Source: an uncultured Gemmatimonadales bacterium
GTDB taxonomy: Bacteria > Gemmatimonadota > Gemmatimonadetes > Gemmatimonadales > GWC2-71-9
Assembly (NCBI GenBank): GCA_963762545.1
Contig: CAVXLC010000003.1
Location: 130,967 to 194,966 of the forward strand
Direction: 5' to 3'
DNA: 64,000 nucleotides
The first letter of the stretch is position 1. Every line of letters starts with the position of its first letter. Made by a program: the position numbers and the translations under genes. The notes under the pieces are model-generated. The model saw nothing but the letters and a program-made list of their open reading frames with translations. It was not told where the DNA came from and did no database searches. Positions 1 through 64,000 of this stretch are shown here, in pieces.

Positions 1-760
1 CATACCCTTTGAGGGGGGTGGCAGCAACGGAAACCCCTCCCCCTTCGTGCACTAAATCAAGTCCCATGATTCGGTCCAGCGAGGCGTCCCACGCCGCGCG
101 GTCCGCGGCCGCCTGACGTCCGAGTGTGAGCAGCCGCCGGTCGACGTCCGGCTGCCGCTCTCGCAGGATGGGCAGAAGCCGGGTCCGGATCCAGGTTCGC
201 TGGTGCCGGAGGTCCTGGTTCGCGGGGTCGGTCCAGCACTGGAGGCCGTGACGATGCAGGTACTCGGCCAGTTCTTCCCGCCGGAACGGCAGGAGTGGTC
301 GGAGCAGCTTTCCCCGGCGCGGCGCGATCCCCGCCAGACCGGCGGGACCCGAGCCCTTGAGCGCGCGCATGAGAATGGTCTCGACCTGGTCGTCCTGGTG
401 GTGGCCGGTGAGAATCAGGACGGCTCCGACCTCCGAGGCCAGCCGGTAGAGCCAGTCGTACCGCGCTTCGCGGGCGCGGGTCTCCGAGGCGTCGGGCCCG
501 AGCTGGAGCCGCGCCGTGTGCGCCGGCACCCCGAGCGCGAGGGCCGCCGCGCGTACCGATCCGGCCACGGCCGCGCTGTCGGGATGGATGCCATGATCCG
601 CGTGGGCCACCTGGAGCTCGAGCCCCGAGGCCGCCGGCGAGCCGGCCAGCAGATGGAGCAGCGCCAGCGAGTCGGGGCCGCCGGACACCGCGACGAGGGT
701 GACGCCGGGGCGAAGGCGCAGGGACGCGAGATGCCGGTCGAACCGCTCCTCGAGGGTCAC
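1..760 (-). CDS. tilS: tRNA(Ile)-lysidine synthase, N-terminal ~253 codons (3' end lies beyond the window start)
   Basis: The minus-strand frame is absent from the ORF track because it runs off the window edge. It reads TLEERFDRHLASLRLRPGVTLVAVSGGPDSLALLHLL...ILTGHHQDDQVETILMRALKGSGPAGLAGI. This carries the SGGxDS PP-loop and HHxDDQxET motifs typical of TilS. The GTG start at 758-760 overlaps the TGA of the upstream CDF gene (GTGA). Confidence 0.85.
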   Translation of the reverse strand, partial: MTLEERFDRHLASLRLRPGVTLVAVSGGPDSLALLHLLAGSPAASGLELQVAHADHGIHPDSAAVAGSVRAAALALGVPAHTARLQLGPDASETRAREARYDWLYRLASEVGAVLILTGHHQDDQVETILMRALKGSGPAGLAGIAPRRGKLLRPLLPFRREELAEYLHRHGLQCWTDPANQDLRHQRTWIRTRLLPILRERQPDVDRRLLTLGRQAAADRAAWDASLDRIMGLDLVHEGGGVSVAATPLKGY

Positions 761-1623
761 AATCCCTCGAACGGCTCCATGTGAATCAGCACATCCTGCA
801 CGCTGGGCACGGCGGAGCGGATGGCCCGCTTCACCTTGCCGCTCAGGACGTGGGCCTCATGGAGCGAGAGCGAGGGCTCGGCCTGCACGTGGAGCTCGAG
901 GAGATACCGGGGCCCGCTCTTCCGGATCTTGAGCTTTTCGGTGGCGAGCACGCCGGACACGCTGTGCGCGGCCGTATCCACCTCGCGAAAGACCCCCTCC
1001 GCGGGAGAACGGTCCATCAGCTCGGCGAGCGCCGGCCGGATGATCTTGACCCCGTTGAAGAGGATGACGAAGGAGGCGGCGAGTGCTGCCCAGTCGTCGG
1101 CGGGCTCCCACCCGGGGCCGCCAACCAGCGCGATGGTGATGCCGATGAAGGCGAAGGCGGAGGTGATGGCGTCGGATCGGTGATGCCAGGCGTCGGCGGT
1201 GACGGCCAGGCTCCCGAGTTCAGCGGCTCCCCTGAGCACGAAGCGGAAGAGAGTCTCCTTGACGGCCACGACCCCGACCAGGACGATGAGCGTGAAGGAC
1301 TGCGGAGCATGATGGGGAATCCGGATTTCCCGCACCGCCTCGATGCCGATGACGATTGCCGCGGCCACCAGCATGAGCCCCACCACAGCGGCCGAGACCG
1401 ATTCGGCCTTGCCATACCCGAAGGGGTACCGATCGTCCGCGTCTCGCGAGGCGACCCGGAGCCCGCCCCAGACGATCAGCGACGAGATGAGATCGGCGAT
1501 TGACTCCACCGCGTCGGCGATCAGAGCGTAGGAATTCCCCAGCACCCCCGCGACGAGCTTGACGAGCGCGAGGACTCCGTTGGCCAGGAGCCCGAGCTGC
1601 GCCAGCCGGATGCCCCGATTCAT
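757..1623 (-). CDS. cation diffusion facilitator (CDF) family divalent-metal efflux transporter
   Basis: 288-aa ORF with multiple hydrophobic helices. Motifs LIADAVESIADL and AWHHRSDAITS match the metal-site helices of CzcD/FieF-type transporters. It also has the C-terminal cytoplasmic domain (LELHVQAEPSLSLHEAH). Confidence 0.9.
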   Translation of the reverse strand: MNRGIRLAQLGLLANGVLALVKLVAGVLGNSYALIADAVESIADLISSLIVWGGLRVASRDADDRYPFGYGKAESVSAAVVGLMLVAAAIVIGIEAVREIRIPHHAPQSFTLIVLVGVVAVKETLFRFVLRGAAELGSLAVTADAWHHRSDAITSAFAFIGITIALVGGPGWEPADDWAALAASFVILFNGVKIIRPALAELMDRSPAEGVFREVDTAAHSVSGVLATEKLKIRKSGPRYLLELHVQAEPSLSLHEAHVLSGKVKRAIRSAVPSVQDVLIHMEPFEGL

Positions 1624-1630
1624 GCGGCGG

Positions 1631-2269
1631 TCAGGGACTCAGGCGGTCCCGCACCCAGCCGCCGTCGGCGCTCCGCCGGTAGCGGATGCGGTCGTGCAGC
1701 CGGTTGGGGCGGCCCTGCCAGAATTCAAATTCGTCGGGGATCACCCGCACCCCGCCCCACCAGGGCGGACGCCCGATGCTGCCGTCGGGGTGGTGGCTGG
1801 CGGCTTCGGCCCAGCGGGTTTCCAGCTCCCCGCGGCTCCTCACCACCTCACTCTGGCGGGAGACCAGGGCGGACAGCCGGCTCCCGACGGGGCGGGAGCG
1901 GAAGTACGCATCCGATTGCGACGCGGCGATGGGTTCGGTCCGCCCCACGACGCGAACCTGGCGCTCCAGCTCGGCCCACCAGAAGACCAGAGCCGCCCGG
2001 GGATTGGCGGCCAGCTCGGCGCCCTTCCGGCTCCGTGAGTCGGTGAAGAACACCAGGCCGTGCTCGTCGGCGCCTTTCAGGAGGACCATGCGCGCCGACG
2101 GCTGTCCGTCCGGCGCGGCCGTGGCCAGCGTCATCGCGTTGGGCTCGGGAAGCCCCGCGTGGACGGCCTCGTCGAGCCAGGCGAGAAACTGCTTGAGCGG
2201 CTGGCGGTCGACCGATTGTTCGTCGAGCTCGGCCCGGGCGTACGCCTTCCGCAAGTCGGCCAGGCTCAT
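1631..2269 (-). CDS. pdxH: pyridoxamine 5'-phosphate oxidase
   Basis: The internal ATG at 2269 gives 212 aa (MSLADLRKAY...). The sequence includes AMTLATAAPDGQPSARMVLLKG and the C-terminal signature WGGVRVIPDEFEFWQGRPNRLHDRIRY. The longer listed ORF (to 2827) overlaps the GNAT gene in another frame and is rejected. Confidence 0.9.
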   Translation of the reverse strand: MSLADLRKAYARAELDEQSVDRQPLKQFLAWLDEAVHAGLPEPNAMTLATAAPDGQPSARMVLLKGADEHGLVFFTDSRSRKGAELAANPRAALVFWWAELERQVRVVGRTEPIAASQSDAYFRSRPVGSRLSALVSRQSEVVRSRGELETRWAEAASHHPDGSIGRPPWWGGVRVIPDEFEFWQGRPNRLHDRIRYRRSADGGWVRDRLSP

Positions 2270-2769
2270 CGTTCGGTCTCCTCCTCCTTGAAGATGGCGA
2301 AACCCCGCGCCAGGTAACCCGCCAGCGCGGACGGGTGATCGAGCGTGCAGGTATGGACCCACACCCGGCGCACCCCCGCATGCATGGCATAGGCCCGCTG
2401 CACCGCCTGGGTGAGCAGGTAGCCGCCGATTCCCCGACCGACGCAGGCAGGCACCAGCCCAAAATAGACGATCTCGACGCTGCCACCGTCCTGGGCCTCC
2501 AGCTCGAAATATCCCGCGAGCGCACCGGCCCGATAGGCCACCCAGGTTTCCACTGCGGGCCGCGCCAGCCACTCCAGCCACTGCGCCCGGGTCCAGGGCA
2601 GCCGGTCGGTCCACTGGTAGTCGCCACCGACCGCCACATACAGGGAGCGGCTGAGCTCCGGATCGGGGGGCGCGACCTTGACCAGCGTCAGGTCCGCCGG
2701 CACCCGGACCGAAGGCCGGAGCGCCGCGGGCGACGGCAGCTCGAGATACGTGGTCCGTACCGCGGTCAT
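2266..2769 (-). CDS. GNAT family N-acetyltransferase
   Basis: VYFGLVPACVGRGIGGYLL contains the acetyl-CoA-binding R/QxxGxG/A motif, and the size is ~167 aa. The ATG at 2769 overlaps the FAH stop (ATGA). Its own stop overlaps the pdxH start (ATGA). Confidence 0.8.
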   Translation of the reverse strand: MTAVRTTYLELPSPAALRPSVRVPADLTLVKVAPPDPELSRSLYVAVGGDYQWTDRLPWTRAQWLEWLARPAVETWVAYRAGALAGYFELEAQDGGSVEIVYFGLVPACVGRGIGGYLLTQAVQRAYAMHAGVRRVWVHTCTLDHPSALAGYLARGFAIFKEEETER

Positions 2770-4106
2770 GGCGGAGGAACGGCGGGAAGCACCACCCCCC
2801 GGCATTCACCGAACCCGATGGAGGCAAACCCCGCGCGCTCGCAACGGCCGGTCAGGCCGATCTCGTCGCCATCCTCCAGGAATCGCCGCGGCGTCCCATC
2901 CGGCAGGGCCAGCGGCTCGGTGCCCCGCCAGGTACGTTCGAGCAGACAGCCCCGGCTCTCCTTCTCGGGCCCCGACACCGTCCCGCTCCCCAGCAGGTCT
3001 CCGGGCCGGAGGTTGCACCCATTGCTGGCGTGATGGGTGAGCAGCTGGGCCATGGTCCAGTACATGGAGGCGAAGCTGCACCGGCTCACCCGCAGCGGCT
3101 CGAGCGCCTCCCGGCGCATCCGTGCCGACGAGAGCCGGACGGTCAGCTCGATGCCGAATCCGCCACGCTCGCGATCGGCCTCGGCGTCGAGATAGGGGAG
3201 CGGCGCCGGATCGCCCTCGGGGCGCGGGGTCCGGGGCACCCGGAACGGCTCCAGCGCGTCCGCGGTGATCACCCAGGGCGACACCGTGGTCGCGAAATTC
3301 TTCGCGAGGAACGGGCCGAGCGGCTGGTACTCCCAGCGCTGCACGTCGCGGGCGGACCAGTCGTTGAGCAACGAGAGTCCGAACAGATGGGTCTCCGCGT
3401 CGGCGATCGGGATCGGTTCCCCCAGCGGGTTGCCGGCGCCCACCCAGGCGCCCACCTCGCATTCGTAGTCCAGCGCCCGGGTGGGCGCCTGCACCGGAGC
3501 GGGCGCCGTGTCGTCCTTGAGCTGACCCAATGGACGGCGCAGCGGCGTTCCGCTGGGCACCACGGACGAGGCCCGCCCGTGATACCCGACCGGAATCCAC
3601 TTGTAGTTCGGCATCAGAGGCTGCTCGGGCCGGAACATGCTCCCGACGTTGGTGGCGTGGTGAATCGAGGCGTAGAAATCGGTGTAGTCCCCGATGGCAC
3701 AGGGCAGCAGGAGGTCCGCCCGGGCCAGGGGCACCAGATAGGCGGCCAGTCGCTGGGGGTCCGGCGAATCGGCGCGCAGGGCCGCGTGCACGGCGCGCCG
3801 GAGCTGCCGTGCCGCGGGACGGCCCAGCGCCATCAACCGGTTGAGCACCGGGTCGGAGAGCGCATCGGTGATCTCGGGACTCAGGGGACCCAGCTCGCCG
3901 GCCCGGACGGCGCGGCCCAGGTCGAAGATCTCATCGCCGATGGCCACGCCGATCGAGCCCGGTGCGGGACTCCCAGTGACCCGGAACACGCCGAGGGGGA
4001 GGTTCTGAATCGGAAAGTCGGTTTCCGGCCGTCCGGCCGACGCCACCCAGGACCGGACCGCCGAGTCGTGGGTCTGATCGAGCCGCTGGTTCACCGTCCG
4101 CTCCAT
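2766..4106 (-). CDS. fahA: fumarylacetoacetase (fumarylacetoacetate hydrolase)
   Basis: 446 aa. The N-terminal FPIQNLPLGVF and the blocks DYTDFYASIHHATNVG, PVGYHGRASSVV, DYECEVGAWVG and FGLSLLNDWSARDVQRWEYQPLGPF are characteristic of eukaryote-type FAH. Confidence 0.9.
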   Translation of the reverse strand: MERTVNQRLDQTHDSAVRSWVASAGRPETDFPIQNLPLGVFRVTGSPAPGSIGVAIGDEIFDLGRAVRAGELGPLSPEITDALSDPVLNRLMALGRPAARQLRRAVHAALRADSPDPQRLAAYLVPLARADLLLPCAIGDYTDFYASIHHATNVGSMFRPEQPLMPNYKWIPVGYHGRASSVVPSGTPLRRPLGQLKDDTAPAPVQAPTRALDYECEVGAWVGAGNPLGEPIPIADAETHLFGLSLLNDWSARDVQRWEYQPLGPFLAKNFATTVSPWVITADALEPFRVPRTPRPEGDPAPLPYLDAEADRERGGFGIELTVRLSSARMRREALEPLRVSRCSFASMYWTMAQLLTHHASNGCNLRPGDLLGSGTVSGPEKESRGCLLERTWRGTEPLALPDGTPRRFLEDGDEIGLTGRCERAGFASIGFGECRGVVLPAVPPP

Positions 4107-5002
4107 GCCGGAAGGGCCTCGAGCGGCTCGCGGAAGGAGCAGGAGCCGAACCCGTGGCAGAAGTCGTTCCGCATCCGTCCCAGGGCATCGCCATCGAACC
4201 GGAGGTCGTGCCAGAGCAGGGCGTCGCCGTTGAGCGCAAAGGCGGAAATTTCGGATTCGAGCAGGGCTTTGCGGGCCAGGCTCCGGTCTCCCCCACCCCA
4301 GAGAATCGCCGCGGCGATCATGAGGTTGAGATAGCCGTACATGACGCCCGATGGCCCATCGGCCGATCCGGTGAGCGGATGCAGTCCGCGCACCGGGTAG
4401 TGCAGGCCGGCCGTCGCCTTGAAGGCAACCTTGCGCCGGGCCGCGCCGGCGAGAAAATCGAGCAGGCGGTCCGGCGTCGGGATCGCCTCCGGCGTGGTGC
4501 CGCCGGTGCGCACCTTGGCGAAGGCAGCGCCCCTCCGGATCGCATCCAGTGACGCGGCGGTGCCGGAGCCCAGGGCCACGATCTCCACGTAGCGCGCCCA
4601 GCGGGAGGGAATCGCGGCCAGCACCGAGCGGACCACACTATCGGTCGCGGCCTTCACCTCGACCGCGTCCACCCGCGCGCCGTGGACCGTGCATTCCCGG
4701 TTGAAGCCCTCGATGACCTCCACATCGTCCGCGGTGGCCGCGCCGATGAGCGCGGTCACCGGAATGAGCCGCCCGTCCGTTCCGGCGACCGGCCCGGTCT
4801 CGGCGGCGAACGCCTCCAGCCCGGAGACCGGCACCACGAAGCGACCCAGGGCCCACGCGTCAGGCGAGGCCCGATGCGCCAGGTACTCCGCCACCGCGGC
4901 GGCCATGTCCAGGCGCGCGGGGGGGAAGAGACCGGCGTAGTCAATCGCCCCGGACAGCAGGGCGCGAACCACGGGCGGGATGGATGTCGGGGGGGGAGTC
5001 AC
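4091..5002 (-). CDS. hypothetical protein (no family recognised)
   Basis: The GTG at 5002 (VTPPPTSIPPVVRALLSGAIDYAGLFPP...) lies just after the solA-like stop at 5023. The composition is coding-like over 303 codons, and the 3' end overlaps the FAH start by 16 nt. The upstream part of the listed 512-aa ORF overlaps the solA-like gene and is rejected. Confidence 0.6.
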   Translation of the reverse strand: MTPPPTSIPPVVRALLSGAIDYAGLFPPARLDMAAAVAEYLAHRASPDAWALGRFVVPVSGLEAFAAETGPVAGTDGRLIPVTALIGAATADDVEVIEGFNRECTVHGARVDAVEVKAATDSVVRSVLAAIPSRWARYVEIVALGSGTAASLDAIRRGAAFAKVRTGGTTPEAIPTPDRLLDFLAGAARRKVAFKATAGLHYPVRGLHPLTGSADGPSGVMYGYLNLMIAAAILWGGGDRSLARKALLESEISAFALNGDALLWHDLRFDGDALGRMRNDFCHGFGSCSFREPLEALPAWSGR

Positions 5003-5022
5003 GCCCGAATAATAGCGGCGCG

Positions 5023-6150
5023 CTATACCGGAAAGCGGGCCAGGGAAAAAGGGCTGAGATCGAGCACCGGCTCCCGGTCCAGCACCAGATCGGCCAGCGC
5101 CTCTCCGATGGCCGGCGCGAACTTGAACCCGTGCCCCGAGCACGGACTGGCCAGGATGACCCGGGGATCGAGGGGAGACCGGTCGATGACGAAGTCGCCG
5201 TCCGGGGTGTTGGTGTAGAGGCAGACCGCGCTGGACCGGAGCGGCCCATTCAGCATAGGGGTGCGCTCCGCCATGACGGCGCGGAGCGGGAGCAGGTCCT
5301 CGGCGGAGACCTCGCGGCGCACGCCGTCGCCGGAGGCGGGCTCCCCTTCGTGATGGGTGGCCACCTTGACGCCGTCGCCGAGGTCGGGAAACCCGTAGAA
5401 GTAGCGCTGCGGCGCCCACTCCCAGATGAAGATCGGCATGCGCGCGGGCGTGACCAGCGCCGGGTCGCCGGCCGCGGCGAACCAGAACAGCGGCTGTCGC
5501 GCGACCCGGAGCGGCAGCGCGGCGCGCGGGAGACCGGTGGCCATCCAGGCCCCGGCCGCGACGATCAGGCGGCCGACCTGGTACGTCCCGCGCGGGGTGA
5601 CCAGGGTGAGGGAGGCGCCCTCGCGCCACTCCAGCACCGGCTCGTCATAGCGGAGCCTGGCACCCGCCGCCGCGGCCAGGTCGAGCGCCGCCGCGACGCA
5701 GGCCTCGGGATCGAGCACGCCGGCCCGGGGCTCGTGCAGTCCCACTTCGTCCGGCCCTGGCGCGAACACGGGAAACCGGCGCTTCACCTCCGCCGCGGAG
5801 AGCTCCTCGTACTCGAGGGCATGCTCGAGCGCGCTCGTCCTGGCCCCCGCCACCAGCGCGCCGCCCGGCGGACCCAGCATGAGCCCGCCGGTGGTTTCGA
5901 GCAGGCGCCGGCCGCTGTCCTGCTCCAGGCGGGCCCATTGCCGGTAGGCCCGCTGCACGAAGGGGACGTACTGCGGGTGCTCGAAATAGGCCTCGCGAAT
6001 GATGCGGCTCTTCCCGTGCGACGATCCGAGCGCGTGGGGCGGGCGGTACCGGTCGAAGCCGATGACCCGCTGGCCCCGGCGGGCCAGCTCCAGCGCCGCC
6101 ATGCTCCCCATGGCGCCGAGTCCCACGATCCCCACGTCGTATGCCGTCAC
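5023..6150 (-). CDS. solA: FAD-dependent N-methyl-L-amino-acid oxidase (monomeric sarcosine oxidase / N-methyltryptophan oxidase family)
   Basis: The N-terminal YDVGIVGLGAMGSMAA is a dinucleotide-binding motif. SHGKSRIIREAY, AVCLYTNTPDGDFVID (covalent-FAD Cys context) and PCSGHGFKFAPAIG match the MSOX/MTOX family. GTG start at 6150. Confidence 0.85.
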   Translation of the reverse strand: MTAYDVGIVGLGAMGSMAALELARRGQRVIGFDRYRPPHALGSSHGKSRIIREAYFEHPQYVPFVQRAYRQWARLEQDSGRRLLETTGGLMLGPPGGALVAGARTSALEHALEYEELSAAEVKRRFPVFAPGPDEVGLHEPRAGVLDPEACVAAALDLAAAAGARLRYDEPVLEWREGASLTLVTPRGTYQVGRLIVAAGAWMATGLPRAALPLRVARQPLFWFAAAGDPALVTPARMPIFIWEWAPQRYFYGFPDLGDGVKVATHHEGEPASGDGVRREVSAEDLLPLRAVMAERTPMLNGPLRSSAVCLYTNTPDGDFVIDRSPLDPRVILASPCSGHGFKFAPAIGEALADLVLDREPVLDLSPFSLARFPV

Positions 6151-6164
6151 GGTGTGATTATCCT

Positions 6165-7082
6165 ATGGGCATGGCCGACGCCGGCGCAACCTACCGAATC
6201 ATCGACCTGCGACACATGGGGCGGACCGAGGCGGTCGCCGCGTGCGTGGTCGAGACCCGGGACGGACCGCTGCTCGTGGATCCGGGTCCGGCCTCGACGC
6301 TGCCCGCGCTCCGGGCCGGGCTCGCCGAGCTCGGGTACGAGGTCGGCGATCTCTCCGCCCTGCTGCTCACCCACATCCACCTGGATCATGCCGGCAGCAC
6401 CGGTACGCTGGCGCGGGAAAATCCCCGGCTGGCGGTGTACGTGCATGAGCTGGGAGCGCCGCACATCGCCGATCCTTCCAAGCTGTTGAAGAGCGCCACC
6501 CGGTTGTACGGCGAGCGGATGGACGAGCTCTGGGGCGAGGTGGCCGCCACACCGGAGGCCCGGATCAAGGCCTTGCGAGGCGGGGAACGGCTGGGCCTGG
6601 GCGGGCGGGAGTTCCAGGTGGCCTACACCCCGGGGCACGCCGCGCACCACGTCAGCTACTTCGAGCCGGCCTCCGGCGTGGCGTTCGTCGGCGACACCGG
6701 AGGGCTGATGAGCCCGCGGCTGCCCTGTGTGCTGCCGGTCACGCCGCCGCCCGAGTTCGACCTGGAGGCGTGGCTCGCCTCGATCCACCAGATCCGGATG
6801 TGGCGGCCGCGGGAAATCGTGCTGACCCACTATGGTCCTTCGGCGGAGCCGGAGCGCCATCTCGAGGACCTCCGCTCCGCCCTGCTGATCTGGGCGGAGT
6901 ACGCCCGGGACAGCCTCTCGCTCACCGGCACGGATCAGGAGCGGACCGGCTGGTTCATCCGGCAGCTCGAGGGATGGATCGAGGGGCGGGTCGCCGCCGA
7001 ACGGGCCCGCCGATTCCTGGACGGCGCGGGCCCGGAGGCGTGCTGGCAGGGACTGGTACGGTACTGGAAGAACCGACGCTAG
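6165..7082 (+). CDS. MBL-fold metallo-hydrolase
   Basis: LLLTHIHLDHAGSTG is the HxHxDH metallo-beta-lactamase motif, with later YTPGHAAHH and FVGDTGG blocks. The listed start at 6141 would overlap the divergent solA start, so the ATG at 6165 (MGMADAG...) is preferred. The start is uncertain. Confidence 0.85.
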   Translation: MGMADAGATYRIIDLRHMGRTEAVAACVVETRDGPLLVDPGPASTLPALRAGLAELGYEVGDLSALLLTHIHLDHAGSTGTLARENPRLAVYVHELGAPHIADPSKLLKSATRLYGERMDELWGEVAATPEARIKALRGGERLGLGGREFQVAYTPGHAAHHVSYFEPASGVAFVGDTGGLMSPRLPCVLPVTPPPEFDLEAWLASIHQIRMWRPREIVLTHYGPSAEPERHLEDLRSALLIWAEYARDSLSLTGTDQERTGWFIRQLEGWIEGRVAAERARRFLDGAGPEACWQGLVRYWKNRR

Positions 7083-7085
7083 GCT

Positions 7086-7811
7086 CTACGGCAGCACCCT
7101 GATTTTGATGTTCCGGAAGGCGACCGGATTCTCGTGCTCCTGCAGTCCGATGTAGCCCTGCTTCGCCTGACCATACTCGGGCCATTTGGAGAACTTGCTG
7201 TTCTTCACCCTGGCCTGCCACTCGGCACTGCCCAGCACATAGTCCGCGGTCTTGACCCCGTTGAGCCACTGCACCACGTGATCGCCGTCCACCAGGATGC
7301 GCGCGGTGTTCCACTGACCCAGCGGCTTGACCGCGCCGCGGGGCGCCGGATACAGCCCGTAAGCGGCACCAGCCGAGGTGAGCTGGGACTTGCCGTCCGG
7401 GTGGACGTCGTCGTCGAGCACCTGCATCTCGGGCGCGCTGAAGTAGATCTCATCCGAGCCCAGCGCAGCCCGGTAGAAGATGCCGCTGTTGCCGCCGGGG
7501 ACCGTGAGCCTCCAGTCCACCGAGAGCTCGAAATTCCTGAACTGCTCCGTGGTGATGATATCGGTGGACCGTTCCACCCGGGTGAGGGCGCCGTCCACCA
7601 CCCGCCAGCCGGCGGGCATGTCGACGCTCTTGTACCCGCGCCATCCCTGCGTGGTGGCGCCGTCGAACAGCAGGCGCCAGCCCGCTTTCCGCTCGGCGGC
7701 CGTGAGCGTGTTCGGAGCGCCGCTCTCGGGTGCCGGCGGCGCTCCGGCCGACGCGTGGCAGGCCGCGAGCGCGGCCAGGACAAGCAGGCGGGTGTCGGTC
7801 CGCATGGTCAT
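7086..7811 (-). CDS. secreted DUF1080 (3-keto-disaccharide hydrolase family, PF06439-like) protein
   Basis: The ATG at 7811 gives [23 protein letters not shown], a signal peptide. [35 protein letters not shown] and [19 protein letters not shown] are the typical DUF1080 blocks. The start overlaps the upstream stop (ATGA). Confidence 0.85.
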
Positions 7812-9304
7812 ATGCTCCAGCCGGCGCGGTACTCGCGCGTCAGGTACTGGTTCGCTTCGGGCACGTTGGTGACCTGCATCCGCTCGGCGTCGTAGAGGAT
7901 CTTGCGGCCCTGACCGGTCCGGAGCGCGACGATGCCGAGCAGCATCACCTCGGTAAGCTGCGCGGCGTACTCGATGGGAGAGCTGGCGGCCGCCTGGCCC
8001 TTGCACGCCGCGACCCAGTTGAGCTCGTGGCTCCGCTCGATGCGCGGCATGGTCTGGGGAACCGACGCGGTCTGCTGCATGAGCGCGTCGGGATAGAGCC
8101 GCGGCTTGGCGCCGTAGGTCTCGTGCATCAGGATCCCCTGGTCGCCCACGAAGATCACGCCGCCCTCCCGGTTGAGCTGCAGGTCGTCGGGCAGCTCAGG
8201 CCGGCGGGGCGGCATGAGGCCGCCATCGTACCAGCTCATCCGGACCGGTGGCGCCGCGCCGCGGGCCGGAAACTCGTAGTGGACCGTCATCGCCTGGGGA
8301 TAGGTGACGGGCTTCTGGCGGCTTCCGCCCCAGGGCGTCGAGGTCGCCTCGATGCTGGTGGGCGCCGCGAGGCCGAGCGCCCAGTACGGGTGATCCATGA
8401 GATGGGCGCCCATGTCACCCAGGGCGCCGACCCCGAAGTCGGTCCAGCCGCGCCAGTTGAACGGGTGGTACACCGGGTGATACGGGATGTCCTCCGCCAC
8501 CGGCCCGAGATAGAGATCCCAGTGCAGCCCGTCGGGCACCGGGTAGGCGCCCATCATCGCCGCGGCGGTGCGCTCGTTGATGGCGCGCATGTTCCAGGAG
8601 GGCGGCGACGGCGGCGTTCCCGCGGGAGGCGCCGGGGGGGCGGCGGGACGCGGAATGCCCTGGGGCCAGATCGGGCGGTTGGTCCAGATGTGCACCTCGC
8701 GCACCGGACCGATGAGCCCGGCCTGAATCCACTCGTTGATCAGCCGGGCATCGTTGCTGGAGTGGCCCTGATTGCCCATCTGGGTCACCCGGCCGGTGCG
8801 CCGGGCGGTTTCGCGGAGCACCCGCGCCTCGTGCACCGAGTAGGTGAGCGGCTTCTGCACGTAGACGTGCTTGCCCGCCTCCATCGCCGCCTTGGCGATC
8901 ACCGCGTGCAGGTGGTCGGGCGTCGCGATCACCACGCCCTCGATGTCCTTGCTCCGGTCGAGCATCTCGCGGAAATCGGCGTAGCGCCTGGCCTTGGTGA
9001 ACTGATCGGCCAGGGCGACGGCCTCGGGCCTCGGCTGGCCCTTGTCGTCCTTCTGCCGGCTCGCGAGAGAGCGCTCCACGTACCCGAAGTCGACGTCGCA
9101 GAGGGCCACGATGTTCTGGGTGACCAGCGCCTCGGCGTTGCTCATACCCATGCCGCCGGCGCCGACGATGGCCACGTTGAGCGTATCGCTCGGCGCCTGG
9201 AACGCGGTCCCTCCCAGGACGCGCCGGGGCACGATGGCGGCGCCGAGCGCCGCCCGCCCTGCGCCTTCGACGAATGCACGGCGGGTCATCTTGCGACGGG
9301 ACAT
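7808..9304 (-). CDS. Tat-exported Gfo/Idh/MocA family oxidoreductase
   Basis: The ATG at 9304 gives [25 protein letters not shown], a twin-arginine signal. [12 protein letters not shown] is a Rossmann motif. [27 protein letters not shown] is the Gfo/Idh/MocA signature (EKP variant). Confidence 0.85.
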
Positions 9305-9404
9305 GCGGAGGCCTCCGATTGGTGGGTCAGCCGGCGGGATGGACAATACTAGCACGTCCGCCGACGGAGGGTGGAGGGTGCGATGCCGGCGCAATGTGGG
9401 GAAT

Positions 9405-9623
9405 TCAGCCAGCCTTCTTGCCGGCCCCCGCCACCACCAGCCCGAGGCCCCCGACCAGCGCGACGATGCCCACCCAGGTGGGGACCGTGCGCTTCTCCTC
9501 GACCGAGGCCTTGAGCCCGCCCACCTCGAGGACGCTCTTGTCCTTGGTGTAGGTCAGGCCGCGGAACACGACGACGCCGCCGACGGCGGCAATCAGGAGT
9601 CCAACCAGTACGAGTGGCTTCAT
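9405..9623 (-). CDS. small membrane protein (72 aa, two hydrophobic helices)
   Basis: The ATG at 9623 gives [20 protein letters not shown]...[25 protein letters not shown]. It lies 5 nt downstream of the preceding small gene. The longer 194-aa listed ORF is Arg/Pro-rich and is rejected. Confidence 0.5.
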
Positions 9624-9628
9624 GTGAT

Positions 9629-9961
9629 TTACCCGGTGACGCGCGCCAGATCGGCCGCGGCCTTGTGCATGTCGGGAAGCTCGGCATGGTCCTTCGGGAG
9701 CACTCCGGCCTCGAGGTCCGAGGTGAGCCGGGCGCAGAGCTCCACGGTCCGCCGCAGGCGGAAGCGCTGCTGGAAGGCCTCCGGGGCCTCGCCGCTGTTG
9801 GCCTTGAGCAGGCCCCAGAGCCGGAGCCGGACCTCGTCCAGGGCACACTTGATGGCCTCGAGGGTGGCCACCGACACCTGTCCCTGGCCGAAGCGAGCCT
9901 CGATCCCCTGGACCTCCAGGTTCAGCTTGGCCAGCTGATCCATCATCGCTGGGTCGCTCAT
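9629..9961 (-). CDS. hypothetical protein (110 aa, predicted helical)
   Basis: ATG start, non-artefactual composition (MSDPAMMDQLAKLNLEVQGIEARFGQ...), no family recognised. Confidence 0.5.
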   Translation of the reverse strand: MSDPAMMDQLAKLNLEVQGIEARFGQGQVSVATLEAIKCALDEVRLRLWGLLKANSGEAPEAFQQRFRLRRTVELCARLTSDLEAGVLPKDHAELPDMHKAAADLARVTG

Positions 9962-10234
9962 ACTCCCTCATTGGGTGGTGGCGTGGCACCAGGGGGACGG
10001 ATTTCCGTCCCCGCAGCGCACGCCGGTTCTCCGATGGTGTCCGGCATCGGGCGGTTGGTGGACCGTAAGATAGCCAGTGAGGAACGGCGGGCGCCGTACA
10101 TCGCCCGCAGCTCGGCGCTCGCTGTCGTCCACTCCGTCGGGCTCCGGGCCCCAGCTAGCGATCGAAGACGGTCTACATCAGCGGTGGCACAGCTCGGGCA
10201 TGGTCGAGGTTCGCGAACCCGGCGACGCCCCGGC

Positions 10235-13200
10235 TCACGGCTTGACCTTCACCGGGAACGGAGGCCGCTTGGGGGTGACCGGCGGGTTCTTCCGCAGCTC
10301 CTCCTTCACCCAGGCGATCGCGCGCTCGAGCTGGGGGTCGTGCCCGGCGATGACCTCCCTGGGCGTCTGTTCCACCGCAATGTCGGGCGGCACGCCCTCG
10401 TTCTCGACGATGTAGCCGCTGTCCGGGGTCCAGATGGCCAGGTTCGGAGCGGTGATGGAACCTCCGTCCATGAGCACGGGGGTTCCCAGGATGCCCACCA
10501 ACCCTCCCCAGGTCCGCTGCCCGATGGTCGGCCCGATCTTGAGCTTCTTGAACATCCAGGGGAAGTAGTCGCCGCCCGAGCCCGCGGTCTCGTCGGTAAG
10601 GAGCGCCTTGGGCCCCTGGATCGAGGCGGTCGGCGTCTTGAGGTCGTCGCCGTAGCGCATGGCCCACCAGGAGAGGGCCGGCCGCTGGAGGATGTCGATG
10701 TAGTAGTCCGCCAGCGCGCCGCCCCCGTTGAAGCGCTCGTCCACGATGATCGCGTCCTTGTGCGCCTGGGGGTAGAAGTAGCGCTTGAAGGACTGGTACC
10801 CCGGCCCGCCGGTGTTCGGCACGTAGACGTACGCCACCCGGCCGCCGGTCGCCGAATCCACCTTGCGGAGATTGGTCTCGATCCAGGCGCGATTCCGGAG
10901 CCCGGCTTCCCCGGCGACCGGCACCACCCGCACGGTACGGGAGCCGCTGCCGTCCGGGTTAGGGCCGACCGTGAGCTCCACCGCCCGATCCACGGTGTTC
11001 TCGAACGGGGCATACAGGTTGGTGGGAGGACGCAGATCGGCTCCGTTCACGCCGAGCAGATACTCACCGGCCTTCACGTCGACCCCGGGTTCGGTGAGCG
11101 GCGCGCGCAAGGTCGGATTCCAGTTGAGACCCCCGTAGATCCGGGTGAACCGGTACCGGCCGTTGGCCACCTCGTAGTCGGCGCCCAGCAGTCCAACGCC
11201 GACCCGGGGCGCCTGGCTCAGGCGCTGCCCGGGACTCTGGTAGCTGTGCCCTACGCGGAGCTCCGAGAGGAGCCAGCGGATCACCCGCTCCACGTCGGCG
11301 CGGCTGGCGGCATCCCGGATGAACGGCGCGTACTTGGCGCGCTGCGCGTCCCAGTTGGTGCCGTGATAGTTGGTGGCGTAGAAGTAGTCGCGGTTGATGC
11401 GCCACGCCTCGTCGAAGATCTGAGCCCATTCGGCCCGCGGCTCGATCCGGAGGTCCACCGCGGCGAGGTTGAGGCGGCCCTGTCCGGGCTGGAGCCCGGC
11501 CACCGGCGTCAGGAACCAGTTTCCCCCGGCCCGGTACAGGAGCTTTTTGCCGTCCCGGGTGAGGGCGAATCCGTTCGACTCCGGCACGATGACGTCGTCC
11601 TTCCGCTTCACGATATCGTAGCGGTGCAGCACGCCCTTCCCGTCCGTCGTCCGGAGGTACCAGACCTGGTTGGCTTCGCCCAGGGTCATGCCGTCGATCT
11701 GGGCCGGCGCGACTGGAAACGCCACGATGCGGTCCTGGATGCCGTCCAGGTCCACGGTAGTCCCGGCAGGGGGCGCGGCCGGCATGGCGGGTTTGGCGGA
11801 GTCCGGCCGGGCCGGCGCCGCGGGGCCGATCTTCTCCTCGTCGCTCTCCTTGCCGAAGGGATTCGGGGCATCCTTGGTGAGCGCGATGGCGTACAGGGCG
11901 CGGGTTCGGGTGAGCCCGGCATTGCTCAGGGCAAACCAGTCGAGGGCCGGGCCGGCGTCGGTGGAGGCGAGGACATAGAGATACTTCCCGTTCCGCTCGA
12001 ACACCGGCTGGGTCACTTCCGAGAGCCCGTCGGTCACCGGCACGGAGTGATCGGCGTTGGCGTCGTAGAGGAACAGCGAGCTCACCAGCGGATTGGTCTC
12101 GACGGTGTAGGCCAGCCAGCGTGAATCAGGCGACCAGCTGTACGTGAGCCCCACCAGCGGGGTGTACACCCGGTTGCCGCCGACCTTCCGGTGCTGGCCG
12201 GTGGCGATGTCCAATACATATATGGTCTGCGAATTGTCCCAGTAGGCGATCCGCTTGCTGTCGGGCGACCATTCCAGGCCGAAGTAGAATCCGGCCCCGC
12301 CCAGATCGACGACCCGGTGCTCGCCCTTGCCGTCCTGGGGCTCGAGGTGGAGCCGGTAGGCACCCCCCTCGTCCGAGACGTAGGCGATCAGCTTTCCGTC
12401 GGGCGACCAGGCCGGCTCCCGTTCATGCGCACCCGGCGTGTTGGTCAGATTGCGGGGATCACCCTTTTCGGCGGGCACCGTGACGATCTCTCCGCGCATC
12501 TCGAACGCGGCCCGGGCCCCAGAGGGCGACACCGAGACGTTGCGCACGAACTCGGCGCCCTTGACCCAGCGGGTGCGGGTCTCGCGCAGGTCGGTGGCCA
12601 CCCCGATGGTGAGCTTGTGGGCCTGCCCCGTGGCGGGATCCAGCAGATTGAGATAGCCGGCCTGCTCGTAGGCGATCTTCCCGCCGCCGGCCGACGCGGC
12701 CAGCACCGGAAAGTCGGTGTGATTGGTGACCCGGGTGACCGCCTTGGTGCCGCGATCGTACTTGTAGAGGTTGAACTCACCGTCCCGGTCCGAGCGGAAC
12801 CAGACCGTGTTCGGCGTGAGCCACATCGGATCGACGTCGTTGGACCGCCCCGCGGGCTGGGGGATCTTCTCGACCTCCCAGGTCCGGGTATCGATGAGCC
12901 AGAGCTGGGAGACCCGGCCGCCGCGATAGCCCTTCCACTGTTCGAACGCGCGGGGCAGCGGGTTATAGGCGATGTATCGGCCATCCGGTGAATAGGCGGC
13001 CTGCGCGGCGTTGGGAATCGGGAGCCGGGCCTCCGGGCCGCCGGCCACCGGGACGGTCCAGAGCTGGGTGTACCGGCCGGAGAAATCGGCCCGGCCGGAG
13101 GTAAGGAGCAGCTGGCTGCCGTCGGGCGTGAACGCTTGGGGAAAATCGTTGCCGGGATGCCAGGTGAGCCGGCGCGGCTCCCCGCCCGCCGCGGGAATGA

Positions 13201-13489
13201 CGTAGGCGTCGATGTTGCCGTCGTAGTTGCCCGCGAAAGCGATCCACTTGCCGTCGGGCGAGAACACCGGGTTGCTCTCGTCGCCGTCCGCGGACGTGAG
13301 CCGGCGCACCTCGCTGCCGTCGAGTCGCGCCGTCCAGAGATCGCCGCCATAGGCGAAGGCGATCTGGGTCGCGCTCACCGCGGGCTCGGCGAGCATCCGG
13401 GTATCGGTCGTGCTGGGCTGCGCGGCGAGAGCACCGGGGGTCGCGAGCAGGAGGAGCAGCACGGTCGCGCGAAAGCCGGTCGGTCCCAT
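10235..13489 (-). CDS. tricorn-protease-like S41 family peptidase (TolB-type beta-propellers + PDZ + S41 domain)
   Basis: 1084 aa with a signal peptide (LLLLLATPGALAAQ). Repeated TolB-like SPDGKWIAF, SPDGRYIAY and SPDSKRIAY motifs are present. The C-terminal part has IVDERFNGGG and TDETAGSGGDYF, typical of the tricorn/S41 catalytic core. Confidence 0.85.
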   Translation of the reverse strand: MGPTGFRATVLLLLLATPGALAAQPSTTDTRMLAEPAVSATQIAFAYGGDLWTARLDGSEVRRLTSADGDESNPVFSPDGKWIAFAGNYDGNIDAYVIPAAGGEPRRLTWHPGNDFPQAFTPDGSQLLLTSGRADFSGRYTQLWTVPVAGGPEARLPIPNAAQAAYSPDGRYIAYNPLPRAFEQWKGYRGGRVSQLWLIDTRTWEVEKIPQPAGRSNDVDPMWLTPNTVWFRSDRDGEFNLYKYDRGTKAVTRVTNHTDFPVLAASAGGGKIAYEQAGYLNLLDPATGQAHKLTIGVATDLRETRTRWVKGAEFVRNVSVSPSGARAAFEMRGEIVTVPAEKGDPRNLTNTPGAHEREPAWSPDGKLIAYVSDEGGAYRLHLEPQDGKGEHRVVDLGGAGFYFGLEWSPDSKRIAYWDNSQTIYVLDIATGQHRKVGGNRVYTPLVGLTYSWSPDSRWLAYTVETNPLVSSLFLYDANADHSVPVTDGLSEVTQPVFERNGKYLYVLASTDAGPALDWFALSNAGLTRTRALYAIALTKDAPNPFGKESDEEKIGPAAPARPDSAKPAMPAAPPAGTTVDLDGIQDRIVAFPVAPAQIDGMTLGEANQVWYLRTTDGKGVLHRYDIVKRKDDVIVPESNGFALTRDGKKLLYRAGGNWFLTPVAGLQPGQGRLNLAAVDLRIEPRAEWAQIFDEAWRINRDYFYATNYHGTNWDAQRAKYAPFIRDAASRADVERVIRWLLSELRVGHSYQSPGQRLSQAPRVGVGLLGADYEVANGRYRFTRIYGGLNWNPTLRAPLTEPGVDVKAGEYLLGVNGADLRPPTNLYAPFENTVDRAVELTVGPNPDGSGSRTVRVVPVAGEAGLRNRAWIETNLRKVDSATGGRVAYVYVPNTGGPGYQSFKRYFYPQAHKDAIIVDERFNGGGALADYYIDILQRPALSWWAMRYGDDLKTPTASIQGPKALLTDETAGSGGDYFPWMFKKLKIGPTIGQRTWGGLVGILGTPVLMDGGSITAPNLAIWTPDSGYIVENEGVPPDIAVEQTPREVIAGHDPQLERAIAWVKEELRKNPPVTPKRPPFPVKVKP

Positions 13490-13572
13490 GGGGGCTCCGG
13501 AGCTGGGGTCGGATCGATTGGATGGATGGCGCTTGTAGAATACTCCGGGAACGGCGCCGCCGCTGCCGATGC

Positions 13573-14055
13573 TCAGGCGCCCGGCGTCGGAGGGGTCGTG
13601 GCGGCGGGTACCCCTCGCGCAAAAGCGATGTAGTCCGTCGGGACCGGGGCCTGCCCAGCCTGCCGAAGCAGGAGATTGATCTTGCCCCGGTGGTACTGCC
13701 CATGCAGCGCCACGTGGAGCAGGATCTCGTCCACCGGCGTCTCGAACGTCTGGCCGGCGCTGTTGGTGTACGGCACCTTGGCGCGGAGGCCGGCCGCGTC
13801 GAGCCCCTCGAGGTAGACCTCGAATCCGCCATGCACCGAATCGGCCAGGGCTCGCGCGTCCGCGAGCGAGAGGTCAGGCCATACCGCCGCCCGCGAGACC
13901 CGCCGGGTGAGCCGGGAGAGCCAGACTTCGCCCGCGCCGATGATGTGATTGAGCTCGCGCAACGCCGGCCCCGGGACGTCGGGGCGGGCTTCGAACGAGA
14001 CGAGGATCAGGCGGTCGGCCCAGCGGGCCTGGTCGAGGAGTCGGCGGAAGTCCAT
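13573..14055 (-). CDS. DinB family protein
   Basis: 160 aa. HIIGAGEVWLSRL and LLHVALHGQYHRGKINLLLRQAG match the DinB/YfiT-like four-helix-bundle His pattern. Confidence 0.8.
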   Translation of the reverse strand: MDFRRLLDQARWADRLILVSFEARPDVPGPALRELNHIIGAGEVWLSRLTRRVSRAAVWPDLSLADARALADSVHGGFEVYLEGLDAAGLRAKVPYTNSAGQTFETPVDEILLHVALHGQYHRGKINLLLRQAGQAPVPTDYIAFARGVPAATTPPTPGA

Positions 14056-14086
14056 GCGGACAACATACCGCGGGTCCCGGGTCGCG

Positions 14087-14824
14087 TCAGCTACCGAGCC
14101 CCCGAAGCGCCTGGGACCGGCTCCGGCTCACCGGAAGCACGGTCCCATCGGAAAGCTCCGCCTGCAGCCGTCCCTTGCCGTGCGGTTTGAACGCCTTCAC
14201 GTGGTCGAGATTGACGATGTGGGCACGATGGATGCGCACGAAGCGCCGCGGGTCCAGGCGTTGCTCGAGGTGATTGAGCGACAGATGGAGGAGGTGCCTG
14301 GCGCCCCCGGCGTACGCCGCGACGTAGTCGCCCCGGGCCTCGAACCAGGTCACGCCGGCAACCGAGATCGGCGTGATCCCGCCAGCCGAGCGCACGAACA
14401 GCCGGCTGACCGGCCCGTTCCCCAGCGCTTCCCGAAGCCGGGCCAGCGGCGGAGGGGCCGACGAATCGCCCATCGCCGCGCGGACCCGCTCCAGCGTGGC
14501 GGCCAGGCGGTCGGGACCGAAGGGCTTGAGCAGGTAGTCGAGCGCCCCCAGCTCGAAGGCGGTGACCGCGTACTGCGCATACGCCGTGGTGAAGACGACG
14601 AACGGCTGATGGGTGAGCCGCTCGAGGACCTCGGTGCCGAGCAGCCCCGGCATCTGAATGTCGAGGAACACCAGCTCCGGCGTGAGGGTATTGATGGCCT
14701 CCACCGCGGCCGGCCCGCTGGCGGCCTCGCCGATGCAGGTGATCCAGGGCACCTGGGCCAGCATGTGACGAAGACCGTCGCGGGCCACCCGTTCGTCATC
14801 CGCGATCAGGGCGCTCACCTTCAT
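14087..14824 (-). CDS. LytR/AlgR (LytTR) family response regulator
   Basis: The ATG at 14824 gives MKVSALIADDERVARDGLRHML...LVFLDIQMPGLLG, a receiver domain. The C-terminal FVRIHRAHIVNLDHV is the LytTR DNA-binding signature. Confidence 0.9.
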   Translation of the reverse strand: MKVSALIADDERVARDGLRHMLAQVPWITCIGEAASGPAAVEAINTLTPELVFLDIQMPGLLGTEVLERLTHQPFVVFTTAYAQYAVTAFELGALDYLLKPFGPDRLAATLERVRAAMGDSSAPPPLARLREALGNGPVSRLFVRSAGGITPISVAGVTWFEARGDYVAAYAGGARHLLHLSLNHLEQRLDPRRFVRIHRAHIVNLDHVKAFKPHGKGRLQAELSDGTVLPVSRSRSQALRGLGS

Positions 14825-14825
14825 G

Positions 14826-15908
14826 TCAGGCCGCGTCCCGACTCTGCTGGGGAATCTGGAGCGAAGCGGCAAAGCCTCCGGTTGCGTCGGGCCCCGCCTC
14901 GAGCCGCGCCGCGCTTCCATACAGCGCAGCGAGCCGCTCGCGGAGCCGGATCAGGCCGGTGCCCCGCCCGTCGGCCAGCCGCGCGGCGGCGGCGCCGGCG
15001 CCGCTATCGATCACCGACAGGGTCAGCATCCCGCGCGCGACCCTGCCCTCGATCACGATGTCGGTGGGCTCCACCCGCGGCGCGGCGCCGTGCCGCACCG
15101 CGTTCTCCACCAGGGTCTGGAGCGAGAACGAGGGAATCAGAGCGTCATCCGCCTCGTCCGAAACGCGAATGCTCACGCGCAGCCGGTCGCCGAACCGGAT
15201 CCGCTCGATCTCCAGATATCGCTCCACGAAGGCCCGCTCCTCGGCCAGCGGCACCAGGTCGCGGTCTTCTTCGATGGTGGTCCGAAGCAGCCCGGCCAGC
15301 TGCTCAGCCGCCTGGGCCGCCCGCCGGGGCTCGAGGGGAATGAGCTGCACGACGGTGTGCAGGGCATTGAACAGGAAGTGGGGATTGAGCTGTGCCCGGA
15401 GCGCGGCCAACTGGGCCCGCGCCGCCAGCGCCTCGGCGCGCGCCGCCCGCCCCGCCGCCTGATTCGCGTACGACACCCCCGCCACCATCGCGTACAGCCA
15501 TACTCCCAGCACCAGATATCGCGAGGCCTGCACCCGGAGAACCACCAGCTCGCCATGATGAAGGCCGCCCAGCCAGAGGGCTTCCACCGTGCCGGTCAGG
15601 ACCAGCCAGGCCACGGCATACGCCGCCGCCGCCACCAGCTGGATCAGCACGAAGTCCAGGCGGATCGGCTGGGGCCACGGGAGCCGCCGGGTGAGGCGGT
15701 GGACCAGGAGGCCGAGCAGCGCCGCGCACCCGATGGCGCGGAGCCCGATGAACGCGGCACTCTGGAGCCGGACATCGGGATGGTTGGTGAGGATCAGGGT
15801 GATGTACAGGCCCCAGACCGGCAGCCACCCAAGCACCAGCTGCAGCCAGACCCAGGGTCGCGCCATGGAGGAACCTTGGCGGTCCCATCCGGGATCGGCA
15901 AGGGTCAT
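14826..15908 (-). CDS. sensor histidine kinase, LytS/YehU type (His_kinase + HATPase_c)
   Basis: N-terminal TM helices are followed by LRAQLNPHFLFNALHTV (PF06580-type H-box). SFSLQTLVENAVRHG is the N-box, and VIDSGAG...GTGL are the G-boxes. The gene ends 1 nt before the response-regulator start. The alternative start at 15866 is possible. Confidence 0.85.
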   Translation of the reverse strand: MTLADPGWDRQGSSMARPWVWLQLVLGWLPVWGLYITLILTNHPDVRLQSAAFIGLRAIGCAALLGLLVHRLTRRLPWPQPIRLDFVLIQLVAAAAYAVAWLVLTGTVEALWLGGLHHGELVVLRVQASRYLVLGVWLYAMVAGVSYANQAAGRAARAEALAARAQLAALRAQLNPHFLFNALHTVVQLIPLEPRRAAQAAEQLAGLLRTTIEEDRDLVPLAEERAFVERYLEIERIRFGDRLRVSIRVSDEADDALIPSFSLQTLVENAVRHGAAPRVEPTDIVIEGRVARGMLTLSVIDSGAGAAAARLADGRGTGLIRLRERLAALYGSAARLEAGPDATGGFAASLQIPQQSRDAA

Positions 15909-15919
15909 CGCATCGGCGT

Positions 15920-16516
15920 TCAGCGCGGCGCCGAGGCGGCGACCCGTTTGGCTTCGATGGAGAGCACCCCCTCACTCCAGGTCTTCCCGTCATCGTAGGA
16001 TCGATCCTGCCGGAAGCGGAAGCCGTTCGGTGTGATGTCGTAGAACCGGGTCCGCGTCAGGAAGGGCTTCCCGTCCGGATCGGAGCCCCGGGAGCTCTGA
16101 TTCATGCTGGCGTCCTTCCACTCGGCGGTGGCCGCCTGGAACCTGGCCCGATACACGTCGAGCCCGGTGATGAGCCACTGGCGCGACGCGCGATCGAAGA
16201 TCCGCATGCTATAGCTGAGGGCCAGGGGATTGCCGGCCGCATCCGTGATGCTGAGCTCGTCCTCGATCCCGAAGCCGTCGAAGGCGCGCCAGGCCTTCCA
16301 GGTCCCGGCCAGGCGGGGCGTTCCGTGGATCTTCTGGGCGAGGCCCTGGGCGGGGACCTTGATGACCAGCTCCCATTGACCCACGAGAAAGTCGTTCTGC
16401 TTTGCCTCGGGAGGAGCGGTGGGGGACGGGGGCGCGCCGCCCGCCCCATGTTGGGCCCATCCGGCCGCGGGGGCGCCGGCGAGGGCGAGGATCGCCAGCA
16501 TCGTGCTACGGGACAT
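15920..16516 (-). CDS. secreted hypothetical protein (DUF1579-like by motif)
   Basis: The ATG at 16516 gives MSRSTMLAILALAGAPAAGWAQ, a signal peptide. DFLVGQWELV near the N-terminus and DDGKTWSEG near the C-terminus resemble the DUF1579 pattern, but the family name is held with low confidence. The upstream part of the listed 336-aa ORF is rejected. Confidence 0.6.
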   Translation of the reverse strand: MSRSTMLAILALAGAPAAGWAQHGAGGAPPSPTAPPEAKQNDFLVGQWELVIKVPAQGLAQKIHGTPRLAGTWKAWRAFDGFGIEDELSITDAAGNPLALSYSMRIFDRASRQWLITGLDVYRARFQAATAEWKDASMNQSSRGSDPDGKPFLTRTRFYDITPNGFRFRQDRSYDDGKTWSEGVLSIEAKRVAASAPR

Positions 16517-16658
16517 GGTTTCTCCAGTAAGGTACCGGTTCACCATGGGGGTGATCGGCGGCCCGGAACAGGCGCCGGTCGCCCAACGGTACCCTGGGCC
16601 CGCCCAACGGTGCCCGCACCGGTAGACGGCCGGCCCTGCGCCGCCGTACCGTTCGCGC

Positions 16659-17357
16659 ATGACACCTCCGCTGATCGAACTCAGGCACGTCACCCGGACC
16701 TTTCCCGGCGCCGGCGGCGGCTTCACCGCCCTGAGCGACGTGAGCTGCACCATCGACCGGGGCGAATTCGCGGTGATCGTCGGGCAGTCGGGCAGCGGGA
16801 AGTCCACCCTGCTGGGCCTGCTGTCGGGCATCGACCGTCCGACCCAAGGCGAGGTCCGGGTCGGCGACACCGCGGTGCACACGCTGTCGGAGCGGGCCAT
16901 GTCCACCTGGCGGGGCCGCGCGGTGGGCATCGTGTTCCAGTTCTTTCAATTGCTGCCCACCCTCACCGCCGCCGAGAACGTGATGCTTCCGATGGATTTC
17001 TGCGGAACCTGGCCGGCCCGGGAGCGAAGGACCCGCGCCCTGGCCCTTCTCGACCGGCTCGGCGTGGCGGATCAGGCCGACAAGTTCCCGCCCCGGCTCT
17101 CGGGCGGCCAGCAGCAGCGGGTGGCCATCGCGCGGGCCCTGGCCAACCAGCCCGCCGTGCTGCTGGCGGACGAGCCGACCGGCAATCTCGACTCCCGCAC
17201 CTCCGCGGCGATCCTCGAGCTGTTCCGCGGCCTGGCGGCGGAGGGCCAGACCGTGGTGATGGTGACCCACGAGCGGAGCGCGATCCGGCTGGCCACGCGT
17301 ACCATCACCCTCGCGGACGGCCGCATCGTGCCGGCCGAGCCAACCGCCCGTGCTTAG
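16659..17357 (+). CDS. ABC transporter ATP-binding protein (MacB/LolD type)
   Basis: Walker A GQSGSGKST, Q-loop FQFFQLLP, signature LSGGQQQRVAIARAL, Walker B LLADEPTGNLD, H-loop VTHE. Confidence 0.9.
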   Translation: MTPPLIELRHVTRTFPGAGGGFTALSDVSCTIDRGEFAVIVGQSGSGKSTLLGLLSGIDRPTQGEVRVGDTAVHTLSERAMSTWRGRAVGIVFQFFQLLPTLTAAENVMLPMDFCGTWPARERRTRALALLDRLGVADQADKFPPRLSGGQQQRVAIARALANQPAVLLADEPTGNLDSRTSAAILELFRGLAAEGQTVVMVTHERSAIRLATRTITLADGRIVPAEPTARA

Positions 17358-19722
17358 GCCCAGGCACCGAAAGGTGCTCCGCGATGTCTGGCATCACCAG
17401 GCGCGAACCGCCCTGGTGGTGCTCGCGATCGCCATCGGCATCGTGGGAGCCGGCGCCGTGCTGAACACCTGGTCGCTGCTGCGCCGGGTTACCCATGACG
17501 GATACCTGGCCACCAACCCCGCCTCGGCCACGATCCGGACCGACTCGATCGACGCGGCCCTGATGAGCCGGATCCGCGCCCTGCCGGAGGTGGGAGCCGC
17601 GCAGGCCCGGCGCACGATCATCGGCAGCGCCCAGGTGGAGGGCGCCTGGCGCACGGCGGTGCTCTTTGCCGCGCCCGACCTCGACCGGAGCGTCATTGGC
17701 ACGATCTCCTCCGTGGCCGGCGCCTGGCCCCCGCGGGACGGCACCGTCGTGGTCGAGAGCTCCTCGGCCGAATTCGCCGCCACCGGCGTGGGAGAGCCCC
17801 TCGTGCTGCGAATCGCCGACGGCCCGGAGCGGACCCTCCCGATTTCCGGCATTGCGCGGGACGCGGGGCTCGCGCCGGGCTGGATGGAACACGTGGTCTA
17901 CGCCTTCGTCACCCCGGGCACCCTGGCGCTGCTCGGCGCCGACAGCTCCCTCAATCAGCTTCAGATCGTGGTGAAGGATCGCGCGCTGGACCGCGAAGCG
18001 GTTCGCCGGGTGGCGTATCGGGTGAAAGCGTTGATCGAAGGCACCGGGCGCCGGGTCGCCGGAGTGGACGTGCCGGAGCCGGGCACCCACATCCATGCCG
18101 CCCAGATCAACTCGCTGCTGTATACCCAGGGCGCCTTCGGGGTCCTGGCCTTGCTGTTGAGCGGATTCCTGGTGGTCAATCTGATTTCCGCGATGCTGAC
18201 GGGCCAGGTTCGCGAGATCGGAGTGATGAAATCGCTGGGCGCGCAGGGCCGGCAGATCGCCGCGATGTACCTGGGGCTGGCGCTGGTGCTCGGGTTGGTG
18301 GCCTGCCTCCTCGCGGTCCCGGCCGCCGTCGTCATCGGCCGATGGTACGCCGGGTTCACCGCCACTCTCCTCAATTTCGACACGACGGGCTTCTCCATTC
18401 CGCTGTGGGCGATCCTCGTCCAGGTGGCGGTGGGCGCGCTGCTGCCGGTGGCCGCGGCGGCGATCCCGGTGTGGCGCGGGTGCCGGATTTCGGTGAGCGC
18501 GGCGCTGCGCGACTTCGGCATCGAGAGCGGGGGCGAGCCGCCCCGCGGGTTACTCTCCCGGGTCGGCGGCGTCACCCGCCCGCTCCTGTTGTCGCTTCGC
18601 AACGCGTTCCGGAAGCGGCAGCGGATGGCGCTCACCCTCATCACGCTCGCCATGGGCGGCGCGGTCTACCTGGGAGCCCTCAACCTGCGGGCCTCGATCA
18701 GGGACTCGGTGGGCCACATGTTCGGCGAGCTGCTGCGGTTCGACCTGATCGTGCAGCTGGCCGGGCCCCACGCGGCGGACAGCGTCGAGGCCGCCATCGC
18801 CGCCGTGCCGGGCGTCGCGCGGGTCGAGGCGTGGGGCGGCCGGCGCGCCGCGCTCGGGCGGCCCGACGGCGTGCTGGGCAACGCCTTCCCGCTCACCGGC
18901 ATGCCGGCCGAGTCGAAGATGGTTGGGTACGCGGTCGAGAGCGGCCGCTGGCTCGCGCCCGCCGACTCCACCGCCCTGGTGGTCAACCGGCGACTGCTGC
19001 AGGACGAGCCCGGACTGTCAGGACCCGGTCCCGTCACTCTGATCATCGGAGGGCGCTCCACCCGATGGAACGTGGTGGGGGTGGTCGAGTCGGGGGTCCA
19101 GCCGGCGGCGTACGCCACCCGCCGAGGGCTGGCGGCCGCCGTGGCCGACGCCCGCGTCGCGACCGCGGTCATCGTCGCGGAGGCCAGGGGGCCCGGCTCC
19201 CAGGCGGAGCTGAGCCGGCGATTGCGGGGAGCGCTCCAGGCGGCGGGACTGGACGTCGCCTCGAGCCAGCTCATGTCCGAGAGCCGGCGAGTGCTCGAGG
19301 ATCACCTGCTGATGGTGGCCGGGTTCCTGATGATCATGTCCCAGGCGATGATCGTGGTGGGCGGGCTGGGGCTGGCGTCGACGATGAGCCTCGCGGTGCT
19401 GGAGCGGACCCGGGAAATCGGCGTCCTCCGGGCCATCGGCGCCCGGCACGGCGCCATCCTCGCCATGGTGCAGATCGAGGGCCTGGTGATCAGCATCGCG
19501 AGCTGGGCGCTGGCGATCCCGTTGTCGGTGCCGATGAGCGTGGTTCTGGGCCGGGCCTTCGGGAAGATCATGATGCCGGTCAGAACCGTGACGCTGATCG
19601 CGGATCCGGGCGCGGTGCTGCTGTGGCTGGGCGTCGTGGTGGTGGTATCGGTGGCGGCGTGCGCGTGGCCGGCGTTCCGGGCCCTGCGGGTGACCACCTC
19701 CGCGGCGCTGGCGTACGAGTAG
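17350..19722 (+). CDS. ABC transporter permease with duplicated FtsX domains (MacB-like)
   Basis: 790 aa. The GTG start overlaps the ATPase gene by 8 nt. Two copies of the FtsX-type block are present (REIGVMKSLGAQGRQI and REIGVLRAIGARHGAI), each followed by hydrophobic helices, with large periplasmic loops. Confidence 0.9.
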   Translation: MLRPRHRKVLRDVWHHQARTALVVLAIAIGIVGAGAVLNTWSLLRRVTHDGYLATNPASATIRTDSIDAALMSRIRALPEVGAAQARRTIIGSAQVEGAWRTAVLFAAPDLDRSVIGTISSVAGAWPPRDGTVVVESSSAEFAATGVGEPLVLRIADGPERTLPISGIARDAGLAPGWMEHVVYAFVTPGTLALLGADSSLNQLQIVVKDRALDREAVRRVAYRVKALIEGTGRRVAGVDVPEPGTHIHAAQINSLLYTQGAFGVLALLLSGFLVVNLISAMLTGQVREIGVMKSLGAQGRQIAAMYLGLALVLGLVACLLAVPAAVVIGRWYAGFTATLLNFDTTGFSIPLWAILVQVAVGALLPVAAAAIPVWRGCRISVSAALRDFGIESGGEPPRGLLSRVGGVTRPLLLSLRNAFRKRQRMALTLITLAMGGAVYLGALNLRASIRDSVGHMFGELLRFDLIVQLAGPHAADSVEAAIAAVPGVARVEAWGGRRAALGRPDGVLGNAFPLTGMPAESKMVGYAVESGRWLAPADSTALVVNRRLLQDEPGLSGPGPVTLIIGGRSTRWNVVGVVESGVQPAAYATRRGLAAAVADARVATAVIVAEARGPGSQAELSRRLRGALQAAGLDVASSQLMSESRRVLEDHLLMVAGFLMIMSQAMIVVGGLGLASTMSLAVLERTREIGVLRAIGARHGAILAMVQIEGLVISIASWALAIPLSVPMSVVLGRAFGKIMMPVRTVTLIADPGAVLLWLGVVVVVSVAACAWPAFRALRVTTSAALAYE

Positions 19723-19728
19723 CGGCGG

Positions 19729-20988
19729 TTACCCTTCATCCTTCGGCTGGGTGCTCCCGGGAATGCCCGCACCGTACCGGCAGGCCTCGACCCCTTCCTT
19801 GCGCCGGGCCACGGCGCAGTGCGTCTCCCGCTCCGCCTCGGGGCCGATCAGCGCCCTGATCTGCTCGCCCGCAGCCTGATAGCAGAGCAGAGAGCCCGGC
19901 GCGTTCCCCAGCACACCGCAGAACGCCATCCCCGGCTCGGCCCGGGCGCCCCAATCGATCAGCGCCTTGACCGCGCCGAAGTAGCACCACTTGCGGTACT
20001 TCTCGGCGCCCTGGTCGCAATAGTCCCGGGTGCGGTCGGGATTGCGTCCGGCCTTGGCCGTGATGTCTCGCCCCAGGCTCCGGTAACAGACCGCCCGCAT
20101 GTCGTCCGGGGCGGTATCGCAGACTTCCGCGGCCTTCCGGATGCTGCCCCGGTTGAAATGCAGGATGGCGGCGGTCTGGATCTCGTAGCAGGGCTGGAGG
20201 TACTTCGCCGCCATGATGGAACAGGGATAGAGGGGCTGGGTCCGGTCGAGGCGCTTGAACGTGGAGTGTCCCATGTTCATGTGATCGTGCTCGCGGCTCG
20301 CGGCGAGCTCCGTGGCCGGATGGTGCGGCGCGATCTCCTCCATGATGTTTTCCATGAAGGCGCCGCCGTAGCAGGACACCCGGTCCCATCCGTCGCCCAG
20401 CAGGTCGCAGGTGCCGAGGGCGCGGGGGAGGTCGCCGCCGTACATCATGTCCAGCCCGTGTCCCATGCCGTGGACGCACTGGAAGAGCTGCCACTGGGGC
20501 TGGTCGGGTCTGCGGTAGGGCGCGCAGAGCCTGTTGATGGTGACGCTGTCCATCGACGACTGGCTCTCGAGATACGCCTGGATCACCCCGTGGCCACAGC
20601 CCGAGGCGAATTCGACGGGGCAATGGTCGAACGCGGCCGGCACGCTGCGCAGGTGCAGGTAGCCCTCGATGCCGATCCCGTGGGCATAGACGTGGCCGTC
20701 ACGGTTGGCATCGCGGTCGAGGAGTGCCACGGACTGGAGCGCGGCGATCGCGCCGGCGACGCCCTTGTCGCGTACGATCTCGGTGAAGGCCGCGCGGTAG
20801 CAGTCGCCCCGGAGCGGGCGCGAAAGCCGGGTGCAGGGGCCCGCCGGGCCCAGCCGAGCGCGGGTGGCCTGGTTCAGGCGGAGCGGACCCGAGCGTACGG
20901 CGTAGTACGCGCCGACGACGCCGGCACCGAATAGAAGGATCGCGGCCGTCATTGCGGCGAGGCGTGGCTGCGGCGTCATGTCGTCCAC
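19729..20988 (-). CDS. membrane-anchored cysteine-pair repeat protein (hypothetical)
   Basis: 419 aa. N-terminal anchor AAMTAAILLFGAGVVGAYYAV. Eighteen Cys are arranged as nine pairs with recurring second-Cys context C(Y/V/G)xxxG/A (DCYRAAF, GCGHGVIQAY, QCVHGMGHGL, SCYGGAFMENI, PCYEIQTAAI, VCYRSLGRDI, WCYFGAVKAL, LCYQAAGEQI, ACRYGAG). No family recognised. Confidence 0.65.
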   Translation of the reverse strand: MDDMTPQPRLAAMTAAILLFGAGVVGAYYAVRSGPLRLNQATRARLGPAGPCTRLSRPLRGDCYRAAFTEIVRDKGVAGAIAALQSVALLDRDANRDGHVYAHGIGIEGYLHLRSVPAAFDHCPVEFASGCGHGVIQAYLESQSSMDSVTINRLCAPYRRPDQPQWQLFQCVHGMGHGLDMMYGGDLPRALGTCDLLGDGWDRVSCYGGAFMENIMEEIAPHHPATELAASREHDHMNMGHSTFKRLDRTQPLYPCSIMAAKYLQPCYEIQTAAILHFNRGSIRKAAEVCDTAPDDMRAVCYRSLGRDITAKAGRNPDRTRDYCDQGAEKYRKWCYFGAVKALIDWGARAEPGMAFCGVLGNAPGSLLCYQAAGEQIRALIGPEAERETHCAVARRKEGVEACRYGAGIPGSTQPKDEG

Positions 20989-21300
20989 CGGTCTGAAAGC
21001 GGTCTCAGGTCGAGCACGGGCGACCTCCCGGCCGCGCGGATCCCGACAGAAAAAGTAATCCGGGCGGGATCATCTGACCGGCTGCCGGCGCGACCGCGGG
21101 CGGAAATACTGCACGTACCGGATTCTGGCTGCGCAGTCGCGGTGGGGGCCGTCCTGCACTGATCGAAGGAGACCTCGGGCTTGGTGCGGATGGACTCCGG
21201 CGTCCGCACCATGAGCTTCATCTTGCCCTTACCGAGCAGCGTCGGCGTCGAGCCGCGCTGATCCGATCCTCGGGCTGCTGGACGGCCGACTCGGCCAGCC

Positions 21301-21735
21301 TCACCGCTGCCGGGCGTCCGCGCCGTTCCGCCTCTGCACGAGGGCCACCAGCATCGCCACGAGATTGATCACTGCGCAGCAGACCCCCACAATGATCAAC
21401 GCCCGCGCCGTCCGACGGAGAACACTCAGCCGGTTGATGCCGAGGAGGACGAGGCCCAACTTGGTGGTCAGCAGAAAAGCCGAAGCGGAAAACAGCAGCA
21501 ACTGGATGAGCAGCAGCGCCCGGTAGCCGAGCCCCGCCGAGAGCCAGTAGAAGGCCATCGCGACGAGGAGCCAGGCGAGCAGCCCGGTGCGGGTGGATTG
21601 ACCCAGTGGAAGCCCTATGATAAGTGGCACCACGACAATGCCAAGCATGAGCAGCCAGAAGAGCAGCCGCAGGCTGGCGCGTTTGAGCTCCCCAGGGCTC
21701 GCTTCTTCGGCGGGGTGGTGGATGGGGTTATTCAT
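21301..21735 (-). CDS. hypothetical integral membrane protein (144 aa, ~4 TM)
   Basis: ATG start with strongly hydrophobic segments (LRLLFWLLMLGIVVVPLIIGL, LLAWLLVAMAFYWL, LLLIQLLLFSASAFLL, LIIVGVCCAVINLVAMLVAL). No family recognised. Confidence 0.55.
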   Translation of the reverse strand: MNNPIHHPAEEASPGELKRASLRLLFWLLMLGIVVVPLIIGLPLGQSTRTGLLAWLLVAMAFYWLSAGLGYRALLLIQLLLFSASAFLLTTKLGLVLLGINRLSVLRRTARALIIVGVCCAVINLVAMLVALVQRRNGADARQR

Positions 21736-21835
21736 CGCCGCGTCCCCAACAAGCGTCCATCGCCTTCTTCAATCACCGGGCTCATTGGACTTCTCCTTGG
21801 TGTCGGATCCGAACCGGGTCGAGTGCGGCATCCCC

Positions 21836-24325
21836 TCACGGCTCTTCGCCGATGGGCATGCCGGGAGGGGGCGTGAAGGGCGGCGGCAGGACGGCCGGAT
21901 CCCAGGGCCGCTCCAGGAATCTCCGGATATCGGAGGCGAGCAACATCAAATGGGCGGTTCCCTCCCCTGCGCCCGCGAGCGTGGCCGCGCCGGGCGCGGG
22001 CAGCCCGGCCATGAAGGCCCGGAGCTTCATCTGGGCGATCGCCCGGACTTCCGGGCTCCGCGCCGTCTGGGCCAGCCCCATGAGGCGGTCCACCAGCACC
22101 CGCTGCACTCCGCGCCCGATCGCGGCCAGGTAGGTGTCGGGGGATTCCGGGCGTCCCGCTTTGAGGGCGTTGTCGATCACTTCGCCGAGGCCCGGCAGGC
22201 TCGGGTCCAGCGCGTGCTGCTGCACCAGCCGCGCCGCTCGCTCCGGATTGAACACCAGCTGGGCCACCATGTCGGCAGCGGCCTCGGCGGGGCTGATCGC
22301 GTCGAACACCGGATCGGTCACCCGCGCGAAGAGCTCCCGGTGCTCGGGAAATCCCGACGGCCGGGGAGGAATCGTGGCCAGGAGCTTTCGTGGAATGGCC
22401 AGTTCCTTCGGGTTGAGCGTGGCCAGCACCGCCGAGAGGGCTTTTCGCTGCTCCGCCGCGGGCACGGAATGGAGTGGTTCCTGGCCGTCGCCGCGGACGG
22501 CGTAGGTGTAGTACTGTCCGCCCACGACCTTGACCGCCGCCTCGACCTGGTACCGGTGATGCAGGTAGAGCGGGACCAGCACTTCCTCCAGCAGCGCGAG
22601 CGGCTCACCCAGCTTGATGGCCTCCACGCCGAAATGGTCCAGCGCCGCCCGGCGCACCTGCATGACCCGGCCGAGCTCCACCGTCGGGTCGGCTCCGTTG
22701 TCCCACAGGTGGGTGTTCGGGTGGGCGCTGCCGAAGGGGCGGGCATCCTGGTCGGTCAGGAACAGGAGTCCCTTGGCGCGGGCCCCGGCGAGCAGCGCAT
22801 CGAGGGCCTTGGGTTCGTCGGTGCCGGGTGGAAAGTCGGTGTAGCCGAACTTGATCGCCTCCTTGTCCCAGGCCCCGATGCCGACCGCATAGGCATCCGA
22901 CAGGTCAATGCCGCCGCCGGGCGCCAGTTTGACGACCGGATGCGGGTAATCCATCACCGACGCCCGGTCGGCTGCGCTGCTGAGGTAATTATGCTGCAGC
23001 CCGAGGGTATGGCCTACCTCGTGCGCCGCGAGTTGGCGTAGCCGCGCCAGCGTCATCGCCTCCGCCGCGGTGGCCTTCTCGGTGCCGGTCTTGTAGGGAC
23101 TGAGCAGCCCTTCGGCCAGCATGTAGTCCTGCCGGGCCCGCTCCGAGCCCAGGGTCACGTGGCCCTTGATGATTTCCCCGGTACGCGGATCGGTGACGGT
23201 GTTGCCGTAGCTCCAGCCCCGGGTGAACCGATGCACCCACTGAATCATGTTGTAGCGTACGTCGAGCGGATCGGCGCCCTCGGGGAGCAGCTCGACGCGG
23301 AACGCATCCTGGTAGCCCGCCGCCTCGAAGGCCTGATTCCACCACCGGGCGCCCTCGAGGATGGCGCTGCGGAACGGCTCGGGCGCGCCCCGGTCCAGGT
23401 AATACACGATCGGCTGCACCGGTTCCGATCGCGCGGCCGCGGGGTCCTTCTTCTGAAGCCGATGCCGTGCGAGGAGCTGGTGAACCTGGTCCACCCCGAG
23501 GGGCGAAGTGAAATCCATGTAGTCGGTGGAGTAGAACCCGGAGCGCGGGTCGAACCGGCGCGGGGTGTAGCCCGGCCCCGGCAGCTCCACCAGGGAGCTG
23601 CGCTCCCGCATGGTGAGCGCTTCCGGCGTCGGCGCCACGTCGCGAACCCAGGGCCCCGGATTGTCGCCGACGAAGGTGAGGGTGACCTCGATCTCCGTGT
23701 TCTTGGGGAAGACCTTGGTGCGCTCCGGATCCACCGCGCTGCGCGAGGCATCCACCCGGTAGCTGCCCTGACGGGTGCGGGACAGCGTCGAGATGACGTC
23801 ATGCACGTCCCGCACCACGAAGTCCGTGGCGTCAACCAGCACGGTCCCGTCGGTTTCGGCTTCGATCTTGAAGCCCCACAGGGTGGAGATCGCGAACGAC
23901 TCCTCCACCCCGCGCCGCGCTGCCAGGCTGGTATCGCTGGAGCGGAATCCATAGTTGGGCTGCACCATCAACAGCTTGTTGCCGATCCGCTGGAAGCGTA
24001 CGATGCGCTCCCGCCCGATCTGTCCGCGGTCGATGCCGATATCGTTGGAGCCGAGGCCGGTAGGCGCACCGGTGATGTAGAGCAGCTCCGCACCCAGCCG
24101 GGCGGGAGCCAGCTCCATCCAGAGCTTGCCGCTCGCCGGATCCCAGTAGAGCGGCACGAAGCCGTCCCGCTTGTCGAGACCCCGGGTCTTCTCGGCGATG
24201 CTCGGCAGCGCCTGGGCATGGAGGGCGGATCGCGGCGCCAGCATGACGGCCCCGGCGAAGACACAAACCGCGGCGAGTTGGTGGATCGGCCGGACGGAAC
24301 CTGAAATGGGGGAACCCGGGCGCAT
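21836..24325 (-). CDS. secreted zinc-dependent metalloprotease (DUF5117/DUF4953-type)
   Basis: 829 aa with a signal peptide (AAVCVFAGAVMLAPRSALHAQA). Zincin motif AAHEVGHTLGLQHNY. The N-terminal LYWDPASGKLWMEL block is typical of this large secreted protease family. Confidence 0.85.
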   Translation of the reverse strand: MRPGSPISGSVRPIHQLAAVCVFAGAVMLAPRSALHAQALPSIAEKTRGLDKRDGFVPLYWDPASGKLWMELAPARLGAELLYITGAPTGLGSNDIGIDRGQIGRERIVRFQRIGNKLLMVQPNYGFRSSDTSLAARRGVEESFAISTLWGFKIEAETDGTVLVDATDFVVRDVHDVISTLSRTRQGSYRVDASRSAVDPERTKVFPKNTEIEVTLTFVGDNPGPWVRDVAPTPEALTMRERSSLVELPGPGYTPRRFDPRSGFYSTDYMDFTSPLGVDQVHQLLARHRLQKKDPAAARSEPVQPIVYYLDRGAPEPFRSAILEGARWWNQAFEAAGYQDAFRVELLPEGADPLDVRYNMIQWVHRFTRGWSYGNTVTDPRTGEIIKGHVTLGSERARQDYMLAEGLLSPYKTGTEKATAAEAMTLARLRQLAAHEVGHTLGLQHNYLSSAADRASVMDYPHPVVKLAPGGGIDLSDAYAVGIGAWDKEAIKFGYTDFPPGTDEPKALDALLAGARAKGLLFLTDQDARPFGSAHPNTHLWDNGADPTVELGRVMQVRRAALDHFGVEAIKLGEPLALLEEVLVPLYLHHRYQVEAAVKVVGGQYYTYAVRGDGQEPLHSVPAAEQRKALSAVLATLNPKELAIPRKLLATIPPRPSGFPEHRELFARVTDPVFDAISPAEAAADMVAQLVFNPERAARLVQQHALDPSLPGLGEVIDNALKAGRPESPDTYLAAIGRGVQRVLVDRLMGLAQTARSPEVRAIAQMKLRAFMAGLPAPGAATLAGAGEGTAHLMLLASDIRRFLERPWDPAVLPPPFTPPPGMPIGEEP

Positions 24326-24394
24326 GAGAAGTCTCCAGCGGGAATTTCGAGCGGGAGTCCGGAATCTGGCCGCCCCGCTCCGGTTCCGCCAGAG

Positions 24395-25348
24395 TTATCG
24401 CGCCGGCGGGCCGTTCCCGCCGGGGGCGCCGGCGATCAGCTCATCGAGGATCCGGGTGGTGCTCCACCCGGGGTGACGGGCCTGGAGAACCGAGAGCTCG
24501 ACCTCCCTGCATCGCACCTGTTCGGTGCCCGCCCCGCGACAGCTCACCACGACATCCAGCAACGGCGTGCGGGTCGGCGAATCGTCGTCCTCGCCGAATT
24601 GCACCAGAAACACGGCGGTACTTCCCGTCGGGTCGGTGCGAATCCGGCTCGTGATGCTGCTGCCGAAGTGCTCGGCATCCATCGGATGGTTGTGGGCCTG
24701 GAACCATGCCTCGCCCAGCCGCTCATAAGCCTGTCGGGTCGCCGCGATGTAGCTGAGCCGCACCGAATCGTACGGCTCGCCGGGATACACCCGGATGTCC
24801 CGGCTCGTGTGCGGATCCCAGGTCCACAGCTCGGCGGGATGGGCGGCCAGGAAGTGCGGCATGCTCCGGTGATAGAAGATCCGTCCCGACGGCAACAGCG
24901 CCAGCAGCCACCCGTCGAGCGCGGCCAGCGGACGGAGCGCGCGATCCAGCACGATGACCGTCCCCGCCGACGGATTGGTATGGGTGTCCAGGAAGATCTG
25001 GTCCGCGGAATGCTGGACATCCAGGACCGATCCCACCTCCCACGCTGGCGGCGCGGCCCGGCGCCGCTCCAGCGCCGCATGGGTCCAGGCGTTCGTCCGG
25101 CGGTCGAACGCGCTGATCCGCAGCGTGTCCGGCAGCGGGTTCCCATCCGGGCCCAGCGGGGTGAAGGCGATGACGAACAAATCGGGCCAGTTCTCGGCGG
25201 AATAGCTGCCGATCCGGCGGTCCAGGTCGGCGGGGCCCTTCCTCCCGGACGGGACCGGGAACTCATGCAGGATTTCCCGAAGGGTCTGGGCCGGGGCGGC
25301 GCGGGGAAGCGCCAGCACCACCAGGGCCACGGTCCGAAGCCGGATCAA
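24395..25348 (-). CDS. secreted hypothetical protein
   Basis: Preferred start is the TTG at 25348, giving MIRLRTVALVVLALPRAAPAQ (signal peptide), with a GAGGTGAT Shine-Dalgarno about 10 nt upstream. The track's longest ORF starts at 25414. No family recognised. Confidence 0.6.
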   Translation of the reverse strand: MIRLRTVALVVLALPRAAPAQTLREILHEFPVPSGRKGPADLDRRIGSYSAENWPDLFVIAFTPLGPDGNPLPDTLRISAFDRRTNAWTHAALERRRAAPPAWEVGSVLDVQHSADQIFLDTHTNPSAGTVIVLDRALRPLAALDGWLLALLPSGRIFYHRSMPHFLAAHPAELWTWDPHTSRDIRVYPGEPYDSVRLSYIAATRQAYERLGEAWFQAHNHPMDAEHFGSSITSRIRTDPTGSTAVFLVQFGEDDDSPTRTPLLDVVVSCRGAGTEQVRCREVELSVLQARHPGWSTTRILDELIAGAPGGNGPPAR

Positions 25349-25532
25349 AGGGCCACGATCACCTCGTTGGGGTCTCTCTCCCAACGAGCCGCCTCGCCAC
25401 CAGGTTTCCTCCATTCCGCTCGCCGGCCCCGAGCCGGAGCGCCCGACCGATCCGGCCGGCGAGCCGTTCGGGAACCTCGATCCGGTCGAGTCGCGCCGTG
25501 ACCCCTTTCAGGACGGTTACCATGGTAGAATC

Positions 25533-26483
25533 GTGGCAGTCTCAACCGATAGCGCGGACCCGGGCCGGCAGGTTCCCGAGGCCCTGCCTACCGGGAACCC
25601 TCCCCCCCGGAGTAGCGTTGACGACGTTCCCATGACCCGGACCCTGACGAATCCGCCCAGTCCACTGGACGCCGTGATCACCCCGCCGATACGCCCGAGG
25701 GTCCGCGGCGGCCGCGTGCGCGCGGGACTCAAGATCTACGCGGCCGGATTCTGGACCGCGATCCTGTTCAGCACCTGGGCGCTGGGCAGTATCGGCACGC
25801 TGCTCTTTCCGCGAGCCAGGGTGCGCTGGCGGCACCGGGTGGTGCGCACCTGGGCCCGGGCCGTCTGTAACATCCTGGGGGCCCGGATTCAGATGTCCGG
25901 CACCCCGCCGCGGGCCCCGTTCTTCCTGGCGGCCAACCACCTGACCTACGTGGACATCCTGCTGCTGTACACGAGGGTGGACGGGGTATTCATCGCCAAG
26001 CGGGACATGCGGCATTGGCCGGTGCTGGGGCCCCTGGCTCACCTGTTCGGTACCATCTGGGTCAAGCGCGAGGTGCGCCGCGACGCCGTTCGCGTACTGG
26101 ACCTGATCGATGAGTCGATTGCCCGCGGCGACGGCGTCATCCTCTTTGCGGAGGGAACCACCTCGGCTGGAAATGCGTTGCTGCCCATGCGACCCGCCCT
26201 GTTCGACTGGGCGGCCCGCGAGCAGTATCCGGTGCACTACGCGGCCCTGACCTACCGCACCGATCCGGACATTCCGACTCACCTGGTGGTCGGCTGGTGG
26301 GGAGCGATGCCGTTCGTGAGCCACCTCTGGACCCTGTGCCGCATCAGGCGGTTCGACGCCCTGCTCGAGTTCGGGCCCGAAGCGATCGTCGCGCCTACTC
26401 GAGGAGAGCTGGCGGCCCGAGTCCAGCAGGCCATTGCGGCCCGCTTCGTTCCAATGGTGAGCACCGAAAGGCTCATGGCATGA
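25533..26483 (+). CDS. lysophospholipid / 1-acyl-sn-glycerol-3-phosphate acyltransferase family protein
   Basis: FFLAANHLTYVDILLL is a (N)Hx4D acyltransferase block I variant, and ILFAEGTTSAG is block III. There is an N-terminal hydrophobic segment. The start is uncertain; the ATG at 25632 (MTRTLTNPP) is also possible. Confidence 0.8.
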   Translation: MAVSTDSADPGRQVPEALPTGNPPPRSSVDDVPMTRTLTNPPSPLDAVITPPIRPRVRGGRVRAGLKIYAAGFWTAILFSTWALGSIGTLLFPRARVRWRHRVVRTWARAVCNILGARIQMSGTPPRAPFFLAANHLTYVDILLLYTRVDGVFIAKRDMRHWPVLGPLAHLFGTIWVKREVRRDAVRVLDLIDESIARGDGVILFAEGTTSAGNALLPMRPALFDWAAREQYPVHYAALTYRTDPDIPTHLVVGWWGAMPFVSHLWTLCRIRRFDALLEFGPEAIVAPTRGELAARVQQAIAARFVPMVSTERLMA

Positions 26484-26500
26484 CCGCCGCCCCGCGCTAG

Positions 26501-27217
26501 GTGTGCACGCTGAGCTGGACCCCCCTCCCGGACGGATATGCCCTCGCCATGAACCGGGACGAGCGCCGGACCCGCGCCCGCGGGCTTCCGCCCACCCCGA
26601 CGCTGGTCCGGAACGTTCGAGCCTTGATGCCGACCGACCCCGAGGCCGGCGGGACCTGGGTTTCGGTCAACCAGCACGGCATGACCATGGCCCTCCTCAA
26701 CCGGTACGAGGAGAGCCCCCAGGATCCCGGGGGGAGGTTCACCAGTCGCGGTCTGCTGATCCGGGACATGGGCTGGATGGAGGGACCGGAGGGGGTCGAA
26801 GGGGAGCTTCGTTCCCGGCCGCTCCAACACTTCCGGCCGTTCACTCTCGCGGGGCTGCCGCGGGGCGGGATGCCGCATCTGTTCGACTGGGATGGCCGCC
26901 GGCTCACCCGGTCGGTCGTCCCGGATCCCGGGCTGGTTCGGGCCAGTTCCGGTTCCCATCAGCTCGAGGCGGAACGGGCGCGGGGAGCGCTGTTTCGGGC
27001 CGCCTCGGGAGAGTCCGGCGGGCTCACGGCGGCCACGTTGGAGCAATTACACCGGAGTCATCAGCCGGTCCGTGGCCCAATTTCAATCTGCATGCATCGT
27101 GAAGAGGCAACGACGGTTAGCCTTTCACTAATCACCGTATCTAAGAAGAAGATCTCCATATTTTACGTTGATGGCCCGCCGGGCGAGACGGCCGGGGGCC
27201 TGCTGCATTCCCTATGA
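26501..27217 (+). CDS. NRDE family protein (TANGO2-like, PF05742-type)
   Basis: The GTG start gives M-C-T (N-terminal Cys) followed by the literal NRDE motif (LAMNRDERRTR) and GGTWVSVNQHG. Confidence 0.8.
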   Translation: MCTLSWTPLPDGYALAMNRDERRTRARGLPPTPTLVRNVRALMPTDPEAGGTWVSVNQHGMTMALLNRYEESPQDPGGRFTSRGLLIRDMGWMEGPEGVEGELRSRPLQHFRPFTLAGLPRGGMPHLFDWDGRRLTRSVVPDPGLVRASSGSHQLEAERARGALFRAASGESGGLTAATLEQLHRSHQPVRGPISICMHREEATTVSLSLITVSKKKISIFYVDGPPGETAGGLLHSL

Positions 27218-27350
27218 ACGGGCGACCCGAGCCGATCGGCCTCCTCGGGCGCCATCGCCGGGCACGGCGGCCCCATGCCGACCAGTCTACATTCTCCCCG
27301 GTGGCTGACACCCGCCTCCCTGCCCTGAGCATCGAGAGAGGATCGGCGCG

Positions 27351-28442
27351 ATGAGCGAACCCGAGTGGCACGACCTCGGCCCGGCCGAAGACCTGGCGCG
27401 GGTCCCCCTGCGCCAGCTTGTCATCGACCGGACCCGGATTGCCCTGAGCTGTTCGAACGGCGTATTCGGGGCGATCTCGGGCACCTGCAACCACGCCGGA
27501 GGGCCCTTGGGCGAAGGCCGGCTCGACGGGGAGTACGTCATCTGTCCCTGGCACAACTGGAAGTACCACCGGGTCGGGGGCCAGGGTGAGCCGGGCTACG
27601 AGGACGAGTGCGTGCCGCGCTACGACGTCCGGATCGAAGGCGGGCGGGTGCTGGTGAACCTCGAGGCCGCCACCAAGCGTCACCGCATTCCCCATCCCCC
27701 CCATCCGCTGGAGCGCAAGCTCGAGCGCGCGCCCGGCCCGCTCCGCGTGGCGGGGATTTCCACCACGGCGATGGACGCGGCGAATCCGCGGGTCTCGACC
27801 TCCGACCTGCTGCTCGAGGCGGCGCTCGGCCATGCCGCTGCCGTGAGTCACACCGAGACCCGCCTGATCAAGCTCAACCAGCTCAAGTTCCGGCATTGCG
27901 AGGGATACTACTCCAAGAGCGCCCACGCCTGCACCTGGCCTTGCTCGATTACCCAGATGGACCCGGCCGACGAGATGGACCAGGTGTACGAGGCGATGGT
28001 GCATTGGGCCGACGTCATCCTGGTCGCGACCCCGATCCGCTGGGGCTCGGCCAGCTCGCTCTACTTCAAGATGGCCGAGCGGCTCAACTGCGTGCAGAAT
28101 CAGATCACCATTCGGAACCGGCTCCTCATCCGCGACAAGGTGGCCAGCTTCATCGTCACGGGCGGCCAGGACAACGTGCAGGGCGTGGTGGGCGGACTGC
28201 TCACCTTCTTCGGCGAGCTGGGCTTCCTCTTTCCCCAGTTCCCCTTCATCGCCCACTCGCGCGGGTGGTCGGCGGAGGACATGGAAAACAACGTCCGCCA
28301 GGTGGAGCACAGCACCGACCTGAAGGAAGGGGCCGAGGCGCTGGCGGATCGCGCGATCCAGATGGCGGCGGAGCTGCTCAAGGTTCCGGTCACCCACGAG
28401 CACATGGCCCGCGGCGGCCGCAAGGCGCATCACCTGGCATAG
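27351..28442 (+). CDS. fusion protein: N-terminal Rieske [2Fe-2S] domain + C-terminal FMN-reductase / iron-sulfur-flavoprotein-like (flavodoxin-fold) domain
   Basis: Rieske boxes CNH-x16-CPWH (GTCNHAGGPLGEGRLDGEYVICPWHNWKY). The C-terminal half has the layout RVAGISTTAM...ADVILVATPIRWGSASSLYFKMAERL...FIVTGGQDN, typical of the NADPH-dependent FMN reductase fold, plus a C-x10-C-x3-C cluster (HCEGYYSKSAHACTWPC). A good RBS (GAGAGAGGA) lies upstream. No signal peptide. Confidence 0.85.
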   Translation: MSEPEWHDLGPAEDLARVPLRQLVIDRTRIALSCSNGVFGAISGTCNHAGGPLGEGRLDGEYVICPWHNWKYHRVGGQGEPGYEDECVPRYDVRIEGGRVLVNLEAATKRHRIPHPPHPLERKLERAPGPLRVAGISTTAMDAANPRVSTSDLLLEAALGHAAAVSHTETRLIKLNQLKFRHCEGYYSKSAHACTWPCSITQMDPADEMDQVYEAMVHWADVILVATPIRWGSASSLYFKMAERLNCVQNQITIRNRLLIRDKVASFIVTGGQDNVQGVVGGLLTFFGELGFLFPQFPFIAHSRGWSAEDMENNVRQVEHSTDLKEGAEALADRAIQMAAELLKVPVTHEHMARGGRKAHHLA

Positions 28443-28452
28443 GAGGAAGCGT

Positions 28453-29148
28453 ATGAGCACCGATCGGCGGGAGTTTCTGGGGGCGTTGGTAGGAGCGGGA
28501 CTGGTGCTCGACGGGAGGTCGGTAGGCCGGTACGTCGGTACCGCCCCGGGGACTACCCACCCGCTGACCGACCGACCTCCCGTCGCCCCGGGTGCCGAGT
28601 GGGACGTCTCCTGGACGGCCAGGGTATCCGGCCTGCACCGGGCGGTGTTCGATTCGCCGGAGGTCTCGGAGGGCCTCGGGCTGCTGCGGGCCCTGGTCTG
28701 GATCAAGGACTACGGCGAGGTCTATGGCACCGCCCCCGCGGACATGAGCGCGGTGGTGGTCCTGCGCCACAACGCGATCTGGATGGTGATGAACGACGAG
28801 TTCTGGGCGCTCCACGGGATCGGCGCGGTCACCAAGATCAACGACCCCAGGACCAAGCTGCCCATCAAGCGCAATCCGTTCCTCGGACCGACGCCGTTTG
28901 CCGAGCTGCCCCACGAGGTCGCGGACAACGTGCTCACCACCGTCCTGGGCACCGCCACGGTGCTGGCCTGCAACCTTGCCTTTCAGGATGTCGTAGAGAA
29001 GGTCAAGGCCCACGCCGGCGGCGACGACGCCAAGGCGCGCGCCATGGCCCTCGAACATGTGGTCCCGGGAATCATCCTGCAGCCATCGGGCGTCTTCGCG
29101 GTCACGCGGGCCCAGGAGGCCGGCTGTCAATACCTGCTCGCAAGCTGA
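28453..29148 (+). CDS. Tat-signal protein, paralogue 1 of a three-member family (DsrE/COG1416-like motif order; function unknown)
   Basis: MSTDRREFLGALVGAG is a twin-arginine motif. Shared blocks with the paralogues are RAVFDSP, VVVLRH, MNDEFW, KRNP, VLACNLAF, PGIILQPSGVF and AQEAGCQ. It starts 10 nt after the Rieske-fusion gene. Confidence 0.75.
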   Translation: MSTDRREFLGALVGAGLVLDGRSVGRYVGTAPGTTHPLTDRPPVAPGAEWDVSWTARVSGLHRAVFDSPEVSEGLGLLRALVWIKDYGEVYGTAPADMSAVVVLRHNAIWMVMNDEFWALHGIGAVTKINDPRTKLPIKRNPFLGPTPFAELPHEVADNVLTTVLGTATVLACNLAFQDVVEKVKAHAGGDDAKARAMALEHVVPGIILQPSGVFAVTRAQEAGCQYLLAS

Positions 29149-29159
29149 GAGGATCCTGC

Positions 29160-29819
29160 ATGGCCGACCGGAGGGAATTCCTGGGCACCCTGCTCGCCGC
29201 GGGGGCCGCCGCCCGGGTGGACGGTTTCTCCGAGCCGGCCCCCGCGCCCGACTCGTCCAGCGTGGCATGGCTCAAGCGCATCCGGGGGAAGCACCGCGCG
29301 GTCTTCGACAGCCCGCGCGACGACGTCACCGGGGTCCTCCGGGCCTGGATCTGGCTCAACCAGTGTCGCGGCCTGTTCGCTGCAAAGGCCTCGGACTGTA
29401 CCGCCGTGCTGGTGCTCCGGCATGCCGGGGCCACTCTCGCCATGAACGACGCCTTCTGGGAGCAGTACGAGGTCCCGCTGAGCGGCTCCACCGCCGAGAA
29501 GCCCAACATCCCCAAGCGGAACCCCCAGATGTCGGGCGCGCTCAAGGACGTCGGCGCGAGCCTCCCTACGCCGGCCCGTCCGTGGGCCGTGGGCGCAGGA
29601 CTGGACACCCTGATCGACCGCGGTGGCGTGGTGGTCGTCTGCGAGTTCGCCTTCTGGTACGTCATGTCCCGGGTCATGACCCGCGACAAGGTGGACGAAG
29701 CCCGGGCCCGCGAGGTGGCCATGGGGCACCTGGTTCCCGGCGTGACGCTCGCGCCCTCGGGGTTCTTTGCCCTCGCCGCCTCGCAGGAGCACGGCTGCAG
29801 CTTCGTCACCAACGTCTAG
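29160..29819 (+). CDS. Tat-signal protein, paralogue 2
   Basis: The ATG at 29160 gives MADRREFLGTLLAAGAAA. Shared blocks are RAVFDSP, VLVLRH, MNDAFW, KRNP, VVVCEFAF, PGVTLAPSGFF and SQEHGCS. The upstream part of the listed 406-aa ORF overlaps paralogue 1 out of frame and is rejected. Confidence 0.75.
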   Translation: MADRREFLGTLLAAGAAARVDGFSEPAPAPDSSSVAWLKRIRGKHRAVFDSPRDDVTGVLRAWIWLNQCRGLFAAKASDCTAVLVLRHAGATLAMNDAFWEQYEVPLSGSTAEKPNIPKRNPQMSGALKDVGASLPTPARPWAVGAGLDTLIDRGGVVVVCEFAFWYVMSRVMTRDKVDEARAREVAMGHLVPGVTLAPSGFFALAASQEHGCSFVTNV

Positions 29820-29829
29820 ATCGTATCTC

Positions 29830-30504
29830 ATGCTCGATGACCGCCTGCTGGCCCGAGTGCCCTCGCTGGGCGCGCTGCCGGCGGCGGCCCGCGCGGAGCT
29901 GGCCCGGCGCGGGGTCGACCTCGCATTCCGGCGGGGGGAGTTCCTGTTCCGTGCGGGAGACCCGCCCCGGGGACTCTTCTTCGTGCTGGACGGATGGGTC
30001 CGGGTGATCAATGAGCGCGACGGCCGACGCTATCTGGTGCACGAAGACGGCCCCGGCGCCACGCTGGGCGAGGTACCGCTGATGCTCGGAGGCGGATACC
30101 CGGCGAGCGCCCTCGCGGGCACCGACGTCCGCTGCCTGCTGTTCTCCCGCGCCGCGCTCGACGCCACCATGACCGGCTCGCCGGAAGTGGCCTGGCTACT
30201 GCTGCAGCGGATGGCGGAGCGGGTCCGCACGCTGGTGGGGCGGCTGGAGCAGCGGAGCGCCACCTCGATCCTGCAATCGCTCGCCACTCTCATTCTGGAG
30301 CGGTCGGCGGATGGCGGCCCCGCGGTGACGCTTCCCGCCACGCAGCAGGAGCTGGCCGAGTCCCTCGGCACGGTGCGGGAGGTCATTGCCCGGCAGCTCA
30401 CCGCGCTCAAGCGCGCCGGCGCCATCCGGGCCGCCGGCCGTGGCCGCATCGAGGTGGCCGACCGGTCCAGGCTGATCCAAATGGCGCGGGACGCCCGGGT
30501 GTGA
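29830..30504 (+). CDS. Crp/Fnr family transcriptional regulator (cNMP-binding domain + HTH); no FNR-type N-terminal Cys cluster
   Basis: ATG at 29830. The effector domain includes FRRGEFLFRAGDPPRGLFFVLDGWVRV...GATLGEVPL. The C-terminal HTH is TQQELAESLGTVREVIARQLTALKRAG. Confidence 0.85.
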   Translation: MLDDRLLARVPSLGALPAAARAELARRGVDLAFRRGEFLFRAGDPPRGLFFVLDGWVRVINERDGRRYLVHEDGPGATLGEVPLMLGGGYPASALAGTDVRCLLFSRAALDATMTGSPEVAWLLLQRMAERVRTLVGRLEQRSATSILQSLATLILERSADGGPAVTLPATQQELAESLGTVREVIARQLTALKRAGAIRAAGRGRIEVADRSRLIQMARDARV

Positions 30505-30538
30505 CCTTGGTCGCATCGCCGGAGGTCGCGCATCGGTA

Positions 30539-30556
30539 GGTTGAAGCACCTCAACC
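30539..30556. promoter_or_regulatory. perfect 18-bp palindrome GGTTGAAGCACCTCAACC containing TTGA-N6-TCAA (Crp/Fnr-box-like spacing)
   Basis: Read directly from the sequence. It lies 34 nt after the crp/fnr stop and 12 nt before the ATG at 30569. The half-sites TTGA/TCAA with a 6-nt gap equal the outer bases of the FNR consensus TTGAT-N4-ATCAA. Confidence 0.4.
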
Positions 30557-30568
30557 GGAGTCCCATGT

Positions 30569-31069
30569 ATGACGTGCCGTTCCTGCTCGATTCTGACGCT
30601 GCTCGTGCTGGCGCCGCTGATCTCCACGCAGGCACAAGCCGGCCACGACCACGCCGCCATGCACCACGGATCCGATTCCGGCTTCGCGGCGATGAAGGGC
30701 CGGGGCACGTTGGCCATGGGCGTCGACCAGGACAAATCGACCCATCACTTTACCTCCCTGCCCGACGGGGGCCGGATCGAGCTCACCAGCGACGTGGACG
30801 ACAGCGCGGCCACTGCCGCGATCCGGCAGCACTTTGCCGACATCGAACAGGCCTTTGCCGCCGGAGACTTCAGCATCCCGATGGCGGTGCACGCCCAGGA
30901 CGTGCCCGGCACCGCCGTGATGAAGGCCAAGGCCGCGGCCATTTCCTACACCATGCGCGAACTGCCCCGGGGAGCCGAGCTGCGCATCGTGACCCACGAC
31001 AAGGCTGCCATCGCCGCGGTGCACCAGTTCCTGCTCTTTCAGCGCACCGAGCACCACGCCGGGCAATAG
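30569..31069 (+). CDS. secreted His-rich protein of unknown function
   Basis: The signal peptide MTCRSCSILTLLVLAPLISTQAQA is followed by GHDHAAMHHG. Conserved-looking core: STHHFTSLPDGGRIEL...IRQHFADIEQAFAAGDFSIPMAVHAQDVPG...VHQFLLFQRTEHH. From memory it resembles an uncharacterised family seen in soil bacteria; this is unverified. Confidence 0.7.
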   Translation: MTCRSCSILTLLVLAPLISTQAQAGHDHAAMHHGSDSGFAAMKGRGTLAMGVDQDKSTHHFTSLPDGGRIELTSDVDDSAATAAIRQHFADIEQAFAAGDFSIPMAVHAQDVPGTAVMKAKAAAISYTMRELPRGAELRIVTHDKAAIAAVHQFLLFQRTEHHAGQ

Positions 31070-31081
31070 CGCCGCGCTCCG

Positions 31082-31110
31082 TTGACACCGGGGGCCCCGG
31101 GACCAAGATT
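31082..31110 (+). promoter_or_regulatory. possible sigma70-type internal promoter (TTGACA - 17 nt - AAGATT)
   Basis: A perfect -35 hexamer at 31082-31087, a 17-nt spacer containing the near-palindrome CCGGGGGCCCCGG, and a weak -10 at 31105-31110. It sits about 30 nt upstream of the paralogue-3 ATG. Sequence pattern only. Confidence 0.25.
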
Positions 31111-31141
31111 GCCCTCAGGCGGTCCTACCCGTGGAGGCGGC

Positions 31142-31822
31142 ATGGCCGGTGATCGACGGAGTTTCCTGGGGCGGCTGGCAACCGGAGCGGCGGCGGCGGC
31201 CGGCGCGCTCGGGCTTGAGGCGCGCCGGCTCGAGGCCGAGCCGCGCATCCGGCCGGTGAGCGACGCGTGGGACATGTCCTGGGTCGGCCGCGTCAACGGC
31301 AAGTTCCGCGGAGTGTTCGATTCGCCCAAGATCACCGACGGGGGCGAGATCTGGCGGGCGGCCACCTGGCGAAACCAGGTGATCGAGGTCTACGGGGTGA
31401 AGGACGCCGATGTGAGCCCCGTGCTGGTGATCCGGCACGCCGGCATTCCGCTCGTGATGAACGACGCCTTCTGGGCCCGGCACAACATCGGGAAGAAGCG
31501 CAAGGTGAAGGACCCGATCACCGGCAAGACGGCGGAGCACAACCCGATCGGCCCGAGCGACTGGCGCACGGAGGTCCCGGCCTGGCTGGCCGACTCCTTG
31601 ATTCCCAGGTTCATCGAGCGGGGCGGCATCGTGCTGGCCTGCAACTTCGCGTTCGGCCTGATGGTCCACCTGGAGTCCGAGATCGACAAGGAGCACGCCA
31701 AGGAGGCGCGGGAGCGGGCCATCGGCTATCTCCTGCCCGGTGTCATCCTGCAGCCGTCCGGGTTCTTCGGGTTGCTGGAGGCGCAGCGGGCCGGCTGCCA
31801 GCTCTTCACCGCGGGCGAATAG
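31142..31822 (+). CDS. Tat-signal protein, paralogue 3
   Basis: The ATG at 31142 gives MAGDRRSFLGRLATGAAAAAGA. Shared blocks are RGVFDSP, VLVIRH, MNDAFW, EHNP, VLACNFAF, PGVILQPSGFF and AQRAGCQ. Confidence 0.75.
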   Translation: MAGDRRSFLGRLATGAAAAAGALGLEARRLEAEPRIRPVSDAWDMSWVGRVNGKFRGVFDSPKITDGGEIWRAATWRNQVIEVYGVKDADVSPVLVIRHAGIPLVMNDAFWARHNIGKKRKVKDPITGKTAEHNPIGPSDWRTEVPAWLADSLIPRFIERGGIVLACNFAFGLMVHLESEIDKEHAKEARERAIGYLLPGVILQPSGFFGLLEAQRAGCQLFTAGE

Positions 31823-31829
31823 CGCCGCC

Positions 31830-33122
31830 GTGGACGTCATTCGGGCGTCGATCCCGCTCTTCTTCGCGCTGATCGGCCTCGAGCTGCTGATCGCCCGGCT
31901 CCGGCGGCGCCCGCTCTACCGGCTCGCCGACTCGATCAGCGACCTCTCCTGCGGGATCCTGAGCCAGCTCGCCGGGATCGTGCTGGCGCTCGGTACGATC
32001 GCCCTCTTCGGCTGGGTCTCGACCCACGCGTCGATCCAGCAGATCCTCCCGCTGCCCCTCTGGATCAACCGCCCGCCGGTCACGGCGTCCGGTCTGGACC
32101 TGGCGGCGCTGGCCAGCTGGACCGGCGTCTTTCTCCTCGATGACTTCGCCTACTACTGGATGCACCGCTATTCCCACGAGGTCAACCTGCTCTGGGCCGG
32201 CCACGTCGTGCACCATTCCAGCGAAGAGTACAATCTCACCGTGGCGCTCCGGCAGAGCAGCCTGCACGGGCTCATGAGCTGGCTGTTCTACATGCCGCTT
32301 GCCGTCCTCGGCGTGCCGGTCACCATGTGGGTCATTTGCCATGCGCTCAACCTGGTCTACCAATTCTGGGTCCATACCCGCGCGGTGAATCGGCTCGGCC
32401 CGCTGGAGGCGGTGCTCAACACCCCGTCCCACCACCGGGTGCACCACGGGGTGAACCCCCAATACCAGGATCGCAACTACGCCGGGGTCCTGATCGTCTG
32501 GGATCGCCTGTTCAAGAGTTTCGAGCCCGAGGTGGCGCCACCGGTGTACGGGATCACCAAGCCGCTCCGGAGCTGGAATCCGGTGCGAGCCAATCTGCAC
32601 GTCTTCGGGGAGATCTGGACCAACGCGCGCGCGGCGCGTACGTGGCGCGACCGGTTCCGCTCGGTGTTCGGGCACCCCGGCTGGCGCCCGCCCGAACTGG
32701 GGCCGCCGGTCATCCCCATGGCGGTTTTGGAGGACACCTTCCAGAAGTACGAGCCGCCGGTCCCCGGCGCGCTCAAGTTCTATGCGCTGATTCAGTTCGT
32801 CGTGACGTTGGCCGGCGCGGTGGCGCTGCTCGACGCGGCGGCGCGGATGCCGCCGGCGTCCTCCCTCGCCGCCGCGTTCTACGTGGTGCTCTCCCTGGCC
32901 GATATCGGCGGAATTCTGGAGGCGCGGAGCTGGGCGGGTCTCACCGAGGTGATGCGCTTGGTGGTGCTCGGCGGCGTGGCGGCGGTGCTGCTCGGCTCCG
33001 GAACGGCGCCGGCGTGGCTGCTCGCGGCGGCGGCGGGTTTCGCGGCCATCTCGTTGGTCTGGGTGGTTCGGCTCCGGCCCCTGCTCACGAGCTCTGATCC
33101 GAGGGCCATCGTCGCGATGTAA
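31830..33122 (+). CDS. fatty acid hydroxylase superfamily (sterol desaturase / alkylglycerol-monooxygenase-like) membrane di-iron enzyme with C-terminal multi-TM extension
   Basis: The GTG at 31830 lies 7 nt after the paralogue-3 stop. His boxes HRYSHE, HVVHHSSEEYN and SHHRVHHGVN are present, followed by IVWDRLF. The last ~130 aa form extra hydrophobic helices. Confidence 0.85.
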   Translation: MDVIRASIPLFFALIGLELLIARLRRRPLYRLADSISDLSCGILSQLAGIVLALGTIALFGWVSTHASIQQILPLPLWINRPPVTASGLDLAALASWTGVFLLDDFAYYWMHRYSHEVNLLWAGHVVHHSSEEYNLTVALRQSSLHGLMSWLFYMPLAVLGVPVTMWVICHALNLVYQFWVHTRAVNRLGPLEAVLNTPSHHRVHHGVNPQYQDRNYAGVLIVWDRLFKSFEPEVAPPVYGITKPLRSWNPVRANLHVFGEIWTNARAARTWRDRFRSVFGHPGWRPPELGPPVIPMAVLEDTFQKYEPPVPGALKFYALIQFVVTLAGAVALLDAAARMPPASSLAAAFYVVLSLADIGGILEARSWAGLTEVMRLVVLGGVAAVLLGSGTAPAWLLAAAAGFAAISLVWVVRLRPLLTSSDPRAIVAM

Positions 33123-33138
33123 GCGGCGACCGCCTCTC

Positions 33139-35697
33139 ATGCTCGAACTCAGAACTCTCGGCGCGGCGGACCTCCGAATCCGGGATGGCGCCGAGCTGAC
33201 CGCGGTGGTGCAGCAGCCCAAGCGCTTTGCCCTCCTCGCCTACCTGGCCATCGACGCACCGTCCCGATTCGTCCGTCGCGACACGCTGCTGGGGTTGTTC
33301 TGGCCCGAGCTGGACAGCGAGCACGCCCGCGCCGCCCTTCGGCGCGCGTTGTACTTTCTCCGGCGGTCCACCGGCGACGGAGTCGTGGTCGGCCGGGGAG
33401 AAGAGGAAGTCGGCGTCGCGCCCGGCTCGCTGTGGTGCGACGCGGTGGCGTTCCGCGAGGCGGTCCGCGCGGGCAACCCGGCCGGCGCGCTGGAGCTCTA
33501 TCGGGGGCCCCTGCTCGAAGGGCTCTACGTGGCGGGCGCTCCCGACGCGCAGGACTGGCTCGACCGGGAACGCGCCCGCCTCAAGGAGCTGGCGCAGGAC
33601 GCGGCGCGCACGCTGGCCCGCCACGCGCCTGACGCCGACGCTCAAACCCGCTGGGCCCGCCGCGCGCTGGAGTTCTTCGAGGAAGATGAGGAGATGCGCG
33701 CCCTGCTGGCGCCCGCGCGACTCCCGGCACCGGTTCGAGTCGCGGTGGCACCGTCGGGACCCGCGCCGCCCTCGGATCCGAACCTGCTGGCGGTGTGTCC
33801 CTTCGCCGTGCGGGGCGGCCCGGGCCTGGCATTTCTTTCCGAGGGCCTGGTGGACCTGCTGGCCACCAAGCTCGACGGCGCGGGCGACCTCCGGATCGTC
33901 GAGCCCCGCCTGGTGCTGTCCGGTGCCGGCAGCCCCGGCGACGGATGGAGCCCGGACCGGGGACGCGAGCTGGCCGAACGGACCGGCGCGAGCGCCTTCG
34001 TCCTGGGAAGCCTGGTGGAGGTGGCCGGACGACTCGAGGCCGGCGCCGCACTGCACGATCGGGACGGATCGGTCATCGCCCGGGTGGAGAGCCGTGCCGG
34101 GGGTGAGGCCGGGCTCTTCGAATTGGTCGACGAGCTGGCGAGGCGCCTGCTGGCCGCGCGACCCGCCGCCAGCGGCGACCGCCTCGCCCGCCTCGCCGCG
34201 CTCACGACCGAATCGCTGGCGGCGCTCAAGTGCTGGCTCGACGGCGAGCGCGCCTTCCGGCTGGCGCGGCATCTCGAAGCGGCCGACGCGTTCCAGCGCG
34301 CCACCGACGCCGATCCCTCCTTCGCGCTGGCCTGGTACCGGCTGGCGGCCGCCTTCGCGGCGAGCGCGCTGATCGGCCCGGCGCGGGGGGCCTCGGCCCG
34401 CGCGTTCGATCACCGCTCCCGCCTGAGCGAGCACGACCGCCTGCTGCTGGAGGCGCAACACGCCTGGATCACCGGCCAGAGCGCCGAGGCGGAGCGGCGC
34501 TATGCGGCCCTGGTGACCGGGTGGCCCGAGAGTCTGGAGGGCTGGTTTCTCCTGGGCGACGTGCAGTTTCACAGCAATCCGTACCGGGGCAAGCGGGTTG
34601 CCCTGGCGCGCCCGGCGCTCGAGCGCGCCCTGGCCCTGGACCCGTCCCACCTCGGCGCGCTCACCCAGCTCGCCCGGCTTGCGGCCCACGAGGGGCGGAC
34701 CGGAGACCTGTCCGCCCTGGCGCGCCGCGCCCTCGAGGCGAGTCCCGCCGGCGACCAGGCCCTCGGGCTGCGCGCGCTCGCGGCCTTCACTATGGGCACC
34801 GACGCCGAGCGCGCGGCAGCCGGCCGGGAGCTGGCCGGCGCGCGGGGCCTCACCATCGCGCGGACGTTTTCGGATGTGGCGCTCTATTCCGGGAACCCGG
34901 ATCACGCCGAGCGGCTGGGCCGCGAGCTGTTCGCCTCGGCGCGCTCCGAGGAATTCCGCGCCTTCGGGCACGTCACCCTGGCCCACCTGGATCTGGCGCG
35001 GGGCCGCACGGTCGAGGCGTTCGATCGGCTCCGGGAGGCGGAGCGGATGGAGCCGGCCTGGGGGCTCACGGTGCGGGGGCTGGTCGCCTCGCTGGCGTTC
35101 CTGCCGCCCCGTCACGACGAGCGCGCCAGGGCGCGCCGCGACCTGCTGGCTTGGGACCCGGCTGGTGCGCGGCCGGCGGTAGCGGTGCCGCTGGCCTTTC
35201 ACAATGAGCTCCAGGCGCACTTCCGGGGCTTCCTGCTGGGATTGCTGGCCGTGCGGGACGGCGATCTCTCCGCCGCCTCCCTCGAGATCGAAGCCCTGGC
35301 CGAGCTGCCGGTGCCCGAGGGGGCCGGCGCCCTGCTCGAGCACCTGGAGCGGACCCTCCATGCCGAGCTCCTCCTCGCGCGCGGGTTCGCGGGAGACGCC
35401 CTCGCTGTGTTGGAGCAGGGACGGCTGGACGTCTGGTTCCAGTACGCCGTTGCGTCGCCGTTCTTCGCCGGCACGTTCGAGCGGTATCTCCGGGCCGACC
35501 TCCTGGCCCGCGCCGGCCGAGTTCCCGAGGCCATCCGGTGGTGGGAGTCGATCGCCGAGCGCACGCCGTTCGAGCTGCCGTTCCAGGCGCCTTCGCTGCT
35601 TCGCATCGGGCAAGCCTGGGAGGAGCTCGGCGACGACGCCCGGGCCGGCGAGGCCCGGCGACGGGCCCGGGTGTTGTGGGGGGACGGGCCCAAGTAG
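33139..35697 (+). CDS. SARP/BTAD-type transcriptional regulator with long TPR-like C-terminal region
   Basis: 852 aa. The N-terminal winged-helix segment (KRFALLAYLAIDAPSRFVRRDTLLGLFWPE...ARAALRRALYFLRR) is followed by a BTAD-like segment (WCDAVAFREAV...ELYRGPLLEGL...DWLDRERARL). The helical-repeat tail ends in IRWWESI. Confidence 0.8.
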   Translation: MLELRTLGAADLRIRDGAELTAVVQQPKRFALLAYLAIDAPSRFVRRDTLLGLFWPELDSEHARAALRRALYFLRRSTGDGVVVGRGEEEVGVAPGSLWCDAVAFREAVRAGNPAGALELYRGPLLEGLYVAGAPDAQDWLDRERARLKELAQDAARTLARHAPDADAQTRWARRALEFFEEDEEMRALLAPARLPAPVRVAVAPSGPAPPSDPNLLAVCPFAVRGGPGLAFLSEGLVDLLATKLDGAGDLRIVEPRLVLSGAGSPGDGWSPDRGRELAERTGASAFVLGSLVEVAGRLEAGAALHDRDGSVIARVESRAGGEAGLFELVDELARRLLAARPAASGDRLARLAALTTESLAALKCWLDGERAFRLARHLEAADAFQRATDADPSFALAWYRLAAAFAASALIGPARGASARAFDHRSRLSEHDRLLLEAQHAWITGQSAEAERRYAALVTGWPESLEGWFLLGDVQFHSNPYRGKRVALARPALERALALDPSHLGALTQLARLAAHEGRTGDLSALARRALEASPAGDQALGLRALAAFTMGTDAERAAAGRELAGARGLTIARTFSDVALYSGNPDHAERLGRELFASARSEEFRAFGHVTLAHLDLARGRTVEAFDRLREAERMEPAWGLTVRGLVASLAFLPPRHDERARARRDLLAWDPAGARPAVAVPLAFHNELQAHFRGFLLGLLAVRDGDLSAASLEIEALAELPVPEGAGALLEHLERTLHAELLLARGFAGDALAVLEQGRLDVWFQYAVASPFFAGTFERYLRADLLARAGRVPEAIRWWESIAERTPFELPFQAPSLLRIGQAWEELGDDARAGEARRRARVLWGDGPK

Positions 35698-35761
35698 TAG
35701 CCTTCGGGTGCCGGGTCGCGGATCGCCGCGCACCGCTTAAGTCCCTTTCTGGAGGATCACG

Positions 35762-36127
35762 ATGCGGGCGGTGCAAGCGAGGCGGGCGGTCCTGTCGGCG
35801 ATGCTGGCGCTCTCGGCAGGCTGCGTGGCCTGGCGGGTCCAGCCGGTGTCCCCCAAGGAACTGCTCAAGGACAAGTCCATCGAGGCGGTCCGCGTGACCC
35901 GGGCCGACAAATCCAGGGTCGAGATCTACAACCCGGTCATCCAGGGCGACAGCATCGTGGGCCATCCCACCGAGCAGGCCATCGCCCGCCTGGTCATGCC
36001 GATTTCCCAGGTGCAGACCATCGCCACCCGCTACAAGAGCGTGCCCAAGACCATGCTGGCCGGCCTCGCCGTCATCGGCGCCGTGGCGGTCTACGCGTTG
36101 CTGCAAAGCCTGAATCAGGGATACTGA
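35762..36127 (+). CDS. hypothetical lipoprotein with C-terminal TM helix
   Basis: Lipobox LALSAGC after a basic N-terminus. C-terminal hydrophobic helix MLAGLAVIGAVAVYALL. Confidence 0.65.
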   Translation: MRAVQARRAVLSAMLALSAGCVAWRVQPVSPKELLKDKSIEAVRVTRADKSRVEIYNPVIQGDSIVGHPTEQAIARLVMPISQVQTIATRYKSVPKTMLAGLAVIGAVAVYALLQSLNQGY

Positions 36128-36131
36128 CGGG

Positions 36132-37406
36132 TCACAGCCGGGAGCGGTGGGTTTCCGGGGCGAAGAGGGTGGCCACCACGCTGAGCGCGCTGCTGGCCGC
36201 CATGTACGCGGCGATGGCCCACGCGCCGTAGCGCGCCAGCAACAGCGTGGCAATGATCGGGGCCAGCCCGCCCGAGAATACCGACGTCAGCTGGTAGATC
36301 AGCGAGGCCCCGCTGTAGCGCACCCGGGTCGAGAACAGCTCGGAGAAGTAGGCTGCCTGGGGACCGTACATCAGGTCCTGCCCGACGTTGAGCCCCAGCA
36401 CGATCGCCAGCGCGACGAAGCCCGGGCCCTTCCCGAGCAGCCAGAAGAACGGAAAGGCGTAGAGCAGCGAGAACACCGCGCCGGCCAGGTACACCGGCTT
36501 CCGCCCGACCCGGTCGGACAGCGCACCGAACAGCGGGATGGTGAACATCCCCACGGCCGCGCCGGTGGCCACGCCGCCCAGCATGGTGCTCTTGGCGTAG
36601 TGCAGCGTCTTCTCCCCGAAGCTCAGCACGAACACCGTGAAGATGTAGAACAGGACGTTCTGCGCGAAGCGCATGCCCATCCCGACCACCACCTCGCGGG
36701 GGTGGTCCCGGAAGACCTGCACCAGCGGCGCGGCACTGGTGCCCTTCGCTTCCTTGAGCCGGGTGAAGGCCGGCGTCTCCAGGAGACGGAGGCGGACGAA
36801 CAGTCCGAGGCCGATGAGCAGGACGCTGAGGAGAAACGGAACCCGCCACCCCCAGGCGAGGAATTCCGCCTCCGACAACCGGCTCGACAGCAGGGCAAAG
36901 ATCCCGGTCGCGAGCAGCAGGCCGGCCGGCACCCCCATCTGGGGCCAGCTCCCGGAGAGCCCGCGCTTCCCTTCCCGGCTGTGTTCCACCGCCATCAGCA
37001 CCGCCCCGCCCCATTCGCCGCCGACGCCGAACCCCTGGATGAATCGCAGCGCGACCAGCAGGACCGGCGCCCACACCCCGATCGCGGTATACGTGGGAAG
37101 CACCCCGATCAGCGCCGTCGCCGCGCCCATGAGCAGGAGCGACCAGACCAGCATCGCCTTGCGCCCCACCTTGTCGCCGTAGTGGCCGAAGACCGCCCCG
37201 CCCAGAGGCCGGGCCAGGAATCCCACGGCAAAGGTCCCATACGCCGACAGGGTGCCGGCGAGGCTGTCGAGATTCGGGAAGAACAGCTTGTTGAAGACCA
37301 GCGCCGCCGCGGTACCATAGAGAAAGAAGTCGTACCACTCGATGGTGGTCCCGACGAAGCTCGCCACGATGATCGGGCGCATGGATTGCGCACGGGAGGC
37401 GGTCAT
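36132..37406 (-). CDS. MFS transporter, metabolite:H+ symporter (MHS) family
   Basis: The ATG at 37406 overlaps the upstream stop (ATGA). GTTIEWYDFFLYGTAAALVFNKLFFP and GHYGDKVGRKAML are MHS (ProP/KgtP/ShiA-like) signatures. Twelve hydrophobic segments. The listed 542-aa ORF extension is rejected. Confidence 0.85.
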   Translation of the reverse strand: MTASRAQSMRPIIVASFVGTTIEWYDFFLYGTAAALVFNKLFFPNLDSLAGTLSAYGTFAVGFLARPLGGAVFGHYGDKVGRKAMLVWSLLLMGAATALIGVLPTYTAIGVWAPVLLVALRFIQGFGVGGEWGGAVLMAVEHSREGKRGLSGSWPQMGVPAGLLLATGIFALLSSRLSEAEFLAWGWRVPFLLSVLLIGLGLFVRLRLLETPAFTRLKEAKGTSAAPLVQVFRDHPREVVVGMGMRFAQNVLFYIFTVFVLSFGEKTLHYAKSTMLGGVATGAAVGMFTIPLFGALSDRVGRKPVYLAGAVFSLLYAFPFFWLLGKGPGFVALAIVLGLNVGQDLMYGPQAAYFSELFSTRVRYSGASLIYQLTSVFSGGLAPIIATLLLARYGAWAIAAYMAASSALSVVATLFAPETHRSRL

Positions 37407-38512
37407 GGTTCCGGGGTTGGGGGCTTCCGGGTGGTGGGCCGGCCCAGCAGCGGCAGCATCGCCTCCACGAGCGGATCGAGCAGCGAGCGAAAGGGTCGCA
37501 GGATCCGCTTCACCGATTCGAACCGACGGGCAGGAGCGGCCGGACGCGAGATCGGGCCCCGCCCCGCGAGCGTCGCGGCGTGGTATTGAATCGGAATCGG
37601 AGCGAACGCTCCCGGAGCGTCGATGACTTCGAACGCCGCCTGGAATCGGCGATAGAAGTGCTCCCTCGCGATGGTCCGGTATTCCCGCATTTCCGGAGAG
37701 AGGACGCCGCTCGAAGCCCGCGACCCTCGCCCGATGGTGGGGTTGAGGTTGATCTCCCACGTCTCGACCGTCCCGTCCTTGAGCGCGTAGTCGATTCGTC
37801 CGTATTCTACCCGCGCGGCGTCGAATATCGGCCGCAACTGCCCCGCGTGCGGATTGCCGAGCACGTAGGCGCGCTCCTCGTCGAGGCTCTCCCGCGTGAA
37901 ATCGGCTCCTTCATGCTTGAGTGCCCAGACCCGGCCCCGCTCGAGCGCGCGGGGAATGATCTCGGATCCGACCATGAAGGCGGCGTATTTCCGGTAGTAG
38001 CCGTCAGCGTCGGCGGTATCGCAGAACTCCATGACCAGCAGGTCGTCCATCCGGATGCCGCGCACTCTGGCACGCCCCAGCTCCACCCGGAGCTCGCCGG
38101 GTGTCCGGAGCAGTGGGGTGAGCGCGCCGCTGTGCCGGGTCTCCTCCCGCAGAAACACCGGGAATCGCAGGCCGGACAGATCGGTGGTGGCGCGCGCCGC
38201 GCGATGGCGGGTCAAGCCACGCCGGAAGAGCTCCTCGAGGAGATCGAACCGCCGCAAGGCCCTGGCCGGGTGGTTGAGGATTCGCTGGCCGGCCTCGGCG
38301 AGCCGATCAGCCACCTCCCGGGCCAGGCGGAGACCTGCGGGCGTCAGTTGGTCGAGCGCGGAGAAGATGTAGACACCCCCCGGCAGCTCGGAACGTGCAG
38401 GCAGGTCGTCGTAGTGTAAGATCGTCAGCCGGGAGGCCAGGCCCGCACCGTGGAGCTCCAGGTGGTCCCGGATCGTGAAGGCCCAGTCCGGCGGCACGAC
38501 GAAGTAGATCAA
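37403..38512 (-). CDS. ATP-grasp-like protein of unknown specificity
   Basis: 369 aa. The longest ORF starts at a TTG that overlaps the symporter stop (TTGA). RFPVFLREE, YYRKYAAFMVGSEIIP and GRIDYALKDGTVETWEINLNPT (an ExN Mg-site-like motif) resemble the ATP-grasp fold. The family assignment is tentative. Confidence 0.6.
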   Translation of the reverse strand: MIYFVVPPDWAFTIRDHLELHGAGLASRLTILHYDDLPARSELPGGVYIFSALDQLTPAGLRLAREVADRLAEAGQRILNHPARALRRFDLLEELFRRGLTRHRAARATTDLSGLRFPVFLREETRHSGALTPLLRTPGELRVELGRARVRGIRMDDLLVMEFCDTADADGYYRKYAAFMVGSEIIPRALERGRVWALKHEGADFTRESLDEERAYVLGNPHAGQLRPIFDAARVEYGRIDYALKDGTVETWEINLNPTIGRGSRASSGVLSPEMREYRTIAREHFYRRFQAAFEVIDAPGAFAPIPIQYHAATLAGRGPISRPAAPARRFESVKRILRPFRSLLDPLVEAMLPLLGRPTTRKPPTPEP

Positions 38513-39861
38513 GCGACCACGTCCGGCGTCTCGCCCCGGGAGAGGATCGCAGCGACGCTCATGTCACCGGTGACATTGAGAATGGTCTTGAAGATGTCGG
38601 GGATGACGTCCACCGCCTCCAGGAGCACGATTCCCTCGATCGGGAGGCCGGCGGCCAGATAGGCGGGGAGGTTGCGAAAGGCCCCGCCGCCGCCCGGGAC
38701 CCCGATGCTGGTGAAGCTCACCAGGATCACGGTCACCAGGAAGGTGACGATCTTCCCCGGCGTCAGCGGGATGCCGAAGACATGGGCGATGAGCACCAGG
38801 CGCACCGGACCGGTGATCGTCATGTTGGCCTTGAATGCCGTGATGGCAAACGGCAGCACGAATCCGGTGGCCGCCGCCGGCAGCTTGAGCTCGTCGCGCG
38901 CGCCCTCGACCAGGGCGGGCAGCGAGGCGATCGAGGACCTGGTGCCGGCCGCCACCAGCTGCGCCGGGGCCACGGCGCGGGCGAACCGCCGGATCGACAC
39001 CCGCCCCAGCAGCGCGGTGAGCGGATAGAGCAGCAGGGTGAACCCGATCATCAGAACACAGGTGATCAGCACGAACATCCCCATGAATCCCGCCGCGCCC
39101 GTCCCGGCTCCGGCCGCCATCACCAGTGCCAGGGCGAACACGCCGAGCGGCGTGACCACCAGGACCCCGCGCACCAGGATCATGGTCGTCTCGGCGAGCG
39201 CCCGGCCAACCCGGAGCAGCAGGTCCCGGGACTCGGGTGCCAGGTGAGTGGCCGCCAGCCCGAACAACACCGTGAACAGCAGCAGCGGCAGGATTTCGGT
39301 TCCGGTGGCGGCTTGAACCACGTTGGTGGGAACGAGGCCCGACAGCCAGCCGCCCAGCGACTCGTGCCCGCCCTCGGTGGCGGTCCGCACCGCGTCGGGC
39401 ACCACGGTTCCCGCCTTGAGGGACGCCACCGTGAGGGAATCGGCCGGGAACAGGGCTACCATCGGCGGGGCCAGGATCAAGGTGAAGAGTCCCGCCAGGA
39501 GCAGCATCGCGACGAACGCGAGGAGCGACTTGCCGCCCAGCGCGGCAATGGAGCCATGGCCATGGGACCCCAGCACCGCCACGAACATCTGGGTGACCAC
39601 CAGGGGGATCACCGTCATCCGGAGCAGCCGAAGCCAGACTTCTCCCACCGGCGAGATCCCCTGAATCAACCCGCTTCCCCAACGCCAGTGGTTGGCGTGC
39701 AGCAGCATGCCAAGAGCCAGGCCCGCCGCGAGCGCCCCGAGGGACCAGAGGGTCAGGCCGCGCACTGCCGGGCGCACGGGCGCCGGTGCCACGGCGGCGG
39801 GTTCGGAAGCGATGGAATCACCCCAGGTGAGCGTGGCCGAAAAAGAATCGCCTGGGTTCAA
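38509..39861 (-). CDS. dicarboxylate/amino acid:cation symporter (DAACS, GltP/DctA family)
   Basis: RMTVIPLVVTQMFVAV, AAGTRSSIASLPA, FVLPFAITAFKANMTITG and DIFKTILNVTGDM match DAACS hairpin and TM7-8 motifs. The start is uncertain: TTG at 39861, or alternatively GTG near 39777. Confidence 0.85.
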   Translation of the reverse strand: MNPGDSFSATLTWGDSIASEPAAVAPAPVRPAVRGLTLWSLGALAAGLALGMLLHANHWRWGSGLIQGISPVGEVWLRLLRMTVIPLVVTQMFVAVLGSHGHGSIAALGGKSLLAFVAMLLLAGLFTLILAPPMVALFPADSLTVASLKAGTVVPDAVRTATEGGHESLGGWLSGLVPTNVVQAATGTEILPLLLFTVLFGLAATHLAPESRDLLLRVGRALAETTMILVRGVLVVTPLGVFALALVMAAGAGTGAAGFMGMFVLITCVLMIGFTLLLYPLTALLGRVSIRRFARAVAPAQLVAAGTRSSIASLPALVEGARDELKLPAAATGFVLPFAITAFKANMTITGPVRLVLIAHVFGIPLTPGKIVTFLVTVILVSFTSIGVPGGGGAFRNLPAYLAAGLPIEGIVLLEAVDVIPDIFKTILNVTGDMSVAAILSRGETPDVVA

Positions 39862-39898
39862 GGATACGGACCCGGCCCGATTGGTGCCAATTCGGACC

Positions 39899-39927
39899 TT
39901 GCACCCGGAAATGCCCCTTCCTAGCTT
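39899..39927 (+). promoter_or_regulatory. possible sigma70-type promoter (TTGCAC - 17 nt - TAGCTT)
   Basis: Pattern read from the sequence. The predicted transcription start near 39934-39936 coincides with the first hairpin of the structured leader. Confidence 0.3.
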
Positions 39928-39934
39928 GGTTTGA

Positions 39935-39998
39935 GAACCGGTCGGATTCCGAAGACCGGTTCCGGTGCGTCCGGACAGTCGGATGAGTGACGATCCGA
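39935..39998 (+). ncRNA. structured 5' leader or small RNA body: hairpins GAACCGGTC-N10-GACCGGTTC (39935-39962) and TCGGAT-N8-ATCCGA (39979-39998)
   Basis: Perfect inverted repeats read directly from the sequence. The region lies between the promoter-like element and the terminator at 40006-40053. Confidence 0.35.
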
Positions 39999-40005
39999 AG
40001 GTGGC

Positions 40006-40053
40006 GGGCGTGGAAGGGCTCCTCGGGAGCCTTGTTCCACGCCCTTTTTTGTT
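40006..40053 (+). terminator. strong rho-independent terminator-like hairpin upstream of the 40102 gene
   Basis: GGGCGTGGAA-g-GGCTCC-tcg-GGAGCC-ttg-TTCCACGCCC (16 paired bases) is followed directly by TTTTTTGTT. A T6 run is very rare in this GC-rich window. There is no plus-strand gene upstream to terminate. Confidence 0.6.
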
Positions 40054-40101
40054 GCCCGGACCTCGATCCCTGAGTCAGGTCTACTTCATCGGGAGAATAT
40101 C

Positions 40102-40653
40102 ATGGCTAACACAGCCGTATTCGGTATCTACAGTTCGCGAGGTCAGGTCGAGATGGGCGTGGATCATCTCCGGGCGGCCGGTTTCCGCGCCCAGGATATT
40201 TCGATCCTTTTCCCCGAGAACGTGGGAACCAAGGACCTGGCCCACGAGAAGCACAGCAAGGCCCCCGAAGGCACGACCGCGGGCGTCACGTCCGGCGCGG
40301 TCATCGGTGGTACCCTGGGCTGGCTCGCCGGTATCGGCGCGCTGGCCATTCCCGGCGTCGGGCCGTTCATCGCCGCCGGACCGATCATGGCGGCGCTGAG
40401 CGGTGCCGCGGTCGGGGGCGCGGTCGGGGGCGTGGCCGGCGCCCTCATCGGGATGGGCATTCCCGAGTACGAGGCCAAGCGGTACGAGGGGCTGGTGCGG
40501 AAAGGCGGCATTCTGCTCTCGGTGCACTCCGATAGCCACGAGTGGACCAAGCGGGCCAAGGACATTCTCGAGAACACCGGCGCGACCGAGGTCGCCTCCA
40601 CGTCCGAGGCCAAGGGTGACTACGCCAACGCGAACCGGCCGGGCCGAGTCTAG
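40102..40653 (+). CDS. YflT-like general stress protein with central glycine-zipper membrane segment
   Basis: The N-terminal AVFGIYSSRGQVEMGVDHLRAAGFRAQDISIL fits the YflT/GSP17M-type domain pattern. The central segment is GAVIGGTLGWLAGIGALAIPGVGPFIAAGPIMAALSGAAVGGAVGGVAGALIG. The C-terminal part is GIPEYEAKRYEGLVRKGGILLSVH. The family name is from memory. Confidence 0.7.
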   Translation: MANTAVFGIYSSRGQVEMGVDHLRAAGFRAQDISILFPENVGTKDLAHEKHSKAPEGTTAGVTSGAVIGGTLGWLAGIGALAIPGVGPFIAAGPIMAALSGAAVGGAVGGVAGALIGMGIPEYEAKRYEGLVRKGGILLSVHSDSHEWTKRAKDILENTGATEVASTSEAKGDYANANRPGRV

Positions 40654-40683
40654 CGCCCGGAGGACGTCACGACCGAGAACGAG

Positions 40684-40720
40684 AAGGCGGGTCCGGAATC
40701 GGGCCCGCCTTTCGTGTGTT
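40684..40720. terminator. intrinsic terminator between convergent genes
   Basis: AAGGCGGGTCC-ggaatc-GGGCCCGCCTT forms an 11-bp stem with one G-U pair, followed by TCGTGTGTT. It lies between the stress-protein stop (40653) and the pilin stop (40741). Confidence 0.55.
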
Positions 40721-40740
40721 CGAGGAGTCCAACGGGGAGA

Positions 40741-41124
40741 CTACGAGCAGACGATCACTCCATCCTGCGTCGAGGCCGCGCCCGCGCCCACTTGCACCGT
40801 GCACTGCGTGAAGCCGGCGCTGATGGAGGCGTTGGTCACCGTCGCGGTGAAGCCGCTCGCCACGCCCGCCGCCGCGCCGGTGTTGCCGGCCGACAGCGTG
40901 AAGTTGCTGGCGGTCTGGAGCTGGGCGAACGAGCCGTAGGTCGCGTAGTCCGAGAAGTACGCTTCCTGGGCGGTCATCATGTTCCGCAGGTCGGTCTTGA
41001 CCGAGGCCAGCTTGGCCTTGTCCTTGGTGGCCGCGAACTTCGGGATTGCGATAGCGGCCAGAATGCCGATGATCACGACCACGATCAGCAGCTCGATCAG
41101 TGTAAAGCCCTTCCGGTTTGACAT
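40741..41124 (-). CDS. pilA: type IV pilin (prepilin with N-terminal methylation motif)
   Basis: The ATG at 41124 gives MSNRKGFTLIELLIVVVIIGILAAIAIPKF, the class III signal G|FTLIE. There is a C-terminal Cys pair (QCTV...IVCS). RBS AAGGA lies 8 nt upstream. The listed 215-aa extension is rejected. Confidence 0.9.
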   Translation of the reverse strand: MSNRKGFTLIELLIVVVIIGILAAIAIPKFAATKDKAKLASVKTDLRNMMTAQEAYFSDYATYGSFAQLQTASNFTLSAGNTGAAAGVASGFTATVTNASISAGFTQCTVQVGAGAASTQDGVIVCS

Positions 41125-41204
41125 CGTCCATCCTTTCCGGCGTGATGGTGCACGCCACATGAGAAGACTGCCTGGGCGCCCCCGCGCCACACCGGGACCA
41201 AAAG

Positions 41205-41219
41205 GCAACGACGATGCCA
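41205..41219 (-). promoter_or_regulatory. sigma54 (RpoN) -24/-12 promoter-like element TGGCAT-N5-TTGC upstream of pilA
   Basis: The reverse complement of 41205-41219 is TGGCATCGTCGTTGC, with the correct GG-N10-GC spacing. It lies about 80 nt upstream of the pilin ATG. Type IV pilin genes are commonly RpoN-dependent. Confidence 0.5.
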
Positions 41220-41430
41220 CGCGGCATTGGCCGCGGTATCCTGCGACGCGACATGGCCTTGAAGGCGCGGGGCGCGTGTTAATGTGTTGCCGCCCGGGTG
41301 ACCGGTTCCCGTACTGTGCAATGCAATCCGCCCGCGCCGGGCTCGGCGGAGCAATCATTGCAGCCATTGCACGAGGCTGCAGCATCAAGAATCCGGGGTA
41401 GGGACCCTTCCACTTCGGCGTTCATCCATC

Positions 41431-41910
41431 ATGTCGGAAGAAGCCACGCAGCGGAGGCTGAACGAGCGGTACATCAATTCCTATCTGAGCGCCGATGTGG
41501 CCTGGTACGACGACCACCTGGCCGAGGGCTTCATTTGCATCGAGTCGGACGGTACCGTGCTGGACAAGCCGAGGTTCCTCTTCCGGGCCGCCCGGGGGCC
41601 GGACGTGGCCCGGTACCGCCTGGATCAGGTGCGGATCCGGATACTCCACGGTACCGCCCTGGTTCACGGGACCGGGCTGTTTGCCAAGCCGGACGGGACC
41701 GAGGGGACCAGCCGCTACACCGATGTCTACGTGAAGCTGGGGGGTAAATGGAAGGTGGTGTCGGCGCAGATCATCCGCACGATGGGTCTCGGCTCGGAAA
41801 TGACGAGCACCCCTTCACCCATAAAGAGGTGTCGCCGGAAGACTCCGGAGCATCGGAGGCGCTGGGGGCACGGCCGGGCCCACTATTCGGAAGCCGGCCA
41901 CGTGCGCTGA
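41431..41910 (+). CDS. DUF4440 / SnoaL-like (NTF2 fold) protein with atypical basic C-terminal tail
   Basis: ERYINSYLSADVAWYDDHLAEGFICIESDG...YTDVYVKLGGKWKVVSAQIIRT is the typical DUF4440 layout. About 35 extra residues (MGLGSEMTSTPSPIKRCRRKTPEHRRRWGHGRAHYSEAGHVR) follow the usual end of the domain. Confidence 0.7.
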   Translation: MSEEATQRRLNERYINSYLSADVAWYDDHLAEGFICIESDGTVLDKPRFLFRAARGPDVARYRLDQVRIRILHGTALVHGTGLFAKPDGTEGTSRYTDVYVKLGGKWKVVSAQIIRTMGLGSEMTSTPSPIKRCRRKTPEHRRRWGHGRAHYSEAGHVR

Positions 41911-41999
41911 GGAGCAGCGGTGGGAGCGGGACCCGCACAACCCCCGACGCTTTCGCGTGGCGCCCGCGGACTGAGGGTCCCGCAGCACCACCGGTCGAA

Positions 42000-43109
42000 C
42001 TACCGAGAATGGCTCGATCCATGGCAAAGATCTAGCAGGCATCTCTCCTTGAGAGCCGTCAAGAGCAGCCCGGCGACGAGACGATGTCCCTGCGCGCTCC
42101 AGTGAGCTTTGTCCTCTGCTGTGACGACGACGCCCCGATCTTGAGCGGCCCTCAGAGTGTCGGGCAGGCCCGACACGAAGTCGACGTCATGCTTGGCAGA
42201 TATCTGGGCGAACAGCGGCTCCGTCACGCTACCGGACTGACTGGTGAACGCGACAACGCGTACGCGGCCGACGAGTTGCCTGACCCGCCCCATGATCTCA
42301 TCCGTGACTTGAACGGCAGCCGCAAATTCCGGGATAGCGAGGTCCGGAGAGTCAATATCGCCCTGCAGTGTGGATCCTCCAGCGCTCCCGGCGTGTATCC
42401 TGTCAATCTTACCAATGATGAATTGCAGGAAGCGCGAATGTTCGATGGCATACTCACGGATCAGCCTGCTGAATCCTTTCGGCAAGATGTATTCGACCCG
42501 CCCATTCACCAAATAGGGTCGTCGCATCCCGTTGTTGTTGATGACACTCTTTCTTTCCAAGGAAGGCGAGTTATTGATAAAGTCGTTAGGGCAGTATTGC
42601 CAGATGATTAGATCAGGTTTGATCATCGTGAAGTAGTCGGCCAAAGCCATGTACTCCTGAAGAGTTCCGTAGCCGGCCACACCGTAGGCAAACACTTCTG
42701 CGTCAAGTGACTTGCTCAAGATCGCAAAGTAGGTCTCGCTGTCGGATACCTCCCTGCCTTGAGTAAAGGAGTCTCCAATGACCAACACCCGTGGACGCCG
42801 GAAGCCTGTCGCCGTCAGATTGCCAAACTGGCGAAATCCATGTTCGTCTTGAGTGAAGGTTACCTGGTGCTCGCTTCCGCCCGCATCCCTTGTCAGCCTC
42901 TGGACGCGAGCATTCTCGGTGGCCCGCCACCCTCGATGCTCATCCAGCGTTGTCATGGAACCGACTGAAGCCTTCGCGAAAAACGGGGTGCCGTCACGAA
43001 GCCAATAGACGAGTCGCAAAGCCGCTTCCCCGCCAATGAAGACGACAAGGATGGACATCGCGACGAGAGCGACGTTTGCAACAATACGGGCTGAGCGTTG
43101 CAGATGCAT
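42000..43109 (-). CDS. membrane-anchored SGNH/GDSL-type hydrolase-like protein
   Basis: N-terminal TM anchor (IVANVALVAMSILVVFIGG). Block I is VLVIGDSFTQG, block III-like is WQYCPNDF, and block V-like is DKAHWSAQGH (DxxH). The gene is AT-richer than its surroundings. Confidence 0.7.
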   Translation of the reverse strand: MHLQRSARIVANVALVAMSILVVFIGGEAALRLVYWLRDGTPFFAKASVGSMTTLDEHRGWRATENARVQRLTRDAGGSEHQVTFTQDEHGFRQFGNLTATGFRRPRVLVIGDSFTQGREVSDSETYFAILSKSLDAEVFAYGVAGYGTLQEYMALADYFTMIKPDLIIWQYCPNDFINNSPSLERKSVINNNGMRRPYLVNGRVEYILPKGFSRLIREYAIEHSRFLQFIIGKIDRIHAGSAGGSTLQGDIDSPDLAIPEFAAAVQVTDEIMGRVRQLVGRVRVVAFTSQSGSVTEPLFAQISAKHDVDFVSGLPDTLRAAQDRGVVVTAEDKAHWSAQGHRLVAGLLLTALKERCLLDLCHGSSHSR

Positions 43110-43596
43110 TCTCCTTGCCCACCCGGGGAGCCCTCCTTCCCAAGAAGCGATCAGGTGGGCGTAAACTCATTTTCAGCTAGGAGGGCTCCATTCTGCGATC
43201 GCAGGAAAGGATCCTACAATACTACATCTCTCGCAGGCATTCGGGAAAGGACGGAGCTCCCGAGCCGCACGAGGCTTCCCGAAAGCGGAGGATCTTGGCC
43301 ATTTCATTTCCTGAGGTCGCGGCGGCGCGTGAAATCTCCGCTGCTTGTCCTTTGGGAATCGGAGGCGCAATCTTAGGGCTTGGTAAGCTCATTTTCGCCA
43401 GCGGCAGACGAATTGCAGCGGGGAGTGCAACCGCTGGCACTGGTGGTTTGGCGGCGCCTATTATTGCCCCCGCGCTAGTTGGCTAATTCGAATCCATCGG
43501 TCTCCGGTGGCTTTCTTGCCGCGGGCGTTGCCTGTGGCAACGGCGGGGGTGACGGCGGGCACAAGGTGACCGTTCACCCGAAGAGCTGACTGACCG

Positions 43597-43965
43597 ATGA
43601 AACGCGCCCAGTACGGAGCGCGGTCCCTGCTGATCGGCATACCCGTAATCGCCGCGACGATCTTGGCGATCGGCGCCCTTCGCGCGCCCGATTCTGACAG
43701 CCGTCTCCAAGTCCCGATCGCGATTCTCTTCCTGATCATGGGGGTCGTACGGTTGGTGACTCTTCGGGCATGGACTAGAGGTCAATCCACAACGCTTGTC
43801 CCGCGATTCATTCACGCCGTTTCATTGCTGGGACTCGGCGTGATGCTCCTCCGGTACAAGCTCATGATCGAGCAGGAGGCTTCATTGGCGATGTTGGGGT
43901 TACTGCTCCTGGGCTCCATTGCCCAGGTCATCGCTAATCGCGCGGAGGATCGAAGGGCAGTGTAG
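43597..43965 (+). CDS. hypothetical membrane protein (122 aa)
   Basis: ATG start and four hydrophobic segments. Its TAG stop is the first three bases of the 19-bp repeat copy. Lower G+C. No family recognised. Confidence 0.45.
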   Translation: MKRAQYGARSLLIGIPVIAATILAIGALRAPDSDSRLQVPIAILFLIMGVVRLVTLRAWTRGQSTTLVPRFIHAVSLLGLGVMLLRYKLMIEQEASLAMLGLLLLGSIAQVIANRAEDRRAV

Positions 43966-43981
43966 CAGGGGCGGGACTCGA
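43963..43981. repeat. exact 19-bp direct repeat of the tRNA-Met 3' end (tagcaggggcgggactcga); second copy at 44025-44043 inside the tRNA
   Basis: Read directly from the sequence. The 43-nt spacer between the copies contains the hairpin GAGGCC-ctttca-GGCCTC. Confidence 0.8.
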
Positions 43982-44024
43982 CCGGAACGGCGAGGCCCTT
44001 TCAGGCCTCTGCTTCACCAAAGCA

Positions 44025-44098
44025 TAGCAGGGGCGGGACTCGAACCCGCGACCCCGGCATTATGAGTGCCGTGCTCTAACCAGCTGAGCTACCCTGCC
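44025..44098 (-). tRNA. tRNA-Met (CAU anticodon, elongator type)
   Basis: The reverse complement folds as GGCAGGG-TA-GCTC-AGCTGGTTA-GAGC-A-CGGCA-CTCATAA-TGCCG-GGGTC-GCGGG-TTCGAGT-CCCGC-CCCTGCT-A. This is a cloverleaf with the GTTCGAGTC T-loop and no encoded CCA. It lacks the initiator features (no 1:72 mismatch, no GGG/CCC anticodon stem). I cannot exclude tRNA-Ile2 (lysidine). Confidence 0.9.
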
Positions 44099-44143
44099 GG
44101 AACCGCGCAAAATAGCGCCCGCGCCCCTCGATGTCACCCACCG

Positions 44144-45777
<1,634 letters not shown>

Positions 45778-45813
45778 CTAGTGCGCCCGGCCGCCCGAAC
45801 CCGACCTGACGTG

Positions 45814-46734
45814 CTAGGGAAGGGTGCCCCACATCTGCCGGATGACCCGCCACCGGCCGGCGGAATCGGGGGCGACCAGGATCAAATCGAGGGACCGGCT
45901 GGTCTGAGCCGTCGGCGGGCCGCCCTTCGCGTAGTCCCAACCAAGCGCCGCGGTCCCGCGAATAAAGGCCAGTCCCTTGGTGCCGTCGATCTCGACAATC
46001 CGGCGGTCGAATGAGGTGATTCGCGTGTGCGAGCCGTCGGCCGGCCACCAGTAGGCACGGATCCCGTCGAGGCCCGAAACCGGCCGGGACCCGGGCGGCA
46101 GCAGAACGGCGTCGGACCGGAACACACCGAGGACGGCGGTGGTGTCGTCCCGGAGCCAACCCTGCACGAAGGTGGAGTCGAGGGCGCGAATCGCCGCCCG
46201 ATCCTCGGCCCCGATCGGCGCTCCGCCGGGGATTGGGGACGTCGAGCTCGAGGAGTAGTAGGCGTCGAAGCCGACCGCCCAGGTTCGGCCGCCGTCGGTC
46301 GACTGCTCGATGACCTGGCGAACCCGCCCGTCTGGCAGGGGGGAAAGGGTCGTGCGGTCCAGCACCAGCGAGCCGTCCGCCCGCGGCAGCTCCCCCTGAA
46401 ACCGAACCGCGCCATCAGGGTAGCGGGCAATCAAGCGCTTTTCCTTGACCCCACCAGGCTCCACCCAGACCTGCTTCCAGTCTTTCCGGCCACGCAGATA
46501 GTAGAAGAAACTCTTGCCCTCTTCGCCACTCATGTCCTGCCAGTTCTCGACGAGGGCGCAGCCGCCGGCGACCTTCTCGATCCGGTTGTGGCCGACGAGG
46601 ACATCCTTCTCCTTGACGTCCCAGGTCCCCACCCAAAAATCGAGAACGTGATACGCCGGGATGGAATCGCACGCCGGGTCGGCCCGGGGCACCGACAGCG
46701 AGGCGGCCAGGAGGATGAGGATTCCGTTCGTCAT
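45814..46734 (-). CDS. secreted two-domain hypothetical protein (DUF1579-like N-terminal half + DUF4440/SnoaL-like C-terminal half)
   Basis: Signal peptide MTNGILILLAASLSV. LDFWVGTWDV...STDGGRTWAV resembles DUF1579. IRALDSTFVQGWLRDD...RWRVIRQMW resembles an NTF2-like domain. Family names are tentative. Confidence 0.65.
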   Translation of the reverse strand: MTNGILILLAASLSVPRADPACDSIPAYHVLDFWVGTWDVKEKDVLVGHNRIEKVAGGCALVENWQDMSGEEGKSFFYYLRGRKDWKQVWVEPGGVKEKRLIARYPDGAVRFQGELPRADGSLVLDRTTLSPLPDGRVRQVIEQSTDGGRTWAVGFDAYYSSSSTSPIPGGAPIGAEDRAAIRALDSTFVQGWLRDDTTAVLGVFRSDAVLLPPGSRPVSGLDGIRAYWWPADGSHTRITSFDRRIVEIDGTKGLAFIRGTAALGWDYAKGGPPTAQTSRSLDLILVAPDSAGRWRVIRQMWGTLP

Positions 46735-46831
46735 GACTGCTCCGTGCCAGTACTGCGGGGCGGCGGCGGCAACCGATCCCCCAAGCTGGAGCGACCCGGC
46801 CGGTCGTGGCTATCACGCCCTTGCTCGGGCG

Positions 46832-47548
46832 CTACTCCCGCGCCCCCATGGCCAGGAGCGCTGCCCGGGCCTGCTTGGCCAGCCCATCCCGCGCCTCGTA
46901 GTCCAGCCCGGCCGTGGGGATCGGCTCTCCGATCCGGAGGGTGACGGTACCGGGTTTCGGGCTCCAGCTTCCCCGCGGCATCAGCGCGTGGGTATTCTCG
47001 CAGAAAACCGGCACCACCGGCGCCCCCGCGGCGATGGCCAGCACGAACGGTCCCTTCTTGAACGCCTTGAGCCGCCCGTCGCGCGACCGGGTGCCCTCGG
47101 CGAACACCACGGCCGAGCTGCCCTCGTCCCGGACGAACTTGGCCGCCTCATCGTAGGCCGCGAAAGCCGCGGAAAGCTTGCGCCGGTCGATCGGGATGTG
47201 GCGCGCCGCGCGCATCGCCTGGCCCATCAACGGAATCCAGTCCATTCCCTTCTTGTAGACGAACCGGATCGTGCCGGGGAACTCGGCCAGGATGGCCCAG
47301 ATGTCCACGAAGGACGCGTGGTTCGAGATGAACACCTTGGGTTCGGGGGCCAGCAGGCGTTCGCGGCCCTCCACCCGGACGGTGATGCCGGTGCCGCGGA
47401 GCATGCCTTGGGCCCAGCGACGGGCGCAGGTATCGTAGACGCCGCCGCGACGCTGTCTCACGCCGGTCAGGGCGGCGAACAGCACCTTCCCGCCGTACCA
47501 CCCCATGTAGATGATGAACGAGGTGACGTAGCGCAGGAATCCGATCAT
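46832..47548 (-). CDS. plsC: 1-acyl-sn-glycerol-3-phosphate acyltransferase
   Basis: The ATG at 47548 overlaps the thiL stop (ATGA). Block I is FISNHASFVDIW, block II FVYKKGM, block III VVFAEGTRSRDG, block IV PVVPV. The listed 492-aa extension is rejected. Confidence 0.85.
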   Translation of the reverse strand: MIGFLRYVTSFIIYMGWYGGKVLFAALTGVRQRRGGVYDTCARRWAQGMLRGTGITVRVEGRERLLAPEPKVFISNHASFVDIWAILAEFPGTIRFVYKKGMDWIPLMGQAMRAARHIPIDRRKLSAAFAAYDEAAKFVRDEGSSAVVFAEGTRSRDGRLKAFKKGPFVLAIAAGAPVVPVFCENTHALMPRGSWSPKPGTVTLRIGEPIPTAGLDYEARDGLAKQARAALLAMGARE

Positions 47549-48471
47549 GCGAAGTGATCGTATCCGCCGGGCTGGACCGGCCGGCCGTCGAGAGTGAACG
47601 AGACCCCGGCTCCCACGGCGAACTCCCCGATTCGCGTGAGCGCAATGTCCTTGGTGCCGGCGAACCGGGGGGGCATCGCGGCCAGGAGCTCGTAGTCTTC
47701 CCCGCCCCACGCCGCGAAGAGCGCCGGCCGCTGCGATCCGGCCTCCGCCTCCGCCCGCGCGGCCGGGTGCACCGGAAGGTCCCGAAGCTCGACGTGCAGG
47801 GCAAGCTCCGACGCGGCGGCCAGGTGACCGGCATCGGCCCCCAGACCATCGCTCAGGTCCATCATGGCGGTGGCGCCGTGCTCCACCAGCCAGCGTCCTT
47901 CGGGCAGGCGCGGCTCCGGGCGGGCGAATCGCTCGCGGGCGCCGGCGACCGGCATGCGTCCGGCCGCCCACGCCGCCAGCGCGGCGCGGGCGCCTCCAAG
48001 CTCCCCGGTCACCCACAAGCCGTCGCCGGCCCGGGCGCCCCGCCGTGAGATCGCCGTGCCGGCCCGGCCGACGACCGTCACCGCCACCGCCATCGCGTCG
48101 CCACGCGAGAGATCCCCTCCCAGCACGACGCCACCGACCGACGCCAGCGCGGCATCGACGCCGCGCATCACCGCGACGAAGGTGGACTCGGGCTCCCGCG
48201 GCTGGGTGGTGAGTGCCACCAGCGCACCGATGCATTCGGCGCCGGCCGCCGCGAGATCCGAGAGGGCTCCGGCGGTCGCGCGCCAGCCGATTTCCTCGGG
48301 GCCGAGCCATTTCCGCTGGAAGTGCACCCCCTCGACACTCACGTCGATGCTCAGCGCGATCAGGCCTTCACCGGCGGGGACATAGCGGACGTCGCTGCCC
48401 AGCCCCTCCGCCCTCGGCCCGAGCGCCCGCATGATGGCGCGGATCCGGTCGAACTCGGGACCGCCGGCCAT
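47545..48471 (-). CDS. thiL: thiamine-monophosphate kinase
   Basis: The ATG at 48471 gives MAGGPEFDRIRAI. SIDVSVEGVHF, GWRATAGALSDLAAAGA, VLGGDLS, MMDLSDGL and GGEDYELL are AIR-synthase-like/ThiL blocks. The GTG at 48486 is an alternative start. Confidence 0.85.
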   Translation of the reverse strand: MAGGPEFDRIRAIMRALGPRAEGLGSDVRYVPAGEGLIALSIDVSVEGVHFQRKWLGPEEIGWRATAGALSDLAAAGAECIGALVALTTQPREPESTFVAVMRGVDAALASVGGVVLGGDLSRGDAMAVAVTVVGRAGTAISRRGARAGDGLWVTGELGGARAALAAWAAGRMPVAGARERFARPEPRLPEGRWLVEHGATAMMDLSDGLGADAGHLAAASELALHVELRDLPVHPAARAEAEAGSQRPALFAAWGGEDYELLAAMPPRFAGTKDIALTRIGEFAVGAGVSFTLDGRPVQPGGYDHFA

Positions 48472-48493
48472 CGGGAGCGGACTCACCGGGTGG

Positions 48494-50056
48494 TCAGGCA
48501 CGGGCCGGGGCGGGCAGCTCGTGCAACACCGGCAGGCGGGCCGGGGGCGGCATGCGGCGGACCAGATCCCAGCGGCGCCAGACATCGGGCAGGGCGGCCA
48601 GCACATCCATCGGGCGCATGGTGCGCGCGCTGGTGCGCCGCGCGGCCAGGTCGGCGGCCTCGCCCAGGGCCACCGCGGCGGTCGCGGCCGCGAGCGCGGG
48701 GTCTTCCCCCTGCCCCGCGATGGCGGAGAGCAGCCCGCTCAGCGTGTCGCCGCTCCCGCCGGTGGCGAGGCCGGGATTGCCCGCCGCGATCGTCAGCGTG
48801 GCGCGACCCGGACCGGCAATGACCGTCGGCACGCCCTTGAGCAGCACCGTGGTGCCGGCGCGCGCCGCCGCCGCCTCGGCGGCGCCCCAGGGATCCACAT
48901 CCACCCGGGAGGCCTCCTCCGGAAAGAGGGCCCGGAACTCACCGGCGTGCGGCGTCAGCAGCGCGCGGCGCCCGGCCAGCGCGTCGCGCAGGCGGTCCAC
49001 CTGGCCGGCAAACGCCATGAGGCCATCGGCGTCCAGCACCAGGGTGGCGCCCGCGGGCGAGGCCGCGATGGCGCCGAGGATGAAGTCTGGTCGCGAAGCC
49101 CGGCGGCCGAGCCCCGGGCCGATCACCACCGCATCGGCCCGGCCGAGGAGGGCGATGGTGCGCGGCGAGGGCATGGCCTCGAACGGCTGGACGCAGGTCT
49201 GCAGATCGGGCTCGGCGCTGGAGACCACGGTGACCGATCCCGCCGGGGCCACCAGGTGCACCAGCCCGGCGCCGGCGGCGAAGGCGGCGCGCGCGGCCAG
49301 GCGCGCGGCACCCAGCATGCCCTCGTCGCCCCCGATCACCACCACCCGTCCCCGGGTGCCCTTGTGCGCGTCGGCCGGAAACGGCGCCAGCTGGCGGGCC
49401 GCGGCGCCTTCGGTGAACAGGGTGGGCCAGGAGGGATCCGGCGCGGGCAGACCAATATCCACGAGCACCAGGTCGCCGGTCTCGTCGCGGGCCAGCAGCT
49501 GCCCGCGCCGATAGCCGCCGAAGGTGATGCTCATCGTGGCCCGGACCGGCCCCCGCTGGACCCCGTCGTCGAGGTCGAGGCCGCTGGGTCCGTCCACCGC
49601 GAAGATGGGGATCTCGAGATCGACGAGGCGGGGCAACAGCTCCGCGACCGCGCCCCGCGGCGCGCCCCTGGCGCCGGTGCCCAGCAGCGCATCCACTACG
49701 ATGCCGGCATTGGGCCACGGGCCCTCCGCGGCGACACCGCGCACGCCTTCGTCGCGGGCCAGCGCGGCCATGGCCCGGGGAAGCTCGCCGCCCGGTTCCG
49801 CCGGTGACGTGACCCACACCGGCACCCCGGCCGCGTGGAGCGCCCGCGCCATGACCCAGCCGTCGCCGCCATTGTGGCCGGGCCCCGCCGCCACCAGTAC
49901 CCCGGCGCGCAGGCGATCGGGAAACCGCGCGGCCAGCACGCCCGCGGCGGCGCGCCCGGCGCATTCCATGAGGGTGGGGAGTCCGATGCCGAGCGAGGAG
50001 GCACGCTGATCCCAGGATTGGGCCTGGGCAACGGAAAGGACGGGGATGGTTGTCAT
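48494..50056 (-). CDS. nnr: bifunctional NAD(P)H-hydrate repair enzyme (epimerase + ADP-dependent dehydratase), YjeF family
   Basis: 520 aa. The N-terminal YjeF_N part has LMECAGRAAA...AAGPGHNGGDG...VDALLGTG. The C-terminal carbohydrate-kinase-like part has HKGTRGRVVVIGG...GPGLG...LTPHAGEF...LKG...GNPGLATGGSGDTLSG. Confidence 0.9.
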   Translation of the reverse strand: MTTIPVLSVAQAQSWDQRASSLGIGLPTLMECAGRAAAGVLAARFPDRLRAGVLVAAGPGHNGGDGWVMARALHAAGVPVWVTSPAEPGGELPRAMAALARDEGVRGVAAEGPWPNAGIVVDALLGTGARGAPRGAVAELLPRLVDLEIPIFAVDGPSGLDLDDGVQRGPVRATMSITFGGYRRGQLLARDETGDLVLVDIGLPAPDPSWPTLFTEGAAARQLAPFPADAHKGTRGRVVVIGGDEGMLGAARLAARAAFAAGAGLVHLVAPAGSVTVVSSAEPDLQTCVQPFEAMPSPRTIALLGRADAVVIGPGLGRRASRPDFILGAIAASPAGATLVLDADGLMAFAGQVDRLRDALAGRRALLTPHAGEFRALFPEEASRVDVDPWGAAEAAAARAGTTVLLKGVPTVIAGPGRATLTIAAGNPGLATGGSGDTLSGLLSAIAGQGEDPALAAATAAVALGEAADLAARRTSARTMRPMDVLAALPDVWRRWDLVRRMPPPARLPVLHELPAPARA

Positions 50057-50077
50057 GGGGGGAGATACCGCCGGTGC

Positions 50078-50466
50078 TTACCCCTCTCCTCCCGGAATGC
50101 CCTGCCATTCGTATCCCTGGTCGAACGCCTTCTCGAATGCGTACACCCCGTGGAAGTCTTCCACCCGGTCGCCCGGCTGGGTGACCAGAAGTCCCACATC
50201 CACCAGGGTGTAGACGATCCGGCCGAAGTCCTCGGTACCGCGAATGCCCCAGTGCTCCAGGACCGTGCGGGCCAGGAGACCATACTGCTCCAGGGCGAAG
50301 TCCCGGCAGGCCAGCGTGAGCTCGGGCCCGGTGACGTGGCGGCGCTCCGGCAGCTTGGTCTGCAGGTACTCGATGCTGGCGAGCATGAAGAGAAAGGCGC
50401 GCTCGTCGTAGCGGTCCCCGTGCCGGCGGATCCGCTCGAGCACCTCGCCGGCAAACCGGATGTCGC

Positions 50467-50470
<4 letters not shown>
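50078..50470 (-). CDS. conserved hypothetical protein (130 aa)
   Basis: ATG start. Its stop lies 21 nt before the nnr start, and its start overlaps the glyA stop. Non-artefactual composition ([20 protein letters not shown]...). It possibly belongs to the small Minf_1886-type family, but this is from memory and unverified. Confidence 0.6.
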
Positions 50471-51736
<1,266 letters not shown>

Positions 51737-51744
<8 letters not shown>

Positions 51745-52186
51745 CCGCGGAGGTCTCCTCGATCTTGGCCACGCGGCGCGCGTGCCGGCCACCGGCAAAG
51801 GGAGTGCTGAGCCATTCCCGGAGTATCGTCACACCCTGCTCCTCATCGACGAAACGGGCCGGCAGGACCAGCACGTTGGCGTCGTTGTGCTCCCGCGCCA
51901 GATGGGCGATTTCCGGCGTCCAGGCCACCGCCGCGCGGACACCCGGGTGCCGGTTGGCCGCGTAGCTCATGCCCAGCCCGGTGCCGCACAGCAGGACCCC
52001 ACGGGCGTTCTCGCCGCTCTCCACCCGTCCCGCCACCCGGTGCGCGAAGTCGGGGTAGTCCACCGAGTCCCCGGTGTGGGTGCCCACATCGACCGGCTGA
52101 TACCCGAGCGATGCAAGCTCCTTCACCAGCCGTTCCTTGAGCCGGAACCCGGCGTGATCGGCTCCGATGGGAATCGCCTCGGCCAT
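51737..52186 (-). CDS. rpiB: ribose-5-phosphate isomerase B
   Basis: 149 aa with [35 protein letters not shown] and [13 protein letters not shown], the RpiB/LacAB signature. Confidence 0.9.
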
Positions 52187-52219
52187 AGCTATCCAATCTA
52201 AGGCGGGACGGCCCGTCGG

Positions 52220-53284
52220 CTAGGCGCCATGCATCCACATGCGCCGGAGCCCGCCGACCGACGCGAGCCGCTCCTCCGCCAGCCGGTCGGCCGCCTGGAA
52301 CGAGGGAATGCCGTCCCGCTGGGCGATCGCGAAGATCTTGAGGATCGCGTCGTAGATCTCGGCCGCCTTGCGCTTGGCACGATCGAGCGGCCACCCCTGC
52401 AGCTCGCCGTATACGTTGATGAGACCGCCGCCGTTGATCACGAAATCGGGAGCGTAGATCATGCCCCGCTTCTCCAGCTCCACCCCGTGGCGCTCCTCGG
52501 CCAGCTGGTTGTTGGCTCCCCCCGCCACGATCTCCACCGTGAGGCGCTTGAGGGTGCCGTCGTTGATGGTGGCGCCCAGCGCGCAGGGCGCGAAGATGTC
52601 GCCCTTCTGATCGTAGATCGCCTCGGGGGCCACGCTCGCGGCGCCGAATTCCTGCACCACGCGCTTGACCTTGGCCGCGTCGATGTCGGTCACCACGATC
52701 CGGGCCCCCTCCTGATGCAGGTGCGAGCAGAGGGAGTAGGCCACCTTCCCGGCGCCCTGCACCAGCACGGTCCTGCCCGACAGCGCATCGCTGCCCCAGC
52801 GCTGCCGGGCCGCGGCCTTCATGCCCATGTAGACGCCGTACCCGGTCACCGGCGACGGATCCCCCGAGAGATTCTGGAGCCCGGCCACGTGGGCGGTTTC
52901 CCCCCGGACGTACTCCATGTCGGCCGGCGAGGTGCCGATGTCCTCGGCGGTGATGTACCGCCCCCCCAGCGATTCGACGAAGCGGCCGTGGGCGCGGAAC
53001 AGCGTCTCCCGATCGGCCCGCGTGTTGTCGCCCACGATCACCGCCTTGCCGCCGCCCAGATCGAGGCCGGCCACCGCCGCCTTGTAGGTCATCCCGCGCG
53101 CCAGCCGGAGCGCGTCGGTGATTGCCTCATCGGTGGACCCGTAGTTCCAGAACCGGGTGCCGCCCAGCGCGGGGCCCAGCGTGGTATCGTGAATCGCGAT
53201 GATGCCGAAGTACCCGCACGACGGCTCGTGGCAGAAGACGACCTGCTCGTGCCGCCAGTGCTTCATCTCTCCCAGAACGTCCAT
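52220..53284 (-). CDS. Leu/Phe/Val dehydrogenase (leucine dehydrogenase-like)
   Basis: IIAIHDTTLGPALGGTRFWNY, MTYKAAVAGLDLGGGKAVI (catalytic Lys block), VQGAGKVAYSL (Rossmann) and AGGANNQL. Confidence 0.85.
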   Translation of the reverse strand: MDVLGEMKHWRHEQVVFCHEPSCGYFGIIAIHDTTLGPALGGTRFWNYGSTDEAITDALRLARGMTYKAAVAGLDLGGGKAVIVGDNTRADRETLFRAHGRFVESLGGRYITAEDIGTSPADMEYVRGETAHVAGLQNLSGDPSPVTGYGVYMGMKAAARQRWGSDALSGRTVLVQGAGKVAYSLCSHLHQEGARIVVTDIDAAKVKRVVQEFGAASVAPEAIYDQKGDIFAPCALGATINDGTLKRLTVEIVAGGANNQLAEERHGVELEKRGMIYAPDFVINGGGLINVYGELQGWPLDRAKRKAAEIYDAILKIFAIAQRDGIPSFQAADRLAEERLASVGGLRRMWMHGA

Positions 53285-53309
53285 GATCTCCTCGGAAAGT
53301 CAGGATTCA

Positions 53310-53356
53310 GGTTGAGGATTGAGGATCGAGGTTGCCTCAATCCTCGATCCTCGATC
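53310..53356. repeat. long imperfect hairpin built from tandem GAGGATY units and their inverted complement
   Basis: Left arm ...GTTGAGGATTGAGGATCGAGG, loop ttg, right arm CCTCAATCCTCGATCCTCGATCC. It forms about 22 pairs on the plus strand with one mismatch and a few G-U pairs. It fills the hbd-ldh intergenic gap. Confidence 0.55.
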
Positions 53357-54199
53357 CTAGTACGTGTAAAACCCGCGCCCGGTCTTGCGGCCCAGGTCTC
53401 CCGCGGCGACCATCTTTCTGAGCAGGGGGCAGGGCCGGTACTTCGGATCCCCGAGCCCCCGGTGCATCACCTCGAGAATCGCGAGACAGACGTCGAGCCC
53501 GATGAAATCCGCCAGCGCCAGCGGTCCCATCGGGTGCGCCATGCCGAGCTTCATCACCGTGTCCACCGCCTCGGGGGTCGCCACGCCCTCCATGACCGCG
53601 AACATGGCCTCGTTCAGCATCGGCATCAGGATCCGGTTGGCCACGAAGCCGGGATAGTCGTTCACCTCCACCGGCGTCTTGCCGAGCGCCCGGGCAACCT
53701 CCAGCGTGCGGTGCATGGTCGGGTCGCTGGTGGCGTGCCCCCGGATCACCTCGACCAGCTGCATCACCGGCACCGGATTCATGAAGTGCATCCCGATCAC
53801 CTGCTCCGGGCGTCGGGTCGTGGCGGCGATCTCGGTGATCGAAATGGAGCTGGTGTTGCTGGCCAGGATCGCGCCCGGCGGGGCCACGGTGTCCAGGGTG
53901 CGAAAGATCTCGAACTTGAGGTCCGGTCGCTCGGTGGCCGCCTCCACCACCAGCTCCGCGCCGGACGCGGCCTCCAGCGCCGTGCGGCCGGCGATCCGGC
54001 CCAGGATCTCCGCCGGCGCCGTGGCCGCGATGGTGCCCTTCTTCACCTGGCGTTCCAGGTTCGCCTGGATCGCCGCGAGGCCCCGGGCCAGCGCCGCCTC
54101 CGATACGTCGATCAAGGTCACGCTCCAGCCGTGCTGGGCGAACACATGGGCAATCCCGTTGCCCATGGTACCGGCGCCCACGACCGCCACGTTGCTCAT
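53357..54199 (-). CDS. hbd: 3-hydroxybutyryl-CoA dehydrogenase
   Basis: The ATG at 54199 gives MSNVAVVGAGTMGNGIAHVFA. Also ASNTSSISIT, MHFMNPVPVMQLVE, GFVANRIL and PMGPLALADFIGLD. The start overlaps the CPBP stop (ATGA). The listed 569-aa extension is rejected. Confidence 0.9.
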   Translation of the reverse strand: MSNVAVVGAGTMGNGIAHVFAQHGWSVTLIDVSEAALARGLAAIQANLERQVKKGTIAATAPAEILGRIAGRTALEAASGAELVVEAATERPDLKFEIFRTLDTVAPPGAILASNTSSISITEIAATTRRPEQVIGMHFMNPVPVMQLVEVIRGHATSDPTMHRTLEVARALGKTPVEVNDYPGFVANRILMPMLNEAMFAVMEGVATPEAVDTVMKLGMAHPMGPLALADFIGLDVCLAILEVMHRGLGDPKYRPCPLLRKMVAAGDLGRKTGRGFYTY

Positions 54200-55038
54200 G
54201 CGATGCTCTCCCGTATGGTGCGCCGCCCCGCGAGGATCGCCCCCGCCGTGAGGCAGAGTGAGGCCAGGATGCCGCCCTCGGGGCCGAATCCGCCCCCCGT
54301 GAGCCAGGCCGGCCCGCGGGTCGTGTAGTCGAGCCAGGGAATCGGCAGGACCAGGCCGCTCACCGGCGCGGCCAGCCCGGCCAGGGTCAGGTTCCAGCCG
54401 AGGTGCGCGCCGGTCGAGGTCCACAGACCGCCCCGGGTGAAGAACGCCAGCCCGAGAAACACTCCCGCGAGCGCGATATTGGCCAGCGCGAGGGGCGTGA
54501 TGCCGTCGTTCCAGAGGTGGGCCGCGCCGAACAGCAGGGCCAGGCCGATCAGCGCCGCGCCCCGGCCGAAGGCCCGCGACAGCGCCACCATGGGCACGCC
54601 GCGAAAGATCAGCTCTTCCACCAGGGCCGCGGGGAACAGCAGCAGCGCGGTGACGCCGATCGCGCCCAGCCAGCCGAACACTGTCCCGCCGTCGTCCCGC
54701 CACTCGGCCCGGCCCGCCACGACCGCCGTGGACATGGCCACCGCGGCGAGCACACCGCCGAGCAGGAATCCGCGCCCGAACCCCCGGACCCCCTGCGGCA
54801 CCGGCACCAGGCCGAAATCGGCGGCGCCGAGTCCGAGTCCGCGCACCCCCACCAGCCAGGTCATGAGCGCGAAGATCAGCAGCAGCACGGAGGCCTGGAG
54901 CGCTGCGGAAAAGAACGCCCCGCCGGTGAGGACGGGGCGGAGGATGGCGGCCACCAGCCGCAGAACAACCAGGGAGAGGGCCAAGCCCCCTCCCAGGAAT
55001 ACCAGCGAGCTTCCGGCGGCCCGAAGGCGGCCGATCAA
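54196..55038 (-). CDS. CPBP family intramembrane glutamic endopeptidase (CAAX protease/Abi family)
   Basis: About eight hydrophobic helices. Motif 1 is ALVEELIFRG (EExxxR), motif 2 is LLFGAAH, and a later HLGWN is present. The longest ORF begins at a TTG overlapping the thiolase stop (TTGA), so the start is uncertain. Confidence 0.8.
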   Translation of the reverse strand: MIGRLRAAGSSLVFLGGGLALSLVVLRLVAAILRPVLTGGAFFSAALQASVLLLIFALMTWLVGVRGLGLGAADFGLVPVPQGVRGFGRGFLLGGVLAAVAMSTAVVAGRAEWRDDGGTVFGWLGAIGVTALLLFPAALVEELIFRGVPMVALSRAFGRGAALIGLALLFGAAHLWNDGITPLALANIALAGVFLGLAFFTRGGLWTSTGAHLGWNLTLAGLAAPVSGLVLPIPWLDYTTRGPAWLTGGGFGPEGGILASLCLTAGAILAGRRTIRESIA

Positions 55039-56222
55039 AGCGCCTCGACCGCGAGCGCCACCGCATTGCCGCCGCCCAGACAGAGCGTCGCGAGCCCGGT
55101 GGAGACGTTGCGGTCCCGCATCGCGTAGAGCAGCGTGGTCAGCACCCGGGCGCCGCTCGCGCCGATCGGGTGGCCCAGGGCAATGGCGCCCCCGTTCACG
55201 TTTACCCGACTCCAGTCCCAGCCCAGCGCGTTGCCATCGGCGAGCGCCTGAACCGCGAAGGCCTCATTGGCCTCGATGAGACCGTAGTCCTTGATGGTGG
55301 TGCCGGCCTTCGCGAGCAGGTTCCGCACCGCCTCGATCGGCGCGAAGAACAGGTCCTTGGGCTCCCCTCCGCCCGTCGCATAGGCGGTGATCCTCGCCAG
55401 CGGCTTCAAGCCGTTGACCCGCGCGAAGGCAAGCGAGCTGACGGCCAGGGCGCTGGCGCCGTCGTTCAATCCGGGCGCGTTGCCCGCCGTCACGGTGCCG
55501 TCCTTCTGGAAAACCGGCTTGAGCTTGGCCAGGGTGGCGACGGAGGTGTCCTTGCGGGGGCCCTCGTCGGTCCCCACCGTCGTGGTTCCGGCCTTTCCCG
55601 CCACCTCCACCGGCACGATCTCGGCGGTGAACTTGCCCGACTCGATGGCCTGCACCGCTTTCCGGTGGCTCTGATAGGCAAACTCGTCCTGGGCCTCGCG
55701 GGTGATGCCCGCCTTCTGGGCGGTGTACTCCGCGTAGGAACCCATGTGGACGTTGCCGAAAGAATCCCAGAGACCGTCGTGGATCATCCCGTCCAGCATG
55801 GTCTGATTGCCGGCCTTGATCCCGGACCGCATGCCGAACACGTAGTGGGGCGAGGCGCTCATCGCCTCCATTCCGCCGGCGATGACGCACTGGGCGTCGC
55901 CCGCCTTGATGGACTGCGCCGCGAGCATCACCGCCTTGAGGCCCGAGCCGCACACCTTGTTGATGGTGAGCGCGGGAATGGTGCCGGGAAGGCCGGCGTG
56001 AATCATCGCCTGGCGCCCGGAGGCCTGGCCGGCGCCTCCCTGGAGCACATGGCCCATGATCACATCGTCGATCTGGCCTGCGGCGAGGCCGGCGCGCCGC
56101 GCCGCCTCGCGGATGACGATCGCGCCGAGCTGCGGCGCGGTGAACGAAGACAGCCCGCCGAGATACTTCCCGATGGGAGTACGGCAGGCGGAGAGGATGA
56201 CGGGCGTCGTTGCGTCGGACAC
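55035..56222 (-). CDS. acetyl-CoA C-acetyltransferase (thiolase II)
   Basis: GTG start. ACRTPIGKY, the active-site [11 protein letters not shown], the C-terminal [21 protein letters not shown] and the CLGGGNAVA-type motif ([14 protein letters not shown]). Confidence 0.92.
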
Positions 56223-56256
56223 GGGAAGCTCGGTTGAGAGATGCGAGGGGAAAATA

Positions 56257-56314
56257 GTCGGTAGGCCGGTACGTCGGTATGTCGGTGGGTCCTCGATGCT
56301 ACCGACCTCCCGAC
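56257..56314. repeat. tandem 8-mer repeats (GTCGGTAG GCCGGTAC GTCGGTAT GTCGGTGG) followed by two inverted copies (CTACCGAC CTCCCGAC)
   Basis: Read directly from the sequence. The repeats occupy the thrS-thiolase intergenic region, and the last inverted unit ends 1 nt before the thrS stop codon. Confidence 0.55.
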
Positions 56315-56315
56315 C

Positions 56316-58238
56316 TCACGGGGTCAGCGCCCGGCTCCGAATCTCCCGGACCACCCGCTCGACGAATGCCCCGACCGGCATGACCTCCTGCTTGTTTCCG
56401 GCACCGCGGACCCGGACCGCGATGCCGTCGCCGTCGACCTCGCGCTGCCCGATGATGCCCATGTACGGCACCTTCCACACCTCGCCCTCGCGAATCCGGT
56501 AGTTCAGGGTCTCGTGGCCCGCGGCGAGGTGGGCCCGGATGCCGGCGTCGCGGAGCCGCTGGGTCACCCGGGCCGCCCCCTCGTGCTGTTCTTCGCTGAT
56601 CGGAATGATCCGTACCTGTTCCGGGGCCAGCCAGACCGGGAACGCCCCGGCAAAGTGCTCGATCAGGATCGCCATGAAACGCTCGAACGAGCCGCTCACC
56701 GCGCGGTGAATCACCACCGGCCGGTGCTCGGTGTTGTCCTCGCCGACGTACTTGAGGTCGAAGCGCTCCGGCGCCTCGTAGTCGAGCTGAATGGTGCCCA
56801 GCTGCCATTTCCGCCCGATCGAATCGGCCACGTCGAAGTCGATCTTGGGCCCGTAGAAGGCGCCGTCCCCCGGCTTGAGCTCGTAGGGAAGCCCGGTCGC
56901 GTCGAGCGCGGCCTTGAGGCCCGCCTCGGCGCGGTCCCAGGATTCGTCGGTCCCGAGCCGGACCGGCGGCCGGGTCGCGAACTTGAGGGACGCGGTGAGG
57001 CCGAACGTCTTGTAGTAGCCCAGGATGAATTCGACCAGCCGCCGCACTTCCTCCGCGATCTGACGCTCCATCATGAAGACATGACAATCGTCCTGCTGGA
57101 ACTGCCGCACCCGGGTGAGCCCGGACAGCGCCCCGGACACCTCATTCCGGTGCAGCACGTCGTAGGTGTTCATGCGGAGCGGCAGCTCCCGGTACGAGTG
57201 CTTCTTCGCCAGGTACATCAGGTAGTGCGACGGGCAGTTCATCGGCTTGAGCGAATAGTCGTGCTCGCCGGTCTCGGCGTCGAGCACCAGGAACATGTTC
57301 TCCCGGTACTTGCCCCAGTGACCCGACAGCTCCCACAGCGCCTTGTTGTAGAGGAGCGGAGTCCGCACTTCCTTGTAGTCGTCCCGCTGCAGCTCCCGGA
57401 GATACTCGCTCAGCACGTTCACCATCGTGGTGCCGCGATCGGTCCAGAACACCGCCCCCGGCGCGAACGGGTGGAACATGAACAGGTCGAGCTCCCGGCC
57501 CACCCGGCGATGATCCCGCTTGCGGGACTCCTCCAGCCGATGCAGGTACGCCTCGAGATCTTCCTTCTTGAACCAGGCGGTGCCGTAGATGCGCTGCAGC
57601 ATCTGGCGCCGCTCGTCGCCCCTCCAGTAGGCGCCGGCGCCGTGCAGCAGCTTGAAATGCTTGAGCCGGCCGGTGGCGGGAAGGTGGGGTCCCCGGCACA
57701 GGTCGACGAACGGCCCGTCGGTGTAGACGCTGATGGTCTCGTCGGGGCCAAGCTCCTCGATCCGCTCGAGCTTGAGCGGGTCGTCGGCAAAGCGGCGGTT
57801 GGCCTCGGCGCGCTCCACCACCTCGCGGACGAACGGATAGTCCTTCGCGGCGACGTCCCGCATCGCCGCTTCGATCTGCTCCAGATCCTCGGGCGTGAAG
57901 GGGCGGGGCACGTCGAAGTCGTAGTAAAAGCCGTCCTCAATGGCCGGGCCGAACCCGATGCCGGCCTGGGGATAGATCTGCCGCACCGCGGTGGCCAGCA
58001 CGTGCGCGGCGGAATGGCGCAGCACCTCCAGGGCGTCCAGATCCCGGTCGGTCAGGATGGCAACGGTAGCGTCTTCCTCGATGGGGCGGTTGAGATCGCG
58101 AACCTGGCCGTTGACCCGCACCGCCAGCGCGGCCTTGGCCAGCCCCGGTCCGATCTGCCGCGCCAGCTCCAGCCCCGTGGTGCCGGAGGGGAGCTCCCGG
58201 ACACTGCCGTCCGGCAGGGTGAGGCGAATCACGCTCAC
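56316..58238 (-). CDS. thrS: threonine--tRNA ligase
   Basis: 640 aa, GTG start. It has an N-terminal TGS domain (IRLTLPDGSVRE), the editing-domain HSAAHVLA, class II motifs (FRGDERRQM-like, RVRQFQQDD, GTIQLDY) and a C-terminal anticodon-binding domain. Confidence 0.97.
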   Translation of the reverse strand: MSVIRLTLPDGSVRELPSGTTGLELARQIGPGLAKAALAVRVNGQVRDLNRPIEEDATVAILTDRDLDALEVLRHSAAHVLATAVRQIYPQAGIGFGPAIEDGFYYDFDVPRPFTPEDLEQIEAAMRDVAAKDYPFVREVVERAEANRRFADDPLKLERIEELGPDETISVYTDGPFVDLCRGPHLPATGRLKHFKLLHGAGAYWRGDERRQMLQRIYGTAWFKKEDLEAYLHRLEESRKRDHRRVGRELDLFMFHPFAPGAVFWTDRGTTMVNVLSEYLRELQRDDYKEVRTPLLYNKALWELSGHWGKYRENMFLVLDAETGEHDYSLKPMNCPSHYLMYLAKKHSYRELPLRMNTYDVLHRNEVSGALSGLTRVRQFQQDDCHVFMMERQIAEEVRRLVEFILGYYKTFGLTASLKFATRPPVRLGTDESWDRAEAGLKAALDATGLPYELKPGDGAFYGPKIDFDVADSIGRKWQLGTIQLDYEAPERFDLKYVGEDNTEHRPVVIHRAVSGSFERFMAILIEHFAGAFPVWLAPEQVRIIPISEEQHEGAARVTQRLRDAGIRAHLAAGHETLNYRIREGEVWKVPYMGIIGQREVDGDGIAVRVRGAGNKQEVMPVGAFVERVVREIRSRALTP

Positions 58239-58386
58239 CGGCCCTCCTCCACACCCACCGGCGTCGCGACCACCGGCGTCTGGCGCTCCAGCGCGAAGAA
58301 AAGCACCAGCCCGGTCAGAACGACCAGGGCGAGGAACAGGAGCCGGCCTATGGGCGGCCGGCCGGTGGATCTGGATGCCTCGGGCA
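58235..58386 (-). CDS. possible 50-codon membrane micro-ORF overlapping the thrS start
   Basis: The ATG at 58386 gives MPEASRSTGRPPIGRLLFLALVVLTGLVLFFALERQ... with one hydrophobic helix. Its TGA overlaps the thrS GTG (GTGA). There is no homology evidence, so it could be a chance ORF. Confidence 0.3.
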
Positions 58387-58435
58387 TGGTCCTGTCTCGA
58401 TTCTCGGGGCGCATTCGCGGTATTAAGTTAACCGC

Positions 58436-58882
58436 ATGCAACTGCCTGTCACACGCCGTGTTCGGCGCGGAAGCTCCACCCCGCTGGGTCCCTGGGCACT
58501 GCTGGGTTTCGGAGCCGGAATCGCTGCCGGATTCCTGCTCGGCGAGATGTTCGGGGGCGGTGGCACCGCCCGGGTCGGCCGGCTGGTCGGATCGCTCCGG
58601 CGCGCACCGAAGCTGGAGCGCCGCGCCGGCCGCGCCGCGATCATCCTGGCGGTCCTCGAAGCCGAGCCGGAGCTCGCCGGACTGCGCTTCTCGCTGGTTC
58701 CCTCCGGGGGCGGCGGCTTCGAGCTCCGGGGCTGGGTGCCCGAGCGGGCCGCCCGGGCCCGGGCCTTCCGGCTGGCGCAGGCCGCCTCGGGTGGGCTTCC
58801 GATCGTCAATCGGCTTCTGGTGCGGGGCGAGGACGACACCCACGCCGAGCTCCATCTCGACGACGAGCCCCGGTCGGCATGA
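58436..58882 (+). CDS. hypothetical protein with N-terminal TM segment and BON-like C-terminal domain
   Basis: The ATG at 58436 gives a hydrophobic segment WALLGFGAGIAAGFLLG. GLRFSLVPSGGGGFELRGWVPERAARARAFRLAQAASGGLPIVNRLLV fits the BON pattern (strand, G-x-V, helix, V-x-N-x-L). The stop overlaps the valS ATG (ATGA). Confidence 0.55.
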   Translation: MQLPVTRRVRRGSSTPLGPWALLGFGAGIAAGFLLGEMFGGGGTARVGRLVGSLRRAPKLERRAGRAAIILAVLEAEPELAGLRFSLVPSGGGGFELRGWVPERAARARAFRLAQAASGGLPIVNRLLVRGEDDTHAELHLDDEPRSA

Positions 58883-61596
58883 GCGCGGAGACGCCGCTCC
58901 CACCCCAGTACGATCCGACCGGCCTCGAAGAACAGCTCTACCGCCAGTGGGAGCGCCGCGGACTGTTCGAGCCCCGCTCGGACCTGCGCGGCGGATCGAC
59001 ACCCGCCCCGGCTTCCGGTCGTCCGTACGTCATCATGATGCCCCCGCCGAACGTCACCGCCCAGCTGCACATGGGCCACGGGCTCAATCTGTCGGTCCAG
59101 GACGTGCTGGTGCGGTTCGAGCGGATGCGGGGGCGCGACACGCTCTGGGTGCCGGGCACCGACCACGCCGGCATCGCCACGCAGAACGTGGTGGAAAAGA
59201 TTCTCGCCCGTGAGGGAAAGAGCCGCTTCGACCTCGGCCGCGAAGCGTTCGAGCGACGGGTCTGGCAGCACGTCGAGGAAACCGGGAGCGCGATCCTCAA
59301 TCAGGTCCGGGCCCTGGGGGCAAGCTGCGACTGGCATCGGGCCTACTTCACCCTCGACGAAGACCTCTCGCTCGCGGTGCGGGAAGTCTTCGTGTCCCTG
59401 TACGAGCGCGGGCTGATCTACCGGGGCAAGTACATCATCAACTGGTGCCCCCGCTGCGGCACCGCCCTTTCCAATGAAGAGGCCGAGAAGGTCGAGGCCG
59501 ACGGCAAGCTCTGGCATGTCCGGTATCCCCTCGAAGAGGGCGGGCACATCACCATCGCCACCACCCGGCCCGAAACGATCCTGGGCGATTCCGGCATCGC
59601 CGTCCATCCCGACGACCCCCGGTACCGCGCCCTGATCGGCAAGTATGCGGTGCTGCCTCTGGTGGGACGCCGCCTCCCCATCGTGGGAGACGATGCGGTG
59701 GATCCCGCCTTCGGGTCCGGGGCGGTGAAGATCACCCCGGCGCACGATCCGACCGACTTCGAGATCGGCAAACGGCACGATCTGCCTGCGCTCGACGTGA
59801 TGACCGACGACGCCCGGATGAGCGACGAGGTGCCGGAGCGTTTCCGGGGGCTCGATCGGTTCGTGGCCCGCAAACGCGTCGTGGCCGAATTCGAGGCGCT
59901 GGGCCTGCTCGAAAAGGTCGAGAACCACCGCCACGCGATCGGTCGCTGCTACCGCTGCGATACCGTGGTCGAGCCTCGGCTCTCGGATCAGTGGTTCGTG
60001 CGCATGCAGCCGCTGGCCGGGCCGGCGCTCGCGGCATACCGGGACGGCCGGCTCCGCTTCATTCCCGAGTACCGGGGCGCGGAATACGCCCAGTGGATGG
60101 AGAACATCCGGGACTGGTGCATCTCCCGGCAGCTCTGGTGGGGACACCGGATTCCGGTCTGGTACTGCGAGGCTCCCGGCTGCAACACGGTCTCGGCGAG
60201 CCGCGCCGACCTGACCGTCTGTCCCGCGTGCCAGGGGCCGGTCCGTCAGGACGACGACGTGCTCGACACCTGGTTCTCCTCGCAGCTGGTGCCGTTCTCG
60301 AGCCTGGGATGGCCGGGCAGCTCCGACGAGCTGGACCGGTTCTACCCCGGCGATACGCTGGTCACCGCCCCGGAGATCCTCTTCTTCTGGGTGGCCCGGA
60401 TGGTGATGGCGGGCCTCGAATGCATGAAGGACATTCCCTTCCGCACCGTGTATCTCCATGGGACGGTGCGGGACACCAAGCATCGCAAGATGTCGAAGTC
60501 GCTCGGCAACGGCATCGACCCGATGGACGTGGTGAGCCGGTACGGCGCCGATGCGCTCCGGTACACCGTCGTGTCGGGGCTCTCGGTCGGCACCGATCTC
60601 ATCCTGGATCACGAGGATCTCGAGAGCTCGTTCGCCCCGGGCCGGAATTTCGCCAACAAGCTCTGGAACATGGGCCGGCTGCTCCTGTCCCATCTGAACG
60701 GGCCGGTTCGGCCCCTGGCCGGCCGGCATCCCGATGTGATCGGGCGGGCGGAGCTCACCCTCGCCGATAGATGGATCATCGCCCGGTGCGACGAGACCGT
60801 CCGCGAGGCGACCGCGGCGTACGAGCGATTCCGGCTCAATGATGCGGCGCTGGCAATGCACCGGTTCCTCTGGAGCGATCTGGCCGACTGGTACATCGAG
60901 GTGATCAAGCCGCGGCTGTACGGCGAGCAGCCCGGCGGCGACGTGGCGCGGGCGGTGGCCACCCGGACGTTCGACGTGGCGCTCCGGCTGCTCCACCCGG
61001 TCATGCCGTTCATCACCGAAACGCTCTGGGGCCGGCTGCCCGGCCACACCGAGGAAGATTCCATTTCCGTGGCGGCCTGGCCGGCGGTGGACCGCCGCGC
61101 CGCCGACGCCGCCGCCCTGCGTCGCTTCGGCGCGCTCCAGGACCTGGTGGGCGCCATCCGGTCGATCCGGGCCGAATACGGGGTGCAACCCGGGCACACC
61201 GTCCGGGCCGGCGTGTCGAGCCCGAGCGCCGACGTGGCCGCGGTGCTCCGGGAAGACGCCGCCATCGTCGTGCGCCTCGCCAAGCTCTCCGCCCTCGATG
61301 CCGGCGCCGCCCTGGCCCCGGAGGGGGCCGCGCACGCGATTCTCCCCGACGGGACCGAGGTGAGCGTGCCGCTGGGCGACCTGGTCGACGTCCCGAAGGA
61401 ATGCGCCCGCCTGGGGAGTGAAGTGGAGCGGCTCCACGGCGCCATCCAGGGACAGGAGCGCAAGCTGGAGAACGCCCAGTTCACCTCCAAGGCGCCGCCG
61501 GCGGTCGTGGAGCGGGAACGGGCAAAGCTCGCCGCGTGGCGCGAGCAGGCCGGCGCCCTCGCCGAACAACGGCGGCGGCTCGGCTGCCCGGTGTGA
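58879..61596 (+). CDS. valS: valine--tRNA ligase
   Basis: 905 aa with PPPNVTAQLHMGHG (HIGH region), WVPGTDHAGIATQ, the KMSKS motif (HRKMSKSLGN) and a C-terminal coiled coil. Confidence 0.97.
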   Translation: MSAETPLPPQYDPTGLEEQLYRQWERRGLFEPRSDLRGGSTPAPASGRPYVIMMPPPNVTAQLHMGHGLNLSVQDVLVRFERMRGRDTLWVPGTDHAGIATQNVVEKILAREGKSRFDLGREAFERRVWQHVEETGSAILNQVRALGASCDWHRAYFTLDEDLSLAVREVFVSLYERGLIYRGKYIINWCPRCGTALSNEEAEKVEADGKLWHVRYPLEEGGHITIATTRPETILGDSGIAVHPDDPRYRALIGKYAVLPLVGRRLPIVGDDAVDPAFGSGAVKITPAHDPTDFEIGKRHDLPALDVMTDDARMSDEVPERFRGLDRFVARKRVVAEFEALGLLEKVENHRHAIGRCYRCDTVVEPRLSDQWFVRMQPLAGPALAAYRDGRLRFIPEYRGAEYAQWMENIRDWCISRQLWWGHRIPVWYCEAPGCNTVSASRADLTVCPACQGPVRQDDDVLDTWFSSQLVPFSSLGWPGSSDELDRFYPGDTLVTAPEILFFWVARMVMAGLECMKDIPFRTVYLHGTVRDTKHRKMSKSLGNGIDPMDVVSRYGADALRYTVVSGLSVGTDLILDHEDLESSFAPGRNFANKLWNMGRLLLSHLNGPVRPLAGRHPDVIGRAELTLADRWIIARCDETVREATAAYERFRLNDAALAMHRFLWSDLADWYIEVIKPRLYGEQPGGDVARAVATRTFDVALRLLHPVMPFITETLWGRLPGHTEEDSISVAAWPAVDRRAADAAALRRFGALQDLVGAIRSIRAEYGVQPGHTVRAGVSSPSADVAAVLREDAAIVVRLAKLSALDAGAALAPEGAAHAILPDGTEVSVPLGDLVDVPKECARLGSEVERLHGAIQGQERKLENAQFTSKAPPAVVERERAKLAAWREQAGALAEQRRRLGCPV

Positions 61597-62930
61597 GGCG
61601 GCCCCGCCTCGTGCTGGTGCTGCTGGTCGCCGGATGCGCCCGCATTCTGGCGCCGCCGGGCGGCCCCAACGACCGAATCCCACCCACGCTGCTCTCCACC
61701 CGCCCCGATTCCCTGGAAGCGCTTCCCGGCTTCAAGGGCGATGTCGAGTTCCGCTTCAGCGAGGTGGTGTCCGAGGGCGGGACGCCCAATTTCGGGCTCG
61801 GCACCGGCGACCTCGAGCGGCTGGTGCTGGTGTCGCCCTCGTACCGCGTGCCGGTGGTGAAATGGCGGCGGAACCGGATCACCGTGCATCCCCGCGAAGG
61901 CTGGCGCCCCAACACGGTGTATCGCGTGGAGCTCCTTCCGGGCCTGGCGGACCTCTCCAACAACCGGAGCAAGAACGGCCGGGTGATCACCTTCACCACC
62001 GGGGCCGCGCTCCCCAACACCACGCTGCGGGGTCTGGTCGTGGACTGGAACACCCAGCGGCCGCTCCGTAACGCGCTGGTCCAGGCGATCCACCTTCCCG
62101 ACAGCCTGCCATACAACACGGTGAGCGACTCCCTGGGGCGCTTCCAGCTCGGGCTGATTCCCGACGGCGAATACGTGGTGTACGGAATCCAGGATCAGAA
62201 CACCAGCCGGACCCGGGAAAGCCGGGAGCTGTTCGATTCGGTGCGGGTGGCTCCCGCGCAGGACAGCGTCGGAGAGATCTGGGTCTACAAGCACGATTCC
62301 ACCGCGGCGCGCCTCTCGACCGCCGCGCTCAACGATTCCCTCTCGCTGGTGCTCTCGTTCTCGCTGCAGCTCAATCCCTACCAGCGGCTGCCGGCGGATT
62401 CGGTGCAGGTGCGCCTGCTGCCGGATTCGATCCCGGTGCCGGTGCTCGCGATCCTGCCCAAGGGCCAGTACGATACCGCCTTCCCGCCGCCGCGCGCGGT
62501 GGACACCACCCGGAGCAAGGCCGATTCCCTGAGGGTCGTCGAGGACAGCATCCGGGCGGATTCCATCGCGCGGGCCCGCCAGGCCGCGGCGATCCGGATT
62601 CCCGGCGCGCAGCGCCGCCGTGCCACCGAGCCCGACACCGCCGGGACCGGACCCCGCAAGACCAAACCGCCGCTCTTCGACAAGCTGTATGTCCGGCTCG
62701 GCACCCGCCTCCGCCCCGGCTCCGACTACTTCATTGCGGTGCACGGAGTGCAGAGCGTCGGCCGGGTTCCCGGGCTGGCCAGGGCCGTCGCCCGGATACC
62801 GGTGGAAAAGCCTCCACCCGATTCGCTGAAGCTGAATCCCGACTCGCTCAAGGCCAGGGCCAAGGCCGATTCGCTGAAGGCCAAGCCGGACACGGTGAAG
62901 AAACCGGCCCGGTTCGGCGGCCTTCGATGA
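61593..62930 (+). CDS. Ig-like (SbsA/Big_5-type) domain lipoprotein with Lys-rich repeat tail
   Basis: The GTG at 61593 overlaps the valS stop (GTGA). The lipobox is LLVAGC. Also PPGGPNDRIPPTLLST...FRFSEVV and a GLVVDWNTQRPL...SDSLGRFQL segment (carboxypeptidase-regulatory-like). The tail is PPDSLKLNPDSLKARAKADSLKAKPDTVKK. The domain names are tentative. Confidence 0.65.
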   Translation: MRRPRLVLVLLVAGCARILAPPGGPNDRIPPTLLSTRPDSLEALPGFKGDVEFRFSEVVSEGGTPNFGLGTGDLERLVLVSPSYRVPVVKWRRNRITVHPREGWRPNTVYRVELLPGLADLSNNRSKNGRVITFTTGAALPNTTLRGLVVDWNTQRPLRNALVQAIHLPDSLPYNTVSDSLGRFQLGLIPDGEYVVYGIQDQNTSRTRESRELFDSVRVAPAQDSVGEIWVYKHDSTAARLSTAALNDSLSLVLSFSLQLNPYQRLPADSVQVRLLPDSIPVPVLAILPKGQYDTAFPPPRAVDTTRSKADSLRVVEDSIRADSIARARQAAAIRIPGAQRRRATEPDTAGTGPRKTKPPLFDKLYVRLGTRLRPGSDYFIAVHGVQSVGRVPGLARAVARIPVEKPPPDSLKLNPDSLKARAKADSLKAKPDTVKKPARFGGLR

Positions 62931-64000
62931 CCGACGCCCGGCGCTCCCTCCCCTCGGTGGACCGCCTGCTCAACGAGCCGGGCGTCCTGGCGCTGCTGCG
63001 GAGCGCCCCGCGCAATCTCGTGGTCGCGGCGGTGCGCGAGGCGATCGACTCGGCGCGGAAGGGACGCGCCGCGGAGCCGTCGGACTGGGTGGCCGACGTG
63101 GCCGACCGCGTGGCGCGCCGTGCGGCCCCGTCGCTGCACCCGGTGCTCAATGCGACCGGGGTGATCCTCCACACCAATCTCGGGCGCGCCCCGCTGGCCG
63201 CGCGCGCGCTGGACGCCATCCAGGCCGTGGGCGGGGGGTACAGTACCCTGGAATTCGACAGCGCCACCGGTACCCGGGGCAGCCGGGGCGATCACTGCGC
63301 CTCGTTGCTCGCGATGCTCGCCGGCGCCGAGGATGCCCTGGTCGTCAACAACGCCGCCGGCGCGCTGGTCCTTGCCCTCAACGCGGCCTCGGCGGGCCGC
63401 GAGGTGCTGATTTCCCGGGGCGAGCTGATCGAAATTGGTGGGTCCTTCCGGATTCCCGACATTCTGGAGAAGAGCGGCGCCGTTCTCCGTGAGGTGGGCA
63501 CGACCAACCGGACCCACCGGGAGGACTACCGGACGGCGCTTTCGGAGCGCACCGGCGCCATCCTCACCGTGCACCGGTCCAATTTCGAACAGACCGGATT
63601 CGTCGCCACCCCGAACCCCGACGAGCTGGCCCGCCTCGCCCACGCTGCGGGGGTTCCTTATCTCTACGACGTGGGCGGCGGCCTCCTGGCCGATCTCGCC
63701 GCCTGGAGCCTGTCCGGTGAGCCCCGAGTGCCGGATGCCGTCGCCTCGGGAGCCGACCTGGTGCTCTTCAGCGGCGACAAGCTGCTCGGCGGCCCCCAGG
63801 CCGGGTGCCTCGTGGGCCGCGCCGCGCGAGTCGCGGAGGCCCGGCGCAATCCGTTCGCGCGCGCGCTCCGGGCCGACAAGCTGACCCTGGCCGCTCTGGA
63901 AGCCACCCTCTCGCTCTATCACGACCCGGCGCTCGCCATTCGGGAAATTCCGGTGCTCCGGATGCTGACCCTTCCGGCCGACGAGCTGGCGCGCCGTGCC
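62927..64000 (+). CDS. selA: L-seryl-tRNA(Sec) selenium transferase, N-terminal ~358 codons (continues beyond window end)
   Basis: This frame is absent from the ORF track because it runs off the window edge. The ATG at 62927 overlaps the upstream TGA. The translation MTDARRSLPSVDRLL...VLNATGVILHTNLGRA...STLEFDSATGTRGSRGDH...VVNNAAGALVLAL...ISRGELIEIGGSFRIPDIL...EVGTTNRTH...FSGDKLLGGPQAG...RALRADKLTLAALEATLSLY matches E. coli SelA block for block. Confidence 0.9.
   Translation, partial: MTDARRSLPSVDRLLNEPGVLALLRSAPRNLVVAAVREAIDSARKGRAAEPSDWVADVADRVARRAAPSLHPVLNATGVILHTNLGRAPLAARALDAIQAVGGGYSTLEFDSATGTRGSRGDHCASLLAMLAGAEDALVVNNAAGALVLALNAASAGREVLISRGELIEIGGSFRIPDILEKSGAVLREVGTTNRTHREDYRTALSERTGAILTVHRSNFEQTGFVATPNPDELARLAHAAGVPYLYDVGGGLLADLAAWSLSGEPRVPDAVASGADLVLFSGDKLLGGPQAGCLVGRAARVAEARRNPFARALRADKLTLAALEATLSLYHDPALAIREIPVLRMLTLPADELARRA

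Follow-up and report, generated by a model that had tools for sequence, protein, structure and literature searches.

The locus raises two linked questions: what fold is encoded by three neighbouring genes with near-identical twin-arginine (Tat) motifs, and what their products would do once exported. The genes lie in a 64-kb stretch of DNA from an uncultured Gemmatimonadales bacterium, here called the window, all on the + strand: copy 1 (28453..29148, 231 amino acids), copy 2 (29160..29819, 219 amino acids) and copy 3 (31142..31822, 226 amino acids). Each open reading frame has a Shine-Dalgarno-like motif 5' of it. The three are paralogues of one family; pairwise BLASTP gave 34–40% identity with E-values of 1e-34 to 5e-49, far past chance, so the paralogy is real. 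A three-way alignment placed DRR(E/S)FLG at residues 4–10 of every copy, followed by the blocks R(A/G)VFDSP, V(V/L)V(L/I)RH, MND(E/A)FW, (R/H)NP, C(N/E)(L/F)AF (within VCEFAF in copy 2), PG(I/V)xLxPSG(V/F)F and Q(E/R)xGC. All of the blocks listed in a preliminary description of this DNA were therefore found, in three frames at the positions it gave. Its further proposal of a single operon holds for the common strand and the short gaps, but a Crp/Fnr-family regulator gene and a gene for a secreted 166-amino-acid protein split copy 2 from copy 3.

The twin-arginine motif is near-universal, with RRxF kept in 392 of 393 aligned homologues; the Tat signal model TIGR01409 exceeded its cut-off for copy 3 alone (19.3 versus 16.7 bits). 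Copies 1–3 are predicted to be soluble and already folded when exported through the Tat pathway. The copies have no obvious cofactor that would need this route.

An AlphaFold2 model of copy 3 (pLDDT 86.8) was searched with Foldseek, and the top matches were all DsrE-like: 2pd2 (ST0148), 3pnx, and 3mc3 and 2qs7, which represent homologues of DsrE3A and DsrE2B (PMC4175335). The match to 2pd2 had an E-value of 6e-4 and a TM-score to target of 0.71. A core profile (A6), made by removing the signal and the insertion from the family profile, was run against 177,635 PDB sequences and ranked two COG1416 structures first, MTH1491 (1l1s, E 0.015) and ST0148 (2pd2, E 0.073); the family cysteine fell on the cysteine of 'FCACSN' and 'VGCEN' in these proteins. 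The DsrE/COG1416-like fold and block order, which the preliminary description had proposed, are thus borne out, as is an insertion relative to COG1416. This is conserved and of about 40 residues (residues ~120–160, pattern K-x-x-D-P-x-T-x...N-P) in place of the 50 first estimated, and the DsrE-type domain has also gained an N-terminal W-D-x-S-W helix. Pfam DsrE models did not match copies 1–3. At E 0.015 the similarity in sequence to COG1416 is weak, and it was counted against the reading that we prefer. Model and profile comparisons support mature copies that consist of a COG1416/DsrE-type alpha/beta domain with an acquired insertion.

The first cysteine (Cys167 in copy 3) is universal, being present in 412 of 412 homologues. 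The A6 alignment on the COG1416 cysteine and the AlphaFold2 model, in which it sits at the junction of strand 163–167 and helix 168–181, both place it where DsrE proteins canonically have their active site. W111 and N134 vary little or not at all across the family, with Q215 (399/409) and G218 (404/408) close behind.

Only one family model matched all three copies, the NCBIfam 'thiosulfate dehydrogenase' model NF052225 (copy 1, E 7e-4; copy 2, E 1e-5 over residues 72–214). Scores against it climb in steps, from 17–25 bits for the window copies through 40–66 bits for Gemmatimonadota relatives to 76–96 bits for Acidobacteriota proteins; the cut-off of this 259-residue model is 300 bits, and the window copies are therefore not equivalogs of the thiosulfate dehydrogenase (Tsd). 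An hhalign comparison of the Gemmatimonadota and Acidobacteriota profiles gave 98.8% probability (E 8e-17) over 219 columns, insertion included. By these profile comparisons copies 1–3 are remote homologues of the haem-free NF052225 family, with which they share ancestry through an Acidobacteriota branch found in thiosulfate-oxidation-type clusters. In that branch the Tsd-like gene is followed by one for a CysP/Sbp/ModA-type binding protein and then one for a SoxA/TsdA-domain dihaem cytochrome in 43 of 70 loci, and a cbb3-like oxidase gene lies upstream in 27 of 65. This order echoes Acidithiobacillus ferrooxidans, where AFE_0042, encoding a Tat-signal protein, adjoins AFE_0043 (periplasmic binding protein) and doxDA (PMC2754497, PMC6335251). 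Given its name and length, the lack of haem motifs in matching proteins and the gene context, NF052225 presumably models AFE_0042, the Tat-exported Tsd of A. ferrooxidans. The preliminary description knew of no characterised Tat-exported DsrE-like family; the remote homology to NF052225 speaks against that, and the window family is better seen as an unstudied branch of an already known kind than as a new kind.

Our preferred reading, to which we give a probability of roughly one half, is that the copies are Tat-exported, DsrE-fold relatives of Tsd that carry out cysteine-based inorganic-sulfur chemistry in the periplasm as separate homo-oligomeric isoforms. As no sulfur genes lie near the window copies, the function is one that we infer: it would be thiosulfate/tetrathionate or sulfane chemistry. 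Cys167, placed by the model at the strand-3/helix-3 junction that forms the DsrE active site, would have conserved Arg/His, Asp, Asn and Ser residues around it, at the C-terminal ends of neighbouring strands. It may attack, or be loaded with, a periplasmic sulfur anion (thiosulfate, tetrathionate or polysulfide), and another substrate molecule or a partner would then resolve the resulting Cys-S-thiosulfonate or persulfide. Most likely each copy would work as an isoform of its own, and not within one DsrEFH-like hetero-complex.

The family occurs chiefly in Gemmatimonadota and is large, with at least 1,255 clusters at 50% identity; when clustering was at 90% identity, 236 clusters were named as Gemmatimonadales or Gemmatimonadaceae, as hypothetical or, by IMG, as 'intracellular sulfur oxidation DsrE/DsrF family protein'. 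About three quarters of members occur as solo genes in unrelated surroundings. Within the window (the genes named here are all on the + strand), copy 1 is preceded by an OlsA-like lyso-ornithine-lipid acyltransferase gene (25533-26483; Pfam; NCBIfam OlsA models at 127 and 89 bits, below their cut-offs), a TANGO2-like gene (26501-27217; Pfam) and a gene for a 363-amino-acid Rieske [2Fe-2S]/NADPH-dependent FMN reductase fusion (27351..28442; Pfam Rieske 1.3e-11, FMN_red 1.2e-8). The fusion protein has no signal peptide, its Rieske part resembles oxygenase-system ferredoxins such as BphF, CarAc and TodB, and its gene ends 11 nt before copy 1. Copy 2 is followed by the Crp/Fnr-family regulator gene (29830..30504; cNMP_binding 1.7e-18, HTH_Crp_2 3.7e-15), which is found in six related loci and whose product has no N-terminal cysteine cluster in its sequence, and by the gene for the 166-amino-acid protein (30569..31069, an ORF), which has a His-rich N-terminus (GHDHAAMHHG) and no match in Pfam, NCBIfam or PDB. 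The latter gene is present in eight loci, always upstream of copy 3, and co-occurs with copy 2. Eight nucleotides past the copy 3 stop is the GTG start of a gene for a membrane di-iron fatty-acid-hydroxylase-family protein (31830..33122; FA_hydroxylase 1.5e-27, AGMP_C 6e-9) that is OlsE- or alkylglycerol-monooxygenase (AGMO)-like; the OlsE model scored it at 65 bits, under its cut-off. Neither the window nor the 4 kb around any Gemmatimonadota homologue held a sulfur-metabolism gene or c-type cytochrome gene. The conserved neighbours in the window are the Rieske-FMN reductase and the lipid-type genes (OlsA-like, OlsE/AGMO-like), an observation that was counted against the sulfur reading.

These neighbours could instead mean that the DsrE-fold copies serve as accessories, in the periplasm, to a lipid-modifying system of the membrane, in a role unrelated to inorganic sulfur, which we consider unlikely. 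The Rieske-FMN reductase, with its oxygenase-ferredoxin type of Rieske domain, would pass electrons to the di-iron enzyme, and the exported copies would deal with a substrate, a product or a redox by-product on the membrane's outer face. The hydroxylase occurs as a neighbour more often than any other family (19 loci, counting the window), and its gene directly follows a copy-3-type gene, within a few bases, in 17 of the 67 Gemmatimonadota loci with downstream sequence. The Rieske-FMN gene is a neighbour in 10 loci, window included, and the order Rieske-FMN, copy, (copy), hydroxylase is kept down to about 47–50% identity in loci L102, L124, L129 and L142, with gaps of 8–11 nt in the window. The OlsA-like and TANGO2-like genes remain upstream in L084-86, L090, L102 and L142; L124 has the acyltransferase and no TANGO2 match, and L086 has an OlsB-like gene. 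Against this, synteny with L102 runs well past the cluster, to metalloprotease and TPR regulator genes, so that gene order may reflect shared ancestry in one phylum and not function. The predominance of solo genes also counts against a lipid role, we know of no precedent tying the DsrE fold to lipid chemistry, and the universal cysteine and the homology to the thiosulfate dehydrogenase family point to sulfur.

The preliminary description had favoured one hetero-oligomer working as a sulfur relay in the periplasm, by analogy with DsrEFH/TusBCD, and this now appears quite improbable. DsrE-family proteins are typically oligomeric (DsrEFH/TusBCD; the trimeric MTH1491), the three paralogues share a strand with short gaps, and two or more paralogue types occur together in many loci (copy 1 with 3, or 2 with 3). 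However, loci hold one to three copies in differing combinations (1+3, 2+3, 1+2+3). In L124, L129 and L142 the gene after the Rieske-FMN gene is a copy 1 orthologue (62–64% identity), and copy 2 orthologues (62–66%) in L090 and L091 are always with the 166-amino-acid protein gene and usually with the Crp gene. Most homologues stand alone, two genes separate copy 3 from the others in the window, and all paralogues retain every conserved residue including the active-site cysteine, which DsrF and TusC have lost.

There is still less to commend the idea that the Tat signals carry the signal-less Rieske-FMN protein to the periplasm by hitch-hiking, the copies being substrate-binding subunits of an iron-sulfur flavoprotein oxidoreductase. 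Cofactor-bearing partners are classic Tat hitch-hikers (hydrogenase, DMSO reductase), the gene is adjacent to copy 1 and the copies themselves show no obvious cofactor. Yet most of the homologues with the Tat motif lack a Rieske-FMN neighbour, L101 and L131 have a copy and the hydroxylase without it, the periplasm would offer no donor to an NAD(P)H-type FMN reductase domain, and the Rieske domain is like those of cytoplasmic oxygenase ferredoxins.

Both cysteines had been described as invariant, which is true of copies 1–3 and of the first cysteine throughout, but the C-terminal one (Cys219 in copy 3) is present in 372 of 403 homologues (92%), gives way to V, A, L or I in the other 31, aligns with a Trp of MTH1491 and ST0148 (A6), and is absent from the Tsd-like Acidobacteriota branch and some Gemmatimonadota members. 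All this suits a residue buried in the core, which it probably is. A redox-active pair, which would make the copies thiol-disulfide oxidoreductases of the periplasm with a new fold, is therefore very hard to sustain despite the invariance of both cysteines in copies 1–3 and in a 42-sequence alignment, the more so as the second, in the model, starts the last strand after a crossover helix, so that it and Cys167 are probably at opposite ends of the sheet.

Compared with known systems, SoxYZ is a functional analogy only: it is periplasmic and carries thiosulfonate/sulfane intermediates on a single cysteine loaded by a SoxA-type cytochrome, and in the Acidobacteriota branch the second gene downstream, past the binding-protein gene, encodes a SoxA/TsdA-domain cytochrome; its fold is unrelated, the window copies lack a GGCGG swinging arm and the window has no Sox genes. 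DsrEFH/TusBCD belong to the same fold superfamily and are likewise encoded as nearby paralogues, but form cytoplasmic hetero-hexamers of diverged subunits, only some with the cysteine, and work with DsrC/TusE/TusA, whereas the window copies keep all motifs, vary in number and are predicted to be exported. The COG1416 proteins (MTH1491, 1L1S; ST0148, 2PD2) share the alpha/beta fold and colinear motifs (VF-D/H at strand 1, Cys after strand 3 in 'ACxN', and C-terminal 'PGV..PSG......Q..G.xY'); they are cytoplasmic and of about 110 amino acids, whereas the window copies add the Tat signal, a linker, the W-D-x-S-W helix and the insertion, and their last motif has Cys in place of Trp. DsrE3A of Metallosphaera cuprina (structural homologue 3MC3) has the DsrE fold with its active-site cysteine at the same topological position, and that cysteine reacts with tetrathionate to give Cys-S-thiosulfonate, the chemistry proposed here (PMC4175335); it differs in being cytoplasmic, in its Cys-X7-Cys motif, in its TusA and Hdr-like partners and in lacking the insertion. 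The tetrathionate-forming Tsd of A. ferrooxidans comes from an acidophilic chemolithotroph rather than a neutrophilic soil-type Gemmatimonadota lineage, and the window copies differ from it in their extra C-terminal cysteine and in lacking any neighbouring gene for doxDA, a rhodanese, a binding protein or a cytochrome. It shares with them a Tat signal, a mature size of about 25 kDa (PMC2754497, PMC6335251), full-length homology as supported via the Acidobacteriota branch, and duplication, as AFE_0042 and AFE_0050 (PMC6335251).

Copies 1, 2 and 3 are proteins of 231, 219 and 226 amino acids encoded on the forward strand of the window at 28453–29148, 29160–29819 and 31142–31822 respectively, with a GGAGG-like motif 5' of each gene. 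They are clear paralogues (34–40% identity; BLASTP E 1e-34 to 5e-49) and their alignment bore out the preliminary description, with DRR(E/S)FLG at residues 4–10, all of the sequence blocks that it had listed and both cysteines present in each copy. The twin-arginine motifs (DRREFLG, DRREFLG and DRRSFLG) are followed by 9–17 residues, mainly Ala, Gly and Leu, an arrangement that fits the consensus S/T-R-R-x-F-L-K plus hydrophobic stretch of a Tat signal, and copy 3 passes the cut-off of the Tat signal model TIGR01409. All of the neighbouring genes are on the same strand. Upstream are genes for an OlsA-like acyltransferase (25533–26483; 127 and 89 bits with NCBIfam OlsA models, below the equivalog cut-offs), a TANGO2-like protein (26501–27217) and a Rieske [2Fe-2S]–FMN reductase fusion of 363 amino acids without a signal peptide (27351–28442). 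Genes for a Crp/Fnr regulator (29830–30504) and a secreted, His-rich protein of 166 amino acids (p166; 30569–31069) separate copies 1 and 2 from copy 3, which is followed by the gene for a FA-hydroxylase/AGMO-like membrane protein (31830–33122). Several intergenic gaps in this neighbourhood are only 8–11 nt. GC of the window is about 70%, and its remainder consists of housekeeping genes; searches for sulfur genes and c-type cytochrome motifs found none near any Gemmatimonadota copy nor elsewhere in the window.

ARAGORN predicted a 94 nt tRNA-Arg(CCT) at 28574–28667, inside the copy 1 coding sequence; this is a false positive, as no tRNA is detected there by Rfam, even with the threshold relaxed to E ≤ 10. 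Weak hairpin-type (miRNA precursor) matches on both strands at 28501–28591 suggest only a GC-rich inverted repeat. An antisense ORF of 882 amino acids (33085–35733, reverse strand) fully covers the gene for an 852-amino-acid TPR/SARP-like regulator (33139–35697, forward strand) and should not be annotated as a gene, long shadow ORFs being typical of DNA with 74% GC. GC falls to 58–66% at 40100–44100, a stretch that contains genes for a YflT/ActD-like stress protein, a SnoaL/DUF4440 protein, a type IV pilin-like protein with an N-methylation motif (40741–41388, reverse strand) and a GDSL-lipase-like protein (42000–43109, reverse strand), and that adjoins a tRNA-Met (44025–44098, reverse strand); it may be an acquired islet.

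None of the three copies matches Pfam at E ≤ 1, including PF02635 (DsrE/DsrF-like), and the precomputed Pfam field is empty ('-') for nearly all homologues. The 236 relatives retrieved from 5.8 billion proteins are Gemmatimonadales proteins labelled 'hypothetical' or 'twin-arginine translocation signal domain-containing protein', and the close homologues of the window copies carry the names Gemmatimonadales or Gemmatimonadaceae. Searched exhaustively with a profile, 1.84 billion representatives yielded 1,255 clusters at E ≤ 1e-3, 685 of them at E ≤ 1e-10, and many relatives bear the IMG name 'intracellular sulfur oxidation DsrE/DsrF family protein'. In Gemmatimonadota and Acidobacteriota, both dominant phyla in soil, the family is large, and its members are publicly labelled 'hypothetical' or, misleadingly, 'intracellular'. 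In a 412-member alignment, W111 and N134 (copy 3 numbering) are invariant or nearly so, Q215 is kept in 399/409 and G218 in 404/408 members.

Copy 3 was modelled with AlphaFold2 from a 42-sequence alignment, giving a mean pLDDT of 86.8. A signal helix and disordered linker lead into a short helix (46–50), strand 55–61, helix 67–84, strand 91–97 and short helices; residues 120–160 have little regular structure; and the C-terminal part comprises strand 163–167, helices 168–195, strand 202–204, helix 207–216 and strand 220–222. The top Foldseek matches of this model in the PDB are solely DsrE-like, five being DsrE-like or on that scaffold (probability 0.96–1.00, TM to target 0.51–0.71): ST0148 (2pd2; E 6e-4, TM to target 0.71), the Swol_2425 'sulfurtransferase DsrE' (3pnx), 3mc3 and 2qs7, which are structures of DsrE3A and DsrE2B homologues (PMC4175335), and a designed cage whose scaffold presumably has the same fold. 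With full-length profiles the matches among PDB sequences were all spurious (GAPR-1 and a calpain-like protein). COG1416 was found solely by a core profile of 22 diverse members from which the signal and linker (residues 1–51) and residues 120–158 had been removed; against 177,635 PDB sequences this ranked MTH1491 (1l1s) first (E 0.015) and ST0148 second (E 0.073). In the core alignment 'hRaVFD' of strand 1 falls on 'YRVVFHIDE', 'GvivlaCnvA' of the Cys block on 'GVRFCACSNT', and the C-terminal block 'llpGvilvPsGvvAvarAqekGcayv' on 'LLEGVDVVSSGVGHIVRRQTEGWAYI'. Both the fold and the block order that the preliminary description gave for COG1416 are thus supported, as is an insertion, which is of about 40 residues rather than the 50 or so first estimated.

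The first cysteine, Cys167 of copy 3, is at the end of strand 163–167 and immediately before helix 168–181; its counterpart in the core alignment is the Cys of 'FCACSN' (1l1s) and of 'VGCEN' (2pd2). The core-profile alignment and the Foldseek matches together support its equivalence to the COG1416/DsrE cysteine, and it is present in 412/412 aligned members. In the window copies Arg56, Asp60, Arg98, His99, Asn168 and Ser206 are at or beside the C-terminal ends of strands 1–4 and would suit an anion pocket around Cys167; conservation is strong for R/K56, D60 and R98 and weaker for H99 (256/421) and S206 (281/411).

The sole curated model to match all three copies is NCBIfam NF052225, 'thiosulfate dehydrogenase' (259 positions), with E-values of 7e-4, 1e-5 and 3e-3 (19.0, 25.0 and 16.8 bits) for copies 1, 2 and 3 respectively, all far short of its 300-bit equivalog cut-off, which the best relative (96 bits) does not reach either. 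This signal is not noise, because the scores climb stepwise through relatives: 40 bits for P0256, 65 for P0249, 66 for P0388, 76–91 for P0414, P0419 and P0416, and 96 for an Acidipila rosea protein, with E-values for intermediates of 7e-26 and 2e-27. Aligned by hhalign, the Gemmatimonadota profile and that of the Acidobacteriota branch (P0416 and its kin) match over 219 columns (probability 98.8%, E 8e-17), a region that takes in the insertion motif KVxDPxTGKxAxxN. Homology to NF052225 over most of the length is therefore detectable directly for copy 2 and more strongly via intermediates.

We infer that NF052225 models the haem-free, tetrathionate-forming thiosulfate dehydrogenase (Tsd) of Acidithiobacillus ferrooxidans, AFE_0042. 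It is not a TsdA-type model, since a SoxA/TsdA-like cytochrome from an Acidipila rosea locus (L022) gives no match to it. Homologue searches and a genome scan from the window family reached Acidobacteriota and no Acidithiobacillus. In its annotation AFE_0042 is a Tat pathway signal protein, about 25 kDa in size; it adjoins the periplasmic solute-binding protein gene AFE_0043 and doxDA, and has a second copy, AFE_0050, with 76% identity (PMC2754497, PMC6335251). The preliminary description knew of no characterised Tat-exported DsrE-like family, a statement that needs qualifying in view of this distant homology. If the link to Tsd holds, the cofactor-less enzyme type has a DsrE/COG1416 fold with one essential Cys, which would indicate covalent thiosulfonate chemistry and make that chemistry checkable by a single-residue mutation. 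The cofactor-less enzyme of A. ferrooxidans has reportedly been known since 2013; the published accounts consulted gave no structural or mechanistic rationale for it.

By the genome scan the P0416 branch belongs to Acidobacteriota/Terriglobia; Acidipila rosea DSM 103428 and Edaphobacter aggregans DSM 19364 are among its members. Of the 70 loci that extend far enough downstream, 43 have, after the Tsd-like gene, a gene for an SBP_bac_11 binding protein, whose best models are sulfate/thiosulfate CysP/Sbp proteins and ModA, and then one for a dihaem cytochrome carrying a SoxA/TsdA domain; upstream, 27 of 65 loci have a gene for a fused cbb3-like oxidase. The cluster is conserved in Acidobacteriota (L005–L083; e.g. 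L022 5199–10511 in Acidipila rosea and L078 in Edaphobacter aggregans), the oxidase being a fusion of COX1, FixO and cytochrome c, and databases label its Tsd-like gene 'hypothetical', 'secreted protein' or, in IMG, DsrE/DsrF family protein. This gene content points to thiosulfate, and the cluster looks like an undescribed thiosulfate-oxidising module.

The Gemmatimonadota members have an exported-type N-terminus, a DsrE/COG1416 fold and a universal Cys at the active-site junction, and they are homologous to a family of haem-free thiosulfate dehydrogenases; we infer that they carry out sulfur chemistry. A sulfur anion in the periplasm would be bound covalently by Cys167, as a thiosulfonate or a persulfide. 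The model for this proposal is DsrE3A, in which reaction with tetrathionate turns the Cys into Cys-S-thiosulfonate (PMC4175335). In Acidobacteriota the neighbouring genes suggest that the protein acts as a carrier like SoxYZ and is loaded by a cytochrome of SoxA/TsdA type; the Gemmatimonadota proteins have no such cytochrome as a neighbour. The broadest reading, in which the Gemmatimonadota family, the Acidobacteriota branch and the A. ferrooxidans enzyme together form a periplasmic, DsrE-fold counterpart of SoxYZ, a covalent Cys thiosulfonate/sulfane carrier loaded by SoxA/TsdA-type cytochromes or other oxidants, is an unlikely one to which we give a probability of about 0.15. Were it true, a Sox-independent route of periplasmic sulfur oxidation would be common in soil bacteria, with a further coupling in the window lineage to a Rieske-flavin reductase and a di-iron hydroxylase of the membrane, and the carrier missing for the orphan soxCD genes that have been reported from Gemmatimonadetes MAGs (PMC6704655) could be of this kind.

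The strongest rival makes the DsrE-fold proteins accessories of a lipid-hydroxylase system, because of conserved adjacency to the hydroxylase gene. In a comparison of 166 loci by local HMM searches, this gene directly follows the copy-3-type gene in 17 of the 67 Gemmatimonadota loci with downstream sequence and 10 loci, the window among them, have the Rieske-FMN gene as a neighbour. The nesting of DsrE-fold genes between Rieske-FMN reductase and lipid-hydroxylase-like genes is conserved. Three arrangements were seen: Rieske-FMN, copy 1, copy 3, hydroxylase (L124, L129, L142); Rieske-FMN, copy 2, Crp, p166, copy 3, hydroxylase (L090, L091, and L086 without Crp); and the window type with both copy 1 and copy 2 (also L084, L085). 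From these arrangements, copy 2, Crp and p166 behave like a single inserted unit. The Rieske domain is similar to the soluble ferredoxins that serve oxygenase systems and is fused to an NADPH-dependent FMN reductase/flavodoxin-like domain; the protein would be a self-contained reductase, possibly for the downstream di-iron hydroxylase, which is probably the most economical partner for its Rieske domain. In all eight loci that have p166, its gene lies downstream of a copy-2-type gene, with or without Crp, and upstream of copy 3. The protein has a His-rich N-terminus (GHDHAAMHHG) and several invariant His and may bind metal; it has no match in Pfam, NCBIfam or the PDB, and its single-sequence structure model was uninformative (pLDDT 39).

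The wider cluster looks to be of ornithine-lipid type, with OlsA-like, TANGO2-like and OlsE/alkylglycerol-monooxygenase-like di-iron hydroxylase genes, all scoring below equivalog cut-offs. At L086 an OlsB-like Acetyltransf_5 gene (1–1385), also below its equivalog cut-off, lies upstream; this locus lacks copy 1 as well as Crp, and the frame of its copy 2 orthologue (6516–7361) shifts after 'SRVMSRDTIEEA' with loss of the PGV..PSG..GC end, so that it is either a pseudogene or the product of an assembly frameshift. Part of the conserved order may, however, be inherited chromosome structure, as locus L102 (1–19173) is syntenic with window positions 21800–35700 from a flanking Met-zincin metalloprotease gene to the TPR regulator gene; its DsrE-fold genes are only about 50% identical to those of the window despite this extended synteny. 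Such unusually stable gene order across these Gemmatimonadota weakens functional inference from adjacency. In about three-quarters of loci, moreover, a solo family member has unrelated neighbours, and recurrent families sought beside these solo paralogues had only unrelated functions (amidohydrolase, FecR, protein kinase, MacB/FtsX, DUF6526, helicase and aldose epimerase).

Three further readings were rejected. A hetero-oligomeric sulfur relay by analogy with DsrEFH/TusBCD, as initially suggested by the three copies, would need a constant complement of diverged subunits, the catalytic Cys being kept in some of them only, whereas each window copy keeps every invariant residue and family loci carry one, two or three copies in differing combinations; separate homo-oligomeric isoforms are favoured from this pattern. 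A Cys–Cys redox pair had drawn on the invariance of both cysteines among the three copies, which across the family holds for the first and fails for the second: Cys219 is kept in 372/403 members, is otherwise V, A, L or I, and is lost in the Acidobacteriota branch, which retains the first ('SCH'). As its position also aligns with a Trp in MTH1491 and ST0148, Cys219 probably belongs to the protein core rather than to a redox pair. The idea that the Rieske-FMN protein hitch-hikes on the Tat signals is dismissed, RRxF being kept in 392/393 aligned homologues, most of which have no Rieske-FMN neighbour.

Copies 1–3 are best filed as a DsrE/COG1416 fold in a periplasmic, Tsd-related form, uncharacterised and of phylum scale, and not as a new class. 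The practical gain for the window is the annotation 'exported DsrE-fold Cys proteins, distant Tsd relatives', export being predicted, and if the Tsd link holds soil heterotrophs may have an added route of thiosulfate/tetrathionate turnover. The small COG1416 type is a cytoplasmic, single-domain protein of about 110 amino acids, in contrast to the 219–231 amino acids, Tat motif, linker and insertion of the window proteins. With the A. ferrooxidans enzyme they share the size of about 25 kDa and a Tat-type signal (RRxFLG motifs here, with the TIGR01409 match of copy 3), from which periplasmic location is predicted. The doxDA, periplasmic binding protein, rhodanese or cytochrome context of that enzyme is absent from the window and from the surroundings of Gemmatimonadota homologues, whereas thiosulfate genes of the A. 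ferrooxidans type do neighbour the family in its Acidobacteriota branch.
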